Source: Pyrodictium delaneyi (lineage in GTDB: Archaea > Thermoproteota > Thermoprotei_A > Sulfolobales > Pyrodictiaceae). Taken from it: a stretch of DNA of 32,000 nucleotides. The translations under genes were made by a program, and so were the position numbers. The stretch is from positions 990,001 to 1,022,000 of the forward strand of contig NZ_CP013011.1 in NCBI RefSeq assembly GCF_001412615.1, written 5' to 3'. This document shows, in pieces, positions 1 to 32,000 of the stretch. The stretch's first letter is position 1. The number at the start of each line of letters is the position of its first letter. Below the pieces are notes generated by a model that had not been told where the DNA came from, made no database searches, and saw nothing but the letters and a program-made list of their open reading frames with translations.

Positions 1-2
1 GA

Positions 3-212
3 CTACAAGGACGTAACGATTTTGGCAGAATAGGTTATGGAGGCCCATGCCCGCCCTCCGGCGATCGACCGCACCGCTACGTGTTTCTCATCATAGCCCT
101 TGATGTGGATAATCTAGGAATAGAGCCTGGTGCCCCTTGCCGTACCATCCTCGAAGCCGCTAGAGGGCATGTAGTCGGCTACGGGTACACCTACGGCGTG
201 TATGGCAGGTAG
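3..212 (+). CDS. PEBP / YbhB-YbcL family protein, C-terminal fragment (5' end outside window)
   Basis: Frame 3 is open from the window edge: [43 protein letters not shown]...GVYGR, with stop TAG at 210-212. The [15 protein letters not shown] pattern is the PEBP signature. It is missing from the ORF track because it has no start in the window. Confidence 0.7.
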
Positions 213-222
213 CTTCTAAGTG

Positions 223-498
223 TTAGCCGCCTGAAGCAGGAGGCAAGATTGCTATCTCATCGCCGTCGGATACTGAAGTATCTCTAGATGCACTATGTCC
301 ATTAACCGTGTATATCACCGTGAGGCCGCGCTCTTCCAGCTCTTTCACCAGTTTTTGGAGGCGTGGATACTCCTCGAAAAGCTTGGCTATGGCTTCACCG
401 AGCGTGACCTTGTCATTGTTTATCTCTATCTCTACCTCACCCTTCCCGTTCACCGCTTCACGTAGGAGAGATACTAGCTTGATCTTCACCTTAGCCAT
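223..498 (-). CDS. MoaD/ThiS-family ubiquitin-like beta-grasp protein (SAMP-like) with C-terminal GG
   Basis: 91 aa ending ...DGDEIAILPPASGG, the typical MoaD/ThiS/SAMP C-terminus. Size and charge pattern fit. Confidence 0.8.
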   Translation of the reverse strand: MAKVKIKLVSLLREAVNGKGEVEIEINNDKVTLGEAIAKLFEEYPRLQKLVKELEERGLTVIYTVNGHSASRDTSVSDGDEIAILPPASGG

Positions 499-710
499 TG
501 CATATCACCACGACGGTTTTTGGACTAGAGTTCTTCTGTTATTAGTGCCCCCAGCAGCCACGATTATATTCGACTCCTCTCGTACAACACCGCTGTGTGA
601 ACGACGGCACCGTTATAGTCGAATTCTTGCTTGCGTAGGTTGGCTGAGAAAAGAGCACCACATAGAAGGCTGTGCATGTAAGGAGTAGCAAAGACGGGTG
701 AACCACAACC

Positions 711-1109
711 ATGTATGGCGACGAACTAGACTTCTATACTAAAATGTACAACGAAATAGAGAGGCTACGTAAGGAGGGTGTCGTAGAATATGTTACGAGC
801 TATGATAGGTTTCGTGAAATAATAGAAAATCACCCAGTAGTCGTAGCTGTTTTCACAACTCCTACCTGCAGTGCATGCATGATATATAAGCCAATATTCT
901 ACATGGTTGCAGAGAAGCTCAGAGATAAGGCTAAGTGGATAGAAGTAGACGCCTATGAGGCTCCAGAAGCAGCGTTTGAATCCGGCGTAACAGCTACACC
1001 TACAACCATAGTGTATGTTGATGGAGAGGCCGTTGACGGCTTCGTGGGAATACTGGATGAAGAGGGACTTGTGGAGATAGTAAAACAGTATGTTGAAGAG
1101 CAGAGTTAG
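711..1109 (+). CDS. thioredoxin-fold protein (CxxC)
   Basis: VVAVFTTPTCSACMIYKP contains a CSAC redox motif. A downstream TPT (cis-Pro region) and the ...VDG..VDGFVG layout are typical of thioredoxins. Confidence 0.75.
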   Translation: MYGDELDFYTKMYNEIERLRKEGVVEYVTSYDRFREIIENHPVVVAVFTTPTCSACMIYKPIFYMVAEKLRDKAKWIEVDAYEAPEAAFESGVTATPTTIVYVDGEAVDGFVGILDEEGLVEIVKQYVEEQS

Positions 1110-1138
1110 CCGCCGAGTCTTTTCCTTACACCCAGTAA

Positions 1139-2717
<1,579 letters not shown>

Positions 2718-3022
2718 ACCCCACTCATCCGCGACGCCCGAGAATGGCCACGAACACTGTTAAAATACTTACCAGCAACGATACGAATTGCCTACGTAAG
2801 TTCTACAACAACACGAATGCTGGAAAAACACAAACACTGTACAGTCTAGTTCTTAGCTGAAGCGAACATCATAGAGGCAGGCACGCTGTAGAACCGGACA
2901 ACCGACCGGAACTCAGAAGAAGACATGAGACCTCTAGGAGCAGCCAAGCTACAATATAGTTAGAAGACACAGAAGAACCATGATAATGAGACCATAACGC
3001 ACTTACTGTTTTTAGATAATTG

Positions 3023-3113
3023 TGGCGCCGGGGGCGGGATTTGAACCCGCGCGGCCTCGACGGCCACCGGCTCTCCAGGCCGGCCCCTTGGTCCGCTCGG
3101 GCACCCCGGCGCC
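3023..3113 (-). tRNA. tRNA-Ser (anticodon GGA), long variable arm, no encoded CCA
   Basis: The minus strand reads GGCGCCGGGGTGCCCGAGCGGACCAAGGGGCCGGCCTGGAGAGCCGGTGGCCGTCGAGGCCGCGCGGGTTCAAATCCCGCCCCCGGCGCCA. It has a 7-bp acceptor stem (GGCGCCG/CGGCGCC), an anticodon stem CCGGC/GCCGG with loop CTGGAGA, a long extra arm and a GGGTTCAAATCCC T-arm. Confidence 0.85.
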
Positions 3114-3164
3114 CAGAGGGCCTCTGGGCCCCGTGTAGAGGTAGTGGCTCTGGAGGGTAGAGGG

Positions 3165-3812
3165 TTATTGGTTTTCCCCGCGGGGCTCCCGGCTTTGTTT
3201 CTTCGCGTAGAGTATCGTGTAGCCCTTCTTCCTGAGGGCTACCCGGGCGTCTCCAAACACGTCCATCATGAGTTCTAGTGCCCGGTTAGCTCCCTTCCTC
3301 ATAACGAGTTGTAGTGTGCCACCCTGGGCCAGGTGGCGTGGCGCCCCACGTATTATCTCCTCTATCGTGGCCATCCCTGCTGCTAACGGGGGATTGGAGA
3401 TTATCACATTGAATTCCATACCCTCTACCGGTTCGTATAGGTTGCCGTGTAGCACCGTGACTCGGTCATCAACTCCGTTATGGCGGGCGTTGAGCTTTGC
3501 CAGCTCTACGGCCCGGGGGTTTATGTCAACCATTACTACGCGCAGGCCTGGATAAGCCTTGGCTAGTGTTATCCCTATTGCTCCGTAGCCACAGCCTAGG
3601 TCGAGTACTACACCCTTATCTGGTACCTCGGCGTGCTCTATGAGGAGCCGGGTGCCTGTGTCCACCTCGTCGGGGGAGAAGACGTCGCTGGACACGTAGA
3701 ACTCTACTGTGACGCCGCGTATGTGGTCGCTTATCAGTCTCCGGGGACCGCGGCGGCTCCGTGGACGATAGTAGTGGCCTGAGGTCAACGCTTCTTCTCC
3801 CGCTGCTTCCAT
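3165..3812 (-). CDS. class I SAM-dependent methyltransferase, small-domain RsmC/RlmG-like (NPPL motif)
   Basis: [14 protein letters not shown]...[16 protein letters not shown]...[15 protein letters not shown]...VIISNPPL. The true start may be internal, because the listed start overlaps the cbf5 3' end by 28 nt. Confidence 0.8.
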
Positions 3813-4858
3813 GCCTTGGGGTAGACGCCCGGCTTCATTATAACGCGGCGGATCTTCACCGCTATGCCGCGCCGCGCCTTTGCCATCTCCTCGCTGCTCA
3901 TCTGCGCGACACCAACTGCTACAAGCTCACCCTTGAGTGTAAAGAGCGCCACTAGGTCTCCGCGCCTGATGCCTTCATGCAGCCTCACTATGCCGGGTAC
4001 TGCCAGGTTCGCGCCGTGGGCTATCGCGTCTACTGCTGTATCACGTATCACTATCTTGGGGAGGTGGCTTACCGCGTACTCTACTGGCTTTATGTACTTC
4101 CTTAGGAGGTCCTCTTTGCCCTCGTTACGCCACCGGTAGTGTGCTTCGCTTAGGTCCTGAAGCCGCACCAGACCATGTTGCTCGCGGAAGGGACCGCTCT
4201 TGGTGCGGCGTAGCTCCCTCATGTGAGCGCCCACGCCTAGTATGAGTCCTACGTCGTGGCAGAGCTTCCTCATGTAGGTGCCTGCCTCGCAGAACACCCT
4301 CATCAAGGCGTAGCGGCCGTTATACTCTAGGAGTTCTATCTCGTAGATCTTCTTAGTCCTTAGGCTCCTCTTTACACTGCTCCTTAGGGGTGGCCTCTGG
4401 TAGATCTCACCTACGAACATTTCCAGCGCGCGGCGTAGGTCTTGCTCGGGTACGGGCTTGTGTAGCTGCATTACACACATGTACTCCTTGCCGGTGTGGA
4501 CTACTAGGCCTATGACCTTCGTAGCCTCCTCCAAGGCTACAGGTAGAACGCCGGTGACCTTCGGGTCTAGCGTGCCACCATGTCCTGCCTTGGAAAGGCC
4601 AAACATCCTCTTTATCCAGGCTACTACTTCGTGACTTGTAGGCCCCGGCGGCTTGTCTAGCGCTACTACACCGAGCCTTATGTACTGTTCTATAGGCCTC
4701 CTCCAGGGCAGTGTGCCATAGTCTGGACTGGTCTCCTCCTCGAGCTTTACTATCCAGTGGCGCTCAAGCCCTGCAAACCGATCAAGTTCTTCTATAAACT
4801 CTAGACCTTGCCGGGTTAGGCTACTCGACATAGCGGCGTTACCCTCCCCTTCAGCCAT
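3785..4858 (-). CDS. cbf5: H/ACA RNP pseudouridine synthase Cbf5 (TruB family with C-terminal PUA domain)
   Basis: The [16 protein letters not shown] TruB catalytic motif, a C-terminal PUA-like region ([22 protein letters not shown]) and the conserved position next to rpl14e. Confidence 0.92.
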
Positions 4859-5079
4859 CTATGTCCTAGTAGAGGGCCTGGCCCCCTATAACTCCCCAGT
4901 ATACGCACCACAGCTGTACAGGAAGCAGGAGGAAACGTAGAGGCCCGGTATACGGTGCAGAGAGCTGTAGGAGGAGCTGCTAGAAGCTGTCGGCATGCCC
5001 CGGAGAGGAGCCGGGACGCGGAAAGGCTGGCTGAGGAGACAAGAGTCAAGGAGGAAACGCTGTAGCCGCTGGCCGCGGG

Positions 5080-5376
5080 CTAGAGTAGCCCGGGTTTTAG
5101 CTCGACGCGTACACGTTCCTTCATGAAGTCTAGTAGCCCTGCCTCTTCTAGGGCCTTCTTTACCTCCTCGTCGCTGGCACCTGGCTCTATGTTTATCTTT
5201 TCCGGGAGCACCTCAATGTGGTTTATGTTGGCACGCCTCCTCTTGACGCCTGAGACGTCCTTAGGCCCAGTTATCACGACGAAATTGTCGTCAATTATCT
5301 CTACTATTACACACTTCCTGCCCGCCTCGCGGCCACGGAGCTTTACGCAGAGACGGCCTACCTCTATCGCGGGCAT
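5080..5376 (-). CDS. rpl14e: 50S ribosomal protein L14e (eL14)
   Basis: [39 protein letters not shown]...[12 protein letters not shown] shows the KOW-like eL14 pattern. The cmk-rpl14e-cbf5 neighbourhood is conserved. Confidence 0.87.
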
Positions 5377-5429
5377 CGCTTCTCTACCCCCAGCCTAAGG
5401 GCCACCAGGGGTCTGAGCTTCTTTAAGCC

Positions 5430-6026
5430 TTACCGGCTACAAGCTTCAATCTTGAACCCCTTCCTCGCAAGTAGCCGGCACGTATACGTCTTTATCACGT
5501 TGTACGCCTCGTCAACACTTAGCGGCTCGGTGTCGAGTACTAGGTTGAATATCTGCAGGTTGTTGACATCTATCCCGTAGTAGTCTAGGAAGCGGCGCCA
5601 ATGCATGTACTCTCTCGCGACAGTCTCGCGATAGACCTCGTCTAGGGGCCTGTTTTCGCGCGCCGCTATGCGCCTTATCCGGACGTCTAGTGGCGCCGTA
5701 ACGTAGATCCTTACATCAGCAACACTTCCCAGAACCCATGCCACGAGGTGGCCCTCGAGGACTACTCCTCCGCGACAGCCTATCTCTAGTGTCCTCGAGT
5801 CTATTTCTAGATCTATACTCGGATCCTCCGAAGCTATCCGGTTCAGCTCCTCTATGCTTACCCCGCGTTCCCGTGCCACCATCCGGAAAATCATACCCGC
5901 CGAGTAGTACTCGAGACCTAGCTCCTCGGCTAGCCGACGAGCATATGTTGTTTTACCGCTGCCCGGAGGCCCGCTAACAGCTATTGTAGGACCCCTCTTG
6001 TTAGTACTGCATCTCCGTACGATCAA
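5430..6026 (-). CDS. cmk: cytidylate kinase, archaeal type
   Basis: P-loop IAVSGPPGSGKTTYARRLAEELGL.YYSAG..FR, about 190 aa, with conserved rpl34e-cmk-rpl14e context. There is no ATG before the P-loop, so the start must be non-ATG (TTG at 6026). Confidence 0.87.
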   Translation of the reverse strand: MIVRRCSTNKRGPTIAVSGPPGSGKTTYARRLAEELGLEYYSAGMIFRMVARERGVSIEELNRIASEDPSIDLEIDSRTLEIGCRGGVVLEGHLVAWVLGSVADVRIYVTAPLDVRIRRIAARENRPLDEVYRETVAREYMHWRRFLDYYGIDVNNLQIFNLVLDTEPLSVDEAYNVIKTYTCRLLARKGFKIEACSR

Positions 6027-6266
6027 GCCGCCCCTCCGACCCCCATGCCGCTAAGCAGGCTAACGAGCTAATAATGATTGTAACCGCTACTACCTCTATC
6101 CATCCACAAATAAGAAGTACACAGCTCTCAGTCCTTGGTGTACACTATGCCCTGAAAGTAGAAACTGAGAAGAGTCAAGAACGCTATGCGGAGAAGGAAA
6201 GAGCCCTTGCTCTACAACATTCTGGCCAGGAAATACATGAAGCGCTACTGTTCAGCAAGAGGCGCG

Positions 6267-6569
6267 TTATTGCTGCCGGCTAGCCTGCAACTGCTGGAGC
6301 AACTGCGTCCTAATAGTCTTCTTTAGCAGTTTTGTCAAGCATTTCGGGCATAGTACACCGCCATACATACGTTCGGGGCGCTTAGCCGTCTTAGGCAGCT
6401 TACGTAGCTCTACCGGACGTAGCCTCGGCACACCATTGAGCGGACTACCACATATAGCGCACTTGGCAGGCCCTGGCCTCCGCTTCTCGTAGTGTATACG
6501 CGTCTCGCCGCCCGGGGTGCGAACGAATACCCTCCTTAGAGAGCGGCTCCTATACCTAGGCCTGGGCAT
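6267..6569 (-). CDS. rpl34e: 50S ribosomal protein L34e (eL34)
   Basis: [48 protein letters not shown], the eL34 N-terminus with a zinc-ribbon Cys pair. Confidence 0.9.
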
Positions 6570-6607
6570 CCCTTGTCCACACCTCGCGCTATAGGCTCCC
6601 CGGGGCT

Positions 6608-7099
6608 CTAGCTGGTCTGCTGCCGGGCTTTCTTAAGCATTAGTATTCCTACGAGGTCGTACTGTATAATGGGCAGCGAGATTAGGAATGTAAGTGCTGC
6701 CAGGAGGCTCGGCACTGTCACACATACATCAGAGTCTCCGGGAACTAGCGTCAAGACGGGTATACAACACAGCGACGGGAGCGGTATGGGACGCATTGTG
6801 AAGACTGTTATAGCGCCAAGATATACAGGAGTCAAGAGCCCCAAGCGGAGTAGCGTATATCGACGTACCATCCCTTGGAGTGATGCTATACGAGAGTATA
6901 GTTTCCCCGCACGCCGTCTAACCCGCTTATCAGTGGCATGTTCGATGTTCCGGAAATCACTGACTATCTGCTCTAGCTCAGCCCTCGCGTTAAGATAAGA
7001 GGAGCCTGCTATGCGGTAGAATAGGTACTCCGCGACAAGGACCCCGATAATAGCGAGCATTACCACATAGACCTCGTAAACAAGGATACTGGTAACCAT
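6608..7099 (-). CDS. conserved membrane protein at the adk-rpl34e position, possibly a DUF106/EMC3-like (Oxa1-superfamily) protein
   Basis: The topology reads as TM1, then a basic helical linker ([35 protein letters not shown]), then two more hydrophobic segments. In many archaea the gene after secY-adk is the DUF106 family. The family call rests on position and architecture only. Confidence 0.55.
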
Positions 7100-7188
7100 A
7101 TACTACATCAGCCCCTCTGAAGGACTCGGGAAGCTTCTGGGCTTACATCAAGGTCAAGGCAACGTCATAAAAAGCATGTAGAACTAAG

Positions 7189-7806
7189 CTAGCGTAGTTT
7201 TAGCGCTAGCTCCACTATTTTCTGTGCGGCTATACCAGGATCGCCCTCCACGTTCTCGACGAGATAGACACTAGCAGCGACGCGTACAGCGCTAGCCATT
7301 GCAGCTACACGCGCCATCTCTATGAGCAGCTTTATGGCCTCCACATTACCTATGTCACTCCTTACTCGGCCCTTGTCGCGCTGCTGCCGCGCCAGGATTA
7401 TCTCCGGTGCAGCCTCAACTAGGACTATGGAGTCTGGACGGAGTTCTTTTACAACATTCTCTGGCAGTCCCGGCCAGTATCCCGTAGAAGTCTTTATCAC
7501 GGCATGTGTATCGATGAATAGGAACCCTTTCTCTGATAGCTTCTGCTCGGCGTCGCGGCGTATACTCTCTGCCGCCATCTCCTGGAGCTCAAGCTGCTTA
7601 CGGAGCGGGAGGTGCCTCATCTCATCACGGTGTTTTACGAGCCCCTGCTCCGAAGCCACACGAAACATATAGTCGCCAAAGTTTACTACAAGTACTTGCT
7701 CGCCATTATTCTTCATTATTTCTACAACCTTGCCAAGAACTGTAGTTTTTCCTACGCCAGGTACACCGGTCACCACTACAGTTACGAAGGGGTTGCGCAG
7801 CACCAT
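7189..7806 (-). CDS. adkA: adenylate kinase, archaeal type
   Basis: VVVTGVPGVGKTTV P-loop, about 200 aa, immediately downstream of secY as in most archaea. Confidence 0.88.
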   Translation of the reverse strand: MVLRNPFVTVVVTGVPGVGKTTVLGKVVEIMKNNGEQVLVVNFGDYMFRVASEQGLVKHRDEMRHLPLRKQLELQEMAAESIRRDAEQKLSEKGFLFIDTHAVIKTSTGYWPGLPENVVKELRPDSIVLVEAAPEIILARQQRDKGRVRSDIGNVEAIKLLIEMARVAAMASAVRVAASVYLVENVEGDPGIAAQKIVELALKLR

Positions 7807-7969
7807 GTCCTACCTACCCCGCATTACTCTCTGGAGGCTGAGCTGTGAAGCCTAGAGATGCAAACACGCTGCTGCGGGTTGAAGGCTGAGCTGGATACAT
7901 TCTGTATGCTAAACTGTTGAGGAATCGGGCCACGCTAGGCCCACTCTGTCGGCCTGGAGCCGGTGTTAT

Positions 7970-7975
7970 AAAAAA
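7970..7975 (-). terminator. oligo-T tract (T6) just after the secY stop
   Basis: The minus strand reads TAA-gtggtctaaTTTTTTataac, with the T6 run starting about 9 nt after the stop (7985-7987). Archaeal termination typically uses oligo-T. The same TTTTTTATAA could also act as a TATA-like box. Confidence 0.35.
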
Positions 7976-7984
7976 TTAGACCAC

Positions 7985-9427
7985 TTATTCGCCTATTAGC
8001 CTCTGCAGCATCGGGTACATCTCTAGTGTTCTCTCATATGCTAGCGCCTGGTAGAAGTTATACACTATACCTACCAGCAGTACCAGTCCGGAGCCTGTAC
8101 CATACGCGCCGAATATGTCAGCGAGAACCGCTATGCCAGCAACTAGTAGCGAGCTAATTACTGTCAACGGGTATATGTACTTAGCGAGTATCTTCTCGAG
8201 TAGCTTCACGTTCCGGCGAAGCCCTGGCAACTCCATACCAGACTTTATCAAGTTCTCTGCCTGCTGTCTCGGGCTCAGCCCTGCTATCTCGACCCAGATG
8301 AAGCCGAAGAATAGGCCGAGTAGCAGCCATGCTATGACAAATATCACTGTACGTAGGGGGTCGGCTGCCGCTTCGAGGAGTCCTCTGGGCGGGCTTACAT
8401 AGTGGTAAAGTACTGCTAGGCCCTTGGCTATTGCACTGTCGGGGCCCGTGATGCCTGCTATCATCTGGTAGAATACTGCTATGTCAGATACTACTATACC
8501 GACGAAGAGTATAGGTATGTTTGTCACGTAGATGAAGTTTAGTGGGATCCTAGTCTTTATGCTGCCGTAGCGTGGGCTTGTCACCGGTATGTAGACCCTC
8601 ATTAGCTGGAAGTAAGCCAATATCATTATGATTGCTATTGTGGCTAGGAAGCCCACGAAGTCCGGGAGACCATGGCGAAGTATTGCAAAGTCGCCTGTCT
8701 TTATCACGTGTGCTAGCCAGCCATAGTAGTCTACCTGGTTCTCACCAACCGGTACAGGGACGGGGCCTGCAAACTGCCAGGCAAGGCCCTTTACGACGTT
8801 AGCTACAATGAAGAGGCTTAGCGCCGAGCCTATACCCCATCCATTGCGTACTAGCTCATCGAACCACATCAATATGAGCGTCGCGAACGCTAGTTGCGCA
8901 ACCACTAGTAGCTTTATTCCGGTACCTACAGGACAGCCGCCGCCACCTAGTGTTGTCACCCAGAACTGACAGCCTACAGCATAAGCTGCTGCCTCGAGCA
9001 CAGCGAATAGGAGGGCAAGAGTACGCTGCGCACCCATGAATATCTTTCTATCACGGGGCTTAGTGAGATCCATCTGGATTAAACCGCCACCAACTAGCAC
9101 CTCAAGGACTATACCAGCTGTCACTATGGGGCCTATACCAAGCGTCATCAACGATCCAATGTTCATACCCAGGATTAATGATGCGAGAGCTTGGCTAGCC
9201 TGCTGCTGCTGATATCCCAGCACACCAAGCAGAGGTATCTCGCTCATTATGAGGTATAGTAAGACGACTATGCCGGTCCATGCCAGTCTAGTAGGAAGAG
9301 GCGGGCGGCGAGCAGGCTTTTCCACTGCCGGGATATACCGTGAGACTGCAGCGAGCGCCTCCAGTACACCCATTGCGAGCGTCGCCCCCAGGCCAGGCGA
9401 AGCTCCCGTCCAGCTTAAAAGAGCCAC
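7985..9427 (-). CDS. secY: preprotein translocase subunit SecY
   Basis: 480-aa polytopic membrane protein with the SecY/Sec61alpha pattern (PLLGV..., GIGPIVTAGIVLEVL, ...YIPVTSPRYG...). The rpl15-secY-adk context is canonical. Confidence 0.95.
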   Translation of the reverse strand: MALLSWTGASPGLGATLAMGVLEALAAVSRYIPAVEKPARRPPLPTRLAWTGIVVLLYLIMSEIPLLGVLGYQQQQASQALASLILGMNIGSLMTLGIGPIVTAGIVLEVLVGGGLIQMDLTKPRDRKIFMGAQRTLALLFAVLEAAAYAVGCQFWVTTLGGGGCPVGTGIKLLVVAQLAFATLILMWFDELVRNGWGIGSALSLFIVANVVKGLAWQFAGPVPVPVGENQVDYYGWLAHVIKTGDFAILRHGLPDFVGFLATIAIIMILAYFQLMRVYIPVTSPRYGSIKTRIPLNFIYVTNIPILFVGIVVSDIAVFYQMIAGITGPDSAIAKGLAVLYHYVSPPRGLLEAAADPLRTVIFVIAWLLLGLFFGFIWVEIAGLSPRQQAENLIKSGMELPGLRRNVKLLEKILAKYIYPLTVISSLLVAGIAVLADIFGAYGTGSGLVLLVGIVYNFYQALAYERTLEMYPMLQRLIGE

Positions 9428-9672
9428 CGACTAGGCTTCCAGCGTTTCCGATTACTCAATACTGTCATACTAAAAACAACCAATGGAGCTAATCAAGCTG
9501 AAGCGGCTCATACCAAGTACTAAGGTATAGTAATATTCATAGAAGACCTTGCAGGGTAAAACGGGTCCAAGAAATAGTACACCACCAGGCCCAAGTTAGG
9601 GCAGAAAGAGACCTAGCAGAGGCAGAGCTGGATGATGGAACTAAAAGCCGGGGAAAGGATTCTTAGTTAGGG

Positions 9673-10140
9673 TTAGTTCTCCTCGTTATTTAAGACTACT
9701 ACTTCGCCGCCAGCTGCTTCAATCTTGCGTATAGCTGATTCACTGGCCGCTGGTACTATTACCTTCACAGGCTTTGTTATGCTTCCGCGGCCTAGCAATT
9801 TGTTGTAGCCTAGACTAGCAAGGTTTACTACTATCTTTCCGCCCTCCTCGCTAGCCTTGCCCTCACGGAGCCATACGTCAAGTTTCTCTGCTAGCTCACC
9901 CACGTTTATCTCGTTCACTTTGACCTCATAGGTTAGTGGCCTATTGAAGCCGTGTTTGCCGAACCATGTAGGAGCATACTTCACTACCCATGTCCACATG
10001 TGCTTGTGCATACCGGCAGCTCCAAAACCGCCGCGGCTACCACTGCCGCGGTGCTGGCCTATGCGGCCCCAGCCCATTGTCCTAGTGCGGCCACGTAGAC
10101 GTCTACTCTTCTTCCTGCGGCGGACAACCATTGCCCACAC
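9673..10140 (-). CDS. rpl15: 50S ribosomal protein L15 (uL15)
   Basis: RRRKKSRRLRGRTRTMGWGRIGQHRGSGSRGGFGAAGMHKH. The start is probably the internal M at 10131. Confidence 0.9.
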   Translation of the reverse strand: MWAMVVRRRKKSRRLRGRTRTMGWGRIGQHRGSGSRGGFGAAGMHKHMWTWVVKYAPTWFGKHGFNRPLTYEVKVNEINVGELAEKLDVWLREGKASEEGGKIVVNLASLGYNKLLGRGSITKPVKVIVPAASESAIRKIEAAGGEVVVLNNEEN

Positions 10141-10177
10141 CCAGAGCGTTCTCCGCTGGCTCCCGGGCCGGGAGTGG

Positions 10178-10777
10178 TTAGAGCATTCTCTTTATAAGCT
10201 CGTTTATGCCAGCACCTCTGTAGCCCAGCTCGCCGCCAGCACCGTATGGCTTCTTTATGCTGCCCTTGAAGCCTCCACGTGGCGGGTGTAGTCTGAACAC
10301 AGGCTTTATTATCCATATCTTGTTCTTCTTGTCGTAGAGCTTGTGTAGCATTATCTCGCCTTTTAGCAGCTTGTCCGCGAGTTCCTCGATACCACCCTGT
10401 AGACCAAGCTTCTCGCGCACATACTCGTCGGTTAGAGGCTTGTTGCCAGATACGCGGCCGCGGCGACGCAGCAGTTCTATGAGTGTCTCGCGGTCGATCT
10501 CGCCCCAGGTTACCCAGTCCTTAACCTTGTGTATCATCCTCTCTATGCCAGGTAGAGTTGACGGGTACAGTACTAGGTGGAATTTACGGTGGAGCCTTAG
10601 CAGTGATAGTGTGTATTCTACGTCGGGATGTACATCTACCCTACCGCGGAGCCGGATTATAGCATAGAGCTTTACCTGGCCCGTTGGGGCTGCCTTCTGC
10701 TCCGCAGACGCGACTGCCATTTCTTCATCCACCTCTCCGTATACGGACAAGCGTATAGCCAGGGGTTGGACAAGCAC
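10178..10777 (-). CDS. rpl30: 50S ribosomal protein L30 (uL30)
   Basis: [34 protein letters not shown]...[16 protein letters not shown]. The likely start is ATG at 10720 (MAVASAEQ...), and the upstream extension is probably not translated. Confidence 0.88.
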
Positions 10778-10837
10778 CGGTTAATTCATGGGTATTGGAA
10801 ATAAGGGCTTATAGAGGCTAGAGCGTTAGAGCCTGGT

Positions 10838-11491
10838 TTAGCTCTGCGAAGCCTGTATCCAGTCGAGCGGAGTTACGAACTTGTAGGTCTGCTTTAGCGC
10901 GTTATAGGTAGCCTTTACGAAGTTCAGCGTAGTCCTTGTGTCGCCGCGAGTGAAGCTCCACACATCTTGTATACCAGCCATCCTTAGGACTACCTTGGCT
11001 GCGTCGCCTGCTACTAGCCCTGTACCACGGGGCGCTGGCTTGAGGACCACCTCTACGCTACCACTCTTACCGCGTACTGTGAAGGGTACGCTGTGTGGCT
11101 GGTCACAGAGACACTCCCAGCTACCGCACCCACGCCGCACGGGTATTATGTTGAGCTTGGCGTTGCGTATAGCCTTCTCTATTGCTGGCCTTAGCTGCCG
11201 AGCCTTGCCCTGGCCTACGCCTACAAAGCCGTTCTCATTACCTATGACGACTACTACGCGGAACTTGTTTATGCGGCCAGCGTCAGTCATCTTCTGTACC
11301 AGTCTTACGTCAACAGTCTCGCTCTTTAGCTCTGGGCCTATCAAGTAGTCCACTATCTCGGGCTCGAGTATCGGCAGGTTACGCTCAAATATCTCGCTGA
11401 GGCTGCGTATACGACCCTCCTTTACCAACCTCCCTACGAATGTACGTGGCTTCCATTCCTGCTCGAGCTCGTAAGGCGAGAGGCTCATCAC
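10838..11491 (-). CDS. rps5: 30S ribosomal protein S5 (uS5)
   Basis: [26 protein letters not shown]...[24 protein letters not shown] 4-nt overlap with the rpl18 stop. Confidence 0.92.
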
Positions 11492-12123
11492 GCAACAGCC
11501 TCCTTAGCAGCCTTTACCTTCTCAACAACATCACGGTAGTCTTCTAGTATTTTACTCTTAACCTCCTCAAAATGCTTAGGCAGATCTTCGGGGCGTAGAC
11601 CTCTCTTGAGGTATAGGCTGAATCTGCGCTCGTAAAGCTCTGGGTTCTCCTGGGCAAGCATAGCAGCATACTTGGCTATATGTTCGCCTCGTATCCTGTA
11701 ATCCTCCGGGAATATCTCTTCGCTGTGTGGCACTTCTAGTCCGGCATCGACAGCTCCCTTGAGAGCAGCAAAGACCCTAGCGCCGCGTACTGGCCTGTGT
11801 AGCCCTATGTCGAGTACCGCGTAGTCTATACCCGCCTTGAGGGCGCGCAGGGCAGCAAGCATACCGGTGAGGTAGGCTGCCGAGGTGTTCTTCGTTCCGC
11901 CTAGCCAACCATAACGCTTCACGAGCTCTCTGCTATGAGCCGCAGCAACTGTTACATCGCCTTGAGGTTTAGCAATGATTACCTGAACCCAGATGTACTT
12001 GTTAGTCTTCCTAACGACTAGCCTGGGCTTACCAGAGAGTACCATAATGTAGCGCTTATAGTAGTTGGTCTTACCCTCCCTACGCCGCCTCCTCGGCACC
12101 TTGTATCTTGGTCCATGAGCCAT
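11488..12123 (-). CDS. rpl18: 50S ribosomal protein L18 (uL18)
   Basis: [25 protein letters not shown]...[16 protein letters not shown]. Confidence 0.9.
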
Positions 12124-12393
12124 GACAGTCCACCGGCCCTAACCGCGTACCCGGTGCGGAGAAGCGCAACCCCACACTCCCTTAATAAATACAAATCGTA
12201 GAGAGGGGCACAGTTTCCCTCTGTTACCTTACCACACCCTGAGCCCATTACGTAAACAAGGGGAGCACACAAAGGCTAGCATAAAGAGGTTTAACTAGCC
12301 AACCGAGCTTTATAAGCAGACTATACCAGACGGGTAGGAGGATTGTTAGGAGTATGGGAATCAAAGAAGAGTATTGAGTATTATGAGAAAGTT

Positions 12394-12858
12394 CTATTTG
12401 CGGACGCTTGTAGGGTATCCGTGTTCTTCTAGCCATCTCTTGAGCGACGCAAATGTTGGGAACATTCCGCCCTTAGCCCACATGTAGAGCTTTCTGTAGG
12501 TCCTCCTGTCTATTACACCATGGTCACGAAGGTAGCGGAGGTATCTTCTCATCTTACGTATCCGGTGCATCCATTCCTCCTTGGGGTCACGCCTCGCCGA
12601 GGCTTCGCCCTTCCGTCTACCGTAGCCACGGTGCCTGCCCTTCTTCCTGGCCTCGTGCCTCTCACGCCAGCGACCCCGAGAGGGGCTGTGCTTAGGCTTG
12701 ACTTTTATCACGCCTTCCTTGATTAGGCGGCGCACCTCTTCCCTAGTGATGGCACTAGCTACATCGTCTATTCTGGAAGGATCTATCCATATCCTCGACT
12801 CGCCTACACCCAGTATCTCTGCCGCGAGTCTACGCTGCATGGACAAATCCTGAGCCAT
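12394..12858 (-). CDS. rpl19e: 50S ribosomal protein L19e (eL19)
   Basis: [23 protein letters not shown]...[25 protein letters not shown]. Confidence 0.9.
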
Positions 12859-12932
12859 TCTTAGGCCACCCCGCAGCCTCTCCCAGCTCCCTGACCTCGG
12901 AGAGCAATCACCCCGGTATAAGAAAGAGGTGC

Positions 12933-13322
12933 TTATGCGTTTGCTACACGGAAGCCCTTAGCACGCGCCTTCTCTAGTATCTGCTGACGTTTCCTCAGCC
13001 CGACTCCCGCCGCTATGTATATTATGTGTCTTGACGGGTCCAGCCTGTCTAGCTCTGAGGGACTGCTCACACGTACAGGTTCTAGCCCAGTAGGGTGTAG
13101 TCCACGTACTGCTGCTGGTGCTCGGTACCCGACATCCACTACTGGAGGTCTACCCTTCAGCCGTAGCCTCATAGGATTGTCTATACCCTTTGGTTTACGC
13201 CACTTCGGGTCATTCTTGAACTTGGGGAATTTCCACCATAGTGTACGTAGGAACTCAGGTTTCTTGGACTTCAGCAAACGCCTTACTCTAAGCAGCCTCT
13301 CTATATCTTTGCCACGCTCCAT
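12933..13322 (-). CDS. rpl32e: 50S ribosomal protein L32e (eL32)
   Basis: [39 protein letters not shown]. The start shares 1 nt with the rpl6 stop (TAATG). Confidence 0.9.
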
Positions 13323-13927
13323 TACTCAGCCACCCCCTTTTCATAGATGTATATACCGTCTACGAAAACACGTCTGTCCTTATCCTTAACCTTTGTAGCG
13401 AGTTCTATGTTGGCCGCTGTCTGGCCTACAGCCTCTATATCTATACCCTCAACAATGACATCGTCCTTCTGGACCTTTACCGTAACGCCCGGCATTATCC
13501 TAGCAACACGCGGCGCCTTCTCGCCAAGGAAGTTCTCTATGACTACCTTGTCACCCTGCACTTTAACTGTTACAGGGAAGTGTGAGAACACTATCTTTAG
13601 CTTATACCTGAAGCCCTTAGTTACACCAGTAATCATGTTTTCTATGTGAGCTGCTATTGTACCCACTAGTGCCTTAAGCCTCCTATTGGCGAAGTATGCC
13701 TCAACTACTACCTTCTTACCTTCTTCGTCCTCGTCGACCCTTATTATCACACCGCGTGCATGCGAGAAGTCTCTCGTTAGTTCCCCCTTGGGACCTCGGA
13801 CAGTAACTTTTAACCCATCTACACTTACCTCTACACCTTCTGGTATAGGCACCTCCTCAGCTATATGTACAAGTTTAGCCATCCTGCCGCACACCCCTTT
13901 ACTGCATGTAGATGTAGCGATGAGCAT
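13322..13927 (-). CDS. rpl6: 50S ribosomal protein L6 (uL6)
   Basis: [29 protein letters not shown]...[18 protein letters not shown]. The likely start is ATG at 13882 (MAKLVHI...). Confidence 0.9.
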
Positions 13928-14021
13928 GAGGTTGTAACGCCACTACCTCCCGCACAGATGCTTCTACAAACCCCAGGAGGCTGACGACAAGCCTAGACAC
14001 TGTAAAATTAGGTAATGCCCG

Positions 14022-14423
14022 CTAGTAGACGTATGCTAACAGTACACCACCTATCTTACGCTCTAGTGCTTCGCGATGCGACATTACTCCCTGGCTTGTC
14101 GACAGTATCAGTATACCGATATCCCTGCTTGGTAGATACTTACGAAGCCACTCTGGCATTCTGATTAGGTCGGTGTACTTCACAGAATATCTTGGCTTAA
14201 TGACGCCGGCCTTATTTATACGGCCTAGTAGTCTTACGCGTATCTTGCCCCAGCGACCATCATCTATATATTCAAACTCACCTATGTAGCCCTCTCGCTG
14301 CATGACGCGGAGTACATTAGCTATCAGCTTCGACGCTGGCATTATGACTACTTCCGGCTTGGCCCTCATCTCAGCGTTAACTATAGCAGCCATCGCGTTA
14401 GCAAGTGTATCAAGCATAACCAT
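14022..14423 (-). CDS. rps8: 30S ribosomal protein S8 (uS8)
   Basis: [18 protein letters not shown]...[17 protein letters not shown]...GGVLLAYVY. Confidence 0.92.
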
Positions 14424-14447
14424 CCTGTATCACCCCGCTATGCCTGA

Positions 14448-14612
14448 TCACATATACTTACGGAAGCCTAGACTAACTGCTAGCTCGCGGAAACACTGGC
14501 GACAGAGCATCAATCCATACTTCTTTATTACAGCATCGTGGCTGCCACAACGCTGACACTTGTATGCGCCCTTACCGTACTTTACTACTCTAGGCGGCCT
14601 ATACTTCCCCAT
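14448..14612 (-). CDS. rps14: 30S ribosomal protein S14 type Z (uS14, zinc-binding); below the ORF-track size cutoff
   Basis: My own translation of the minus strand gives [54 protein letters not shown] (54 aa). It has a CxxC...CxxC zinc ribbon and fills the canonical L5-S14-S8 slot. Confidence 0.88.
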
Positions 14613-14645
14613 AACCAGGCACCCCCGAGTCTAGACCCGGCATTT

Positions 14646-15260
14646 CTACCTCGGCTCTATAACTACTCCGAACATCTCGTGTAGAAGCACCATAGACTCT
14701 TCCTTTGTTACACGGTGGCGGCGTGGTATCCTGCTGCGTGCACGCCTCCTCCGTGCTACTCTGTAACCTGGCCTCTCGATGGTTAGTACTACGTCCATTC
14801 CGAATACGCCTATTTCTGGATCGTAGCGTACACCTGGTATAGTTATGTGCTCCTTTATGCCAAACGCTACGTTGCCGAACTCGTCGAACTGGCTAGCCTT
14901 TAGCTTGTTGCCAACAGCCTGGAGCGCCTTGCGTAGGAACTCGATCGCCTTTTCGCGGCGAAGGGTTACAACGGCTGCTATGGGCTCGCCCTTCCTTATG
15001 CCGAAGTCGCGTATTGTCTTCTTAGCCTTTCGTACCGATGGCTTTTGACCGGTTAGCATTTCGAGCACGCGTATAGCCTTCTGTAGTCTCTCGCCGGACT
15101 CGCCGACGCTAATGTTGACTGTAACCTTGACTAGGCGGGGCTTTACCATAGGGTTCTGTTCCCAGCGCTTCTTGATAGCTTCTATCTCTTCCTGTGACAG
15201 TGGAAGCGGGGATGTAGGCTGCTGCACAACCGGCGTATAGCTAAAGTAGCTCATTTCCAT
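14646..15260 (-). CDS. rpl5: 50S ribosomal protein L5 (uL5)
   Basis: [27 protein letters not shown]...[20 protein letters not shown]. Confidence 0.9.
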
Positions 15261-16021
15261 GCACCCTCCGGGAGGCTTATCCAGGGCTCTTCCTCGGGCG
15301 GTGCAATTACGAAGACGTAATCGAGACTCGTCTGGAGCTTCTCTCCGCGGGCATCCTCAAGCGTGACTATGCTGCCTTTACGTCCAAGGCCGCGCTGTAT
15401 TGACACTATCCTGCCTACACGGCCAACGTTGCGGCCACCGAATACTATGGCCAGGCTACCTACATCGAGCGGTGCATAACCTAGCAGCTCCTGCTGAGGT
15501 ATTGATATCTTTACTGTGCCTAGGGTCTTGTATTCCTTAGCTTCTACTGGGTTCGTTGGGTCGGAGACACGTATGAGCACGTTGCGGCCATCGTGTAGAT
15601 GTAGCTGTATATGTCCACCTTTCACTGTAGACTTGTCTTCCAGCCGTCCTAGCTTGAAACTTGCTTCCTCCTTTGGTATTGGGTGTAGTGTGAAGAAGCG
15701 TACAGGGTACGGGAGTACTCTGTAGGCCTCACCGGTATCAACTATCTCAACTACATCCATGAAGCCTACGGGGTACTTGTAGTTCCTTCTAATTCTACCA
15801 TCTACTTTGAAGTGGCCCTCCGCTATAAGCTTACGAGCCTCACGGCCAGTCTTAGCATAGCCTAGCACATCTCTCACAAGTATCAGTAGCGGTATGGATC
15901 TCTCTATGGGATGAGGGCCCGGCGACGGTTTTACTGTGAAGACGCCAGCACGCTGACGTACGGGCCAGAACTTTGGAGCAGCTAATGTTCTCAGGTGCCT
16001 ACGACCACCCATTCTAGCCAT
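15251..16021 (-). CDS. rps4e: 30S ribosomal protein S4e (eS4)
   Basis: [21 protein letters not shown]...[28 protein letters not shown]. Confidence 0.92.
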
Positions 16022-16052
16022 GCCTTGCCACCCCTAGCGTGGTCCCCATCTG

Positions 16053-16511
16053 CTACTGGGCCTCAGGCTTCTGGCCCCCTATAGACCCCTCTCTCCCGCG
16101 GAGGAGGGCCAGCTGGACTTCGCGCTGACGGCGCTTGCGCTCTATTATCTCGCGGCGCCGCTTATCATCAAGGTTCAGAGACACTATCATGACCTTCGAG
16201 GGGTGCACCGGATAGTAGCGGGGCTCACCACGTGCATTGTTTATCGTGACACCCTCTATGAATATCCTCATACGGCGTAGGTCTACACGTACAACCTTAC
16301 CCTTGTGACCCTTAAAGTCGCCCCGCATCACGACGACTTCGTCGCCTACGCGCACTGGTAGACTCCTTATGCCGTACTGCTTACGTAGCTCGGGACTAAG
16401 AGGTGCAGCCATGAGCTTTTGCCTCTTATGGAGCGGTGCGTTGAAGAGTGCCTTTCTCTGCTTTCGAGGCTGACTCGACTTCACCCAGCGCATCTTACCG
16501 CACCCATTCAT
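16053..16511 (-). CDS. rpl24: 50S ribosomal protein L24 (uL24)
   Basis: [30 protein letters not shown]...[22 protein letters not shown] (KOW). The likely start is ATG at 16493. Confidence 0.9.
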
Positions 16512-16570
16512 ACATCGTCGTGTCCACGTGCTATAAGCAAGCGTTCTAGCAAGACGATAAATATAGGGAT

Positions 16571-16987
16571 TTAGATGATTATGCTAGCTATGTTGGCCAC
16601 CTTTGGCCAGCGCTCCGCCGCCTCGCGGGCGACAGGGCCACGTATTTCGCTACCCTTAGGAGACCCGTCCTGGCTGACGATAACCACTGCATTGTCCTCA
16701 AAGGCTACCCATGTGCCGTCGGGTCTGCGGTATGGCCTCCTCTGCCTTATCACTATAGCGCGTGTTACCTGCTTTCTCATCTCTGGCGTACCCTTCTTCA
16801 CAGTGACAACTACCATGTCGCCTATAGTTGCTGGTGGTATTCTACGTAGACGGCCATGGTACCCTATGACACCTATAATCATGGCCTCCTTGGCGCCACT
16901 ATTGTCGGCTACACGTACATAGCTACCTACCTGTAGACCCGCAGGTATGTGTCTCCGGGGGCCTGCGCCAGCTCCACCCTTCGGCAT
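16571..16987 (-). CDS. rpl14: 50S ribosomal protein L14 (uL14)
   Basis: [24 protein letters not shown]...FEDNAVVIV...[20 protein letters not shown]. Confidence 0.93.
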
Positions 16988-17067
16988 AGCAGCTCTACAC
17001 CCCGGGCGCTCGGAGAAACTCGGTTAGAGTTATTTAAGCGGTAGTAAGACACTCTGTGGCTAGGCTT

Positions 17068-17418
17068 TTAGCTCATGGGTTTCTTGCCAACCACGCCTAG
17101 TACCACGAAATGCACCGTCTTCGCTAGAGGTCTAGTCTCGCCGATGATTACTACGTCCCCAGGCTGTGCATTGATGCAGGGAGGGTTGTGTGCGTGTATA
17201 CGGCTTCTCCTCTTCTCGTACCTCTTGTACTTTCTGTCATAGTACACATATTCGCGTTCGACAACAACCGTGTTCTTCATCTTGGCCTTTATGACGACGC
17301 CAGTTAGCACTAGCCCGCGGACTCTGACGCTACCATGCCATGGACATTTCGGGTCACTGCATGTCTTCTCGGGTGGGTTGACGCCAGGTATACCTACGTT
17401 TCTCACCCGCGCGGACAA
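17068..17418 (-). CDS. rps17: 30S ribosomal protein S17 (uS17)
   Basis: VRNVGIPGVNPPEKTCSDPKCPWHGSVRVRG..LTGVV...YEKRRSRIHAHNPPCI. The start must be non-ATG (TTG at 17418 or GTG at 17406), because the next Met falls after conserved residues. Confidence 0.9.
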   Translation of the reverse strand: MSARVRNVGIPGVNPPEKTCSDPKCPWHGSVRVRGLVLTGVVIKAKMKNTVVVEREYVYYDRKYKRYEKRRSRIHAHNPPCINAQPGDVVIIGETRPLAKTVHFVVLGVVGKKPMS

Positions 17419-17713
17419 GCCATCCGACCCCCTTGTACCGTTCTAGCCGCCTAAGACGCTCGGGCTGCACTCCCGGTATTTCTTCTCCTCGTACAACAAC
17501 CCATGTGCCGCTGGGCAGTTGGACTAGGAATATAGCGTTTGCCTTAGAGACCCAGCTTGTGTCTCCAGTATTACGCCTCACGAGAAGACCGCGGCGAGTT
17601 TCGAGTTCTACAACTCCCTCGAGGCCACGGAGAGTCGGATCTGGATGGAGTAGAACATGGATTCTAAGGCCCACGAGGGTATGGAAAACTATATTCCACT
17701 CCGTGTGCTTCAA
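17354..17713 (-). CDS. rnp1: RNase P protein component 1 (Rpp29/Pop4)
   Basis: LVGLRIHVLLHPDPTLRGLEGVVELETRRGLLV matches the Rpp29 Sm-like barrel pattern. The slot between rpl29 and rps17 is canonical, with an ATGA overlap to the rpl29 stop. Confidence 0.8.
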   Translation of the reverse strand: MKHTEWNIVFHTLVGLRIHVLLHPDPTLRGLEGVVELETRRGLLVRRNTGDTSWVSKANAIFLVQLPSGTWVVVRGEEIPGVQPERLRRLERYKGVGWLVRAGEKRRYTWRQPTREDMQ

Positions 17714-17943
17714 GCCTTGCTGCCTGCTCCACGCTGATTTGCAAGTTCTTCCTCACGCATAACAGTAAGGATCCTTGCAATGGTCTTTCTTATAGCGCGT
17801 ATAGCGCCCGGGTTCTCGAGTGTACCGACAGCAGCCTTTAGACGTAGCTTTACTAGTTCTTCACGCAACTCCTCAAGCTTCTTTAGTCTCTCCTCGGCAC
17901 TCATCTTTCTTATATCATCAGTCTTTATCATGTACTTGGTCAC
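17710..17943 (-). CDS. rpl29: 50S ribosomal protein L29 (uL29)
   Basis: IRKMSAEERLKKLEELREELVKLRLKAAVGTLENPGAIRAIRKTIARILTV. Confidence 0.88.
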   Translation of the reverse strand: MTKYMIKTDDIRKMSAEERLKKLEELREELVKLRLKAAVGTLENPGAIRAIRKTIARILTVMREEELANQRGAGSKA

Positions 17944-17978
17944 ACGACCTCACCTCCTGAGAGGGATTGTCTAAGCGC

Positions 17979-18689
17979 CTAGCCAGCTTGTTCCTCTGCC
18001 TCTTCGGGCTTGGCCTCCTTTAGCTTCTCGGCCTCCGCAGCGCGCTGCCTCTCTAGCTCCTCTCGTATCTCCTCTATGAACTCTTTAGCCTCTTCAGGCT
18101 GCTTTATGCGTACATAGTCACTGGGCTTCGCTGGCTTCACTATCGTGACTTCTATACCGAATACACCGGGGTTTAGAGTTATGTGCATAACTGCTCTGTC
18201 GACCATATACTCTACCTGATTGCCAGTAGAGTAGACCTTGCCTATACGCACCTTCTCGTAGCGTGCTCTCTCTGTACGTAGCTTACCACTGATGATTATC
18301 TGGGCACCTATGGCTCCCGCGTTCATTATACGACGTGCCATCACGTTAGCTACACGGCGGTAGTACGCACCCCTCTCCAGGAACACAGCTATTCTAGATG
18401 CCACTACACGAGCGTTGAGGTCCGGGTTCTCTACACGGCGCACCGTTATCTGGGGATTCTGCAAGCCAAACTGCTGCTCGAATATAGCAGCAAGCTGCCT
18501 TATGGTCTCGCCTCTCCGGCCAATAATCATTGCCGGACGCTCAGCATCGATGAAAACCTTAGTGCCTAATGGGAACTGTATTATCTGTACGCCAGCATAG
18601 CCTGCACGATAGAATCTCTTGGCTAGGTATTCGTCTATCTTTGTCTGGGCTATCGACTTCTTTATGAAATGCTTCTTTATAAGTACCAT
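17979..18689 (-). CDS. rps3: 30S ribosomal protein S3 (uS3)
   Basis: A KH domain (AERPAMIIGRRGETIRQL) plus the uS3 C-domain and an acidic/Lys-rich tail. Sits in the L22-S3-L29 slot. Confidence 0.93.
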   Translation of the reverse strand: MVLIKKHFIKKSIAQTKIDEYLAKRFYRAGYAGVQIIQFPLGTKVFIDAERPAMIIGRRGETIRQLAAIFEQQFGLQNPQITVRRVENPDLNARVVASRIAVFLERGAYYRRVANVMARRIMNAGAIGAQIIISGKLRTERARYEKVRIGKVYSTGNQVEYMVDRAVMHITLNPGVFGIEVTIVKPAKPSDYVRIKQPEEAKEFIEEIREELERQRAAEAEKLKEAKPEEAEEQAG

Positions 18690-18691
18690 GG

Positions 18692-19174
18692 TTACTCTTC
18701 CTCCGCCACAACTACCTCTATATGGCTGTACTTCTTGAACCTAGGGGTGGAGCGGCCGAAGGCGCGTGGCATCCACCTCTTAAGCACACGCCCCTTGTGA
18801 ACAGCTATATGTACAATGCGCAGCTTCTCCGTGTCAAGCCCTTTGACCTCAGCGTTGTTGGCCACATTGTCAAGGAGCTTGAGCAGGATACGAGCAGCCT
18901 TGACCGGATAGCGGCCTATCGGCCACTTGTACCTAGCAGCGAGGCCACGGTGGTGAGCCTGCTTTCTAGCATACCTGCGCACAGGTATAGGCTCCTTACC
19001 AGCAGCAACACGCTCGAGAAACTTACGAGCCTCCTCCAGCCTCATACCACGTATGACACGAGCTAACTCGACAATCTTCTTGTACGATATGGGCGCATCC
19101 CATACCATAGCCTTAGCTGAACGCTCCTCGTCAACTCGTACTGAGTAATGCCATGTCGGCAACCCGAGGCCCAC
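18692..19174 (-). CDS. rpl22: 50S ribosomal protein L22 (uL22)
   Basis: AKAMVWDAPISYKKIVELARVIRGMRLEEARKFLERV...IVHIAVHKGRVLKRWMPRAFGRSTPRFKKYSHIEVVV. GTG start at 19174. Confidence 0.9.
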   Translation of the reverse strand: MGLGLPTWHYSVRVDEERSAKAMVWDAPISYKKIVELARVIRGMRLEEARKFLERVAAGKEPIPVRRYARKQAHHRGLAARYKWPIGRYPVKAARILLKLLDNVANNAEVKGLDTEKLRIVHIAVHKGRVLKRWMPRAFGRSTPRFKKYSHIEVVVAEEE

Positions 19175-19221
19175 CTCTCTTGCTACAGCATCCCCAGGAG
19201 GCGCTCACAGCACTGCACGCC

Positions 19222-19228
19222 TAAATAA
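19222..19228 (-). promoter_or_regulatory. TATA-like box (TTATTTA) about 50 nt upstream of the rpl22 start
   Basis: The minus strand reads ...cacTTATTTAggcgtgcag... upstream of GTG 19174. A new promoter is needed if rpl22 is no longer co-transcribed with rpl23. Motif only, with no TSS data. Confidence 0.3.
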
Positions 19229-19677
19229 GTGAATAGAGCGCTACCGGATAGTATCTACGGAGCTGCCGGGGATGAGCGAGCTGACCTGCACAGAGCACAC
19301 GCCGTGACGAGAAGACCATCTGTTGGCGACCCTCGATTCCTCTACTACACCGTAAGAAGTGAAAGTGTTAGGGAGGCCTGACGCCTAGGGGTGGAGCCTC
19401 CACGCGCTCACCGAGCCCCGAGCGACACGGGGCACTCGCGCGGGCCTGCTCCAGCCTAGTGTAGGATCAGACACCTCTATCAAGTCTTCTCTATATTCGC
19501 CCAAGATGCTCCAGTATCCCGACGACCTTTGGATAATGGATGGTGTTGGGGGATTACAATACAGTCTAGGAGGCACATTATACTATATACACTGAACAAG
19601 GATCAGAGTAGAAGTGTGTACCAAATATAGTGGGATACAATGGATATAGACGCCATCTTAAAACCATCGTATGGTGG

Positions 19678-19938
19678 TTAGAGTAGGCCTAGCCGTGCGG
19701 CCACATCAGTGGCGCTGTACTCCTTGGCCAGCTTAACGTAGGCTTTCTTCTCGCCACGGGGAGTTATTAGGGTGTTAACCTTCTCTACCTTGACTCCAAA
19801 CGCTTGTTCAACCGCCCTCTTGATATCATGTTTAGTGGCCTTCCTATCTACTATGAATGTCAGCGTGTTCTGCTCCTCGATTAGTCTCAACGCTTTCTCG
19901 CTCTGTACCGGACGTATTATGATACTCCAGGCGCTCAT
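19678..19938 (-). CDS. rpl23: 50S ribosomal protein L23 (uL23)
   Basis: [64 protein letters not shown]. Confidence 0.9.
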
Positions 19939-19952
19939 TGTACGACACCCCC

Positions 19953-20783
19953 TTAGGCTAGTAGTATTCCATCAAACCTCTTAGATAGTTCACTCAGTGC
20001 GGACTTGCTAACTACTGTTAGTCTCCCAGGTACACCGCCAGGAGCAAGCTGTAGCACGTTGACATGCCAAGGGTCTGCTACATCTACACCAGGTAGGCTT
20101 GAGACAGCCCTTGCAAGTGGAGACTTGTGGTTGCTTAGTATGAAGAGTATACTCCGCGGTGTTATGTACCGCCTCCCGCGACGCTTACCCTTACCAGCGC
20201 GTATCCTTGTCCTCTCCTTTGCGCGCTCTATGTCGACCCAGACGCCTAGCTTCTCTAGGAGTGCACGTGCCTCGCGAACCCTGGTTATAGCTGTCTCAAC
20301 CTCATCATCTATGACTATTGGGAGGACCTCTGCCGTGAACTTGTGGCCACGCTTTTCGACGAATTCCTTCCTAGCAGTAGCAGCCAGCGCCGAAGCTGTA
20401 GCAAGCTTCTTCTCCTTCTTGTTGATCTCCTCGTGTATCCTCTTCTCTACGCGAGGTGGGTGCGCCAGGTGACCGCCTACAGCAGAGTTTATGAAGGCTG
20501 CACGACCTAGGCCGGGGATGCGAGGCACTCTGGCAATACCTAAGCCTACTCCAAAGCTCCTAGCAGTCGTCCTCTTGCCAGCCATGGGGTCGCGGCCCTT
20601 AGGCTGGAGTCTCGCTGTGAACTCTGATAGGAATGCGCGTCTTATCAGGTCGACGCGTACCGGCAGCCCATAGACCTTGGGTAGCGCTACCTCGCCGCTC
20701 TTTTCGCCTGCAACGTTGAATACCGGGACGACTGGCGGCTCCGCCGCTAGTAGGAATACCATAGAGCCCACTTTACCTGCCAT
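19953..20783 (-). CDS. rpl4: 50S ribosomal protein L4 (uL4)
   Basis: [27 protein letters not shown]...[10 protein letters not shown]. The likely start is ATG at 20762 (MVFLLAAE...). Confidence 0.9.
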
Positions 20784-20820
20784 AGTATCGCACCCCAGGG
20801 GCTGCTGCCATGCTAAAGGG

Positions 20821-21864
20821 TTAATTGCCTTGCTTGCTCTGTAAGCTGATGTATGTTATCTTAGGTGCTGCCTCTGGGATCCAGCGTGGCCTCACTGGGT
20901 GGCGGAGTACTATCGGTCTCTTGGGTGTGCCTGGTATGCTTCCAGCCAGCATCACGTAAGTGCTCCTCACTATACCGTAGTGGAGGAAGCCTCCAGCAGG
21001 TGTTACCTCTAGACCATTCTCGCCTATCTTTATGATGCGCTTGTTGTACTCTGTTCTCCTGTGGAAGCCCATCTGGCCCGGCTGGGGTACCTCGCTCCAC
21101 GAGAACGTCGTCGCGGGGCCTCTGCTACCGGGACCGCTGCGGCTACCCTTCCTGTGCTTGTGCCACTTGGGCAGCTCCTTTACACCAAACCTCTTTATCA
21201 CGCCCTGGAAGCCCTTACCCCTGGTTACCGCTATTACGTCTACGAATTGACCCTCCTTGAAGACGTCTGTTATCTTGAGTGGGTTGCCGAGGAGTTTAAC
21301 GGCATAGTTAAACCTCTCGTCTATGCTGTTCCCGCCACCTATCTTTATCTCTATGAGGTCTGGCTTCTTCTTGCTTAGACCGCCTACGAGCCTCGGTTGT
21401 GTAGCAGCTATTATTCTTACATCGTATACCTTTTCGAGTCTCTCTTCAAGCTTTTTGATCGCCTTCTCGGTATCAGGGAAGCGTAGCCGGGGTATCGCAC
21501 GGTATATGTCGAGCTTATACTTCTCTATGAGGGTTTCAGGCTGAGCCCATGCCTCACCTAGAGTGTAGAGGCCTATGTTTGGATCGTAGCCGTATACACG
21601 GACGGCTGTGACTATCATCGGTGGTGCTTCAACAACCGTTACTGGCATGAATATCTCTCTACCCTGCGTAAGCGAGCCAGGCTCATCGTCTATCACGAAT
21701 ACGTGAGTCATTCCGGCCTTGTAGGCTAGGAATGCAAGCGGTAGAGGCGTCTCACTCTGAACCTCTGGCCACGTTTTGATCCTGGGGACTATGCTGGAAG
21801 CTCTCTTCCTAGGTCTTACAGCCAGGCTGCCTCTACGAGGCGCGTGCTTCTTTCTTGCGCCCAC
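20821..21864 (-). CDS. rpl3: 50S ribosomal protein L3 (uL3)
   Basis: HAPRRGSLAVRPRKRA...FLAYKAGMTHVF...VTRGKGFQGVIKRFGVK..PRKHKHRKGSR-type motifs. Confidence 0.95.
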   Translation of the reverse strand: MGARKKHAPRRGSLAVRPRKRASSIVPRIKTWPEVQSETPLPLAFLAYKAGMTHVFVIDDEPGSLTQGREIFMPVTVVEAPPMIVTAVRVYGYDPNIGLYTLGEAWAQPETLIEKYKLDIYRAIPRLRFPDTEKAIKKLEERLEKVYDVRIIAATQPRLVGGLSKKKPDLIEIKIGGGNSIDERFNYAVKLLGNPLKITDVFKEGQFVDVIAVTRGKGFQGVIKRFGVKELPKWHKHRKGSRSGPGSRGPATTFSWSEVPQPGQMGFHRRTEYNKRIIKIGENGLEVTPAGGFLHYGIVRSTYVMLAGSIPGTPKRPIVLRHPVRPRWIPEAAPKITYISLQSKQGN

Positions 21865-21957
21865 TAGACACCACCGCCGTCATGCCGGTACTAGAGTCTA
21901 CCCCCGTCTCACGTGGGCTCCCCGGTTACTAGCTTTTAACCCTAAGCCTTCAATGAC

Positions 21958-22848
21958 CTACTGCTCCAGGAACATGTTGTAGATTGCTAGTGTCGCTGCT
22001 AGAGCTTCTTCAACACGGACAGTACGTGTACCCTGATTCGGTATAGTATTGTATATCCTATCAAAGACCGCTTCGGGCTCTAAGCCCTCACTATTAGCTA
22101 TCTCAAAAAGCCCTTTGTCGGGGGCTCCAAAGAATAACGCTATCCCGCCTCGGCTAGCGGCTTCCCTAGCATCTCTCACTGCCTTGTCCGCTGTTAGAAC
22201 CTCGCCGAAACGGCTAGTGGCTACTCGGAGCAACCCGCTAGCAGTCTCTAGTGCTTCCCGGAGACCTCGTACTACGGTTATACTGAACCCTGTATAGATT
22301 CCTGCCTCGTCCTCCCTTAGTATGTGTAGCTTGGGAGGATTTAGCGACTCGATTCTAACGAGTACACGTTTACTACGCTTTAACCAGTGGGGTTTCGCAC
22401 ACTTAACATACTTGCCCAACCCAGCATCGAGCACCACTAGGCCACCAAGGTCGCGTACAACCAGCGCTTCGCGAATCTCGCCCACGTGAGGCCCGCCTAC
22501 ACCGTGCGTAGGCAGCTGTAGCGGCGGGAGGATACCAACATACCTTAGCTCCGGCTTGTATGGGTAAAGCTTTTTCTTCAAGTAGGGAGCCGTAAGCATA
22601 TAGCCTATTATTTCCTCCATCAACTTAGCATGTTTCTCAGCATCATTTCTGTCAACATATACTATAAGCCGTGTAGCACGGAATACAGCTAGTATTCTTG
22701 CAAGGATACCAGTCTTAATAGTCTTTAACATCAAACCATGTTCTGTCGAAAGATAGGAGGCTGGCACTGCTACAGCTAGCTCAAGCCTCCTAGCTGAGGG
22801 TACACTACGGCTCTTCATCCCTAGTAGCCTCGAGCCAGGATGCTTCAC
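21958..22848 (-). CDS. DUF171/COG2106 SPOUT-class (trefoil-knot) putative RNA methyltransferase
   Basis: LAVAVPASYLSTEHGLMLKTIKTGILARILAVFRATRLIVY...GILPPLQLPTHGV fits my memory of the family found directly upstream of rpl3 in archaea. The start is GTG at 22848 (an AATTAT box about 27 nt upstream suggests a leaderless mRNA) or ATG at 22818. Confidence 0.7.
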   Translation of the reverse strand: MKHPGSRLLGMKSRSVPSARRLELAVAVPASYLSTEHGLMLKTIKTGILARILAVFRATRLIVYVDRNDAEKHAKLMEEIIGYMLTAPYLKKKLYPYKPELRYVGILPPLQLPTHGVGGPHVGEIREALVVRDLGGLVVLDAGLGKYVKCAKPHWLKRSKRVLVRIESLNPPKLHILREDEAGIYTGFSITVVRGLREALETASGLLRVATSRFGEVLTADKAVRDAREAASRGGIALFFGAPDKGLFEIANSEGLEPEAVFDRIYNTIPNQGTRTVRVEEALAATLAIYNMFLEQ

Positions 22849-23432
22849 CCGGAGCTAGAATTAAGCAAACATAATTGGCACCCATACGCATAAGGACTCG
22901 TCGCCGCGAGCTACGAACAACCACGGCCATATACACAGCGGCGAAGGCAGTGTAAAAACACATCACACTGGTATTAGATGTCTCACCGAAATCGGTGTGG
23001 TTACCGACGCCCCTTGCCACGACGCTGCTGTTGCTGCCTAGCCTGCTTGGCTGCGGCTTTTACCTCCTCCTTTGCCATGAATAGGCTTGTCCTCTGCCGG
23101 CCACCCATCCTCTACACCCCGCAAGGGACAGGGAAGAGGGCTAGGTACATTACTGCTACGCTTCCTCTCCCATATCCTGGGCCGGTGACGTGTTTGCCGA
23201 GTGCTGAGACATCGGACTGATTCAGTTGTGCTGAATATCCCCTTCTACTGAGGCCGTCATGTAGAATCTACGCAACCGTTGATCATTATATGGGGCTCAG
23301 ACGGGTTCACCTCGTCACCGCATAGCCAGGAATGCTAGGCGTTTGCACCCCTCATCACAGCCCGTAGACGGAAGGGTAGGTCCTGATAAATATTGAGCAG
23401 CGCGGACGCCGCTAAACTAGGGCCTGGGGGAC

Positions 23433-24008
23433 TTGGCTAGGCGAAGGCTACGGTTTAGCTGCTTATTCTGTGAGCACTGTTGCTATTTTAGTGCTGAGCA
23501 CGAGATGCCAATAGTCTTCCCCTGGGAGAAGCGGGAACTAGAAAAAATAGCAGCGGAAATGAATATTAAGCTAGGGTTCAAACCATCGCAAGCCTTCATA
23601 GACGAGGACGGGGCATGTGTCGTAACACTCTATAAGTGGATCATACAAGGGTTCTGCCCGTTTTTTAATCGAGCCAGTAGGCATTGTATGATACACGAGG
23701 ATAAACCGCTAGCGTGTAAGATGTATCCTCTGCTTGTAGAGCTTCCCTCTGGAAAGCTAATGGCCTCCGGTAAATGCGACTGGATAAAACAGCACGGACC
23801 AAAACTGATGGAGCATCTGTCTACACGCCCAGAGCTTATACCAGAACTATTCCCTAACGAGTTTGAGGCCGCAAAAAGAGTATTCATAGAGTTCATGACT
23901 ATAAATTCATTTATAGAGAGACACGGGCTACGGCCAATGGACGTTAGTAAATTAAGTGAATGCGCAAGCGTTTACGACATAGACGAGTATATGGCGAGGT
24001 CTGAGTAG
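23433..24008 (+). CDS. YkgJ/UPF0153-family cysteine-cluster protein (CxxCxxCC zinc/iron-chelating domain)
   Basis: N-terminal FSCLFCEHCC matches CxxCxxCC, and a later FCPFFNRASRHCMIHEDKPLACKMYP matches the second half of the family signature. The first motif lies upstream of the first ATG, so a TTG start at 23433 is required. Confidence 0.75.
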   Translation: MARRRLRFSCLFCEHCCYFSAEHEMPIVFPWEKRELEKIAAEMNIKLGFKPSQAFIDEDGACVVTLYKWIIQGFCPFFNRASRHCMIHEDKPLACKMYPLLVELPSGKLMASGKCDWIKQHGPKLMEHLSTRPELIPELFPNEFEAAKRVFIEFMTINSFIERHGLRPMDVSKLSECASVYDIDEYMARSE

Positions 24009-24010
24009 CC

Positions 24011-24289
24011 TTGGGGAAGGAGCGGCGCCTCGTTAGGATATTCTTCAACACATATTATACTGATGTAGCTGAGGCTGTTCTCAAGGAGCTTAAGAGCCTA
24101 GGCTACGAGGTAAAGGCTACTAATTCTAGAGTAGTCCCAGAGCTATACTACGTTGAGATAAATGTCGGCAATACCGATCCCAGAGATGTTGCAGAAAAAG
24201 TACGGGCCCTGCTAGAAGATACTAGGGAAAAACACAGAGGCCTTGTGTTCGGCATCAAAGTGTATAGTATCGATACGTCTTCATCATAG
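24011..24289 (+). CDS. hypothetical small protein (92 aa, predicted alpha/beta), coupled to the YkgJ-like gene
   Basis: The ORF starts 2 nt after the upstream stop and has no internal Met, so it needs a TTG start. The alternating beta/alpha pattern (RIFFNTYY...AEAVLKELKSLGYEV...YYVEINV...) looks protein-like. No family recognised. Confidence 0.45.
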   Translation: MGKERRLVRIFFNTYYTDVAEAVLKELKSLGYEVKATNSRVVPELYYVEINVGNTDPRDVAEKVRALLEDTREKHRGLVFGIKVYSIDTSSS

Positions 24290-24314
24290 CCGGCTTCTCA
24301 GCTACTACTGGGGG

Positions 24315-26333
24315 CTAACTGCGGAGTATTCTACGCATAATGGATGGTATGTCCTGGGGAGTTCTTATGATGTAGAATCTTGTATAGGGCTTGATTCTGT
24401 TCAGCACTCTGGCGTCATGCTTTGGTGGAAGAACTATGGTTATTTGCCATCCTTTTAATCTTAGTTCACGGATCACCTCTTCGACAGTGGCATCGGTTGC
24501 TATGGTTTGTTTGAGATCACTTATGAGCACTATATGACGTGGTGTTGAGCCTTTAGCTGCTGAGCGCAGAGCATCAACTATGTTTGTGTAGCCTGAAAAC
24601 CTCGTCGAGAGTATTAGGTCTACTACATGAAGTGGGTTGATGTGCTTTATGTTTCTGTATATTGTTATGTTTTCGTCGAATACTATGAGCTTTGATATGC
24701 TCGTGGCCAGCGCAGATGCTGCTAGAATCGTGTAGAGTGCGTATGACCGCATACTGCCGCTCTTATCGACGACCACTATGTATTGTCTTGTAGTGTGCTT
24801 GGTTATCCTGGTTAACGGGCTGGGGTTAAAGCGTACTATCTTTTCTAGGGTCTTGCGTATGTGAAGTCTTCCCTTGGTTTTGCTTAGACGGATTTTCCGA
24901 GACGGTCTTAGCCCGGTATTTCCACGAGATTCACGCCAGAGACTCCGCATAAGCATTATCGCGTAGCTTCGTACTCTCTTATTGTTTGCATCGTTATATA
25001 TAGTGCTGAGTAGCTTTAGTGCCTCGAACACATCCATATTCTTTACAATGCTCTTAATGAGTGAATAGATGTCGCCACGTTCTGCGGCATCAATTAATTG
25101 CTTAAGCCGCGTTATCTCAGATTCTACTATTTGCGCTAAATCAATGTTTTCGTAATGGTCTTTTATTTTACTCCATTCTTCTACTGCACGTGTATACTCA
25201 TATTCTGCATAGTCCAATAGGGCACGTGTATCGTCAACTAGACTTTTTGCGAGATACTTTTTCGCGGTAGCAAGCCTATTAAGGACTTCTAGGGCCTCGC
25301 TTTGGCTTGATCCTATACTACTTAGTAGGCTTATCTGGTTCCTATTGAGGATCTCTGTTACGACACCGCGTCGGGAAGCTTGCATACCTATAGCTTTGAG
25401 AGCTATTTCGACTGCACCCTCCTTATTGTACGTAGAGAGTTCAGCTACGACATCTAGTACTGCCTCTTTTCCAAAGTCTTTGACTGCCCTTTCTGCTAGC
25501 TTTGGGTTCTGCTCGAGTAGATAGCGCAAATGCTTCTTCTGGAGCAGTTTTTCTTTGCGTAGAATCTCGTAGATGCTTGATGCGTCGCTATAGTGTTCTC
25601 CTTTGTTTATCTTTTCCTCTATGGTCCTTGACACAATGTATCTTAGATGTTCATTCTTGCCAGCGTGCCGATAGAGTCTTGTTAGCTCGTCTATGCTGAG
25701 ATCTTCGAGATCTATGTAGTTGAGTAGTTCAGTTCCCATTGACGCTACTATGCTACTGTTACGGGTTATGTTACGTCTTATTACATCCTTTATTGCATCT
25801 TTATAGTCTCTGTAGTGTCTTGCTAGCTGTTCTGCTATTCTACGCGCCTGGCTACTGTGTACGACATACTCGCCTTTTCGTCCTCTACGTATTATTCCTA
25901 GTAGCTTGAGTCTAGCGTATGCACTCTGTGCTTTCTCGCTAGTCAGTCTCCGATGGCGTATCTTTGAACCATATCGTAGTCCTAGTGCCTGCAGATCCTT
26001 ATCTATTTCAGCCTCTATGTGTTTTGCAACATATGCTTGGCTGGGCTGACGCCGTTTTGTGATTTCTCTAACTATCTCATGTATTATGGCGCCTTCACGC
26101 ATTCTCTTGGCGTATACAGATGAAAGAACGAACGCTATATCGTCTGGAGCAAGGGTTTTTGCACCGGATACCGCCATGTACAGTGCTAGTAGGCGGGCGG
26201 CCTCGACTACTTCAGCCGTTGATACGTGAAGCCCCCTCTTTCTCGCTTCTAGTGCAGTCTCGTAAGCAATCTGGTACATAGCTTGATCGCTGAGCTTATG
26301 GGTGTAGCCCGAATACTTTCTCGAGGGCCTCAT
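24315..26333 (-). CDS. VWA/MIDAS-domain protein, CoxE-like C-terminus, with an N-terminal helical region of about 515 aa and unknown function
   Basis: The C-terminal 157 aa (about 24318-24788) carry a complete MIDAS motif: VVVDKSGSM (DxSxS, D codon at 24765-24767), FSGYTNIVDAL (Thr) and VLISDL (Asp). They are preceded by GRLHIRKTLEKIVRF..., the basic segment typical of CoxE-like VWA proteins. A GGAGG SD lies 9-13 nt before ATG 26333, and the gene overlaps the MoxR gene by 38 nt. Confidence 0.85.
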   Translation of the reverse strand: MRPSRKYSGYTHKLSDQAMYQIAYETALEARKRGLHVSTAEVVEAARLLALYMAVSGAKTLAPDDIAFVLSSVYAKRMREGAIIHEIVREITKRRQPSQAYVAKHIEAEIDKDLQALGLRYGSKIRHRRLTSEKAQSAYARLKLLGIIRRGRKGEYVVHSSQARRIAEQLARHYRDYKDAIKDVIRRNITRNSSIVASMGTELLNYIDLEDLSIDELTRLYRHAGKNEHLRYIVSRTIEEKINKGEHYSDASSIYEILRKEKLLQKKHLRYLLEQNPKLAERAVKDFGKEAVLDVVAELSTYNKEGAVEIALKAIGMQASRRGVVTEILNRNQISLLSSIGSSQSEALEVLNRLATAKKYLAKSLVDDTRALLDYAEYEYTRAVEEWSKIKDHYENIDLAQIVESEITRLKQLIDAAERGDIYSLIKSIVKNMDVFEALKLLSTIYNDANNKRVRSYAIMLMRSLWRESRGNTGLRPSRKIRLSKTKGRLHIRKTLEKIVRFNPSPLTRITKHTTRQYIVVVDKSGSMRSYALYTILAASALATSISKLIVFDENITIYRNIKHINPLHVVDLILSTRFSGYTNIVDALRSAAKGSTPRHIVLISDLKQTIATDATVEEVIRELRLKGWQITIVLPPKHDARVLNRIKPYTRFYIIRTPQDIPSIMRRILRS

Positions 26334-27399
26334 CTACAATTTCCTCCTCTCCAACCCTCTTGTAGAGAACTATAGTTGCTGCATCTACGACTTCACTTAC
26401 TGTCACTTGCTGTTTGCCACGCAAGGATGCTAACCTGCCAGCTATTCGGGACCATAGAACCGTGTCTGCAGGCCCCGGCTTATATGCAGCTTTTTGGCGT
26501 AGAAGGTTAACTACCTGTACCATTCCCTCGAGTATCTTAGGTTCTAGCTCGACATCTACATCGTATCTGAGCCGGATTATCTCTATCTCGACTTCAGGGG
26601 GCGGATAGTTGAATGGTATTCTTACAACTCTCCGTAGAAATGCATCACTTAGCTCGCTCTGAGCATAGTCCTCTGGGTTACTGGTGAATATTACTTGGAA
26701 ACCCTCGCCTTTTGCGTAAAAAATCTTCCTGAGTTCAGGTACTATTATGCGACGTTTATCTATTATATCTAGGAGCATGTTTTGGAATTCTTCATTACTT
26801 CTCCTTATCTCGTCGACCAGTACACCAGCGTCGAGTATTAATGCTGCAAGCAGGGGGCGTGGTATGAAACTTTTCTCGTTAAACCCATACTTAAACGCCA
26901 TGAGTGGGTGAAAGTCTCCAATAACCCTATATTCGTCATAGTTCTCACTACATGGTATGACAAGAGCTGGCTTGCCTGCCCATAGTGTTAGTATTGCTTC
27001 ACCTATCTCCGTCTTTCCTGTACCTGGCGGCCCTTCGAAGAGCACTGGCCGCCCTGCAAGAAAAGCCGCTACTACTAACGTTACTAGCTTCTTATCTACA
27101 AGCAGTTTATACTCGGTTTTTAGGATTTCCATCATTTTATTAACGTTCCTAATTGGTTTTCGTTTATATTTACTCATTATCTCAGAATATATATTAACAA
27201 CCTTCTCTTCAACACTTTCCATAGCGTTATCCGGGTTATTCTCTTCACCCATGCCAACCATTCCTACTATAGCCTCTACATCTAGACCCTCTTGACTCTC
27301 CACATTCTTTCTGTCCATTACTACACCCTTCATTACTATTCCCAGAAGGTGTAGGGGATAATTTACTACTCCACCAGGTTCTTTACATACCTTGGCCAT
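26296..27399 (-). CDS. MoxR-family AAA+ ATPase (CoxD/APE2220-like) with an acidic N-terminal extension of about 70 aa
   Basis: Walker A is LFEGPPGTGKT (27011-27034) and Walker B is GVLVDEIRRS. The single AAA+ module of about 300 aa is typical of MoxR, and the gene pairs with a downstream VWA gene. A GGAG SD lies 4 nt before ATG 27399. Confidence 0.88.
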   Translation of the reverse strand: MAKVCKEPGGVVNYPLHLLGIVMKGVVMDRKNVESQEGLDVEAIVGMVGMGEENNPDNAMESVEEKVVNIYSEIMSKYKRKPIRNVNKMMEILKTEYKLLVDKKLVTLVVAAFLAGRPVLFEGPPGTGKTEIGEAILTLWAGKPALVIPCSENYDEYRVIGDFHPLMAFKYGFNEKSFIPRPLLAALILDAGVLVDEIRRSNEEFQNMLLDIIDKRRIIVPELRKIFYAKGEGFQVIFTSNPEDYAQSELSDAFLRRVVRIPFNYPPPEVEIEIIRLRYDVDVELEPKILEGMVQVVNLLRQKAAYKPGPADTVLWSRIAGRLASLRGKQQVTVSEVVDAATIVLYKRVGEEEIVDEALEKVFGLHP

Positions 27400-27520
27400 T
27401 GTCTCCTCGGAGAACCCTAGGTCATATTTGATGCGCTTAATACTAATTATGGTCCGACTGTACCGCTATTAGATGTTATGTGCTTCCCTTTCATAGTATA
27501 CTAAGTCGGGGTACGCTAGT

Positions 27521-27973
27521 TTGGGCAAGGCGAGAAGAAGTAAAGAGGACAATGTTATCTATAGTGTATGGATACGTCACGGTCCTGATACAATCCACTA
27601 TGATATGGTATTCGAAGAAGATTGTATAAGACTTATCTATCTGGGTGAGTATTGGCAGCGTGTTAGACCTAGAACCGGACTACAACAGCGAGTAGACCTG
27701 TTTATATACTCGCTTAGGAAGCGACGCGAACGAAACATGGGAGAGGCTAGTCATGGATTTACTATTGATTATTGCAGCATAAAGAGCTACAATTTAGTTA
27801 GACCGCGTATCGCATCACCTCAAGGCGATGTAACCCCTGGTGTTCTAGAGCTGACGCTCCGGGACGGGAGACGCGTACGTATAGAGTTCTCACCTAAGGT
27901 CTATGAGGTTGTTAAGTCTGCTGTAAAGAGATATGTGATCAGGGGCATAGAGAAATGTAGGGATGGCGGCTAG
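27521..27973 (+). CDS. hypothetical protein (150 aa), divergent from the MoxR gene
   Basis: ORF with a TTG start preceded by GGGGT. Basic N-terminus, mixed beta-rich sequence (VLELTLRDGRRVRIEF). No family recognised. Confidence 0.45.
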   Translation: MGKARRSKEDNVIYSVWIRHGPDTIHYDMVFEEDCIRLIYLGEYWQRVRPRTGLQQRVDLFIYSLRKRRERNMGEASHGFTIDYCSIKSYNLVRPRIASPQGDVTPGVLELTLRDGRRVRIEFSPKVYEVVKSAVKRYVIRGIEKCRDGG

Positions 27974-28032
27974 CGCGTCCTAGGGCGATGAAGAGGGCCC
28001 GATAGACTGAAATGTGTTAGTGTGATGAAGGA

Positions 28033-28593
28033 TCAACCGTCGGAGCCTTTGGATAACTTATTCACGAATCTTATGAATATGTAGTCCTTTGACGTTTCAC
28101 CTACATATCTCCCATAATTTGGCAAACATGCTTTCATACTGTGTGCCTTCTTTAGGCTCGTGACTACTGCTGCAGTCTTAGTCACACGGTCTATCTCATT
28201 TATAGCCCTTAGTTTATCATCTACAAGGTCTATTACTGTGAACGATAAGGTATAGTCTATGCTTTTTACACGTAGCGGTATATTCTCAGCATCAGCCTCC
28301 ACAAGTTCTGCAAGATGCCTTAAGTTGAGCATGCTTATGCGACTCTTTGCACGTTCTAACATCCCGGGCGATAGATCAAGACATATATACAATTTTACTT
28401 CAGCTAGTTTGCTTGTAGACTTTAGGTATTCCAGTAATAGCCCGGTTCCACAACCGTCATCTAATACTGTCCCACACACTCCGACAACATTTAGTGCCAA
28501 CTTGTATTTTTCAAACTGCTCTTCCCGATAGAGCTCGTCGTATCCAGCGCTTGTCACGTTGTATTTCTCTCTTAGTACAGCCTTTCTACCCAA
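28033..28593 (-). CDS. class I SAM-dependent methyltransferase (substrate unknown)
   Basis: Motif I is TVLDDGCGTGLLLEYL and the post-I acidic residue lies in ICLDLSPGMLERAK. About 186 aa. Motif I precedes the first ATG, so the start must be TTG at 28593 or a nearby GTG. Confidence 0.75.
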   Translation of the reverse strand: MGRKAVLREKYNVTSAGYDELYREEQFEKYKLALNVVGVCGTVLDDGCGTGLLLEYLKSTSKLAEVKLYICLDLSPGMLERAKSRISMLNLRHLAELVEADAENIPLRVKSIDYTLSFTVIDLVDDKLRAINEIDRVTKTAAVVTSLKKAHSMKACLPNYGRYVGETSKDYIFIRFVNKLSKGSDG

Positions 28594-28764
28594 TTATGCT
28601 CTCCCTACCAATACTCAACACTTACCCTATTACAGCACTCCCAACACTCTATAGTGTTCATCTTTGCCCGAGGATACACAAACAGATGACCTAGAAAATG
28701 TTTTCAGCACAAATACAGCATATGGCTAGGGATGTTATTGACTAAAGCACACTGTTTGTTAATG

Positions 28765-28797
28765 AAAATATTGCTTGTGATCATTTTGCGTAAAAAC
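28765..28797 (-). terminator. oligo-T tracts (T5 and T4) downstream of rps19
   Basis: The minus strand after stop 28818 reads cgctgtatatgctcccgtatgTTTTTacgcaaaatgatcacaagcaataTTTTcatt. This fits rpl2-rps19 being an independently terminated unit. Confidence 0.35.
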
Positions 28798-28817
28798 ATA
28801 CGGGAGCATATACAGCG

Positions 28818-29294
28818 CTACTTTAGGGCCACGTGTAAGCTGCTTCTTGTAGCCTTGAGTCCAGGCTCTCCGTGCTGTACCTGGCGGCATGTTGGGCTGA
28901 ACTCACCTAGGTAATGGCCTATCATTTCAGGTGTTATGCGCACCGGCACGAATTCCTTTCCATTGTAGACCGCTATCGTCATTCCAATCATTTCTGGCAG
29001 TATTATCATGTCTCTCACATGTGTTTTTACTACGACTTTTTTGCCTTGTAGTATCTTCTGACGAGCCTTACGGATCTTCCAAAGGAGTCTACGCTGAGGG
29101 TCTGTTAGGCCTCTTAGTAAGCTTCTGCGCTGGCGAGCAGGTAGTAGCTTTATGAATGTGTCCATGGGCATTGAGAGTAGCTCTTCTAGGGTGTAGCCGC
29201 GGTAACGGAACTTTCTCCACTCTTGCGGCAGTGTCTCAAGCCACTTTTTCATTTCCTCATCTAATTGTGGTTTTACACGCTGCATCGTATACAC
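28818..29294 (-). CDS. rps19: 30S ribosomal protein S19 (uS19)
   Basis: [39 protein letters not shown]...[29 protein letters not shown]...[23 protein letters not shown]. The likely start is ATG at 29285, preceded by GGGTG. Confidence 0.93.
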
Positions 29295-29333
29295 CCAGGG
29301 TAGTGGGGATTGGTGACAAGTGGGGGTTTAACG

Positions 29334-30050
29334 CTACCTCTTCTTGCGGCCAGTCGAGCGCGCTGCTATGTGGCCGACCTTTCTGCCTGGTGGAGCATCT
29401 CTGGATACTGTTGTTGGGAAGCTTGGACTCTGGTGGCTACCACCACCATGTGGGTGGTTCACAGCGTTCATTGCTACACCGCGTACGCGTGGCCATACAT
29501 GGGCCTTAGCCTTCCACTTGTAGTAGGCCGCACCAGCTTTGAGTAGGGGCTTCTCTAAGCGACCAGCACCTGCAACTATTCCTATAGTTGCTCTAGCATC
29601 ATTAGGGACTTCTTTCACTTTCCCGCTGGGTAACTGTACTATAGTCTTATTACCGCTACGACCAAGTATGACAGCATAAGCCCCGGAAGAGCGGGCTAGC
29701 TTCCCACCATCACCAGGCCTTATCTCTATATTATATATCTGCGTACCCTCAGGTATCTTGCCTACTGGAAGTATGTTACCGTTAGCAGGTTTAGCATCCG
29801 GCCCGACCTCTATTATTTGGCCAACATACATACCTTCAGCTGCAGGGATCCAGAACTCCTCACCATTCTCGAGCACTACATGAGCTAGTGGAACCCAGCG
29901 GCCGGGATCATGCACTAGTTCCACTACGCGTCCTCTTAGAGTGGCTGGCGATAGAGGCGGGTATTTGGCCGGCGCTGGGTGTAACCACGGCTTACTGCGA
30001 TATACTGGCGAGCCCTTACCTCTACGCTGTACTATCAAGCGCTTACCCAT
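29334..30050 (-). CDS. rpl2: 50S ribosomal protein L2 (uL2)
   Basis: MGKRLIVQRRGKGSPVYRS...GNILPVGKIPEGTQIYNIE.RPGDGGKLARSSG...VRGVAMNAVNHPHGGG. Confidence 0.95.
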   Translation of the reverse strand: MGKRLIVQRRGKGSPVYRSKPWLHPAPAKYPPLSPATLRGRVVELVHDPGRWVPLAHVVLENGEEFWIPAAEGMYVGQIIEVGPDAKPANGNILPVGKIPEGTQIYNIEIRPGDGGKLARSSGAYAVILGRSGNKTIVQLPSGKVKEVPNDARATIGIVAGAGRLEKPLLKAGAAYYKWKAKAHVWPRVRGVAMNAVNHPHGGGSHQSPSFPTTVSRDAPPGRKVGHIAARSTGRKKR

Positions 30051-31461
30051 AGCGTAGCACCCGTCCCCAGTGCGTCGCCCCTGGTATACTCTGACTCTTA
30101 ACTGTTATCGGTATAGGGAGTATCTTGAAAGGAATCGCTCTCTGCGCCTGCTGGTAGCGGAGAAGAGCTTCGCCAACACCTAGTCTACGAAGCACATCGA
30201 GATCCTCATACACGACACCACTATACCTACTGACATCTCTTATGTATACATCATCTACTGATCCGAACATAATCACATTGCTGATATTATTCCATACTTC
30301 AGAGCTATAGTCGCTTGGCTGTTGCGATGAAAGAACGAGACTAATATTGCTACTCCTGCCTTCACGAACTAACCTTCTAACAACATCACTGTTCTTAATT
30401 CTCCAAAACTCGTCTATTACAAGTACCGAACTCACACTATTGTTTCGAAGCACATCAAAGATGGTATCTAATATAGTTTCTAGCTGGATATACTTTTCAT
30501 TCTCACTTAGATACGCCAAGTCTAATACCATAATACCGTGGAAGCTATCACTAAATAAGTTGGAGACAATTAAGTGATGATAACTATATCCATCCTCTAC
30601 TACAACATGTTTTGCTAGTCTGGTCCCCTTCAAAAACCTCCAAACATCTCCCTTGGGATCTACCAACACTGCTTTTACGTCGTAAAGTAACGTAGCCAGT
30701 AATGCAACTAGGACTGCAAGGGTTGTCTTCCCCCTACCAGTTGGCCCCACAATTAAAGTATGTTGAGCACCCCTATTATCCCATAAAGGTAGCCCGACAA
30801 GTTTTCCCAACACCAGGTCGTGTCCGATAGGAACGGTTTTCACACCATCAAGGATCTTACCTAACATGCGTACATACTCCATCCAACTTAAACTCGAGCC
30901 TATAATGCTACTGAGTGATTGAATAATATTCCCACTATTGTTTTTTAAAAAACTCACACTTAGGCATTTACGTTTAGGTTTACAACCAAGTACGGCAAGC
31001 ATATCAATAACACTATTGTAATTTTCTTCAATACTTTTTGTACTACCACATACTAGTATGTATAGTGCCGGCTTGACGGGATCATCATAAACCATAATGT
31101 TTTCATATATCTTCCTAAGCACCTCAAGTTTGTTTCTTGCACGCATATTGTTAGGATTGCGTTCTAGCTCAACCTCGTAGGATAGTATTTTGGACTCTAG
31201 AATCCTCGCAGCATAATTACCTCTAACATGTTTATAGAGTAGCATTATGCCACATATTCTTCTATCCAGTAACTTAGATTTGTTGCCCAGTAGCTTTGTG
31301 AAGCATGTCTCGTCGCCCTTAATCTCGATGAGTACGCCAAGAACGCCATCTGTTAGTTCCGAGACACAAAGAGTATTCACAACTTTATCTCTACCCTTTG
31401 TAAGCTTTACTAGCTTGTATAAATACGTAGCAATGGTACTTATAATCATGTAAATCACCAA
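30043..31461 (-). CDS. VirB4/TrbE/CedB-like P-loop ATPase (AAA_10/DUF87-like), low GC
   Basis: Walker A is LIVGPTGRGKTT (30724-30747) and Walker B context is VLVIDEFWRI, resembling the hhhDEAW of VirB4/TraC-type ATPases. A later LVLSSQQPSD follows (TQ..D-like), and there is an N-terminal non-ATPase domain of about 230 aa. The more likely start is ATG at 31449, preceded by GGTGA at -11..-7. The stop overlaps the rpl2 ATG. Confidence 0.75.
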   Translation of the reverse strand: MVIYMIISTIATYLYKLVKLTKGRDKVVNTLCVSELTDGVLGVLIEIKGDETCFTKLLGNKSKLLDRRICGIMLLYKHVRGNYAARILESKILSYEVELERNPNNMRARNKLEVLRKIYENIMVYDDPVKPALYILVCGSTKSIEENYNSVIDMLAVLGCKPKRKCLSVSFLKNNSGNIIQSLSSIIGSSLSWMEYVRMLGKILDGVKTVPIGHDLVLGKLVGLPLWDNRGAQHTLIVGPTGRGKTTLAVLVALLATLLYDVKAVLVDPKGDVWRFLKGTRLAKHVVVEDGYSYHHLIVSNLFSDSFHGIMVLDLAYLSENEKYIQLETILDTIFDVLRNNSVSSVLVIDEFWRIKNSDVVRRLVREGRSSNISLVLSSQQPSDYSSEVWNNISNVIMFGSVDDVYIRDVSRYSGVVYEDLDVLRRLGVGEALLRYQQAQRAIPFKILPIPITVKSQSIPGATHWGRVLRYG

Positions 31462-31631
31462 CTTAGAGTTCTTTTAACAATCATAAATAGAACAATATTT
31501 ATCAATGATATCAGTATTATTGTTATATTTTTTGAATATAATCCCTCAATAACACCATATAATGATAATGCTAAAGCAATATGTAGAGACCTTCTGAATG
31601 TTATATTCGTTATAGCCTTTGTCTGCTTCAT
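31455..31631 (-). CDS. 58-aa two-helix hairpin membrane protein (candidate VirB2/CedA1-like pilin); below the ORF-track cutoff
   Basis: My own translation gives MKQTKAITNITFRRSLHIALALSLYGVIEGLYSKNITIILISLINIVLFMIVKRTLSW*. A GGTGA SD lies 8-12 nt upstream of the ATG, and the stop is 5 nt before the ATPase ATG at 31449. Basic N-terminus followed by two hydrophobic helices joined by a short turn. Confidence 0.45.
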   Translation of the reverse strand: MKQTKAITNITFRRSLHIALALSLYGVIEGLYSKNITIILISLINIVLFMIVKRTLSW

Positions 31632-31656
31632 CCTAATTCACCTTTACTAAGGCTGA

Positions 31657-31938
31657 TTAGTCGAATATTATGCGGGGCGACGATGCACCTATCAGCCTAG
31701 CAAAACTTATGGTCATCATAGACATTATGGTCAAGTATGAAAATACAGTTACAGGAAACGCGGTTCCGTAGACTATGTAGTACACTATCGCGTCCTCCAT
31801 GGTCATGTTAGGGTAATTGTAGCCTTCACTTATTTCTAAATTATATGTATAGTTATCTATTCTTTTATTGAATTTAATGCTAAGTAATTTGATGCCGTCC
31901 GGTACTCTTAGACTGAAAATTATTGTCCTTACTTGCAT
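31657..31938 (-). CDS. hypothetical protein with a C-terminal hydrophobic anchor (93 aa), first complete gene of the AT-rich operon
   Basis: A GGAGG SD lies just upstream of ATG 31938. The N-terminal part of about 55 aa is beta-rich, followed by AIVYYIVYGTAFPVTVFSYLTIMSMMTISFARLIG. The stop is 25 nt before the 58-aa ORF. An upstream ORF (…HRLENSSKNIM*, stop at 31965) continues beyond the window. Confidence 0.45.
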   Translation of the reverse strand: MQVRTIIFSLRVPDGIKLLSIKFNKRIDNYTYNLEISEGYNYPNMTMEDAIVYYIVYGTAFPVTVFSYLTIMSMMTISFARLIGASSPRIIFD

Positions 31939-32000
31939 ACCCCTCCAAGGGTTCGTTAGTTCAACTACATTATATTCTTCGAAGAATTCTCTAGCCGGTG

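Follow-up and report, generated by a model that had tools for sequence, protein, structure and literature searches.

Two predicted guide RNA genes in the gap between rpl23 and rpl22 of the rearranged ribosomal protein gene cluster of Pyrodictiaceae

Few gene strings of prokaryotes are as strongly conserved as L3-L4-L23-L2-S19-L22-S3. Atypical single-hairpin K-turn guide RNAs were reportedly first described in Pyrobaculum (sR201-210). In S. islandicus, single-hairpin guides having a 3' guide only and a maskable lower stem were proven to direct pseudouridylation, and Sulfolobus guides of this atypical kind are active without an ACA motif (PMC11077068). Productive archaeal H/ACA guides have a GA stem of 10 stacked layers (PMC4652768). 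In Pyrococcus abyssi, the pseudouridine Psi922 of 16S rRNA is proven and its guide is the H/ACA sRNA Pab160/Pf9 (PMC2377435), and S. islandicus carries no pseudouridine at the equivalent U914. A precedent for guide RNAs at disrupted gene order comes from Nanoarchaeum equitans, in which guide sRNA genes are located at genome break points (Randau 2012, PMC3491384).

Here we analysed a stretch of 32,000 nucleotides from Pyrodictium delaneyi (the window), in which the conserved ribosomal gene string is interrupted between rpl23 and rpl22. The preliminary description of this DNA had regarded the interruption as a non-coding scar. We consider it probable that a rearrangement in Pyrodictiaceae split L3-L4-L23 from L22-S3, and that the gap between them is functional and carries two predicted guide-RNA genes together with an rpl22 promoter. 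The features in and beside the gap are listed as follows.

19678..19938, minus strand: rpl23 (uL23), end of the L3-L4-L23 unit (Pfam Ribosomal_L23, E 2e-20)
19660..19677, minus strand: candidate archaeal terminator, a small hairpin CCAUACGAUGG followed by UUUU (TTTT 19663-19660), proposed from the sequence
19476..19483, minus strand: putative TATA-like box TTGATAGA, which precedes the 5' end of the K-turn RNA by 22 nt
19359..19453, minus strand: predicted H/ACA-like K-turn guide sRNA, ~95 nt (conservation, covariation, covariance model, antisense to Ignicoccus 16S)
19268..19336, plus strand: predicted C/D-box sRNA (conserved block, boxes, 16S complementarity)
19222..19228, minus strand: putative rpl22 promoter TATA box TTATTTA (conservation)
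18692..19174, minus strand: rpl22 (uL22) (Pfam Ribosomal_L22, E 7e-30)

The rpl23 stop at 19678 and the rpl22 GTG at 19174 are separated by 503 nt, as had been stated before, while all remaining junctions of the cluster are 80 nt or shorter or overlap. In relatives the conserved L22 start corresponds to the TTG at 19162 (MPTW...), and gene callers give a protein of 156 aa. This TTG, not the GTG at 19174, is probably the true start of rpl22, and the length of the gap is accordingly expressed as 503-515 nt. The GC content differs between the two sides of the gap, with 0.37-0.45 on the L23 side and 0.57-0.69 on the L22 side. The AT-rich and GC-rich sides, the TTTT and the TTATTTA at 19228-19222 were thus all found as previously reported.

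Two short ORFs lie inside the gap, one of 63 aa with a GTG start (19576-19385, minus strand) and one of 50 aa in plus-strand orientation. A protein-coding reading was rejected for both, because neither has a Pfam match and the conserved block contains non-triplet indels. The 63-aa ORF has no resemblance to L2 or S19, in agreement with the preliminary description. When the window was searched against Rfam at the gathering threshold, only a tRNA-Ser was found, and nothing in the gap. At E <= 10 the gap matched only PyrR204 (E = 3.1, which is chance level), with nothing for snoR9/Pf9. The fold of the whole gap was not more stable than that of shuffled sequences (z = +0.6), and a single structured RNA spanning the entire gap was therefore rejected. 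Between genera, the gap is mostly unalignable outside two conserved blocks.

Candidate signals were also observed at both ends of the gap. A T-run occurs at a similar place after rpl23 in L002, L003 and L005 but not in L001 and L008, and every Pyrodictiaceae locus has a ACTTATTTAGG or CTTTATTTAGG box at a distance of 45-60 nt from the L22 start, on its upstream side. The rpl23 transcripts probably end at the T-run, and rpl22 with the genes downstream would be driven by its own conserved TATA box. Together with the independent genes predicted between them, these signals support the earlier suggestion that the cluster is probably cut here into separate transcription units.

Alignment of the Pyrodictiaceae gaps revealed a nearly invariant block of ~80 nt within otherwise unalignable sequence. 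The set was enlarged by 8 copies from a metagenome scan (loci L019-L044), and 16 copies were compared. The scan used a 19-mer as its search pattern, so the invariance of the 19-mer among these loci is partly by construction. About 20 other metagenome matches to the 19-mer were discarded as an unrelated AT-rich repeat. The common layout of the block is 5' UGGAGC-(0-6 nt)-GCC-CGCGC-GA-[apical stem-loop]-NNU-GA-GCGCG-(U/C)GGA-GGCUCCACCCCUAGGC-...-ACA, followed by a pyrimidine-rich tract. Its parts in the window, all on the minus strand, are given below.

19453-19448: 5' UGGAGC
19445-19443: GCC
19442-19438 with 19407-19403: NC stem, CGCGC paired with GCGCG
19437-36 with 19409-08: tandem G.A
19435-19413: apical stem-loop
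19412-10: 3-nt bulge GGU
19399-19387: invariant guide AGGCUCCACCCCU
19368-19366: ACA

The structure is supported by covariation. Double compensatory changes were found in 9 of the 18 pairs (all 5 NC-stem pairs and 4 pairs above the K-turn), compared with 2.3 in shuffles, and none of 500 shuffles reached this level. Paired cells amounted to 96.5% in the proposed register versus 28-71% in slid registers. In the NC stem, for example, CGCGC/GCGCG is replaced by CGUAU/AUACG, CCCGG/CCGGG or GGGGC/GCCUC. [quoted passage not shown] The ACA was found in 13 of these copies with variable flanks, and also in Pyrofollis, and is absent from the three most divergent copies (L024, L028 and L036). Taken alone, the window copy has a fold z of -0.2 against shuffles. 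A covariance model detected 22 loci at E 1e-15 to 1e-24, exactly one in each Pyrodictiaceae gap, and gave no match near L22 in the ribosomal protein loci of Desulfurococcaceae. In most copies an A/T-rich box lies 21-25 nt before UGGAG, and the boxes aligned with that of the window are TTATTTAG in L004, TTATTAG in L002, TATTTAAA in L020 and ATATTAAT in L008.

The 16S and 23S rRNAs of Ignicoccus hospitalis (Dennis 2015 supplement), the closest relative obtained, were used as a proxy for the rRNA of the host itself. The invariant AGGCUCCACCCCU is the exact reverse complement, over 13 nt, of AGGGGUGGAGCCU in Ignicoccus hospitalis 16S (E. coli 938-950), where the target site reads CACAAGGGGUGGAGCCUGCGG. 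In 4.5 kb of rRNA, chance alone would give about 4e-4 exact complements of this length. On the Ignicoccus 16S the complementarity lies directly next to a U, that of GGAGCC-U-GCGG, at which the duplex ends. Among the loci that were not ascertained by the search pattern, the only substitution in the guide is an A to G in L004, which faces a U and therefore keeps the pairing as G.U. The target region is variable among Archaea (Rfam archaeal SSU consensus via Haloarcula plasmid rRNA). We take Psi1232 of human 18S to be the equivalent of U(Ec950). Counted from UU 891/892 (AAUUGG), with Pyrococcus itself standing outside the alignment, Psi922 of Pyrococcus abyssi would be the same U.

We then considered how the guide would be presented to the rRNA. 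The two G.A pairs, five Watson-Crick pairs and GCC/GG(A) would add up to 10 layers, and the guide would then begin at the base of the stem. A count of ten depends on the pairing of the invariant GCC, for which there are two possible partners, the proximal GG(A) and a distal GGC. The minimum free energy fold of the window copy contains the proximal pairing, and in it the 5' UGGAGC masks the guide. In this fold, which fits the 16S target, the ACA is 34 nt from the stem in the window and ~21 nt in L008 (range 21-34 nt). Only the alternative fold with the distal GGC places the ACA at the canonical distance, namely at 13-15 nt in 11 copies, and this fold has a compensatory case in L005 (CCC/GGG). 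Its GUCAGGCC matches GGCCUGAC-UG of Ignicoccus 23S, at about E. coli 1771, over 8 nt. This 8-mer match is not conserved in other Crenarchaeota, and to our knowledge there is no pseudouridine site at this position. A 23S target was therefore set aside and is kept as a weak possibility.

The K-turn RNA does not present a bipartite guide around an unpaired U-N. Its 3' guide is 12-13 nt long and continuous, which is unusually long and makes the pocket non-canonical, and the 5' side offers at most the GCC. A classic bipartite H/ACA pocket was rejected because the 5' strand varies between copies except for the GCC, and a C/D sRNA was rejected because the guide has neither a C nor a D box beside it. 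With its 3'-only guide the RNA fits the 'atypical' class (sR148) rather than classic H/ACA. The K-turn, which is of the L7Ae type, the pairing of 5' and 3' terminal parts and the ACA of most copies lead to the H/ACA-like reading, and the K-turn RNA is most likely an atypical H/ACA-like pseudouridylation guide for 16S U(Ec950), as judged from sequence comparison.

As such a guide, the RNA would be transcribed in the rpl23-rpl22 direction from its own TATA-like box and would be used by Cbf5-Nop10-Gar1-L7Ae. The UGGAGC mask of the free RNA must open before the target binds. The 3' guide GGCUCCACCCCU would then pair with 16S 5'-AGGGGUGGAGCC-3', and the next nucleotide, U (E. coli 950), would be placed at the base of the 10-layer stem. 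The window contains a candidate for the catalytic partner in the same cluster, 15 kb downstream of the K-turn RNA:

3785..4858, minus strand: cbf5 (Pfam DKCLD + TruB_N + TruB_C_2 + PUA)

Compared with the Pyrobaculum sR201-210 and the S. islandicus sR109, sR136, sR148 and sR563 (Li 2024, PMC11077068), the K-turn RNA likewise consists of one hairpin that a K-turn interrupts, its guide is mainly or solely on the 3' side, and its lower stem is weak or can be masked. Targets in rRNA and an own promoter, both predicted here, are further common features, and in both groups the ACA is degenerate, displaced or missing in some members. It differs from them in that it has no sequence or covariance-model similarity to them (best Rfam match PyrR204, E = 3.1), its guide is continuous over 12-13 nt, its GCC has two possible partners and thus two 10-layer stems, and it comes from another order (Desulfurococcales, Pyrodictiaceae). 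With Pf9/Pab160 (Rfam snoR9; 16S Psi910/Psi922 of Pyrococcus; PMC2377435) it shares, by counting, the same predicted U after GGAGC(G/C) in the head domain. In contrast to the K-turn RNA, Pf9 follows the canonical 10/5/9 H/ACA design, in which the guides are bipartite and the ACA stands at 14 nt, and no homology between the two was detectable. The atypical H/ACA-like guides, described so far only in Pyrobaculum and Sulfolobus, would thus be extended to Pyrodictiaceae.

The same complementarity may also be read in another way, in which binding of the K-turn RNA to 16S does not guide a modification but helps the helices of the head domain to assemble or fold, as a chaperone would, like the eukaryotic snR30/U17 and snR10, or has both roles. 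The continuous 13-bp duplex has no bulged U and is much longer than those of usual H/ACA guides, the ACA spacing misfits the fold that binds 16S, and the antisense stretch is kept in three lineages without ACA. However, the U at which the duplex exactly ends is, by counting, a proven H/ACA target in Pyrococcus abyssi, pairing of GCC with GGA would put the K-turn at the canonical distance of 10 layers, and the Sulfolobus atypical guides are active although they lack an ACA (PMC11077068). We regard a chaperone role as unlikely, though it is the strongest competitor of the guide reading. In its most explicit form, to which we give an equally small chance, the RNA would not, or not only, be a pseudouridylation guide, but an H/ACA-derived antisense chaperone. 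It would hold the 16S strand E. coli 938-950 during assembly at ~100 C, might switch between two 10-layer folds for two targets, and would have its dosage tied to the transcription of ribosomal protein genes by its position in the cluster.

The genomic contexts of the K-turn RNA were also compared. In Pyrodictiaceae the hairpin always lies between two ribosomal protein genes, and L7Ae-binding K-turns are known from archaeal mRNA leaders. Both facts would suit a cis-regulator of the flanking mRNAs, either a 3'UTR or leader element bound by L7Ae or a ribosomal protein, or an attenuator of rpl22-rps3. But the divergent copies L024, L028 and L036 sit among unrelated genes and not among ribosomal protein genes; their neighbours include urocanase/CBS, an MFS transporter, a molybdopterin oxidoreductase and, at a greater distance, glutamine synthetase. 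The occurrence of the same RNA in unrelated contexts indicates a free-standing, trans-acting gene rather than a leader or 3'UTR element of ribosomal protein genes. Moreover, the hairpin precedes the conserved rpl22 TATA box instead of following it, it has a TATA-like box of its own at the right distance, and six genomes carry a predicted opposite-strand gene between it and rpl22. A cis-regulatory function is therefore improbable, more so than a chaperone role.

The opposite-strand gene is the second conserved block. It is present in 6 L23-L22 gaps including that of the window, and a loose C/D regular expression gave 2 matches in the whole window, one of which was this site. Its parts, all on the plus strand, are as follows, beginning with GGGG and ending with CCC.

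19272-78: C box AUGAGCG
19279-90: D' guide AGCUGACCUGCA
19291-94: D' box CAGA
19304-10: C' box GUGACGA
19326-29: D box GCGA

The terminal K-turn has the layout GGG / GAU / GA / GC ... GC / GA / CCC with the G.A pairs kept, and in L007 the change of the NC pairs from GC/GC to GG/CC preserves the terminal K-turn pairing. The C (AUGAGCG) and D (GCGA) boxes are degenerate. The internal boxes are recognizable: the 12-nt spacing from C to D' is canonical, D' reads CAGA, CCGA or GUGA, and C' reads GUGACGA, GUGAAGA or GUGAGGA. The D spacer varies from 12 to 15 nt (15 nt in the window copy). The D half of the RNA evolves freely while the D' guide is conserved. Its GCUGACCUGC is complementary to GCAGGUCAGC in helix 34 of 16S, both in Ignicoccus and in Sulfolobus, and two substitutions of the D' guide in L005 keep the pairing through G.U. 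The plus strand of 19268-19336 is thus most likely a C/D-box sRNA gene targeting 16S helix 34. According to the N+5 rule, the nucleotide that the D' guide selects for 2'-O-methylation would be the first of the two G in the GG of GCAGGUCAGC; as with the K-turn RNA, the expression, protein partners and modified nucleotide are predicted ones. In some genomes the quasi-symmetric rpl22 box is also located ~26-31 nt from the start of this sRNA on the opposite strand.

Like other archaeal C/D-box sRNAs, the gap sRNA has the order C-D'-C'-D, a 12-nt D' spacer, a terminal K-turn closed by a stem and 10 nt of complementarity to rRNA, and of its two guides one is conserved and the other evolves fast. Unlike them, it has degenerate boxes in which Watson-Crick pairs compensate in place of U.U, a D spacer of 12-15 nt and a long D'-C' linker. 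Both RNAs belong to known guide classes, the H/ACA-like one with unusual proportions. They lead to two predictions, pseudouridylation of 16S U(Ec950) and 2'-O-methylation within helix 34. As Rfam contains neither RNA, the region looks non-coding, which should be taken as a warning for annotation.

These two predicted genes bear directly on the scar proposed in the preliminary description, a functionless remnant of the excision of rpl2-rps19. The gap has no protein-coding potential and no Rfam match at the gathering threshold, its length ranges from 214 to 540 nt across Pyrodictiaceae loci, and outside the two blocks it can hardly be aligned between genera; all of this would fit a scar. The two blocks, in contrast, are conserved with compensatory changes and are complementary to rRNA. 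The possibility that the gap is an L2 or S19 pseudogene was rejected as well, because tblastn with both proteins detected no relic in the gap, the best matches (E 0.29 for L2 and 0.16 for S19) being noise. The preliminary description itself held that a conserved RNA gene in the gap would show it to be no scar, and with the covariation-supported K-turn sRNA and the C/D-box sRNA, both predicted genes, this reading fails and has very little probability left. A seemingly empty junction appears to be used for predicted rRNA-modification guide genes.

The rearrangement that produced this junction was examined by comparing the gene order with relatives. The other ribosomal protein genes concerned, all in the window and on the minus strand, are:

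30050-29334, minus strand: L2 (Pfam Ribosomal_L2_C)
29294-28818, minus strand: S19 (Pfam Ribosomal_S19)
21864-20821, minus strand: L3 (ORF listing and Pfam)
20783-19953, minus strand: L4 (ORF listing and Pfam)

After L22, the minus-strand order continues with S3, L29, Rpp29, S17, L14, L24, S4e and L5 (ORFs and Pfam). The absence of rpl2-rps19 from their universal slot, as first described, was borne out by ORFs, Pfam and family-wide synteny. The two genes are not missing from the DNA itself, since they were found at 30050-28818 in the same window and on the same strand, ~7-9 kb upstream of L3-L4-L23 and the gap. There rpl2 directly follows a HerA/FtsK-like (CedB-like) ATPase gene and overlaps its stop by 8 nt. 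At the protein level, L22 shares 95% identity with its counterpart in a Pyrodictium delaneyi MAG, and L2 shares 97% with the P. abyssi protein.

The order L23-gap-L22, with neither L2 nor S19 there, was found in 8 of 8 Pyrodictiaceae genome loci, where the gaps measure 214-470 nt, and also in 6 metagenome contigs and the complete Pyrofollis japonicus genome, whereas Desulfurococcaceae keep L23-L2. A complete Desulfurococcaceae genome has CedA1-CedA1-ATPase-Methyltrn_RNA_3-L3-L4-L23-L2-Cren7-x-AAA_5-VWA-S19-L22, and Pyrodictiaceae have CedA1-CedA1-ATPase-L2-S19-MTase-[AAA_5, VWA]-...-Methyltrn_RNA_3-L3-L4-L23-gap-L22. The universal string is therefore broken in both families, but at different points. 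Compared with the canonical S10-type cluster, all genes are kept in the window and their internal order is intact inside the sub-blocks. However, they are no longer contiguous here (L2-S19 ... (7 kb) ... L3-L4-L23 / L22-S3), and in the sister family Desulfurococcaceae there is an insertion between L2 and S19.

The rearrangement would have left L2-S19 upstream, beside the Ced-like ATPase gene. Relative to the upstream Ced-like cluster, a shift of the MTase-L3-L4-L23 block appears as parsimonious as a departure of L2-S19. An assembly artefact, with rpl23 truly joined to rpl2, has practically no chance of being correct, since no point in its favour was found, the same junction is shared by MAGs, by complete genomes and by independent assemblies from ENA, JGI and Logan (these three with an identical L23 protein), and rpl2-rps19 have the same neighbours in three genera. 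The arrangement at rpl2-rps19 was also seen in L031, L048 and L049. The break of the operon is thus genuine, and the rearrangement defines the lineage as a clean synapomorphy of Pyrodictiaceae. A highly conserved prokaryotic gene string is thus broken throughout a hyperthermophile family, and our literature search found no earlier report of this break in Pyrodictiaceae.

The locus resembles N. equitans (PMC3491384), in which sRNA genes also lie exactly where conserved genes or clusters were split. It differs in that the sRNAs of N. equitans flank split genes, while those predicted here occupy an operon junction, where no causal role can be inferred. In addition, a MoxR-AAA/VWA gene pair was observed as a neighbour of the rearranged genes inside the cluster.

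The gene that ends at rpl2 encodes a HerA/FtsK/AAA_10 ATPase, and its stop is overlapped 8 nt by rpl2.

31461-30043 (-), HerA/FtsK/AAA_10 ATPase gene
30050-29334 (-), rpl2

Because two CedA1 (PF27251) genes precede this ATPase gene in relatives, a Ced-like DNA-transfer cluster appears to be now coupled to L2-S19.

In Desulfurococcaceae and Pyrodictiaceae alike, two paired genes, one for an AAA_5 ATPase of the MoxR type and the other for a VWA_CoxE protein, lie within or beside the section of the ribosomal cluster that holds L2 and S19.

27399-24315 (-), AAA_5-VWA_CoxE pair in the window
11642-14591, the pair in L047 (Desulfurococcaceae genome)
12008-14975, the pair in L048 (Pyrofollis)
11983-14911, the pair in L049 (relative locus)
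695-3488, the pair in L013 (relative locus)

The combination of AAA_5 and VWA/MIDAS is reminiscent of Rea1/Midasin, a eukaryotic ribosome-assembly factor. It is conceivable that the pair is tied to ribosome assembly. In Pyrofollis and L049, the pair and its adjoining small ORF lie in inverse orientation relative to the window (27399-23433 versus L048 12008-16507), and therefore the region between S19 and L3 was rearranged again within Pyrodictiaceae. In the broken cluster of the Desulfurococcaceae genome, rpl2 is directly followed by the chromatin protein gene cren7 (L047 11014-11154).

The GTG start of rpl22 called mechanically at 19174 is probably 4 codons too early, with 19162 as the start instead. 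Relatives keep TTG/GTG-CCN-ACN-TGG (MPTW) as the rpl22 start, and the product by gene callers is 156 aa.

cbf5 sits at the far end of the r-protein/SecY/Adk/Cmk cluster, in the same cluster as the ribosomal genes, and is followed by two further genes.

4858-3785 (-), cbf5 (DKCLD, TruB_N, TruB_C_2, PUA)
3812-3165, small-domain methyltransferase gene
3110-3023, tRNA-Ser(GGA)

A loose C/D-box pattern overlaps the 3' end of the thioredoxin ORF (711-1109).

1057-1116 (+), ATGAAGA ... GAGA ... TTGAAGA ... CCGA

It could be a further C/D sRNA or else a chance match. The 19-mer GGAGGCTCCGCCCCTAGGC, taken from the K-turn sRNA of the rpl23-rpl22 gap, was common to about 20 metagenome contigs, mostly Ga0126336 (L017, L018, L021-L023, L025, L027, L029, L030, L032, L034, L035, L037-L043 and L045). 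There it lies within an AT-rich multi-copy repeat reading ...CAGCAGTAAAGTTTTATACAG-19mer-TCAAACCCTTACCC..., which lacks the K-turn hairpin in these contigs; the repeats were rejected as sRNA copies and represent an unrelated family.

Follow-up and report, generated by a model that had tools for sequence, protein, structure and literature searches.

What does a MoxR-type AAA+ ATPase paired with a MIDAS-bearing VWA protein do among the ribosomal-protein genes of a hyperthermophilic archaeon, and on which client would it act? The pair lies in a window of 32,000 nt from Pyrodictium delaneyi (NZ_CP013011.1, positions 990,001 to 1,022,000 of the forward strand; assembly GCF_001412615.1), which is the whole stretch of DNA analyzed here, and we found no prior description of it in the literature. 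Energy-driven AAA+ remodeling of ribosome precursors is known in eukaryotes (Rea1, Rix7, Drg1), and little is understood of how archaea assemble their ribosomes. The reading we favor, at a probability of roughly 0.45, is that the two proteins form a remodeling machine of the MoxR/VWA-MIDAS kind, specific to one order, with a client most likely in the translation apparatus.

The Gene Pair and Its Start Sites

Both open reading frames, their 38-nt overlap, and the 672-aa VWA protein lie where the first-pass annotation had placed them, and the features discussed below are summarized in Table 1. The overlap is bounded by the ATG of the VWA gene (26333) and the TAA stop codon of the ATPase gene (26298-26296). 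Shine-Dalgarno (SD) motifs had also been described before both genes, and both are present: GGAGG at 26343-26347, 9 nt 5' of the VWA start codon, and GAGGAG, merely 3 nt 5' of the first ATG of the ATPase. The true ATPase start is probably M28 (27318), giving 340 aa, since a GGTG lies 5 nt 5' of this codon, close orthologs are no longer than 339 aa, and the first 27 residues of the window ATPase are unconserved. Translational coupling of the ATPase and VWA genes is probable, and the two overlap or abut in most of the loci we found.

Table 1. Positions within the 32,000-nt window of the gene pair, of the parts of the VWA protein, and of neighboring genes.
Feature	Position	Strand	Basis or remark
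AAA_5 (MoxR-type) ATPase, single module	26296..27399	-	Longest ORF 367 aa; likely 340 aa from M28
VWA/MIDAS adaptor, ATPase partner	24315..26333	-	ORF, 672 aa
Overlap of ATPase 3' end and VWA 5' end, 38 nt	26296..26333	-	Read from sequence
N-terminal all-helical domain of VWA protein, residues 1-475	24909..26333	-	Secondary structure, model confidence; no recognized family
Winged-helix-like element, residues 121-175	25809..25973	-	Helix 133-145, beta-hairpin 148-157, helix 160-173
Basic linker, residues 476-515, part of CoxE-type module	24789..24908	-	VWA_CoxE match begins at 476
VWA domain, residues 516-672, complete MIDAS	24318..24788	-	D523, S525, S527 (nt 24753-24767), T583, D606
Divergent 150-aa ORF	27521..27973	+	Lineage-restricted neighbor; no family match
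SPOUT Methyltrn_RNA_3 methyltransferase	21958..22848		RNA-type by family name
Generic class I SAM methyltransferase	28033..28593		

Family Assignment of the ATPase

The ATPase is one AAA+ module with Walker A and B motifs, sensor 1, and arginine residues, and it scores 70 bits against Pfam AAA_5, well above the cut-off of 22. Its Walker A (GPPGTGKT, with K129), Walker B (VLVDE, with D196/E197), sensor 1 (TSNPED), and SDAFLRR motif are invariant across 12 orthologs. The best single-module sequence matches are CbbQ (37.9 bits) and NorQ (33 bits), and alignment to these two proteins suggests that the ATPase has a helix-2 insert and assembles into a hexameric ring. Assignment of the pair to more specific families was rejected: the NCBIfam models MadB and MadC gave 90.8 bits against a cut-off of 475 and 19.6 against 600, far short in both cases, and GvpN, a gas-vesicle AAA+ protein, gave 59.1 bits, below its equivalog cut-off of 266.8. 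We also did not find MadB/MadC used in the literature as names of an ATPase-VWA pair.

Domains of the VWA Protein

The VWA protein matches Pfam VWA_CoxE over residues 476-638 (46.9 bits, cut-off 26.4), as do 66 of 68 family members; with the AAA_5 match, this bears out the original description of a MoxR-type AAA+ ATPase with a MIDAS-bearing VWA partner. The last 157 residues had been read as a VWA domain with a complete MIDAS, and its five residues (D523-x-S525-x-S527, T583, and D606) proved invariant in 82 members, among which mean column identity is 28%. The family is compact: 1.84 billion representative proteins gave 124 matches, and 77 of these have a length of 600-720 aa.

An AlphaFold model built on the 82-sequence alignment reached a pLDDT of 91.8 and a pTM of 0.78; it replaced an earlier model from a shallow alignment (pLDDT 72.8), which gave no significant fold matches. 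Foldseek searches with the newer model returned the VWA domain of NorD within NorQ-NorD complexes as the best structural match (1.3e-5), along with the MIDAS domain of Rea1 (3.1e-4) and TFIIH p44. Rigid fold matches come from the VWA part only, and the NorD alignment, at about 243 columns, is longer than the 157-residue VWA core.

The N-terminal region had been called helical, Lys/Arg/Glu-rich, and unrecognized; the model and the Pfam and NCBIfam searches bear out a helical, unrecognized part, now delimited to residues 1-475. No Pfam or NCBIfam family covers these residues, and no Pfam family recurs there in 68 members. Similarity to DUF5682 and the bacterial protein P0128 was rejected as evidence of a homolog of the helical domain, since it is confined to the CoxE-type module (the hhalign alignment to P0128 spans residues 415-656). 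Across the family the helical domain has a median net charge of +18 and a pI of 9.6. Its most basic section is the winged-helix-like element (family median pI 11.2), in which Y139, L142, and G146 are conserved at 81-96% and which profile comparison links marginally to NanR, a GntR-type HTH repressor (E = 0.09). R489, R493, and R501 are conserved in the linker, whose median pI is 11.7. Because the N-terminal domain, the linker, and the VWA domain are each basic across the family, nucleic-acid binding by the VWA protein is plausible. The family is a well-defined, structurally modeled adaptor type with a new basic helical domain.

The CoxE-type module and the NorD match could also mean that the pair inserts a metal cofactor into a metalloenzyme, as a chaperone of the CoxD/CoxE or NorQ/NorD type. 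A CxxCxxCC putative Zn/Fe-chelating protein encoded next to the pair in Pyrodictiaceae would suit such a role, but its gene is missing from the Desulfurococcaceae layout. Moreover, the loci with named genes contain no metalloenzyme, be it CO dehydrogenase, NO reductase, rubisco, or any other, and the N-terminal domain is unlike those of CoxE, ViaA, or NorD at the sequence level. The first-pass annotation had held that a CoxE- or ViaA-type N-terminus and metalloenzyme neighbors would favor this role; neither was found, and we consider a metal-cofactor chaperone improbable.

Distribution and Inheritance of the Pair

Related loci were collected by a scan seeded with an alignment of the ATPase, as a scan with VWA-derived patterns found nothing; VWA proteins were gathered by an exhaustive profile search, a word-indexed search having given only Pyrodictium among the matches listed. 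The ATPase gene is followed by the VWA gene in all 78 related loci where the contig leaves room, including the very divergent locus L069, and the two form an obligate pair. They span Pyrodictiaceae, Desulfurococcaceae, Acidilobaceae, and Aeropyrum, and the family was found in Desulfurococcales (broad sense) only, which rules out a ribosome factor general to archaea. Inheritance of the pair is vertical. Identity of the ATPase within Desulfurococcales is 60-80%, its median (60%) is that of ribosomal proteins L22 (60%) and S3 (57%), and its divergence tracks that of L3, L4, and L2 (Spearman r 0.75-0.91). The VWA protein diverges fast, with a median identity of 27%.

These patterns bear on a rival proposal, in which the two genes either come from a virus or act against viruses or in conflicts, like the vWA-MoxR ternary systems. 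Three observations can be cited in its favor: a weak bpMoxR Pfam match (16.7 bits, cut-off 27), a good fold match of the VWA protein to ORF892 of Acidianus two-tailed virus (ATV), and a Cas4-like nuclease gene upstream in about 20 loci. However, the ATPase is conserved like ribosomal proteins and diverges in parallel with them. The pair also keeps a fixed place in the genome, and the family as a whole shares no effector or third component. None of the five module proteins matched a PADLOC family, a tblastn search of 50,697 phage or virus records was negative, and PHROGs likewise gave no support for a phage or viral origin. The idea of a defense module carried on an island, raised in the first annotation as an alternative, accordingly lost ground, and we regard it as very improbable.

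Ribosomal Gene Context

Across 84 loci, the genes matched by proteins of the window are those for ribosomal proteins, IleRS, methyltransferases, and Ced proteins. A ribosomal-protein gene lies within 5 kb of the pair in 48 of the 50 loci that have at least 5 kb on both sides. The commonest layouts, all on one strand, are L2-ATPase-VWA-S19-L22-S3 and IleRS-Cas4-like-ATPase-VWA-S19, and S19 follows on the same strand less than 260 nt downstream in 39 loci. In Desulfurococcaceae-type loci, the spacers between VWA and S19 measure only 6-50 nt; Thermogladius, whose genome is complete, has L3-L4-L23-L2 followed after 52 nt by ATPase-VWA and after a further 41 nt by S19-L22. Adjacency to S19 and the S10-like operon is kept across the order through at least three local gene orders. 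The link to ribosomal genes that had been drawn from a single window is therefore much stronger than that window could show, S19 adjacency being order-wide.

The same machine could instead serve a non-translational housekeeping complex. Its place in the ribosomal cluster would then be due only to growth-coupled expression or an accident of history, with SecY, adenylate kinase, and the Ced genes as parallels. Gene context is a fallible guide here, as the Ced DNA-import genes, which are clearly non-ribosomal, keep synteny with L2 in these genomes just as the pair does; the CedB-like gene of the window has an 8-nt overlap with L2. Three loci (L067, L070, and L071) hold the pair with no ribosomal-protein gene detected, and in L070 it adjoins IleRS, a Cas4-like gene, and pyrimidine-biosynthesis genes. 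Many VWA-to-S19 spacers are about 100 nt long with TATA-like runs, which suggests separate transcription units in those loci and means that co-transcription with S19 is not uniform. The fast evolution of the adaptor also fits, as it would be unexpected in a protein that recognizes a very conserved ribosomal surface. Against a non-translational client stands the position of the pair within the operon itself: in Desulfurococcaceae and Thermogladius, spacers of 6-52 nt separate it from L2 on one side and S19 on the other. S19 also remains its neighbor through three rearranged layouts, and no other client gene is conserved in all layouts. We consider a non-translational client possible, though somewhat doubtful.

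The reading we prefer, a client in the translation apparatus, is the likeliest on two grounds: the pair is fixed beside S19-L22-S3, in many cases with L2 on its other side and in some with IleRS, and the ATPase shares the slow evolution of ribosomal proteins.

Other Neighboring Genes

The two methyltransferases near the pair had both been taken as RNA-type, which suits the SPOUT protein; the other is a generic class I SAM enzyme. The 150-aa ORF had no match in Pfam, NCBIfam, PADLOC, or PHROGs. About 38 of 80 loci have such an ORF upstream of the ATPase in divergent orientation, with 23-62% identity in five loci, and Acidilobaceae-type loci have none. A universal third subunit is rejected, as roughly half of the loci lack the ORF; it is only possibly an accessory partner.

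A Proposed Remodeling Machine

NorQ-NorD, CbbQ-CbbO, and Rea1 suggest by analogy that the ATPase would form a hexameric ring onto which one copy of the 672-aa adaptor would dock through its CoxE-type VWA module. A metal ion bound at the MIDAS would grip an acidic side chain on the client, which the basic helical and winged-helix N-terminal domain of the adaptor would select and ATP hydrolysis would pull. The client, which is read from gene context, could be, for example, a ribosomal-subunit assembly intermediate or another complex of rRNA and protein.

We tentatively go one step further and propose that, in hyperthermophilic Desulfurococcales, the two proteins are a prokaryotic, split counterpart of Rea1/midasin in function, which may remodel ribosomal-subunit assembly intermediates or, in a Ro60-like way, clear misassembled particles of rRNA and protein. 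If so, no dedicated AAA+ machine for ribosome assembly would have been described in Archaea before it, and its origin would be independent of the eukaryotic one. The hosts grow at 80-110 °C, where misassembly of RNPs may be a particular problem. Being conserved, slow-evolving, and inside the operon, with an invariant MIDAS and a new basic helical domain, the pair is a concrete, testable candidate for an ATP-driven helper of ribosome assembly, credible though unproven. Even with a non-ribosomal client, the family adds an adaptor type to the MoxR/VWA chaperones.

Comparison with Known Systems

Another crenarchaeal MoxR/VWA pair is p618/p892 of ATV. ORF892 was the second-best fold match in a viral library (E 7.7e-6, 393 columns); however, p618/p892 shares no tblastn-detectable sequence similarity with the archaeal pair and has a role in viral tail assembly. 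The MoxR protein p618 has been placed in the RavA subfamily (PMC3893208). vWA-MoxR ternary conflict systems have a MoxR and vWA core thought to derive from CoxD-CoxE (PMC7159879). They require a third component (VMAP, iSTAND, FtsH, or beta-propeller) and effectors, which the archaeal pair lacks, and their mobility and their prevalence in multicellular bacteria (Kaur et al., 2020) have no parallel in the archaeal pair.

Ro60/Rsr, which serves in RNA quality control and has a TROVE helical ring, resembles the adaptor in overall layout, with a VWA domain that bears a MIDAS placed after a long helical-repeat region. Ro60 was the top natural PDB match of the family profile (E 0.029), and Ro-like phage proteins also match the VWA model by fold. 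Foldseek aligned Ro60 over about 600 columns (E 5.7e-5), yet with a TM-score of 0.20-0.26 and an rmsd of about 20 Å, so the two do not superpose rigidly. None of the 68 family members matched Pfam TROVE, and with the low TM-scores homology of the N-terminal domain to Ro60/TROVE is unconfirmed. We know of no dedicated AAA+ partner of Ro60.

CoxD belongs to the APE2220 subfamily of MoxR ATPases. The likeness to CoxD-CoxE lies in the VWA module, which includes the basic GRxDxR linker and corresponds to Pfam VWA_CoxE. The archaeal pair differs in having no CO-dehydrogenase genes nearby, and its adaptor in having an additional helical domain of 475 residues. The VWA protein had been called unusually large, which is true relative to CoxE but not to NorD, another MoxR partner of 70 kDa (PMC9976466).

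NorQ-NorD and CbbQ-CbbO (CGN-type) likewise couple a single-module AAA_5 ATPase of about 300 aa to a partner of 600-760 aa, and in all of these partners an N-terminal specificity domain and a linker precede a C-terminal VWA domain with MIDAS. In the model for these systems, the VWA domain plugs the ring, the MIDAS binds an acidic residue of the client, and the N-terminal domain confers specificity (PMC9976466). Unlike them, the archaeal pair has no NO reductase or rubisco context, its N-terminal domain is unrelated in sequence, and its genes sit inside a ribosomal-protein operon, in Desulfurococcales only.

With Rea1/midasin the pair shares a motor of the AAA_5 clade, a MIDAS domain, and the proposed class of client, ribosomal particles, which for the archaeal pair is drawn only from gene context. 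Midasin carries six AAA modules and the MIDAS in one chain of 4,700-4,900 residues, in contrast to the one module and separate adaptor here, and the ubiquitin-like ligands of Rea1, Ytm1 and Rsa4, are eukaryotic. Midasin ranks first for the ATPase in the PDB, but this rank sums over six tandem modules (93.6 bits), and we reject it as the closest relative; taken singly, its best modules reach 28.7 and 26.3 bits for S. pombe and 23.1 bits for yeast. A top match to midasin should accordingly be judged per module for AAA_5 proteins. The notion of a split midasin-like module thus does not hold as specific kinship, as single modules fall below CbbQ and the family occupies one crenarchaeal order; it does hold as a Rea1-like way of working, in the sense common to all MoxR/VWA couples.

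Gene Pair and Protein Products

Both reading frames were recovered as the first-pass annotation had described them, a single-module AAA_5 ATPase gene followed by the gene for a VWA protein (hereafter the adaptor), and their 38-nt overlap can be seen in the sequence. GGAGG lies 9 nt ahead of the adaptor ATG, and the adaptor shows full identity to Pyrde_1024. M28 (27318), not the first ATG, is the probable start of the ATPase, since GGTG is found 5 nt upstream of it, orthologs are 306–339 aa long, and the first 27 residues are unconserved. Its Walker A, Walker B, sensor 1 and SDAFLRR motifs are unchanged in an alignment of 12 out of 12 orthologs. For the adaptor, the match to a known family (VWA_CoxE) is limited to residues 476–638.

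Table. Coordinates of the gene pair, neighboring genes and adaptor regions. Gene positions refer to the window unless preceded by the handle of a locus from a related archaeon; structural descriptions are from the AlphaFold model, and pI values are family medians.
Feature	Position	Strand	Remarks
SPOUT-class putative RNA methyltransferase gene	21958..22848	-	Methyltrn_RNA_3, E 1e-41
CxxCxxCC protein	23433..24008	+	191 aa, putative Zn/Fe-chelating domain
92-aa ORF	24011..24289	+	without family
VWA protein (adaptor) gene, downstream	24315..26333	-	672 aa
AAA_5 ATPase gene, upstream	26296..27399	-	Pfam 70 bits vs. cut-off 22
150-aa ORF	27521..27973	+	without family; divergent from ATPase gene
Longest S19 ORF	28818..29294	-	158 aa, GTG start
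CedB-like HerA/VirB4-type ATPase gene	30043..31461	-	Pfam AAA_10
Cas4-like PD-(D/E)XK nuclease gene	L055:9248-9937; L059:9228-9923	+	~230 aa
Adaptor, whole N-terminal region	residues 1-475		pI 9.6, net charge +18
Adaptor, N-terminal part	residues 13-473		all-helical, 27 helices
Adaptor, winged-helix-like element (charge)	residues 121-175		pI 11.2
Adaptor, winged-helix-like element (model)	residues 133-173		helix / beta-hairpin / helix
Adaptor, basic linker	residues 476-515		short strands; pI 11.7
Adaptor, VWA domain	residues 516-672		compact VWA fold; pI 9.9

Conservation of Gene Context

We collected 84 loci carrying the ATPase gene, four by exact-protein look-up and 80 from species-level genomes by pattern scan, the latter being the best 80 of 117 confirmed loci. 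The adaptor gene follows the ATPase gene in 77 of these 84 by tblastn and in one more, L069, by profile comparison (E 1e-61, 17% identity); in the remaining six the contig ends just past the ATPase gene. The first-pass annotation had tied the pair to ribosomal genes from the window alone, and the tie is stronger across loci: a ribosomal-protein gene lies within 5 kb of the pair in 48 of the 50 loci where it is flanked by 5 kb or more on each side.

Three layouts recur among the collected loci. In layout (a), found in Desulfurococcaceae and Thermogladius, the order is L3-L4-L23-L2-[ATPase-VWA]-S19-L22-S3; in layout (b), found in Acidilobaceae and Aeropyrum, it is IleRS-Cas4-like nuclease-[ATPase-VWA]-S19-L22-S3, with a variant (L083) in which L2 precedes IleRS and the genes from L2 to S19 share one strand (L2-IleRS-Cas4-like-ATPase-VWA-S19). 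Layout (c) is the window arrangement, typical of Pyrodictiaceae: the S19-L2 block on one side is inverted relative to the pair, and the intervening genes encode a SAM methyltransferase, the 150-aa and 92-aa ORFs, and the CxxCxxCC protein. In most Pyrodictiaceae loci, L003 and L008 among them, the L3-L4 block is inverted too; in the window and in two related loci (L001 and L005) it runs in the same direction as the pair.

In 39 codirectional loci, 6–246 nt (median 79) lie between the adaptor stop and the earliest codon at which S19 could begin; in the complete Thermogladius genome, 52 nt separate L2 from the ATPase gene and 41 nt the adaptor gene from S19. TATA-like runs are absent from the short spacers and present in many of ~100 nt, a pattern suggesting that co-transcription differs by layout. 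The pair and S19 are likely co-transcribed in layout (a), and co-transcription in layout (b) is uncertain.

Neighboring Genes

In most loci L3 is immediately preceded by the SPOUT-class methyltransferase gene, a further conserved member of the cluster that is not ribosomal. In Pyrodictiaceae the CxxCxxCC protein and 92-aa ORF are kept together beside the pair; in other clades the latter is found upstream of IleRS. The 150-aa ORF has no match in Pfam, NCBIfam, PADLOC or PHROGs, and occurs at the same position, with 23–62% identity, in ~38 of the best 80 of 117 loci (Pyrodictiaceae and some Desulfurococcaceae). The longest S19 ORF has ~56 residues ahead of the Pfam S19 domain, and tblastn alignments elsewhere begin near residue 22; its start is probably over-called, or else this is a lineage-specific N-terminal extension.

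The CedB-like gene and L2 share one strand in the window, where the former runs 8 nt into the start of the latter; it lies upstream of L2 in L001–L004 as well, and related loci have CedA1 genes still farther upstream. Crenarchaeal DNA-import (Ced) genes are thus physically linked to the ribosomal cluster in these genomes. Between positions 30 and 32 kb of the window, GC content falls to 36–43%. In ~20 Acidilobaceae/Aeropyrum-type loci, the ATPase gene is immediately preceded by the Cas4-like gene, and that in turn by IleRS; the nuclease could be an accessory partner of the pair in that clade.

Adaptor Family and Predicted Structure

When 1.84 billion representative proteins were searched exhaustively with a profile of the adaptor, only 124 matched, 77 of them 600–720 aa long, so the family is small and compact and does not merge into generic VWA proteins. 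Named sources are Pyrodictiaceae, Desulfurococcaceae, Acidilobaceae/Caldisphaeraceae, Aeropyrum, Thermogladius, Thermosphaera and Thermodiscus, the one exception being a fragment of 373 aa from a 1.2-kb contig that carries the label Chromatiaceae. Members are annotated just as “VWA domain-containing”, “CoxE family” or hypothetical. Mean column identity across 82 aligned members is 28%, at which level the MIDAS residues D523, S525, S527, T583 and D606 are invariant (as are M528, F552 and G581), pointing to strong selection on a predicted metal-dependent binding site.

The AlphaFold model built from the 82-sequence alignment (pLDDT 91.8, pTM 0.78) places a long helical part ahead of the VWA fold, and regional charge is kept family-wide. 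Fold searches matched the C-terminal part to the NorD VWA domain of NorQ-NorD complexes (E 1.3e-5), the Rea1 MIDAS domain (3.1e-4) and TFIIH p44. Ro60 aligned over ~600 columns (5.7e-5) at a TM of 0.20–0.26, that is, alike in layout without structural superposition. In 68 members the N-terminal region shows no recurrent match to any Pfam family, TROVE among them, and alignment with P0128, a bacterial DUF5682-VWA_CoxE protein, is confined to residues 415–656; residues 1–415 are thus unique to this family.

Mode of Evolution and Candidate Client

Median identity to the window ATPase is 60%, compared to 60% for L22 and 57% for S3, and ATPase divergence correlates with that of L3 (r = 0.91), L4 (0.86) and L2 (0.75). 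Median identity of the adaptor is 27%. A constrained motor has been inherited vertically together with a fast-evolving adaptor, and in this the pair differs from mobile and defence modules. None of five proteins of the module matched PADLOC, and no sequence relative was found in phage and virus records. The defence or conflict module that the first-pass annotation had offered as an alternative is accordingly unsupported, and a metalloenzyme-chaperone role also lacks support.

In studied MoxR/VWA couples the VWA element plugs the hexamer pore, the MIDAS binds an acidic client residue, and specificity comes from the adaptor N-terminal domain (PMC9976466). Every sequence feature required by this model is present and conserved in the pair. 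We put the probability of a translation-related client at roughly 0.45, because the pair sits inside an operon beside S19-L22-S3 and is associated with IleRS, the ATPase is conserved at ribosomal-protein level, and the adaptor's helical and winged-helix domain is basic. A housekeeping client outside translation is judged somewhat less probable; it is favored by the Ced genes, non-ribosomal and likewise attached to L2 (by the 8-nt overlap in the window), by three loci that carry the pair with no ribosomal-protein gene detected, and by the rapid evolution of the adaptor. Within the translation-related reading, we tentatively propose that the pair is an archaeal ATP-driven ribosome-assembly remodeller.

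Relationship to Known MoxR/VWA Systems

No published description of the pair was found in the literature searched, and reviews of studied MoxR-vWA systems (PMC7159879; PMC3495828) do not include it. The top PDB match of the ATPase is midasin, with a score summed over six tandem modules. Taken one at a time, the midasin modules reach at most 28.7 and 26.3 bits in S. pombe and 23.1 bits in yeast, below single-module CbbQ (37.9 bits) and NorQ (33 bits). A specific kinship with midasin was therefore rejected (the first-pass annotation had suggested a midasin-like module as a possibility), and by its sequence the ATPase is an ordinary AAA_5-clade member with no special midasin affinity. Membership tests likewise rejected the midasin, CoxDE, ternary-conflict, GvpN and MadBC families. 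Two MoxR subfamilies, APE0892 and APE2220, are named for Aeropyrum pernix genes (PMC3893208), and one or the other may include the ATPase.

The bacterial DUF5682 family, whose function is unknown, occurs joined to a VWA_CoxE module in P0128 (1157 aa, Corynebacterium) and gives weak matches in the window (26296..26500, the ATPase C-terminus), in four adaptor-family members and in P0128; fusion and matches together hint that bacteria have a related AAA_5/VWA system, so far uncharacterised.

By sequence the ATPase is closest to CbbQ and NorQ, and the adaptor VWA module is closest to CoxE by family and to NorD by structure. The pair belongs to the MoxR/VWA chaperone kind, and is set apart by its 475-residue helical domain, its fixation in a ribosomal-protein operon, and its restriction to one archaeal order.

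Follow-up and report, generated by a model that had tools for sequence, protein, structure and literature searches.

Displacement of the uL2-uS19 gene pair in Pyrodictium delaneyi: probably an old, vertically inherited gene-order change of the Pyrodictiaceae

The gene order uL3-uL4-uL23-uL2-uS19-uL22 is among the most conserved in Bacteria and Archaea, and in the canonical archaeal S10-spc cluster it continues with further ribosomal protein (r-protein) genes (uL3-uL4-uL23-uL2-uS19-uL22-uS3-uL29-...). Split clusters of the S10 type have been described in Asgard and other archaea, where uL3-uL4-uL23-uL2 can sit apart from the large cluster (PMC10833476). The abstract of that account gives uS19 as the first gene of the large cluster, the core that it lists begins with uL22, and a lone uL2 occurs in some Lokiarchaeota (PMC10833476). 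The locus analyzed here, a 32-kb window (the whole stretch of DNA studied, 32,000 nucleotides) of the 2.04-Mb genome of Pyrodictium delaneyi, shares with the canonical cluster its single-copy, co-oriented genes and an otherwise intact arrangement. It differs in that uL2-uS19 stand before DUF171-uL3-uL4-uL23, the old operon apparently being split into three units. Breaks beside uL2 are a trait that it has in common with the split Asgard-type clusters (PMC10833476); unlike in those clusters, uL2 of the Pyrodictiaceae remains beside uS19, and the two together precede uL3-uL4-uL23 on its 5' side within one and the same locus. A literature search on Hyperthermus and on archaea found no published description of uL2-uS19 located 5' of uL3-uL4-uL23.

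The window contains one gene each for uL2 and uS19, and neither a second copy nor a relic of either turned up elsewhere in it. The rpl2 gene (29334-30050; 238 aa; Pfam Ribosomal_L2_C, 1.4e-46) and the rps19 open reading frame (28818-29294; Pfam Ribosomal_S19, 3e-33) lie on the minus strand, as do all features given below unless stated otherwise. The rps19 frame opens with a GTG at 29294 and its likely start is the ATG at 29285 (155 aa), whereas the gene caller took the ATG at 29252; the N-terminal extension of uS19 aligns in relatives (147-156 aa, 85-92% identity). The pair is located upstream of the block DUF171 (SPOUT methyltransferase)-uL3-uL4-uL23 (19678-22848, with DUF171 at 21958-22848 and uL23 at 19678-19938) and 9.6 kb upstream of rpl22 (18692-19174), exactly as a first, sequence-only reading of this DNA had it. 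A 503-nt noncoding gap separates uL23 from the start of uL22 at 19174, the first gene past the vacated uL2-uS19 site, and the canonical uL23-uL2-uS19-uL22 contiguity is absent. Further downstream, the r-protein cluster is intact to secY-adk-L34e-cmk-L14e-Cbf5, with all genes co-oriented and in single copy within the window. In tblastn searches with E values of up to 100 and up to 1, only noise was returned for relics of uL2 or uS19 in the uL23-uL22 gap and for traces of cedB, uL3, uL4, uL23, and DUF171 in the remaining spacers.

Between uS19 and DUF171, about 6 kb is occupied by other genes. The neighbor of uS19 is a class I SAM-dependent methyltransferase (MTase; 28033-28593; Pfam Methyltransf_11, 8e-17), followed by a MoxR-VWA module (24315-27973) made up of orf150 (27521-27973, plus strand), a MoxR AAA_5 ATPase (26296-27252/27399), and a VWA_CoxE protein (24315-26333). 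Divergent from DUF171, on the plus strand, are orf92 (24011-24289) and a CxxCxxCC protein (23433-24008), and the position of these two is kept in all loci of the family. A search on "MadB/MadC", names given by NCBIfam, was uninformative.

The order Ced cluster-uL2-uS19-(MTase)-MoxR/VWA module-DUF171-uL3-uL4-uL23-gap-uL22 is common to P. delaneyi Hulk and the sampled Pyrodictiaceae, comprising finished genomes of three other genera (Hyperthermus butylicus CP000493, Pyrolobus fumarii CP002838, and Pyrofollis japonicus AP028634) and loci from metagenome-assembled genomes (MAGs; L002, L003, L004, L007, L008, L009, and L011). In independent metagenome contigs, uL22 comes straight after uL23. An assembly or binning artifact might be suspected, as the P. 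delaneyi Hulk source (NCQP01000001) is a nine-contig draft and several relatives are MAGs, but with the identical order in three finished genomes and in independent metagenome contigs, this explanation has a practically negligible probability. The sole exception among the longer Pyrodictiaceae contigs is the Hyperthermus MAG L006, in which Ced-uL2-uS19-MTase is followed by unrelated genes; in every other longer family locus examined, the flanks are syntenic, so that presence is not patchy. In addition, an isolated uL2 was found in L010 and an isolated uS19 in L178. Canonical uL23-uL2-uS19-uL22 is retained in the Desulfurococcaceae, which are the nearest outgroups, and in the Thermococci. The position of uL2-uS19 is thus very probably a defining trait of the Pyrodictiaceae, a change of gene order that is old and was passed on vertically, not a recent event. 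The sequence-only reading had reasoned that the rearrangement would be ancient and unrelated to an island if the same arrangement, with homologous flanking genes and no compositional break, were ancestral across the whole order; a shared ancestral arrangement with homologous flanks was found at the level of the family, not of the order, and the compositional break is real nonetheless. As a family-wide permutation, the arrangement offers a rare-genomic-change marker for the Pyrodictiaceae that aids the placement of MAGs.

The upstream neighbor of the pair bears on how the change should be read. Its order is cedA1-cedA-small ORF-cedB. The cedB-like gene (30043-31461) encodes a VirB4/HerA-type ATPase (Pfam AAA_10, 7.6e-15), for which the best NCBIfam model is NF041017 (DNA import protein CedB; 7.2e-24); because its score of 84 bits is far under the 700-bit equivalog cut-off, we call the product CedB-like only. 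Its TAA stop overlaps the ATG of uL2 by 8 nt (ATGGGTAA, as read from the sequence). Upstream of cedB are a small cedA2-like ORF (31455-31631; 58 aa, GC 0.27), for which H. butylicus, Pyrolobus, Pyrofollis, and the Desulfurococcaceae each have a small ORF at the corresponding place, and the 3' part of a cedA-like gene (31657-32000, cut by the window end). The latter encodes a 479-aa multi-pass membrane protein with a precomputed PF27251 match and is found at 6955-8394 on the P. delaneyi locus L081, downstream of cedA1 (L081 6665-6937). CedA1 likewise has a precomputed PF27251 match and matches a Ced-type pilin (PDB 8dfu_B, "Pilin protein", E 1.9e-25). Beyond the window, to 40 kb, lie Lhr, HerA-like, and Ced genes together with small unannotated ORFs. 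In gene order, in the CedA1-pilin match, and in its VirB4/HerA-like CedB, the flank resembles the crenarchaeal DNA import system (CedA, CedA1, CedA2, and CedB; PMC9905601), and it differs from that system in having an essential r-protein pair joined to the 3' end of cedB (by the 8-nt overlap in P. delaneyi). Judged by these likenesses, the upstream flank is a Ced-type DNA-import cluster, and an import role in the Pyrodictiaceae is predicted. In the Desulfurococcaceae (L012 and the complete genome CP072660), the Ced cluster directly precedes DUF171-uL3; therefore, it is an ancestral neighbor of the operon and not an insert.

On this evidence, the ancestral state would have been that of the Desulfurococcaceae, cedA1-cedA-cedA2-cedB / DUF171-uL3-uL4-uL23-uL2-uS19-uL22..., and the neighboring blocks [DUF171-uL3-uL4-uL23] and [uL2-uS19] would have swapped places on the stem of the family. 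After the swap, uL2 would start at the cedB stop, a gene-free gap would be left between uL23 and uL22, and variable cellular genes (MTase, orf150-MoxR-VWA, orf92, and CxxCxxCC) would have come to lie between uS19 and DUF171. The favored route is a tandem duplication of DUF171 to uS19, followed by loss of the first DUF171-uL23 copy and of the second uL2-uS19 copy. We regard this as the most likely mechanism, with somewhat less than half of the weight. At no stage would the cell have been without an essential gene, and swapping two co-oriented blocks takes at least three inversions as against one duplication and two losses. No duplicate relic survives, and the duplication-loss route is therefore unproven.

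In two outgroup genomes, the Desulfurococcaceae MEX13E (CP072660) and L013, the MoxR-VWA module is located between uL2 and uS19 (uL2-[module]-uS19-uL22), which may point to a less simple history that proceeded in steps. In such a history, which would be identical in age and in vertical inheritance and would compete for the mechanism only, the MoxR-VWA module would have entered the operon beside uS19, with later transpositions or inversions around it. The module is 3.8 kb from the isolated uS19 in L178 and just past uS19-MTase in all Pyrodictiaceae; its orientation is reversed in the basal members and in most of the rest of the family, and three inversions lead from A B M (M being the module) to B -M A. 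However, this route needs three to four reversals, or two transpositions and an inversion, and uL2 and uS19 must be reunited; the module of L177 is not near r-protein genes, and the trees do not fix how the outgroups branch. We consider it possible but rather doubtful. As for its orientation, the module points the same way as the r-protein genes in P. delaneyi and H. butylicus, whereas Pyrolobus, Pyrofollis, and seven MAG contigs have it inverted. We had taken the P. delaneyi orientation as ancestral, since outgroups share it, and dropped this reading after the neighbor-joining (NJ) tree; a re-inversion in the lineage of P. delaneyi and H. butylicus is the more likely account.

The suspicion of an inserted element had drawn on base composition. 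In 500-nt windows, the r-protein and secY part has a GC of 0.47-0.60, whereas the values fall to 0.41-0.49 between 24 and 28.5 kb and to 0.35-0.44 between 30 and 32 kb. The sequence-only reading was thus right about the direction of the difference but overstated the contrast (hand counts of 22-47% versus 55-58%), and its two short flanks belong to a single domain that measures at least 16 kb (from 23.7 kb in the window to at least 40 kb; GC 0.37-0.47) and extends past the window end across cedA, cedA1, Lhr, and the HerA-like gene. This domain is 7-17 points under the genome mean of 53.88% (PMC5556600). The pair had been called near-native, which is correct for total GC (uL2, 0.53; uS19, 0.49) and not for third codon positions: the GC3 of uL2 (0.45) resembles that of the flanks (0.33-0.49) and is as low as any in the r-protein range (0.45-0.65), with uL3, uL4, and uL23 at 0.54-0.60. 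The recommended sliding-window GC analysis showed a real break, and the GC3 shift is not peculiar to P. delaneyi. In 9/10 family genomes, the GC3 of uL2 and uS19 is 0.04-0.10 under that of uL3, uL4, and uL23 (four outgroups, -0.02 to +0.03), and the dip at the orthologous flanking genes is present in all 10 (GC of uL3-uL4-uL23 there, 0.48-0.66). Being conserved across 10/10 family genomes, the compositional break cannot date a recent insertion. The lower GC belongs to the neighboring genes themselves, family-wide, and uL2-uS19 have drifted partly toward it at third codon positions. More generally, reduced GC next to essential genes is not necessarily the mark of a mobile element.

A horizontally acquired low-GC element, recently inserted and either carrying or displacing uL2-uS19, would account for the true GC dip on both sides, for the rapid divergence of flanking proteins among relatives (CedB, 27-35% identity; VWA, 25-37%), and for the variable content of the uS19-DUF171 interval, in which Pyrolobus has IleRS and a PP-loop gene, the MTase found after uS19 in most family members is missing from L007/L009, and the module is inverted in some. 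Nevertheless, we consider it very improbable. The flanks are syntenic over four genera and many MAGs, the Ced flank adjoins the operon in outgroups too, the dip is conserved among genomes of very different GC, and, inside the family, r-protein distances are paralleled by those of Lhr, CxxCxxCC, MTase, VWA, and CedA1 (r 0.67-0.89), though not by those of MoxR and CedB. Searches for element hallmarks were likewise negative. Among tested ORFs at 23.4-31.5 kb, Pfam, NCBIfam, PHROG, and PADLOC revealed no integrase, recombinase, or transposase; no virus-specific families occurred in the flanking proteins, for which PADLOC and PHROGs gave generic ATPase and methyltransferase matches only, with no PHROG or defense signature. 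The only tRNA of the window is at 3023-3110, not at the locus. The proposed comparison of breakpoints for short repeats also came up empty, with no att-type or other short repeats common to the breakpoints above chance. One inverted-repeat pair borders orf150-MoxR-VWA (24268-24285 / 27987-28004; 18 nt, 78%) and was treated as chance. The region therefore resembles a genomic island or integrated element in its sub-mean GC and its fast-evolving genes, one of them T4SS-derived, and differs from one in that it lacks a recombinase, att sites, and a tRNA target in P. delaneyi and is syntenic and vertically inherited throughout the family, and in part also in its sister family. Of the suggested block interchange mediated by an inserted element, the interchange of essential genes stands, while the element is contradicted by family-wide synteny, the ancestral Ced flank, and the lack of element genes.

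The other suggestion, that the native uL2-uS19 was lost and a foreign, xenologous copy took its place, draws on the lower GC3 of uL2 relative to uL3, uL4, and uL23, but this shift is common to 9/10 family genomes and matches the local neighborhood. Identity of uL2 is 78-92% within the Pyrodictiaceae and 67-76% to outgroups; for uL2 and uS19 together, the values are 78-92% and 64-80%, in step with uL3, uL4, and uL23. Congruence was assessed by simple distance methods only (NJ trees and distance matrices): the matrices of uL2+uS19 and of uL3+uL4+uL23 correlate at 0.94, and the two trees have the same shape, each with a monophyletic family at whose base Pyrolobus and L007 branch off. The phylogenetic comparison proposed for finding a xenolog therefore gave congruence instead, and replacement by a copy on an element is, if anything, more improbable still than the insertion.

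We next consider expression, for which the permutation provides a natural experiment, with uL2-uS19 expressible apart from their usual operon, at the end of a DNA-import cluster. A TATA-like box, GATAACAGTTAAGAG (30095-30109; TTAAGA at -51 to -46 from the uL2 ATG), lies inside the cedB coding sequence and is the putative uL2-uS19 promoter; in 14/14 Pyrodictiaceae loci, an A/T-rich box occurs ~40-55 nt upstream of uL2, within cedB or in a spacer. A Shine-Dalgarno-like motif, GGGGACGGGTG (30058-30068), stands 8-18 nt ahead of the uL2 start, where a GGGG(T)G run is kept in all loci. The oligo-T tracts that had been pointed out after rps19 are present, namely a T5 tract (28796-28792, a putative archaeal terminator 21 nt past the uS19 stop) and two T4 tracts further on, and in 6/10 family loci a T4-T5 tract is located 7-34 nt from the uS19 stop. 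A T4 tract also follows uL23. Finally, a TATA-like box, CTTATTTAG (19221-19229), 47-55 nt upstream of the uL22 start, is the putative promoter of the uL22-uS3-... operon and is kept as TTATTTAGG / TTTATAGG in L007, L008, and L011. The conserved motifs, and L006, which keeps Ced-uL2-uS19-MTase before unrelated genes, thus support the proposal that the pair is now an independent unit: it looks like an autonomous transcription unit, and read-through from cedB would be compatible with the 8-nt overlap. The three units would then be as follows: (i) uL2-uS19, transcribed from the TATA-like box ~50 nt upstream within the 3' end of cedB, translated from the GGGG(T)G Shine-Dalgarno-like site, and ending at the T-tract after uS19; (ii) DUF171-uL3-uL4-uL23, ending at the T4 tract after uL23; and (iii) uL22-uS3-..., from its own conserved TATA-like box.

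The permutation alone opens no long-standing question, and the more promising leads are two by-products, the linkage of MoxR-VWA to uS19 and an unclassified K-turn small RNA. Eukaryotic Rea1/midasin combines AAA_5 modules with a MIDAS domain. By analogy, the MoxR (AAA_5)-VWA/MIDAS pair by uS19 might be a ribosome-directed remodeling machine, a prokaryotic Rea1/midasin counterpart; its insertion would have broken the operon, and the site vacated by uL2-uS19 would then have been taken by the K-turn RNA, a family not described before. We think this improbable: the evidence consists of the recurrent uS19 linkage, which a single ancestral insertion could explain as well.

The element in the uL23-uL22 gap (19366-19454), at the vacated uL2-uS19 site, is by its sequence and predicted fold a conserved, unclassified K-turn small RNA. 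It contains an invariant 16-mer, GGCUCCACCCCUAGGC (19398-19383), for which the literature gave one unrelated item only. The layout is P3 (GUGCCCCG/CGGGGCUC), a GGU bulge, GA opposite GA, and then P2, with an invariant UGA; the C stem, 3-nt bulge, tandem G.A/A.G, and NC stem of a K-turn are all present. Pairing reaches 93.7% in the NC stem (P2), and 5/7 of its pairs show compensatory changes. No Rfam family, H/ACA included, matched it in searches of the window, the gap, and ten related loci. Its best-supported fold has no two-sided H/ACA pocket, and an ACA lies 15-20 nt past the invariant motif in some members only. A second small RNA, a candidate C/D box sRNA (23295-23362), is located upstream of DUF171; it aligns weakly with Rfam sR1 and has a C box (GUGAUGA), a C' box (GUGACGA), a D box (CUGA), and a GGC/GCC terminal stem, and a better sR1 match occurs at the equivalent place in L101.

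The window is filled by the archaeal ribosomal-protein supercluster on the minus strand, which begins, in transcription order, with the 3' part of a cedA-like gene (to 31657), a 58-aa ORF, a cedB-like VirB4/HerA ATPase gene (31461-30043), rpl2 (30050-29334), rps19 (29294-28818), and a SAM-dependent methyltransferase gene (28593-28033), all on that strand. Next come orf150 on the opposite strand, the genes for a MoxR AAA_5 ATPase and a VWA_CoxE protein (27399-24315, minus), and orf92 with a CxxCxxCC protein gene, again on the opposite strand. The minus strand resumes with DUF171, L3, L4, and L23 (22848-19678) and, after a gap of 503 nt between L23 and L22, with L22, S3, L29, RNase P p29, and S17, running on through secY, adk, L34e, cmk, and L14e to Cbf5. 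The sequence-only reading had described L2-S19 as displaced, and this was borne out: the window has no other copy of either gene, the pair lies 9.6 kb ahead of L22, and no L2/S19-like sequence was found in the L23-L22 gap, where the pair stands in the canonical order.

A scan for L2 across species-representative genomes returned 191 loci, and the closest were compared gene by gene. Every Pyrodictiaceae contig of sufficient length (L002, L003, L004, L007, L008, L009, and L011) carries the order HerA-like/Lhr/cedA1/cedA/cedB/L2/S19/(methyltransferase)/MoxR-VWA module/orf92/CxxCxxCC/DUF171/L3/L4/L23/gap/L22, as do three finished genomes, Hyperthermus butylicus, Pyrolobus fumarii, and Pyrofollis japonicus, whose contexts were retrieved via MoxR homologs. 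L23 is followed directly by L22 in six metagenome contigs, and L23-L2-S19-L22 is kept in Desulfurococcaceae (contigs L012, L014, and L015) and Thermococci. The position of L2-S19 is old, vertically inherited, and family-defining for Pyrodictiaceae. The S19-DUF171 interval went on changing after the rearrangement: IleRS and a PP-loop gene were gained in Pyrolobus, the methyltransferase is absent in two MAG contigs (L007 and L009), and, in a comparison with contigs L002-L011, L174, and L176, the orf150-MoxR-VWA segment (window 24315-27973) of P. delaneyi and H. butylicus was found to lie opposite to that of Pyrolobus, Pyrofollis, and seven MAG contigs. The concatenated tree groups P. delaneyi with H. 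butylicus as sister taxa, which makes their shared module orientation a probable re-inversion; the borders of the segment carry a single weak 18-nt inverted repeat (24268-24285/27987-28004).

It had been proposed that an inserted element relocated L2-S19, or that the native pair was lost and replaced by a copy carried on such an element. The first proposal is contradicted by the flanks, which are syntenic family-wide, and by the Ced cluster, which also adjoins the operon in outgroups. Treating the upstream low-GC flank as an insert was rejected, given that cedA1/cedA/small ORF/cedB directly precedes DUF171-L3 in Desulfurococcaceae (L012) and in the finished outgroup genome CP072660. The region and the sequence adjoining it yielded no integrase, transposase, att-like repeat, nearby tRNA, or virus-specific or defence family. 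The second proposal fared no better against the phylogeny, as neighbor-joining trees of L2+S19 and L3+L4+L23 are congruent, both recovering the family as monophyletic, with early branches for Pyrolobus and L007. Identities of L2 and S19 (78-92% within the family, 64-80% to outgroups) parallel those of L3, L4, and L23, and the correlation between their distance matrices and the L3/L4/L23 mean is 0.94, leaving no xenolog signal. Within the family, distances of Lhr, CxxCxxCC, methyltransferase, VWA, and CedA1 likewise follow those of the r-proteins (r 0.67-0.89); the distances of CedB, saturated at ~30% identity, and of MoxR, with a narrow range, do not.

Base composition was profiled over the window joined to 9.3 kb on the left and 8 kb on the right of the same contig. 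GC is 0.49-0.52 in ordinary genes on the left, 0.49-0.58 in the r-protein cluster, and 0.37-0.47 from 23.7 kb to at least 40 kb (L081, 1-16600), the last of these extending into the contig beyond the right end of the window; the genome value is 53.88% (PMC5556600). The contrast noticed at the flanks of L2-S19 is therefore real but was mis-scoped, being a single domain of at least 16 kb that holds CxxCxxCC, orf92, VWA, MoxR, orf150, methyltransferase, L2-S19, cedB, cedA2, cedA, cedA1, Lhr, and a HerA-like ATPase, and within which the L2-S19 kilobase reaches 0.49; its Lhr, HerA-like, Ced, and MoxR-VWA members are core genes. L2 looks native in total GC because of its amino-acid composition, but its GC3 of 0.45 resembles that of its neighbours (0.33-0.49; L3, L4, and L23, 0.54-0.60). 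In all ten family genomes, across which the GC of L3-L4-L23 spans 0.48-0.66, genes on the Ced and methyltransferase sides fall 0.02-0.14 below it; the dip has thus long characterised the flanking genes, which encode membrane or poorly conserved proteins with GC reduced at all three codon positions, and is not a mark of recent arrival. It may stem from expression level, amino-acid usage, or regional bias. The GC3 of L2+S19 lies 0.04-0.10 under that of L3+L4+L23 in nine of the ten, and the difference is -0.02 to +0.03 in four outgroups with L2 in place. We read this shift as partial equilibration of L2-S19 to its new neighbourhood, which argues for the age of the rearrangement.

The upstream flank appears to be a Ced-type DNA-import cluster, as suggested by the match of CedA1 to a solved pilin (8dfu_B, E 1.9e-25), PF27251 hits on record for the cluster, and an ATPase whose best NCBIfam match is CedB, well below that model's cut-off. 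The Ced system is described in PMC9905601. The TAA of cedB overlaps the ATG of L2 (ATGGGTAA, window 30043-30050), so that the cluster's final gene and an essential r-protein gene are physically linked; the end of cedB varies among relatives, from ~85 nt ahead of the L2 start to 28 nt within L2. Whether the position falls inside cedB or in a spacer, an A/T-rich box is kept ~40-55 nt upstream of L2 in 14/14 family loci, reading GATAACAGTTAAGAG in P. delaneyi, H. butylicus, Pyrofollis, and contigs L001 and L011, and TTTAAA, ATTAAAG, CTTAAGAAAG, or GTTAAAGG elsewhere; 3' of it, shortly before the start codon, stands a GGGG(T)G run. An archaeal TATA box lies ~26 nt before the start site and is followed by a short Shine-Dalgarno-bearing leader, a layout that the box and run, judged by their sequence and spacing, would fit. 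The oligo-T reported after rps19 is present as a T5 tract 21 nt past the S19 stop; T4-T5 tracts follow S19 in six of ten loci and L23 in most, and a conserved TTATTTAGG box precedes L22 by ~45-60 nt. In a Hyperthermus MAG contig (L006, 11254-20714), Ced-L2-S19-methyltransferase is followed not by the MoxR module and DUF171-L3 but by unrelated housekeeping genes (saccharopine dehydrogenase-like, HypA/HypB, and pyrimidine synthesis), so L2-S19 can function when separated from the remaining cluster genes. Together with the conserved box, GGGG(T)G run, and T-tracts, this context suggests that L2-S19 is an independent unit, as the sequence-only reading had proposed.

The proposed block interchange of essential genes, for its part, is supported, two co-oriented adjacent blocks having been swapped. 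Inversions only would need at least three steps, and cut-and-paste transposition of the block would endanger essential genes. Instead, DUF171..S19 may have been duplicated in tandem, the observed order resulting once DUF171-L23 was lost from the first copy and L2-S19 from the second. This route would account for the junction of cedB with L2 and for the empty gap between L23 and L22, with essential genes never lost; no relics of the lost duplicates that would prove it survive in that gap or the other spacers. A serious rival, concerning the route and not the age, is a stepwise history via an operon split by the MoxR-VWA module. In its favour, the module lies inside the operon between uL2 and uS19 in two Desulfurococcales genomes, CP072660 (L175, 9373-12950) and a Thermoprotei MAG contig (L013, 6118-8744), an isolated S19 lies 3.8 kb from it in contig L178 (10001-17267), and it follows S19-methyltransferase in Pyrodictiaceae; the MoxR-VWA/uS19 linkage is recurrent. 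Ahead of the module within the operon stands Cren7 in CP072660 and an orf92-like gene in L013; L013 also has an uncharacterised 138-aa ORF between DUF171 and L3 (2600-3016), another small cluster insertion. In a Desulfurococcales MAG contig (L010, 2252-3010), uL2 is isolated: it has neither uL23 nor uS19 beside it, and it is preceded by small ORFs and a PIN-type toxin gene and followed by a membrane protein gene.

According to PMC10833476, the archaeal S10-type cluster can be broken next to uL2: uL3-uL4-uL23-uL2 can stand apart from the large cluster, uL2 is alone in some Lokiarchaeota, and the first gene of the large cluster is uS19 per the abstract, the listed core beginning with uL22. In Pyrodictiaceae, by contrast, uL2-uS19 stay paired and have moved ahead of uL3-uL4-uL23, behind cedB. 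Our literature search found no published description of this permutation, although public annotations have shown the order ever since deposition of the H. butylicus genome.

Besides the MoxR-VWA/uS19 linkage, a K-turn RNA is a lead worth following. This conserved element of ~85 nt lies in the L23-L22 gap (19454-19366, minus), has an invariant 16-mer (GGCUCCACCCCUAGGC) that includes the palindrome CCUAGG, and was seen in P. delaneyi, H. butylicus, Pyrofollis, and most MAGs (between L23 and L22 in contigs L002, L003, L007, L008, L011, L173, and L176); it was not detected in the Pyrolobus L23-L22 gap. A profile-filtered metagenome scan with the 16-mer gave 13 further copies, six between L23 and L22 or adjoining L23 and seven, more divergent (L133, L120, L105, L097, L127, L098, and L145), beside unrelated genes (MFS transporter, molybdopterin oxidoreductase, CBS protein, urocanase, Lhr, and a HerA-like gene with a Cas4-like neighbour); this spread across hyperthermophile contigs marks the element as a free-standing gene. 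It folds into P1, P2, a canonical K-turn (GA opposite a GGU bulge plus GA), and P3. P2 is 93.7% paired with compensatory changes at five of seven pairs, and its covariation (0.201) exceeds that of shuffles (0.101; 0/500 reach it), while slid controls fall away. The element matched no Rfam family and no literature text; its best-supported fold shows no two-sided H/ACA pocket, so this small RNA, not clearly of the H/ACA type, was left unclassified.

A candidate C/D box sRNA lies between the CxxCxxCC gene and DUF171 (window 23295-23362, minus), with the layout GGC-U-GUGAUGA...GUGACGA...CUGA-GCC and a ATATTTAT box ~30 nt upstream; a better sR1-like match occurs at the same place in contig L101 (615-679). 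Farther along the window, between a P-II gene and an MTS methyltransferase gene, a region uncalled in public annotation holds a 334-aa ammonium-transporter ORF (1713-2717, minus), which spans positions 1-318 of the 399-position Pfam model and may be truncated or frameshifted.

Follow-up and report, generated by a model that had tools for sequence, protein, structure and literature searches.

Ced, a machine through which Crenarchaeota import DNA, has evolved from a type IV secretion system (T4SS). In Sulfolobales it comprises CedA, CedA1, CedA2, CedB and CedD (PMC11868833; PMC11823120), and a Desulfurococcales example is known from Aeropyrum pernix (CedA1 pilus 8DFU; PMC9905601), which according to the literature has no CedA2 homologue. 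Other systems that invite comparison are the Ted system of Thermoproteales (TedA/TedB/TedC/TedD), bacterial conjugative T4SS (R388 TrwK/VirB4-TrwM/VirB3-TrwI/VirB6; 8RTB, 7O41), and the HerA-NurA end-resection motor. We have analysed a 32,000-nucleotide stretch of DNA from the deep-sea archaeon Pyrodictium delaneyi (the window), and conclude that its minus strand between 30043 and 32000 is very probably the promoter-distal part of a chromosomal ced operon with the order cedA1-cedA-small hairpin gene-cedB. The presence of Ced in Pyrodictiaceae is already known and is not a new finding; CedA1 homologues have been reported in all Pyrodictiaceae (bioRxiv 10.1101/2024.12.30.630787), and the P. abyssi and H. 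butylicus orthologues are already named 'DNA import protein CedA1' by NCBI. The aspects that are modestly new, and that provide leads for the Ced field, are a long CedA whose additional β-rich domain occurs in lineages that have no Ups pili, a near-universal small hairpin gene in loci believed to have no CedA2, the consistent linkage, in Desulfurococcales, of ced with lhr and a gene for a CedD-like ATPase, a Sulfolobus-type (Orc1-2-type) DNA-damage element 5' of cedA1 in relatives outside Sulfolobales, and a likely ribosomal-protein promoter, that of rpl2, embedded in the cedB coding tail.

The P. delaneyi system shares with that of Sulfolobales CedA1, CedA and CedB, with putative counterparts of CedA2 and CedD completing the component set, and also the cedA1-cedA-small gene order, a location close to the ribosomal-protein supercluster and a CedA1-like N-terminus of CedA, and Pyrodictium relatives share the DDRE-type TAGTTTC 5' of cedA1. 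The two differ in CedA, which reaches 479 aa in P. delaneyi, where it has a β-rich domain and one more helix at the C-terminus, against ~260 aa in Sulfolobales, and in CedB, which at 468-472 aa matches a 590-position model from model position 125 onwards; it has neither the membrane segment at the N-terminus of the model nor an insertion that separates Walker A from Walker B. They also differ in arrangement, with the ced genes including the cedD-like gene lying within 8.3 kb here, whereas in Sulfolobus separate loci carry cedB and cedD. The A. pernix system likewise belongs to the Desulfurococcales, is chromosomal, and has the pilin gene directly 5' of cedA; the structure of its CedA1 pilus is known. 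Unlike A. pernix as described, P. delaneyi has a small two-helix gene after cedA, and 26 of 27 Desulfurococcales loci have a two-helix ORF of 53-69 aa in this position.

The logic of a VirB2-, VirB6- and VirB4-like trio is shared with the Ted system, which likewise has DNA-repair genes and the gene of a HerA-like or CedD-like ATPase in its vicinity. However, TedC loses a signal peptide by cleavage and is unlike CedA1 in sequence, whereas the P. delaneyi pilin is clearly a CedA1, and TedB is a genuine VirB4, in contrast to the P. delaneyi ATPase, which has a HerA-clade motor and scores 84 bits against CedB and 24 against VirB4_CagE. Both systems had been offered for comparison in an initial annotation of the window, and the presence of CedA1, CedA and CedB, with a pilin that is CedA1 and not TedC, places the locus with Ced and not with Ted. 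Bacterial T4SS share the VirB4-like fold of CedB and the order of pilin, membrane platform, small hairpin and ATPase, with the hairpin gene directly 5' of the ATPase gene as in virB3-virB4, but the ced locus has no relaxase, VirD4-type coupling protein gene, VirB5 or VirB7-10, is chromosomal and non-mobile, and presumably acts in the direction of import. The HerA-NurA motor has a similar ATPase motor sequence and the SQxPxD motif, but the ced locus has no NurA, Mre11 or Rad50 partner, its ATPase has an N-terminal domain different from the HAS-barrel of HerA, and it is linked to membrane and pilin genes.

Gene content and conservation of the ced locus

Three co-directional genes occupy the minus strand from 30043 to the window edge at 32000: cedB (30043..31461), a gene for a 58-aa membrane protein (31455..31631), and the 3' end of cedA (31657..32000). 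The initial annotation listed at least four ORFs here, and although those for the ATPase of 468-472 aa and the 58-aa hairpin protein were located as described, its separate 93-aa protein (31657-31938) is the C-terminus of the 479-aa CedA. A partial ORF said to end at 31965 is not present, the TAG at 31965-31967 being out of frame and no ORF of at least 40 aa ending there, and the window therefore holds three genes, not four. The cedA frame stays open at the window edge (…SPAREFFEEYNVVELTNPWRGMQVR…), and the last 114 of its 479 codons encode the final stretch of the β-rich domain, the membrane helix that follows it at the C-terminus, and an ARxLGAxxPRIxF tail that belongs to a C-terminus conserved in an alignment of 20 sequences.

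The remainder of the system was expected to lie beyond position 32000 and to include a pilin and a polytopic membrane protein. Both are found in the contig stretch extended beyond the window (L001, along which L001 coordinates are counted), in which the rest of cedA (full ORF L001 8366-9805, 479 aa) and, 17 nt upstream of it and outside the window, cedA1 (L001 8079-8348) follow directly. CedA1 is a VirB2-like pilin with two helices and no signal peptide; it scores 131.5 bits against NCBIfam Ced_CedA1, passing the equivalog cut-off of 100, and aligns over 72 residues with the A. pernix Ced pilin 8DFU (E 2.1e-25). CedA is a polytopic membrane protein that matches NCBIfam Ced_CedA (E 1.4e-36) at model positions 4-197 of 259, and its 126.4 bits fall short of the 330 set as equivalog cut-off, owing to a different C-terminal half. 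Residues 6-64 of the CedA profile match the 8DFU pilin, the N-terminus thus resembling CedA1. An AF2 model of P0159, a 95 % identical proxy for P. delaneyi CedA (pLDDT 84), has helices at 1-207, β strands at 217-427, and a helix at 433-469 that corresponds to the C-terminal membrane helix. Foldseek with this model gave no significant match and did not recover VirB6, and its weak matches are Ig/Fab- and adhesin-like (E above 0.007).

The 58-aa gene is in the position of cedA2 between cedA and cedB, has a G+C content of 26.6 %, and encodes two hydrophobic helices. Its ATG is preceded by GGTGA at a distance of 6 nt, and its TGA overlaps the cedB Shine-Dalgarno sequence. The product is 57 % identical to its counterpart in the related locus L002 and has no Pfam or NCBIfam match, the CedA2 model included (E ≤ 0.1). 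The small hairpin family aligns with the Saccharolobus ORF in the same position with an hhalign probability of 57 %, a weak link to CedA2; the idea that the family is a CedA1 paralogue was rejected because there is no profile similarity to CedA1 (hhalign probability 0.5 %).

Further upstream of cedA1 lie the gene for the helicase Lhr and one for a divergent membrane ATPase that resembles CedD. The latter, a 624-aa protein encoded at L001 3134-5008 on the strand opposite to the ced genes, begins with a hydrophobic region of ~230 aa and carries a DUF87 motor, and in NCBIfam it scores higher against HerA (69.5 bits) than against CedD (58 bits). CedD is the best-scoring family for this ATPase in three of five loci, namely for the orthologues in L003, L004 and L005 (62-93 bits), with L002 tied. 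In the literature searched we found no mention of Lhr together with the Ced system.

Loci of relatives were collected by a profile search of genome contigs with the CedA alignment, which gave 23 loci, whereas the same contigs searched with a single CedB sequence yielded no confirmed locus. The gene order PCNA-cedD-like-lhr-cedA1-cedA-small-cedB-rpl2-rps19 is the same in Hyperthermus and in Pyrodictiaceae MAGs. Synteny is conserved among nine Pyrodictiaceae loci, and the ced locus is syntenic together with its housekeeping neighbours over Pyrodictium, Hyperthermus and many Desulfurococcales MAGs (PCNA, Rpo13, Lhr, L2 and S19 being common to Pyrodictium, Hyperthermus butylicus and Pyrodictiaceae MAGs); cedA1, cedA and cedB are linked in all 28 Desulfurococcales loci. 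Between L001 and L002 the identities are 96 % for L2, 90 % for PCNA, 89 % for CedA1, 68 % for CedA and 55 % for CedB.

In nine related loci TAGTTTC, of the ANTTTC (DDRE) promoter-element type, is located 63-72 nt before the start of cedA1, against a background rate of 1.55e-4 per position. The corresponding site reads AAGTTCGG in P. delaneyi and TAGTTACGG in L002. The element is degenerate in Pyrodictium, and damage-inducible expression of ced in P. delaneyi is therefore uncertain.

The CedB ATPase

Translation of cedB can start at a TTG at 31461, giving 472 aa, or at an ATG at 31449, giving 468 aa. The ATG is the more likely start; the 468-aa product agrees with the NCBI record, and GGTGA lies five nt upstream. 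The motifs pointed out in the initial annotation are all in place on the minus strand: the Walker A P-loop GPTGRGKT (residues 239-246; 30724..30747), the Walker B VLVIDE (residues 346-351; 30409..30426), which with the conserved W353 gives the IDEFW context, and SSQQPSD (residues 378-384; 30310..30330), the HerA/FtsK-type 'SQxPxD' sensor region, which aligns with the corresponding motif in HerA structures. Invariant among 32 homologues are G239, P240, G242, G244, K245, D350, E351, W353, R369 and Q380, and D384 is nearly so.

CedB is the best NCBIfam family for this VirB4/HerA-superfamily ATPase (84.3 bits, E 7e-24), followed by CedD (32), HerA (14-27, with 14-18 for the HerA equivalog models) and VirB4_CagE (24), and the same CedB model is matched by 32 of the 32 aligned homologues. 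The score is nonetheless below the equivalog cut-off of 700, and Desulfurococcales and Acidilobaceae homologues of CedA and CedB are likewise under their cut-offs, which appear to be centred on Sulfolobales. Because the CedA and CedB scores are so far under these cut-offs, orthology of function is not guaranteed.

In an AF2 model of CedB (pLDDT 82, pTM 0.70) the fold is VirB4-like, the best PDB match being TrwK/VirB4 (8rtb_A, E 2.6e-17, TMq 0.54), and the N-terminal domain superposes better on VirB4 than on HerA. By sequence profile, however, the motor domain is closest to HerA/FtsK, and this combination of a VirB4-like fold with a HerA/FtsK-like motor agrees with published descriptions (PMC11868833). 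The initial annotation had placed the ATPase, together with small membrane proteins, in a crenarchaeal DNA-transfer machine as a VirB4- or CedB-like protein, and comparison with the VirB4, CedB and HerA families by HMM and by structure bears this out. The contrary outcome that it named was an ATPase that groups with HerA/NurA, with channel and pilin genes absent upstream; what was found is CedB as the best family, with cedA and cedA1 upstream.

Origin and possible function of the locus

The AT-richness of the region, with a G+C content of 38.9 % at 30043-32000 against 50.5 % for the whole window, had been read initially as a strong compositional deviation that indicates foreign origin. The figures themselves stand, but a strong deviation is not confirmed, as the baseline is that of the ribosomal-protein block (50-57 %), whereas the non-ribosomal neighbours on either side are at 41-46 %, and Lhr (40.7 %) and a methyltransferase (41.9 %) are equally AT-rich. 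An integrated pNOB8-type conjugative plasmid or ICE, of which the locus would be a remnant or horizontally acquired cargo with a T4SS exporting the element's own DNA, would also fit the VirB4-like fold and the weak Pfam matches of CedB to TrwB/TraG/T4SS-DNA_transf P-loop regions, but the best family is CedB and not TrbE, TraC or TraG. Elements of this kind are marked by an integrase, by att repeats that are often at a tRNA, and by a patchy occurrence among relatives. The search upstream for a CedA-like protein was successful, but there is no integrase domain in the 21 kb around the locus, no tRNA in L001 (the sole tRNA of the window is at 3023-3110, and an Rfam search gave only a tRNA-Ser far from the locus), and a repeat search revealed no att-like or long direct repeats flanking it. 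Since the G+C content of the Ced genes also follows that of the host (about 40 %, 53 % and 61 % in three lineages) and the ced genes of Pyrodictium, Hyperthermus butylicus and Pyrodictiaceae MAGs are enclosed by the same housekeeping genes, foreign origin is not supported; the mobile-element explanation is largely refuted by synteny and is very improbable. It is scarcely credible that the ATPase is a HerA-type repair helicase or translocase, acting in HerA-NurA-like end resection or as an anti-phage HerA, with the small ORFs encoding unrelated membrane proteins. The motor profile is indeed closest to HerA (4d2i 2e-17, against 3e-9 for VirB4 4ag5), a single-sequence PDB search returned HerA matches only, albeit marginal ones, and the Lhr repair helicase is encoded nearby. 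Nevertheless, the NCBIfam scores favour CedB, no nurA, mre11, rad50 or Sir2/DUF4297 partner is found within 20 kb, the linkage to cedA1 and cedA is strict in 28 loci, and the fold of the whole protein, including the N-terminal domain, is nearer to VirB4 (TMq 0.52-0.57) than to HerA (0.41-0.45).

A different proposal accepts a genuine Ced apparatus but gives it a role in Pyrodictiaceae other than damage-induced import, such as a constitutive adhesive or pilus structure, export, or bidirectional exchange with the cannulae network. The extra CedA domain with its weak adhesin and Ig-like matches, the degenerate DDRE-like element, a habitat without UV, and the lack of any reported Ups system for the group (PMC9905601) are in its favour, and CedA1 and CedE also affect export in Sa. 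islandicus (PMC11868833). We nonetheless regard such a role as unlikely: the core import components are all conserved, the CedD-like ATPase included, TAGTTTC is intact at the same position in close relatives, and there is no sign of changed function in the sequence. The comparisons settle the apparently foreign AT-rich operon as the host's own, very probably a Ced DNA-import operon, ancient and vertically inherited.

From gene content, homology, fold and synteny we infer how DNA import, pilus formation, oligomeric state and regulation might look for the P. delaneyi Ced system. By homology, CedA1 would polymerise with lipids into a conjugative-type pilus. CedA, in which a CedA1-like hairpin at the N-terminus is followed by a helical membrane domain, a presumably extracellular β-rich domain of ~210 aa and a C-terminal membrane helix, would form a VirB6-like membrane platform or channel. 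CedB, which appears to combine a VirB4-like N-terminal domain with a HerA/FtsK-type motor whose catalytic motifs are all intact, is assumed to be a ring ATPase on the cytoplasmic side, where it would drive the assembly of the pilus, the uptake of DNA, or both. Pyrodictium CedB has no convincing membrane helix of its own; the 58-aa two-helix protein, probably translationally coupled to cedB, would be a membrane subunit of the complex and either a counterpart of CedA2 or a VirB3-like anchor of CedB. The products of the genes 0.1-5 kb upstream, the CedD-like membrane ATPase and the Lhr helicase, probably act together with this complex.

More tentatively, Desulfurococcales including Pyrodictium might carry a distinct consolidated form of Ced with all parts in one chromosomal neighbourhood, comprising a CedD-like polytopic ATPase, Lhr, CedA1, a long CedA, the two-helix protein and an Orc1-2 damage element, although we hold this joint proposal to be somewhat doubtful. 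In such a form Lhr could supply the missing step of processing DNA on its way in or out, the β-rich ectodomain of CedA could replace Ups-pilus-mediated partner recognition or be the base of the pilus, and the overlooked two-helix protein may anchor CedB as VirB3 anchors VirB4. If true, Sulfolobales and Desulfurococcales would have diverged only after the complete set of parts and the damage-responsive regulon were in place.

The cedB-rpl2 junction

Directly downstream of cedB on the minus strand are rpl2, encoding ribosomal protein L2 (29334..30050; Pfam Ribosomal_L2_C, 1.4e-46), and then rps19 (28818-29294; Ribosomal_S19, 3e-33). The same adjacency of cedB and rpl2 is found in loci L001 to L009, and in P. 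delaneyi the cedB stop overlaps the rpl2 ATG by 8 nt (ATGGGTAA). Within the cedB coding tail, 46-59 nt upstream of this ATG, is a conserved A/T box, ATAACAGTTAAGAG (30095..30108, minus strand), which we consider a candidate archaeal TATA/BRE promoter of rpl2-rps19. The most likely arrangement is that rpl2-rps19 have their own promoter inside the cedB tail; obligatory co-transcription of rpl2 with ced, as the 8-nt overlap might suggest, is judged less likely because of the conservation of this TATA-like box ~50 nt 5' of rpl2. In L001 to L008 the box keeps a constant distance from rpl2 while its flanks diverge, and it encodes a conserved 'ITVK' in the low-confidence tail of CedB.

Identity of the genes at the window edge

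The region at 30043-32000 is very probably a native Ced operon. The mechanical ORF list gives three minus-strand frames, of 472 aa at 30043-31461, 58 aa at 31455-31631 and 93 aa at 31657-31938, and on reading the sequence the last of these is found to have no stop codon up to the window edge (…SPAREFFEEYNVVELTNPWRGMQVR…). In L001, the 10 kb on either side of the ATPase gene taken from the P. delaneyi contig (GCA_002194565.1), the 93-aa ORF forms the C-terminal end of a longer frame of 479 aa (cedA, L001 8366-9805), and the window therefore contains three genes: the 3' part of this 479-aa gene (last 114 codons, window 31657-32000), the gene for the 58-aa protein and that for the ATPase. The initial annotation had counted the 93-aa ORF as a separate protein and had placed a fourth ORF ending at 31965, where a TAG at 31965-31967 is out of frame; neither survives this reading. 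GGTGA boxes lie 5-6 nt 5' of the ATGs of the 58-aa and ATPase genes, and the ATPase start at 31449 is that used by NCBI, in which the identical protein is named 'ATP-binding protein [Pyrodictium delaneyi]' (468 aa). The small-gene stop overlaps the Shine-Dalgarno sequence of the ATPase gene, and the ATPase stop and rpl2 start overlap by 8 nt.

The ATPase motifs originally quoted are all present, GPTGRGKT at residues 239-246, VLVIDEFW at 346-353 and SSQQPSD at 378-384, and none of the catalytic positions varies among 32 aligned homologues. An exhaustive HMMER search with the ATPase recovers 272 relatives, 27 of them at E < 1e-30. The top NCBIfam family is CedB (E 7e-24, 84 bits), followed by CedD (32 bits), HerA models (no more than 27 bits) and VirB4 (24 bits), and CedB is the family common to all 32 aligned homologues. 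The kind of system was correctly recognized at the outset: CedB is the best family, cedA runs across the window edge and cedA1 lies beyond it. The nearest structure to an AF2 model of CedB (pLDDT 82, pTM 0.70) is TrwK/VirB4 of the R388 T4SS (8rtb_A; E 2.6e-17, TMq 0.54), with HerA structures ranking after it (TMq 0.41-0.45), whereas the motor domain on its own is, in profile searches, closer to HerA/FtsK (4d2i, 2e-17) than to VirB4 (4ag5, 3e-9). The published CedB has the same combination of a VirB4-like N-domain joined to a HerA-clade motor (PMC11868833). The P. delaneyi protein is shorter than the 590-position NCBIfam CedB model, and its N-terminal helix is unconvincing as a membrane anchor. 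Both CedB and CedA of P. delaneyi score far under the NCBIfam equivalog cut-offs, which appear to be tuned to Sulfolobales.

CedA1, an 89-aa protein encoded just outside the window, clears the equivalog cut-off for the Ced pilin (131.5 bits against 100) and aligns over 72 residues with the A. pernix Ced pilus subunit determined by cryo-EM (8DFU; E 2.1e-25). Against the CedA model the 479-aa protein gives E 1.4e-36, with coverage restricted to model positions 4-197 of 259. A structure predicted for a 95 %-identical proxy, not the exact P. delaneyi sequence (pLDDT 84), has a helical membrane domain (1-207), a β-rich region (217-427) and a long C-terminal helix (433-469). Long CedA proteins of about 450-515 aa are conserved in 26 protein clusters, including those of Hyperthermus butylicus and many Desulfurococcales MAGs, all with the tail ARxLGAxxPRIxF; CedA of the Desulfurococcales is about twice the length of that of the Sulfolobales, and contains a β-rich domain (about 210 aa) as well as an additional membrane helix at the C-terminus. 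The CedA profile matches the 8DFU pilin through residues 6-64, which fits the published similarity of the CedA N-terminus to CedA1 (PMC9905601). With the CedA model, Foldseek did not recover VirB6, and its matches to the β region (Ig-, adhesin- and transthyretin-like) were all weak. The β-rich domain of P. delaneyi CedA contains four N-x-S/T sequons, and some homologues have a weak CarboxypepD_reg match.

The Ced system was defined from work on Sulfolobus, the structure of the CedA1 pilus comes from A. pernix, and CedD is an addition of 2025 (PMC9905601, PMC11868833, PMC11823120). According to a 2024 preprint, CedA1 homologues occur in all members of the Pyrodictiaceae (bioRxiv 10.1101/2024.12.30.630787), and NCBI labels the orthologues in P. 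abyssi and H. butylicus 'DNA import protein CedA1'. The ced locus of P. delaneyi is thus an unstudied example of an already known system.

The 58-aa two-helix protein

The gene between cedA and cedB encodes a protein with two hydrophobic helices that matches no Pfam or NCBIfam family. A 53-69-aa ORF of the same layout lies directly 3' of cedA in 26 of 27 Desulfurococcales loci, a conservation that, judged from these sequences, may be new to the literature. The family has no profile similarity to CedA1; its similarity to the Saccharolobus ORF at the same position is weak, and that ORF in turn has only a marginal match to the CedA2 model. We treat the 58-aa protein as the positional counterpart of CedA2; alternatively, by analogy, it could act as a VirB3-like anchor of CedB. 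CedA2 has been described as not conserved and as missing in A. pernix. Small two-helix genes may be systematically overlooked, which could account for reports of CedA2 absence outside Sulfolobales. In L005, one of the Pyrodictiaceae MAG loci, a two-helix ORF between cedA and cedB (9527-9706) overlaps both neighbors and is missing from the annotation.

Chromosomal setting and origin

In L001, PCNA and Rpo13 come first, then a 624-aa ATPase encoded on the other strand, then Lhr, cedA1, cedA, the gene for the 58-aa protein, cedB, rpl2 and rps19, with a methyltransferase last. The same order is present in a second Pyrodictium-like genome (L002), in H. butylicus (L003) and in several Pyrodictiaceae MAGs (L004-L009). 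All 28 Desulfurococcales loci examined keep the order cedA1-cedA-cedB, and the genes for the DUF87 ATPase and Lhr often precede it. Between L001 and L002 the encoded proteins are 96 % (L2), 90 % (PCNA), 89 % (CedA1), 72 % (Lhr), 68 % (CedA), 57 % (small protein) and 55 % (CedB) identical, and the ced locus has therefore diverged in place, at rates that differ by gene. The ced genes of Saccharolobus and of an Acidilobaceae genome likewise adjoin the ribosomal-protein supercluster, which suggests that the chromosomal position is an old one.

The initial annotation had suggested a foreign origin from the compositional deviation. The AT-richness is real, with 38.9 % G+C at 30043-32000, but it is not diagnostic: it is the ribosomal-protein block (50-57 %) that makes up the G+C-rich part of the window, the non-ribosomal neighbors of the ced genes are at 41-46 %, and cedB follows its surroundings, with 53 % or 61.5 % G+C where the locus is at 55 % or 61 %, respectively. 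Moreover, the ced locus is not flanked by any integrase gene, tRNA or att-like repeat. Because of this, the old chromosomal position and the non-diagnostic composition, the reading as foreign DNA or an integrated plasmid is unsupported, and it is contradicted by the synteny in Pyrodictium, Hyperthermus and the MAGs; we have rejected it in favor of a native operon.

The two upstream genes, both outside the window, diverge from a 60-nt spacer just 5' of cedA1. One encodes the 624-aa polytopic DUF87 ATPase (CedD/HerA-like; L001 3134-5008, minus strand), with an N-terminal hydrophobic region some 230 aa long, and the other a 956-aa Lhr-type helicase (L001 5069-7939, plus strand). CedD is the best family for the ATPase orthologues in L003, L004 and L005 and is tied in L002; in P. 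delaneyi HerA scores slightly above CedD. In many Desulfurococcales loci these two genes are found together with ced. A literature search found no paper linking Lhr to Ced, and this linkage of Lhr and CedD to ced, as seen in gene order, may be new to the literature.

A stretch of about 20 kb (window 23000-32000 and L001 1-11000), including housekeeping genes (PCNA, DUF72, MoxR-VWA and methyltransferase), is at 41-47 % G+C. The MoxR-VWA pair, an AAA_5 (MoxR-like) ATPase gene overlapping that for a 672-aa VWA_CoxE protein (window 24315-27399, minus strand), is conserved beside the locus and is inverted in some relatives (L004, L005).

Candidate regulatory elements and displaced rpl2-rps19

TAGTTTC occurs at -63 to -72 from cedA1 in nine related Desulfurococcales loci (L003-L008, L017, L025 and L028), against a background rate of 1.55e-4 per position. 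This heptamer is the core of AATAGTTTCRG…, the DNA-damage-responsive element to which Orc1-2 binds in Sulfolobus (PMC6061795), and marks a candidate damage element in these loci. The element is degenerate in both Pyrodictium loci, as AAGTTCGG in P. delaneyi (L001 8010-8017, outside the window and 62-69 nt 5' of cedA1) and TAGTTACGG in L002.

A second conserved element, a TATA-like A/T box, lies 46-59 nt 5' of rpl2 within the cedB coding tail (window 30095-30108, minus strand). Its sequence is ATAACAGTTAAGAG in L001-L003 and either GTTTAAGAAA or CAGTTTAAAC in the others, and its distance is constant in L001-L008 while the flanks diverge. The box is probably the rpl2-rps19 promoter. Such an embedded promoter would account for the conservation of 'ITVK…GRVLRYG' in the tail of CedB, which is modelled at low confidence, and, if real, would limit variation in the C-terminal peptide of the protein. 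Downstream of the box is a GGGTG sequence resembling a Shine-Dalgarno site.

The rpl2-rps19 genes (window 28818-30050) directly follow cedB, 9.4 kb 5' of rpl23 in the minus-strand block at 17710-21864. They are absent from their usual slot between rpl23 (19678-19938) and rpl22 (18692-19174), which leaves about 500 nt between those two genes, and this displacement is common to all Pyrodictiaceae loci examined.
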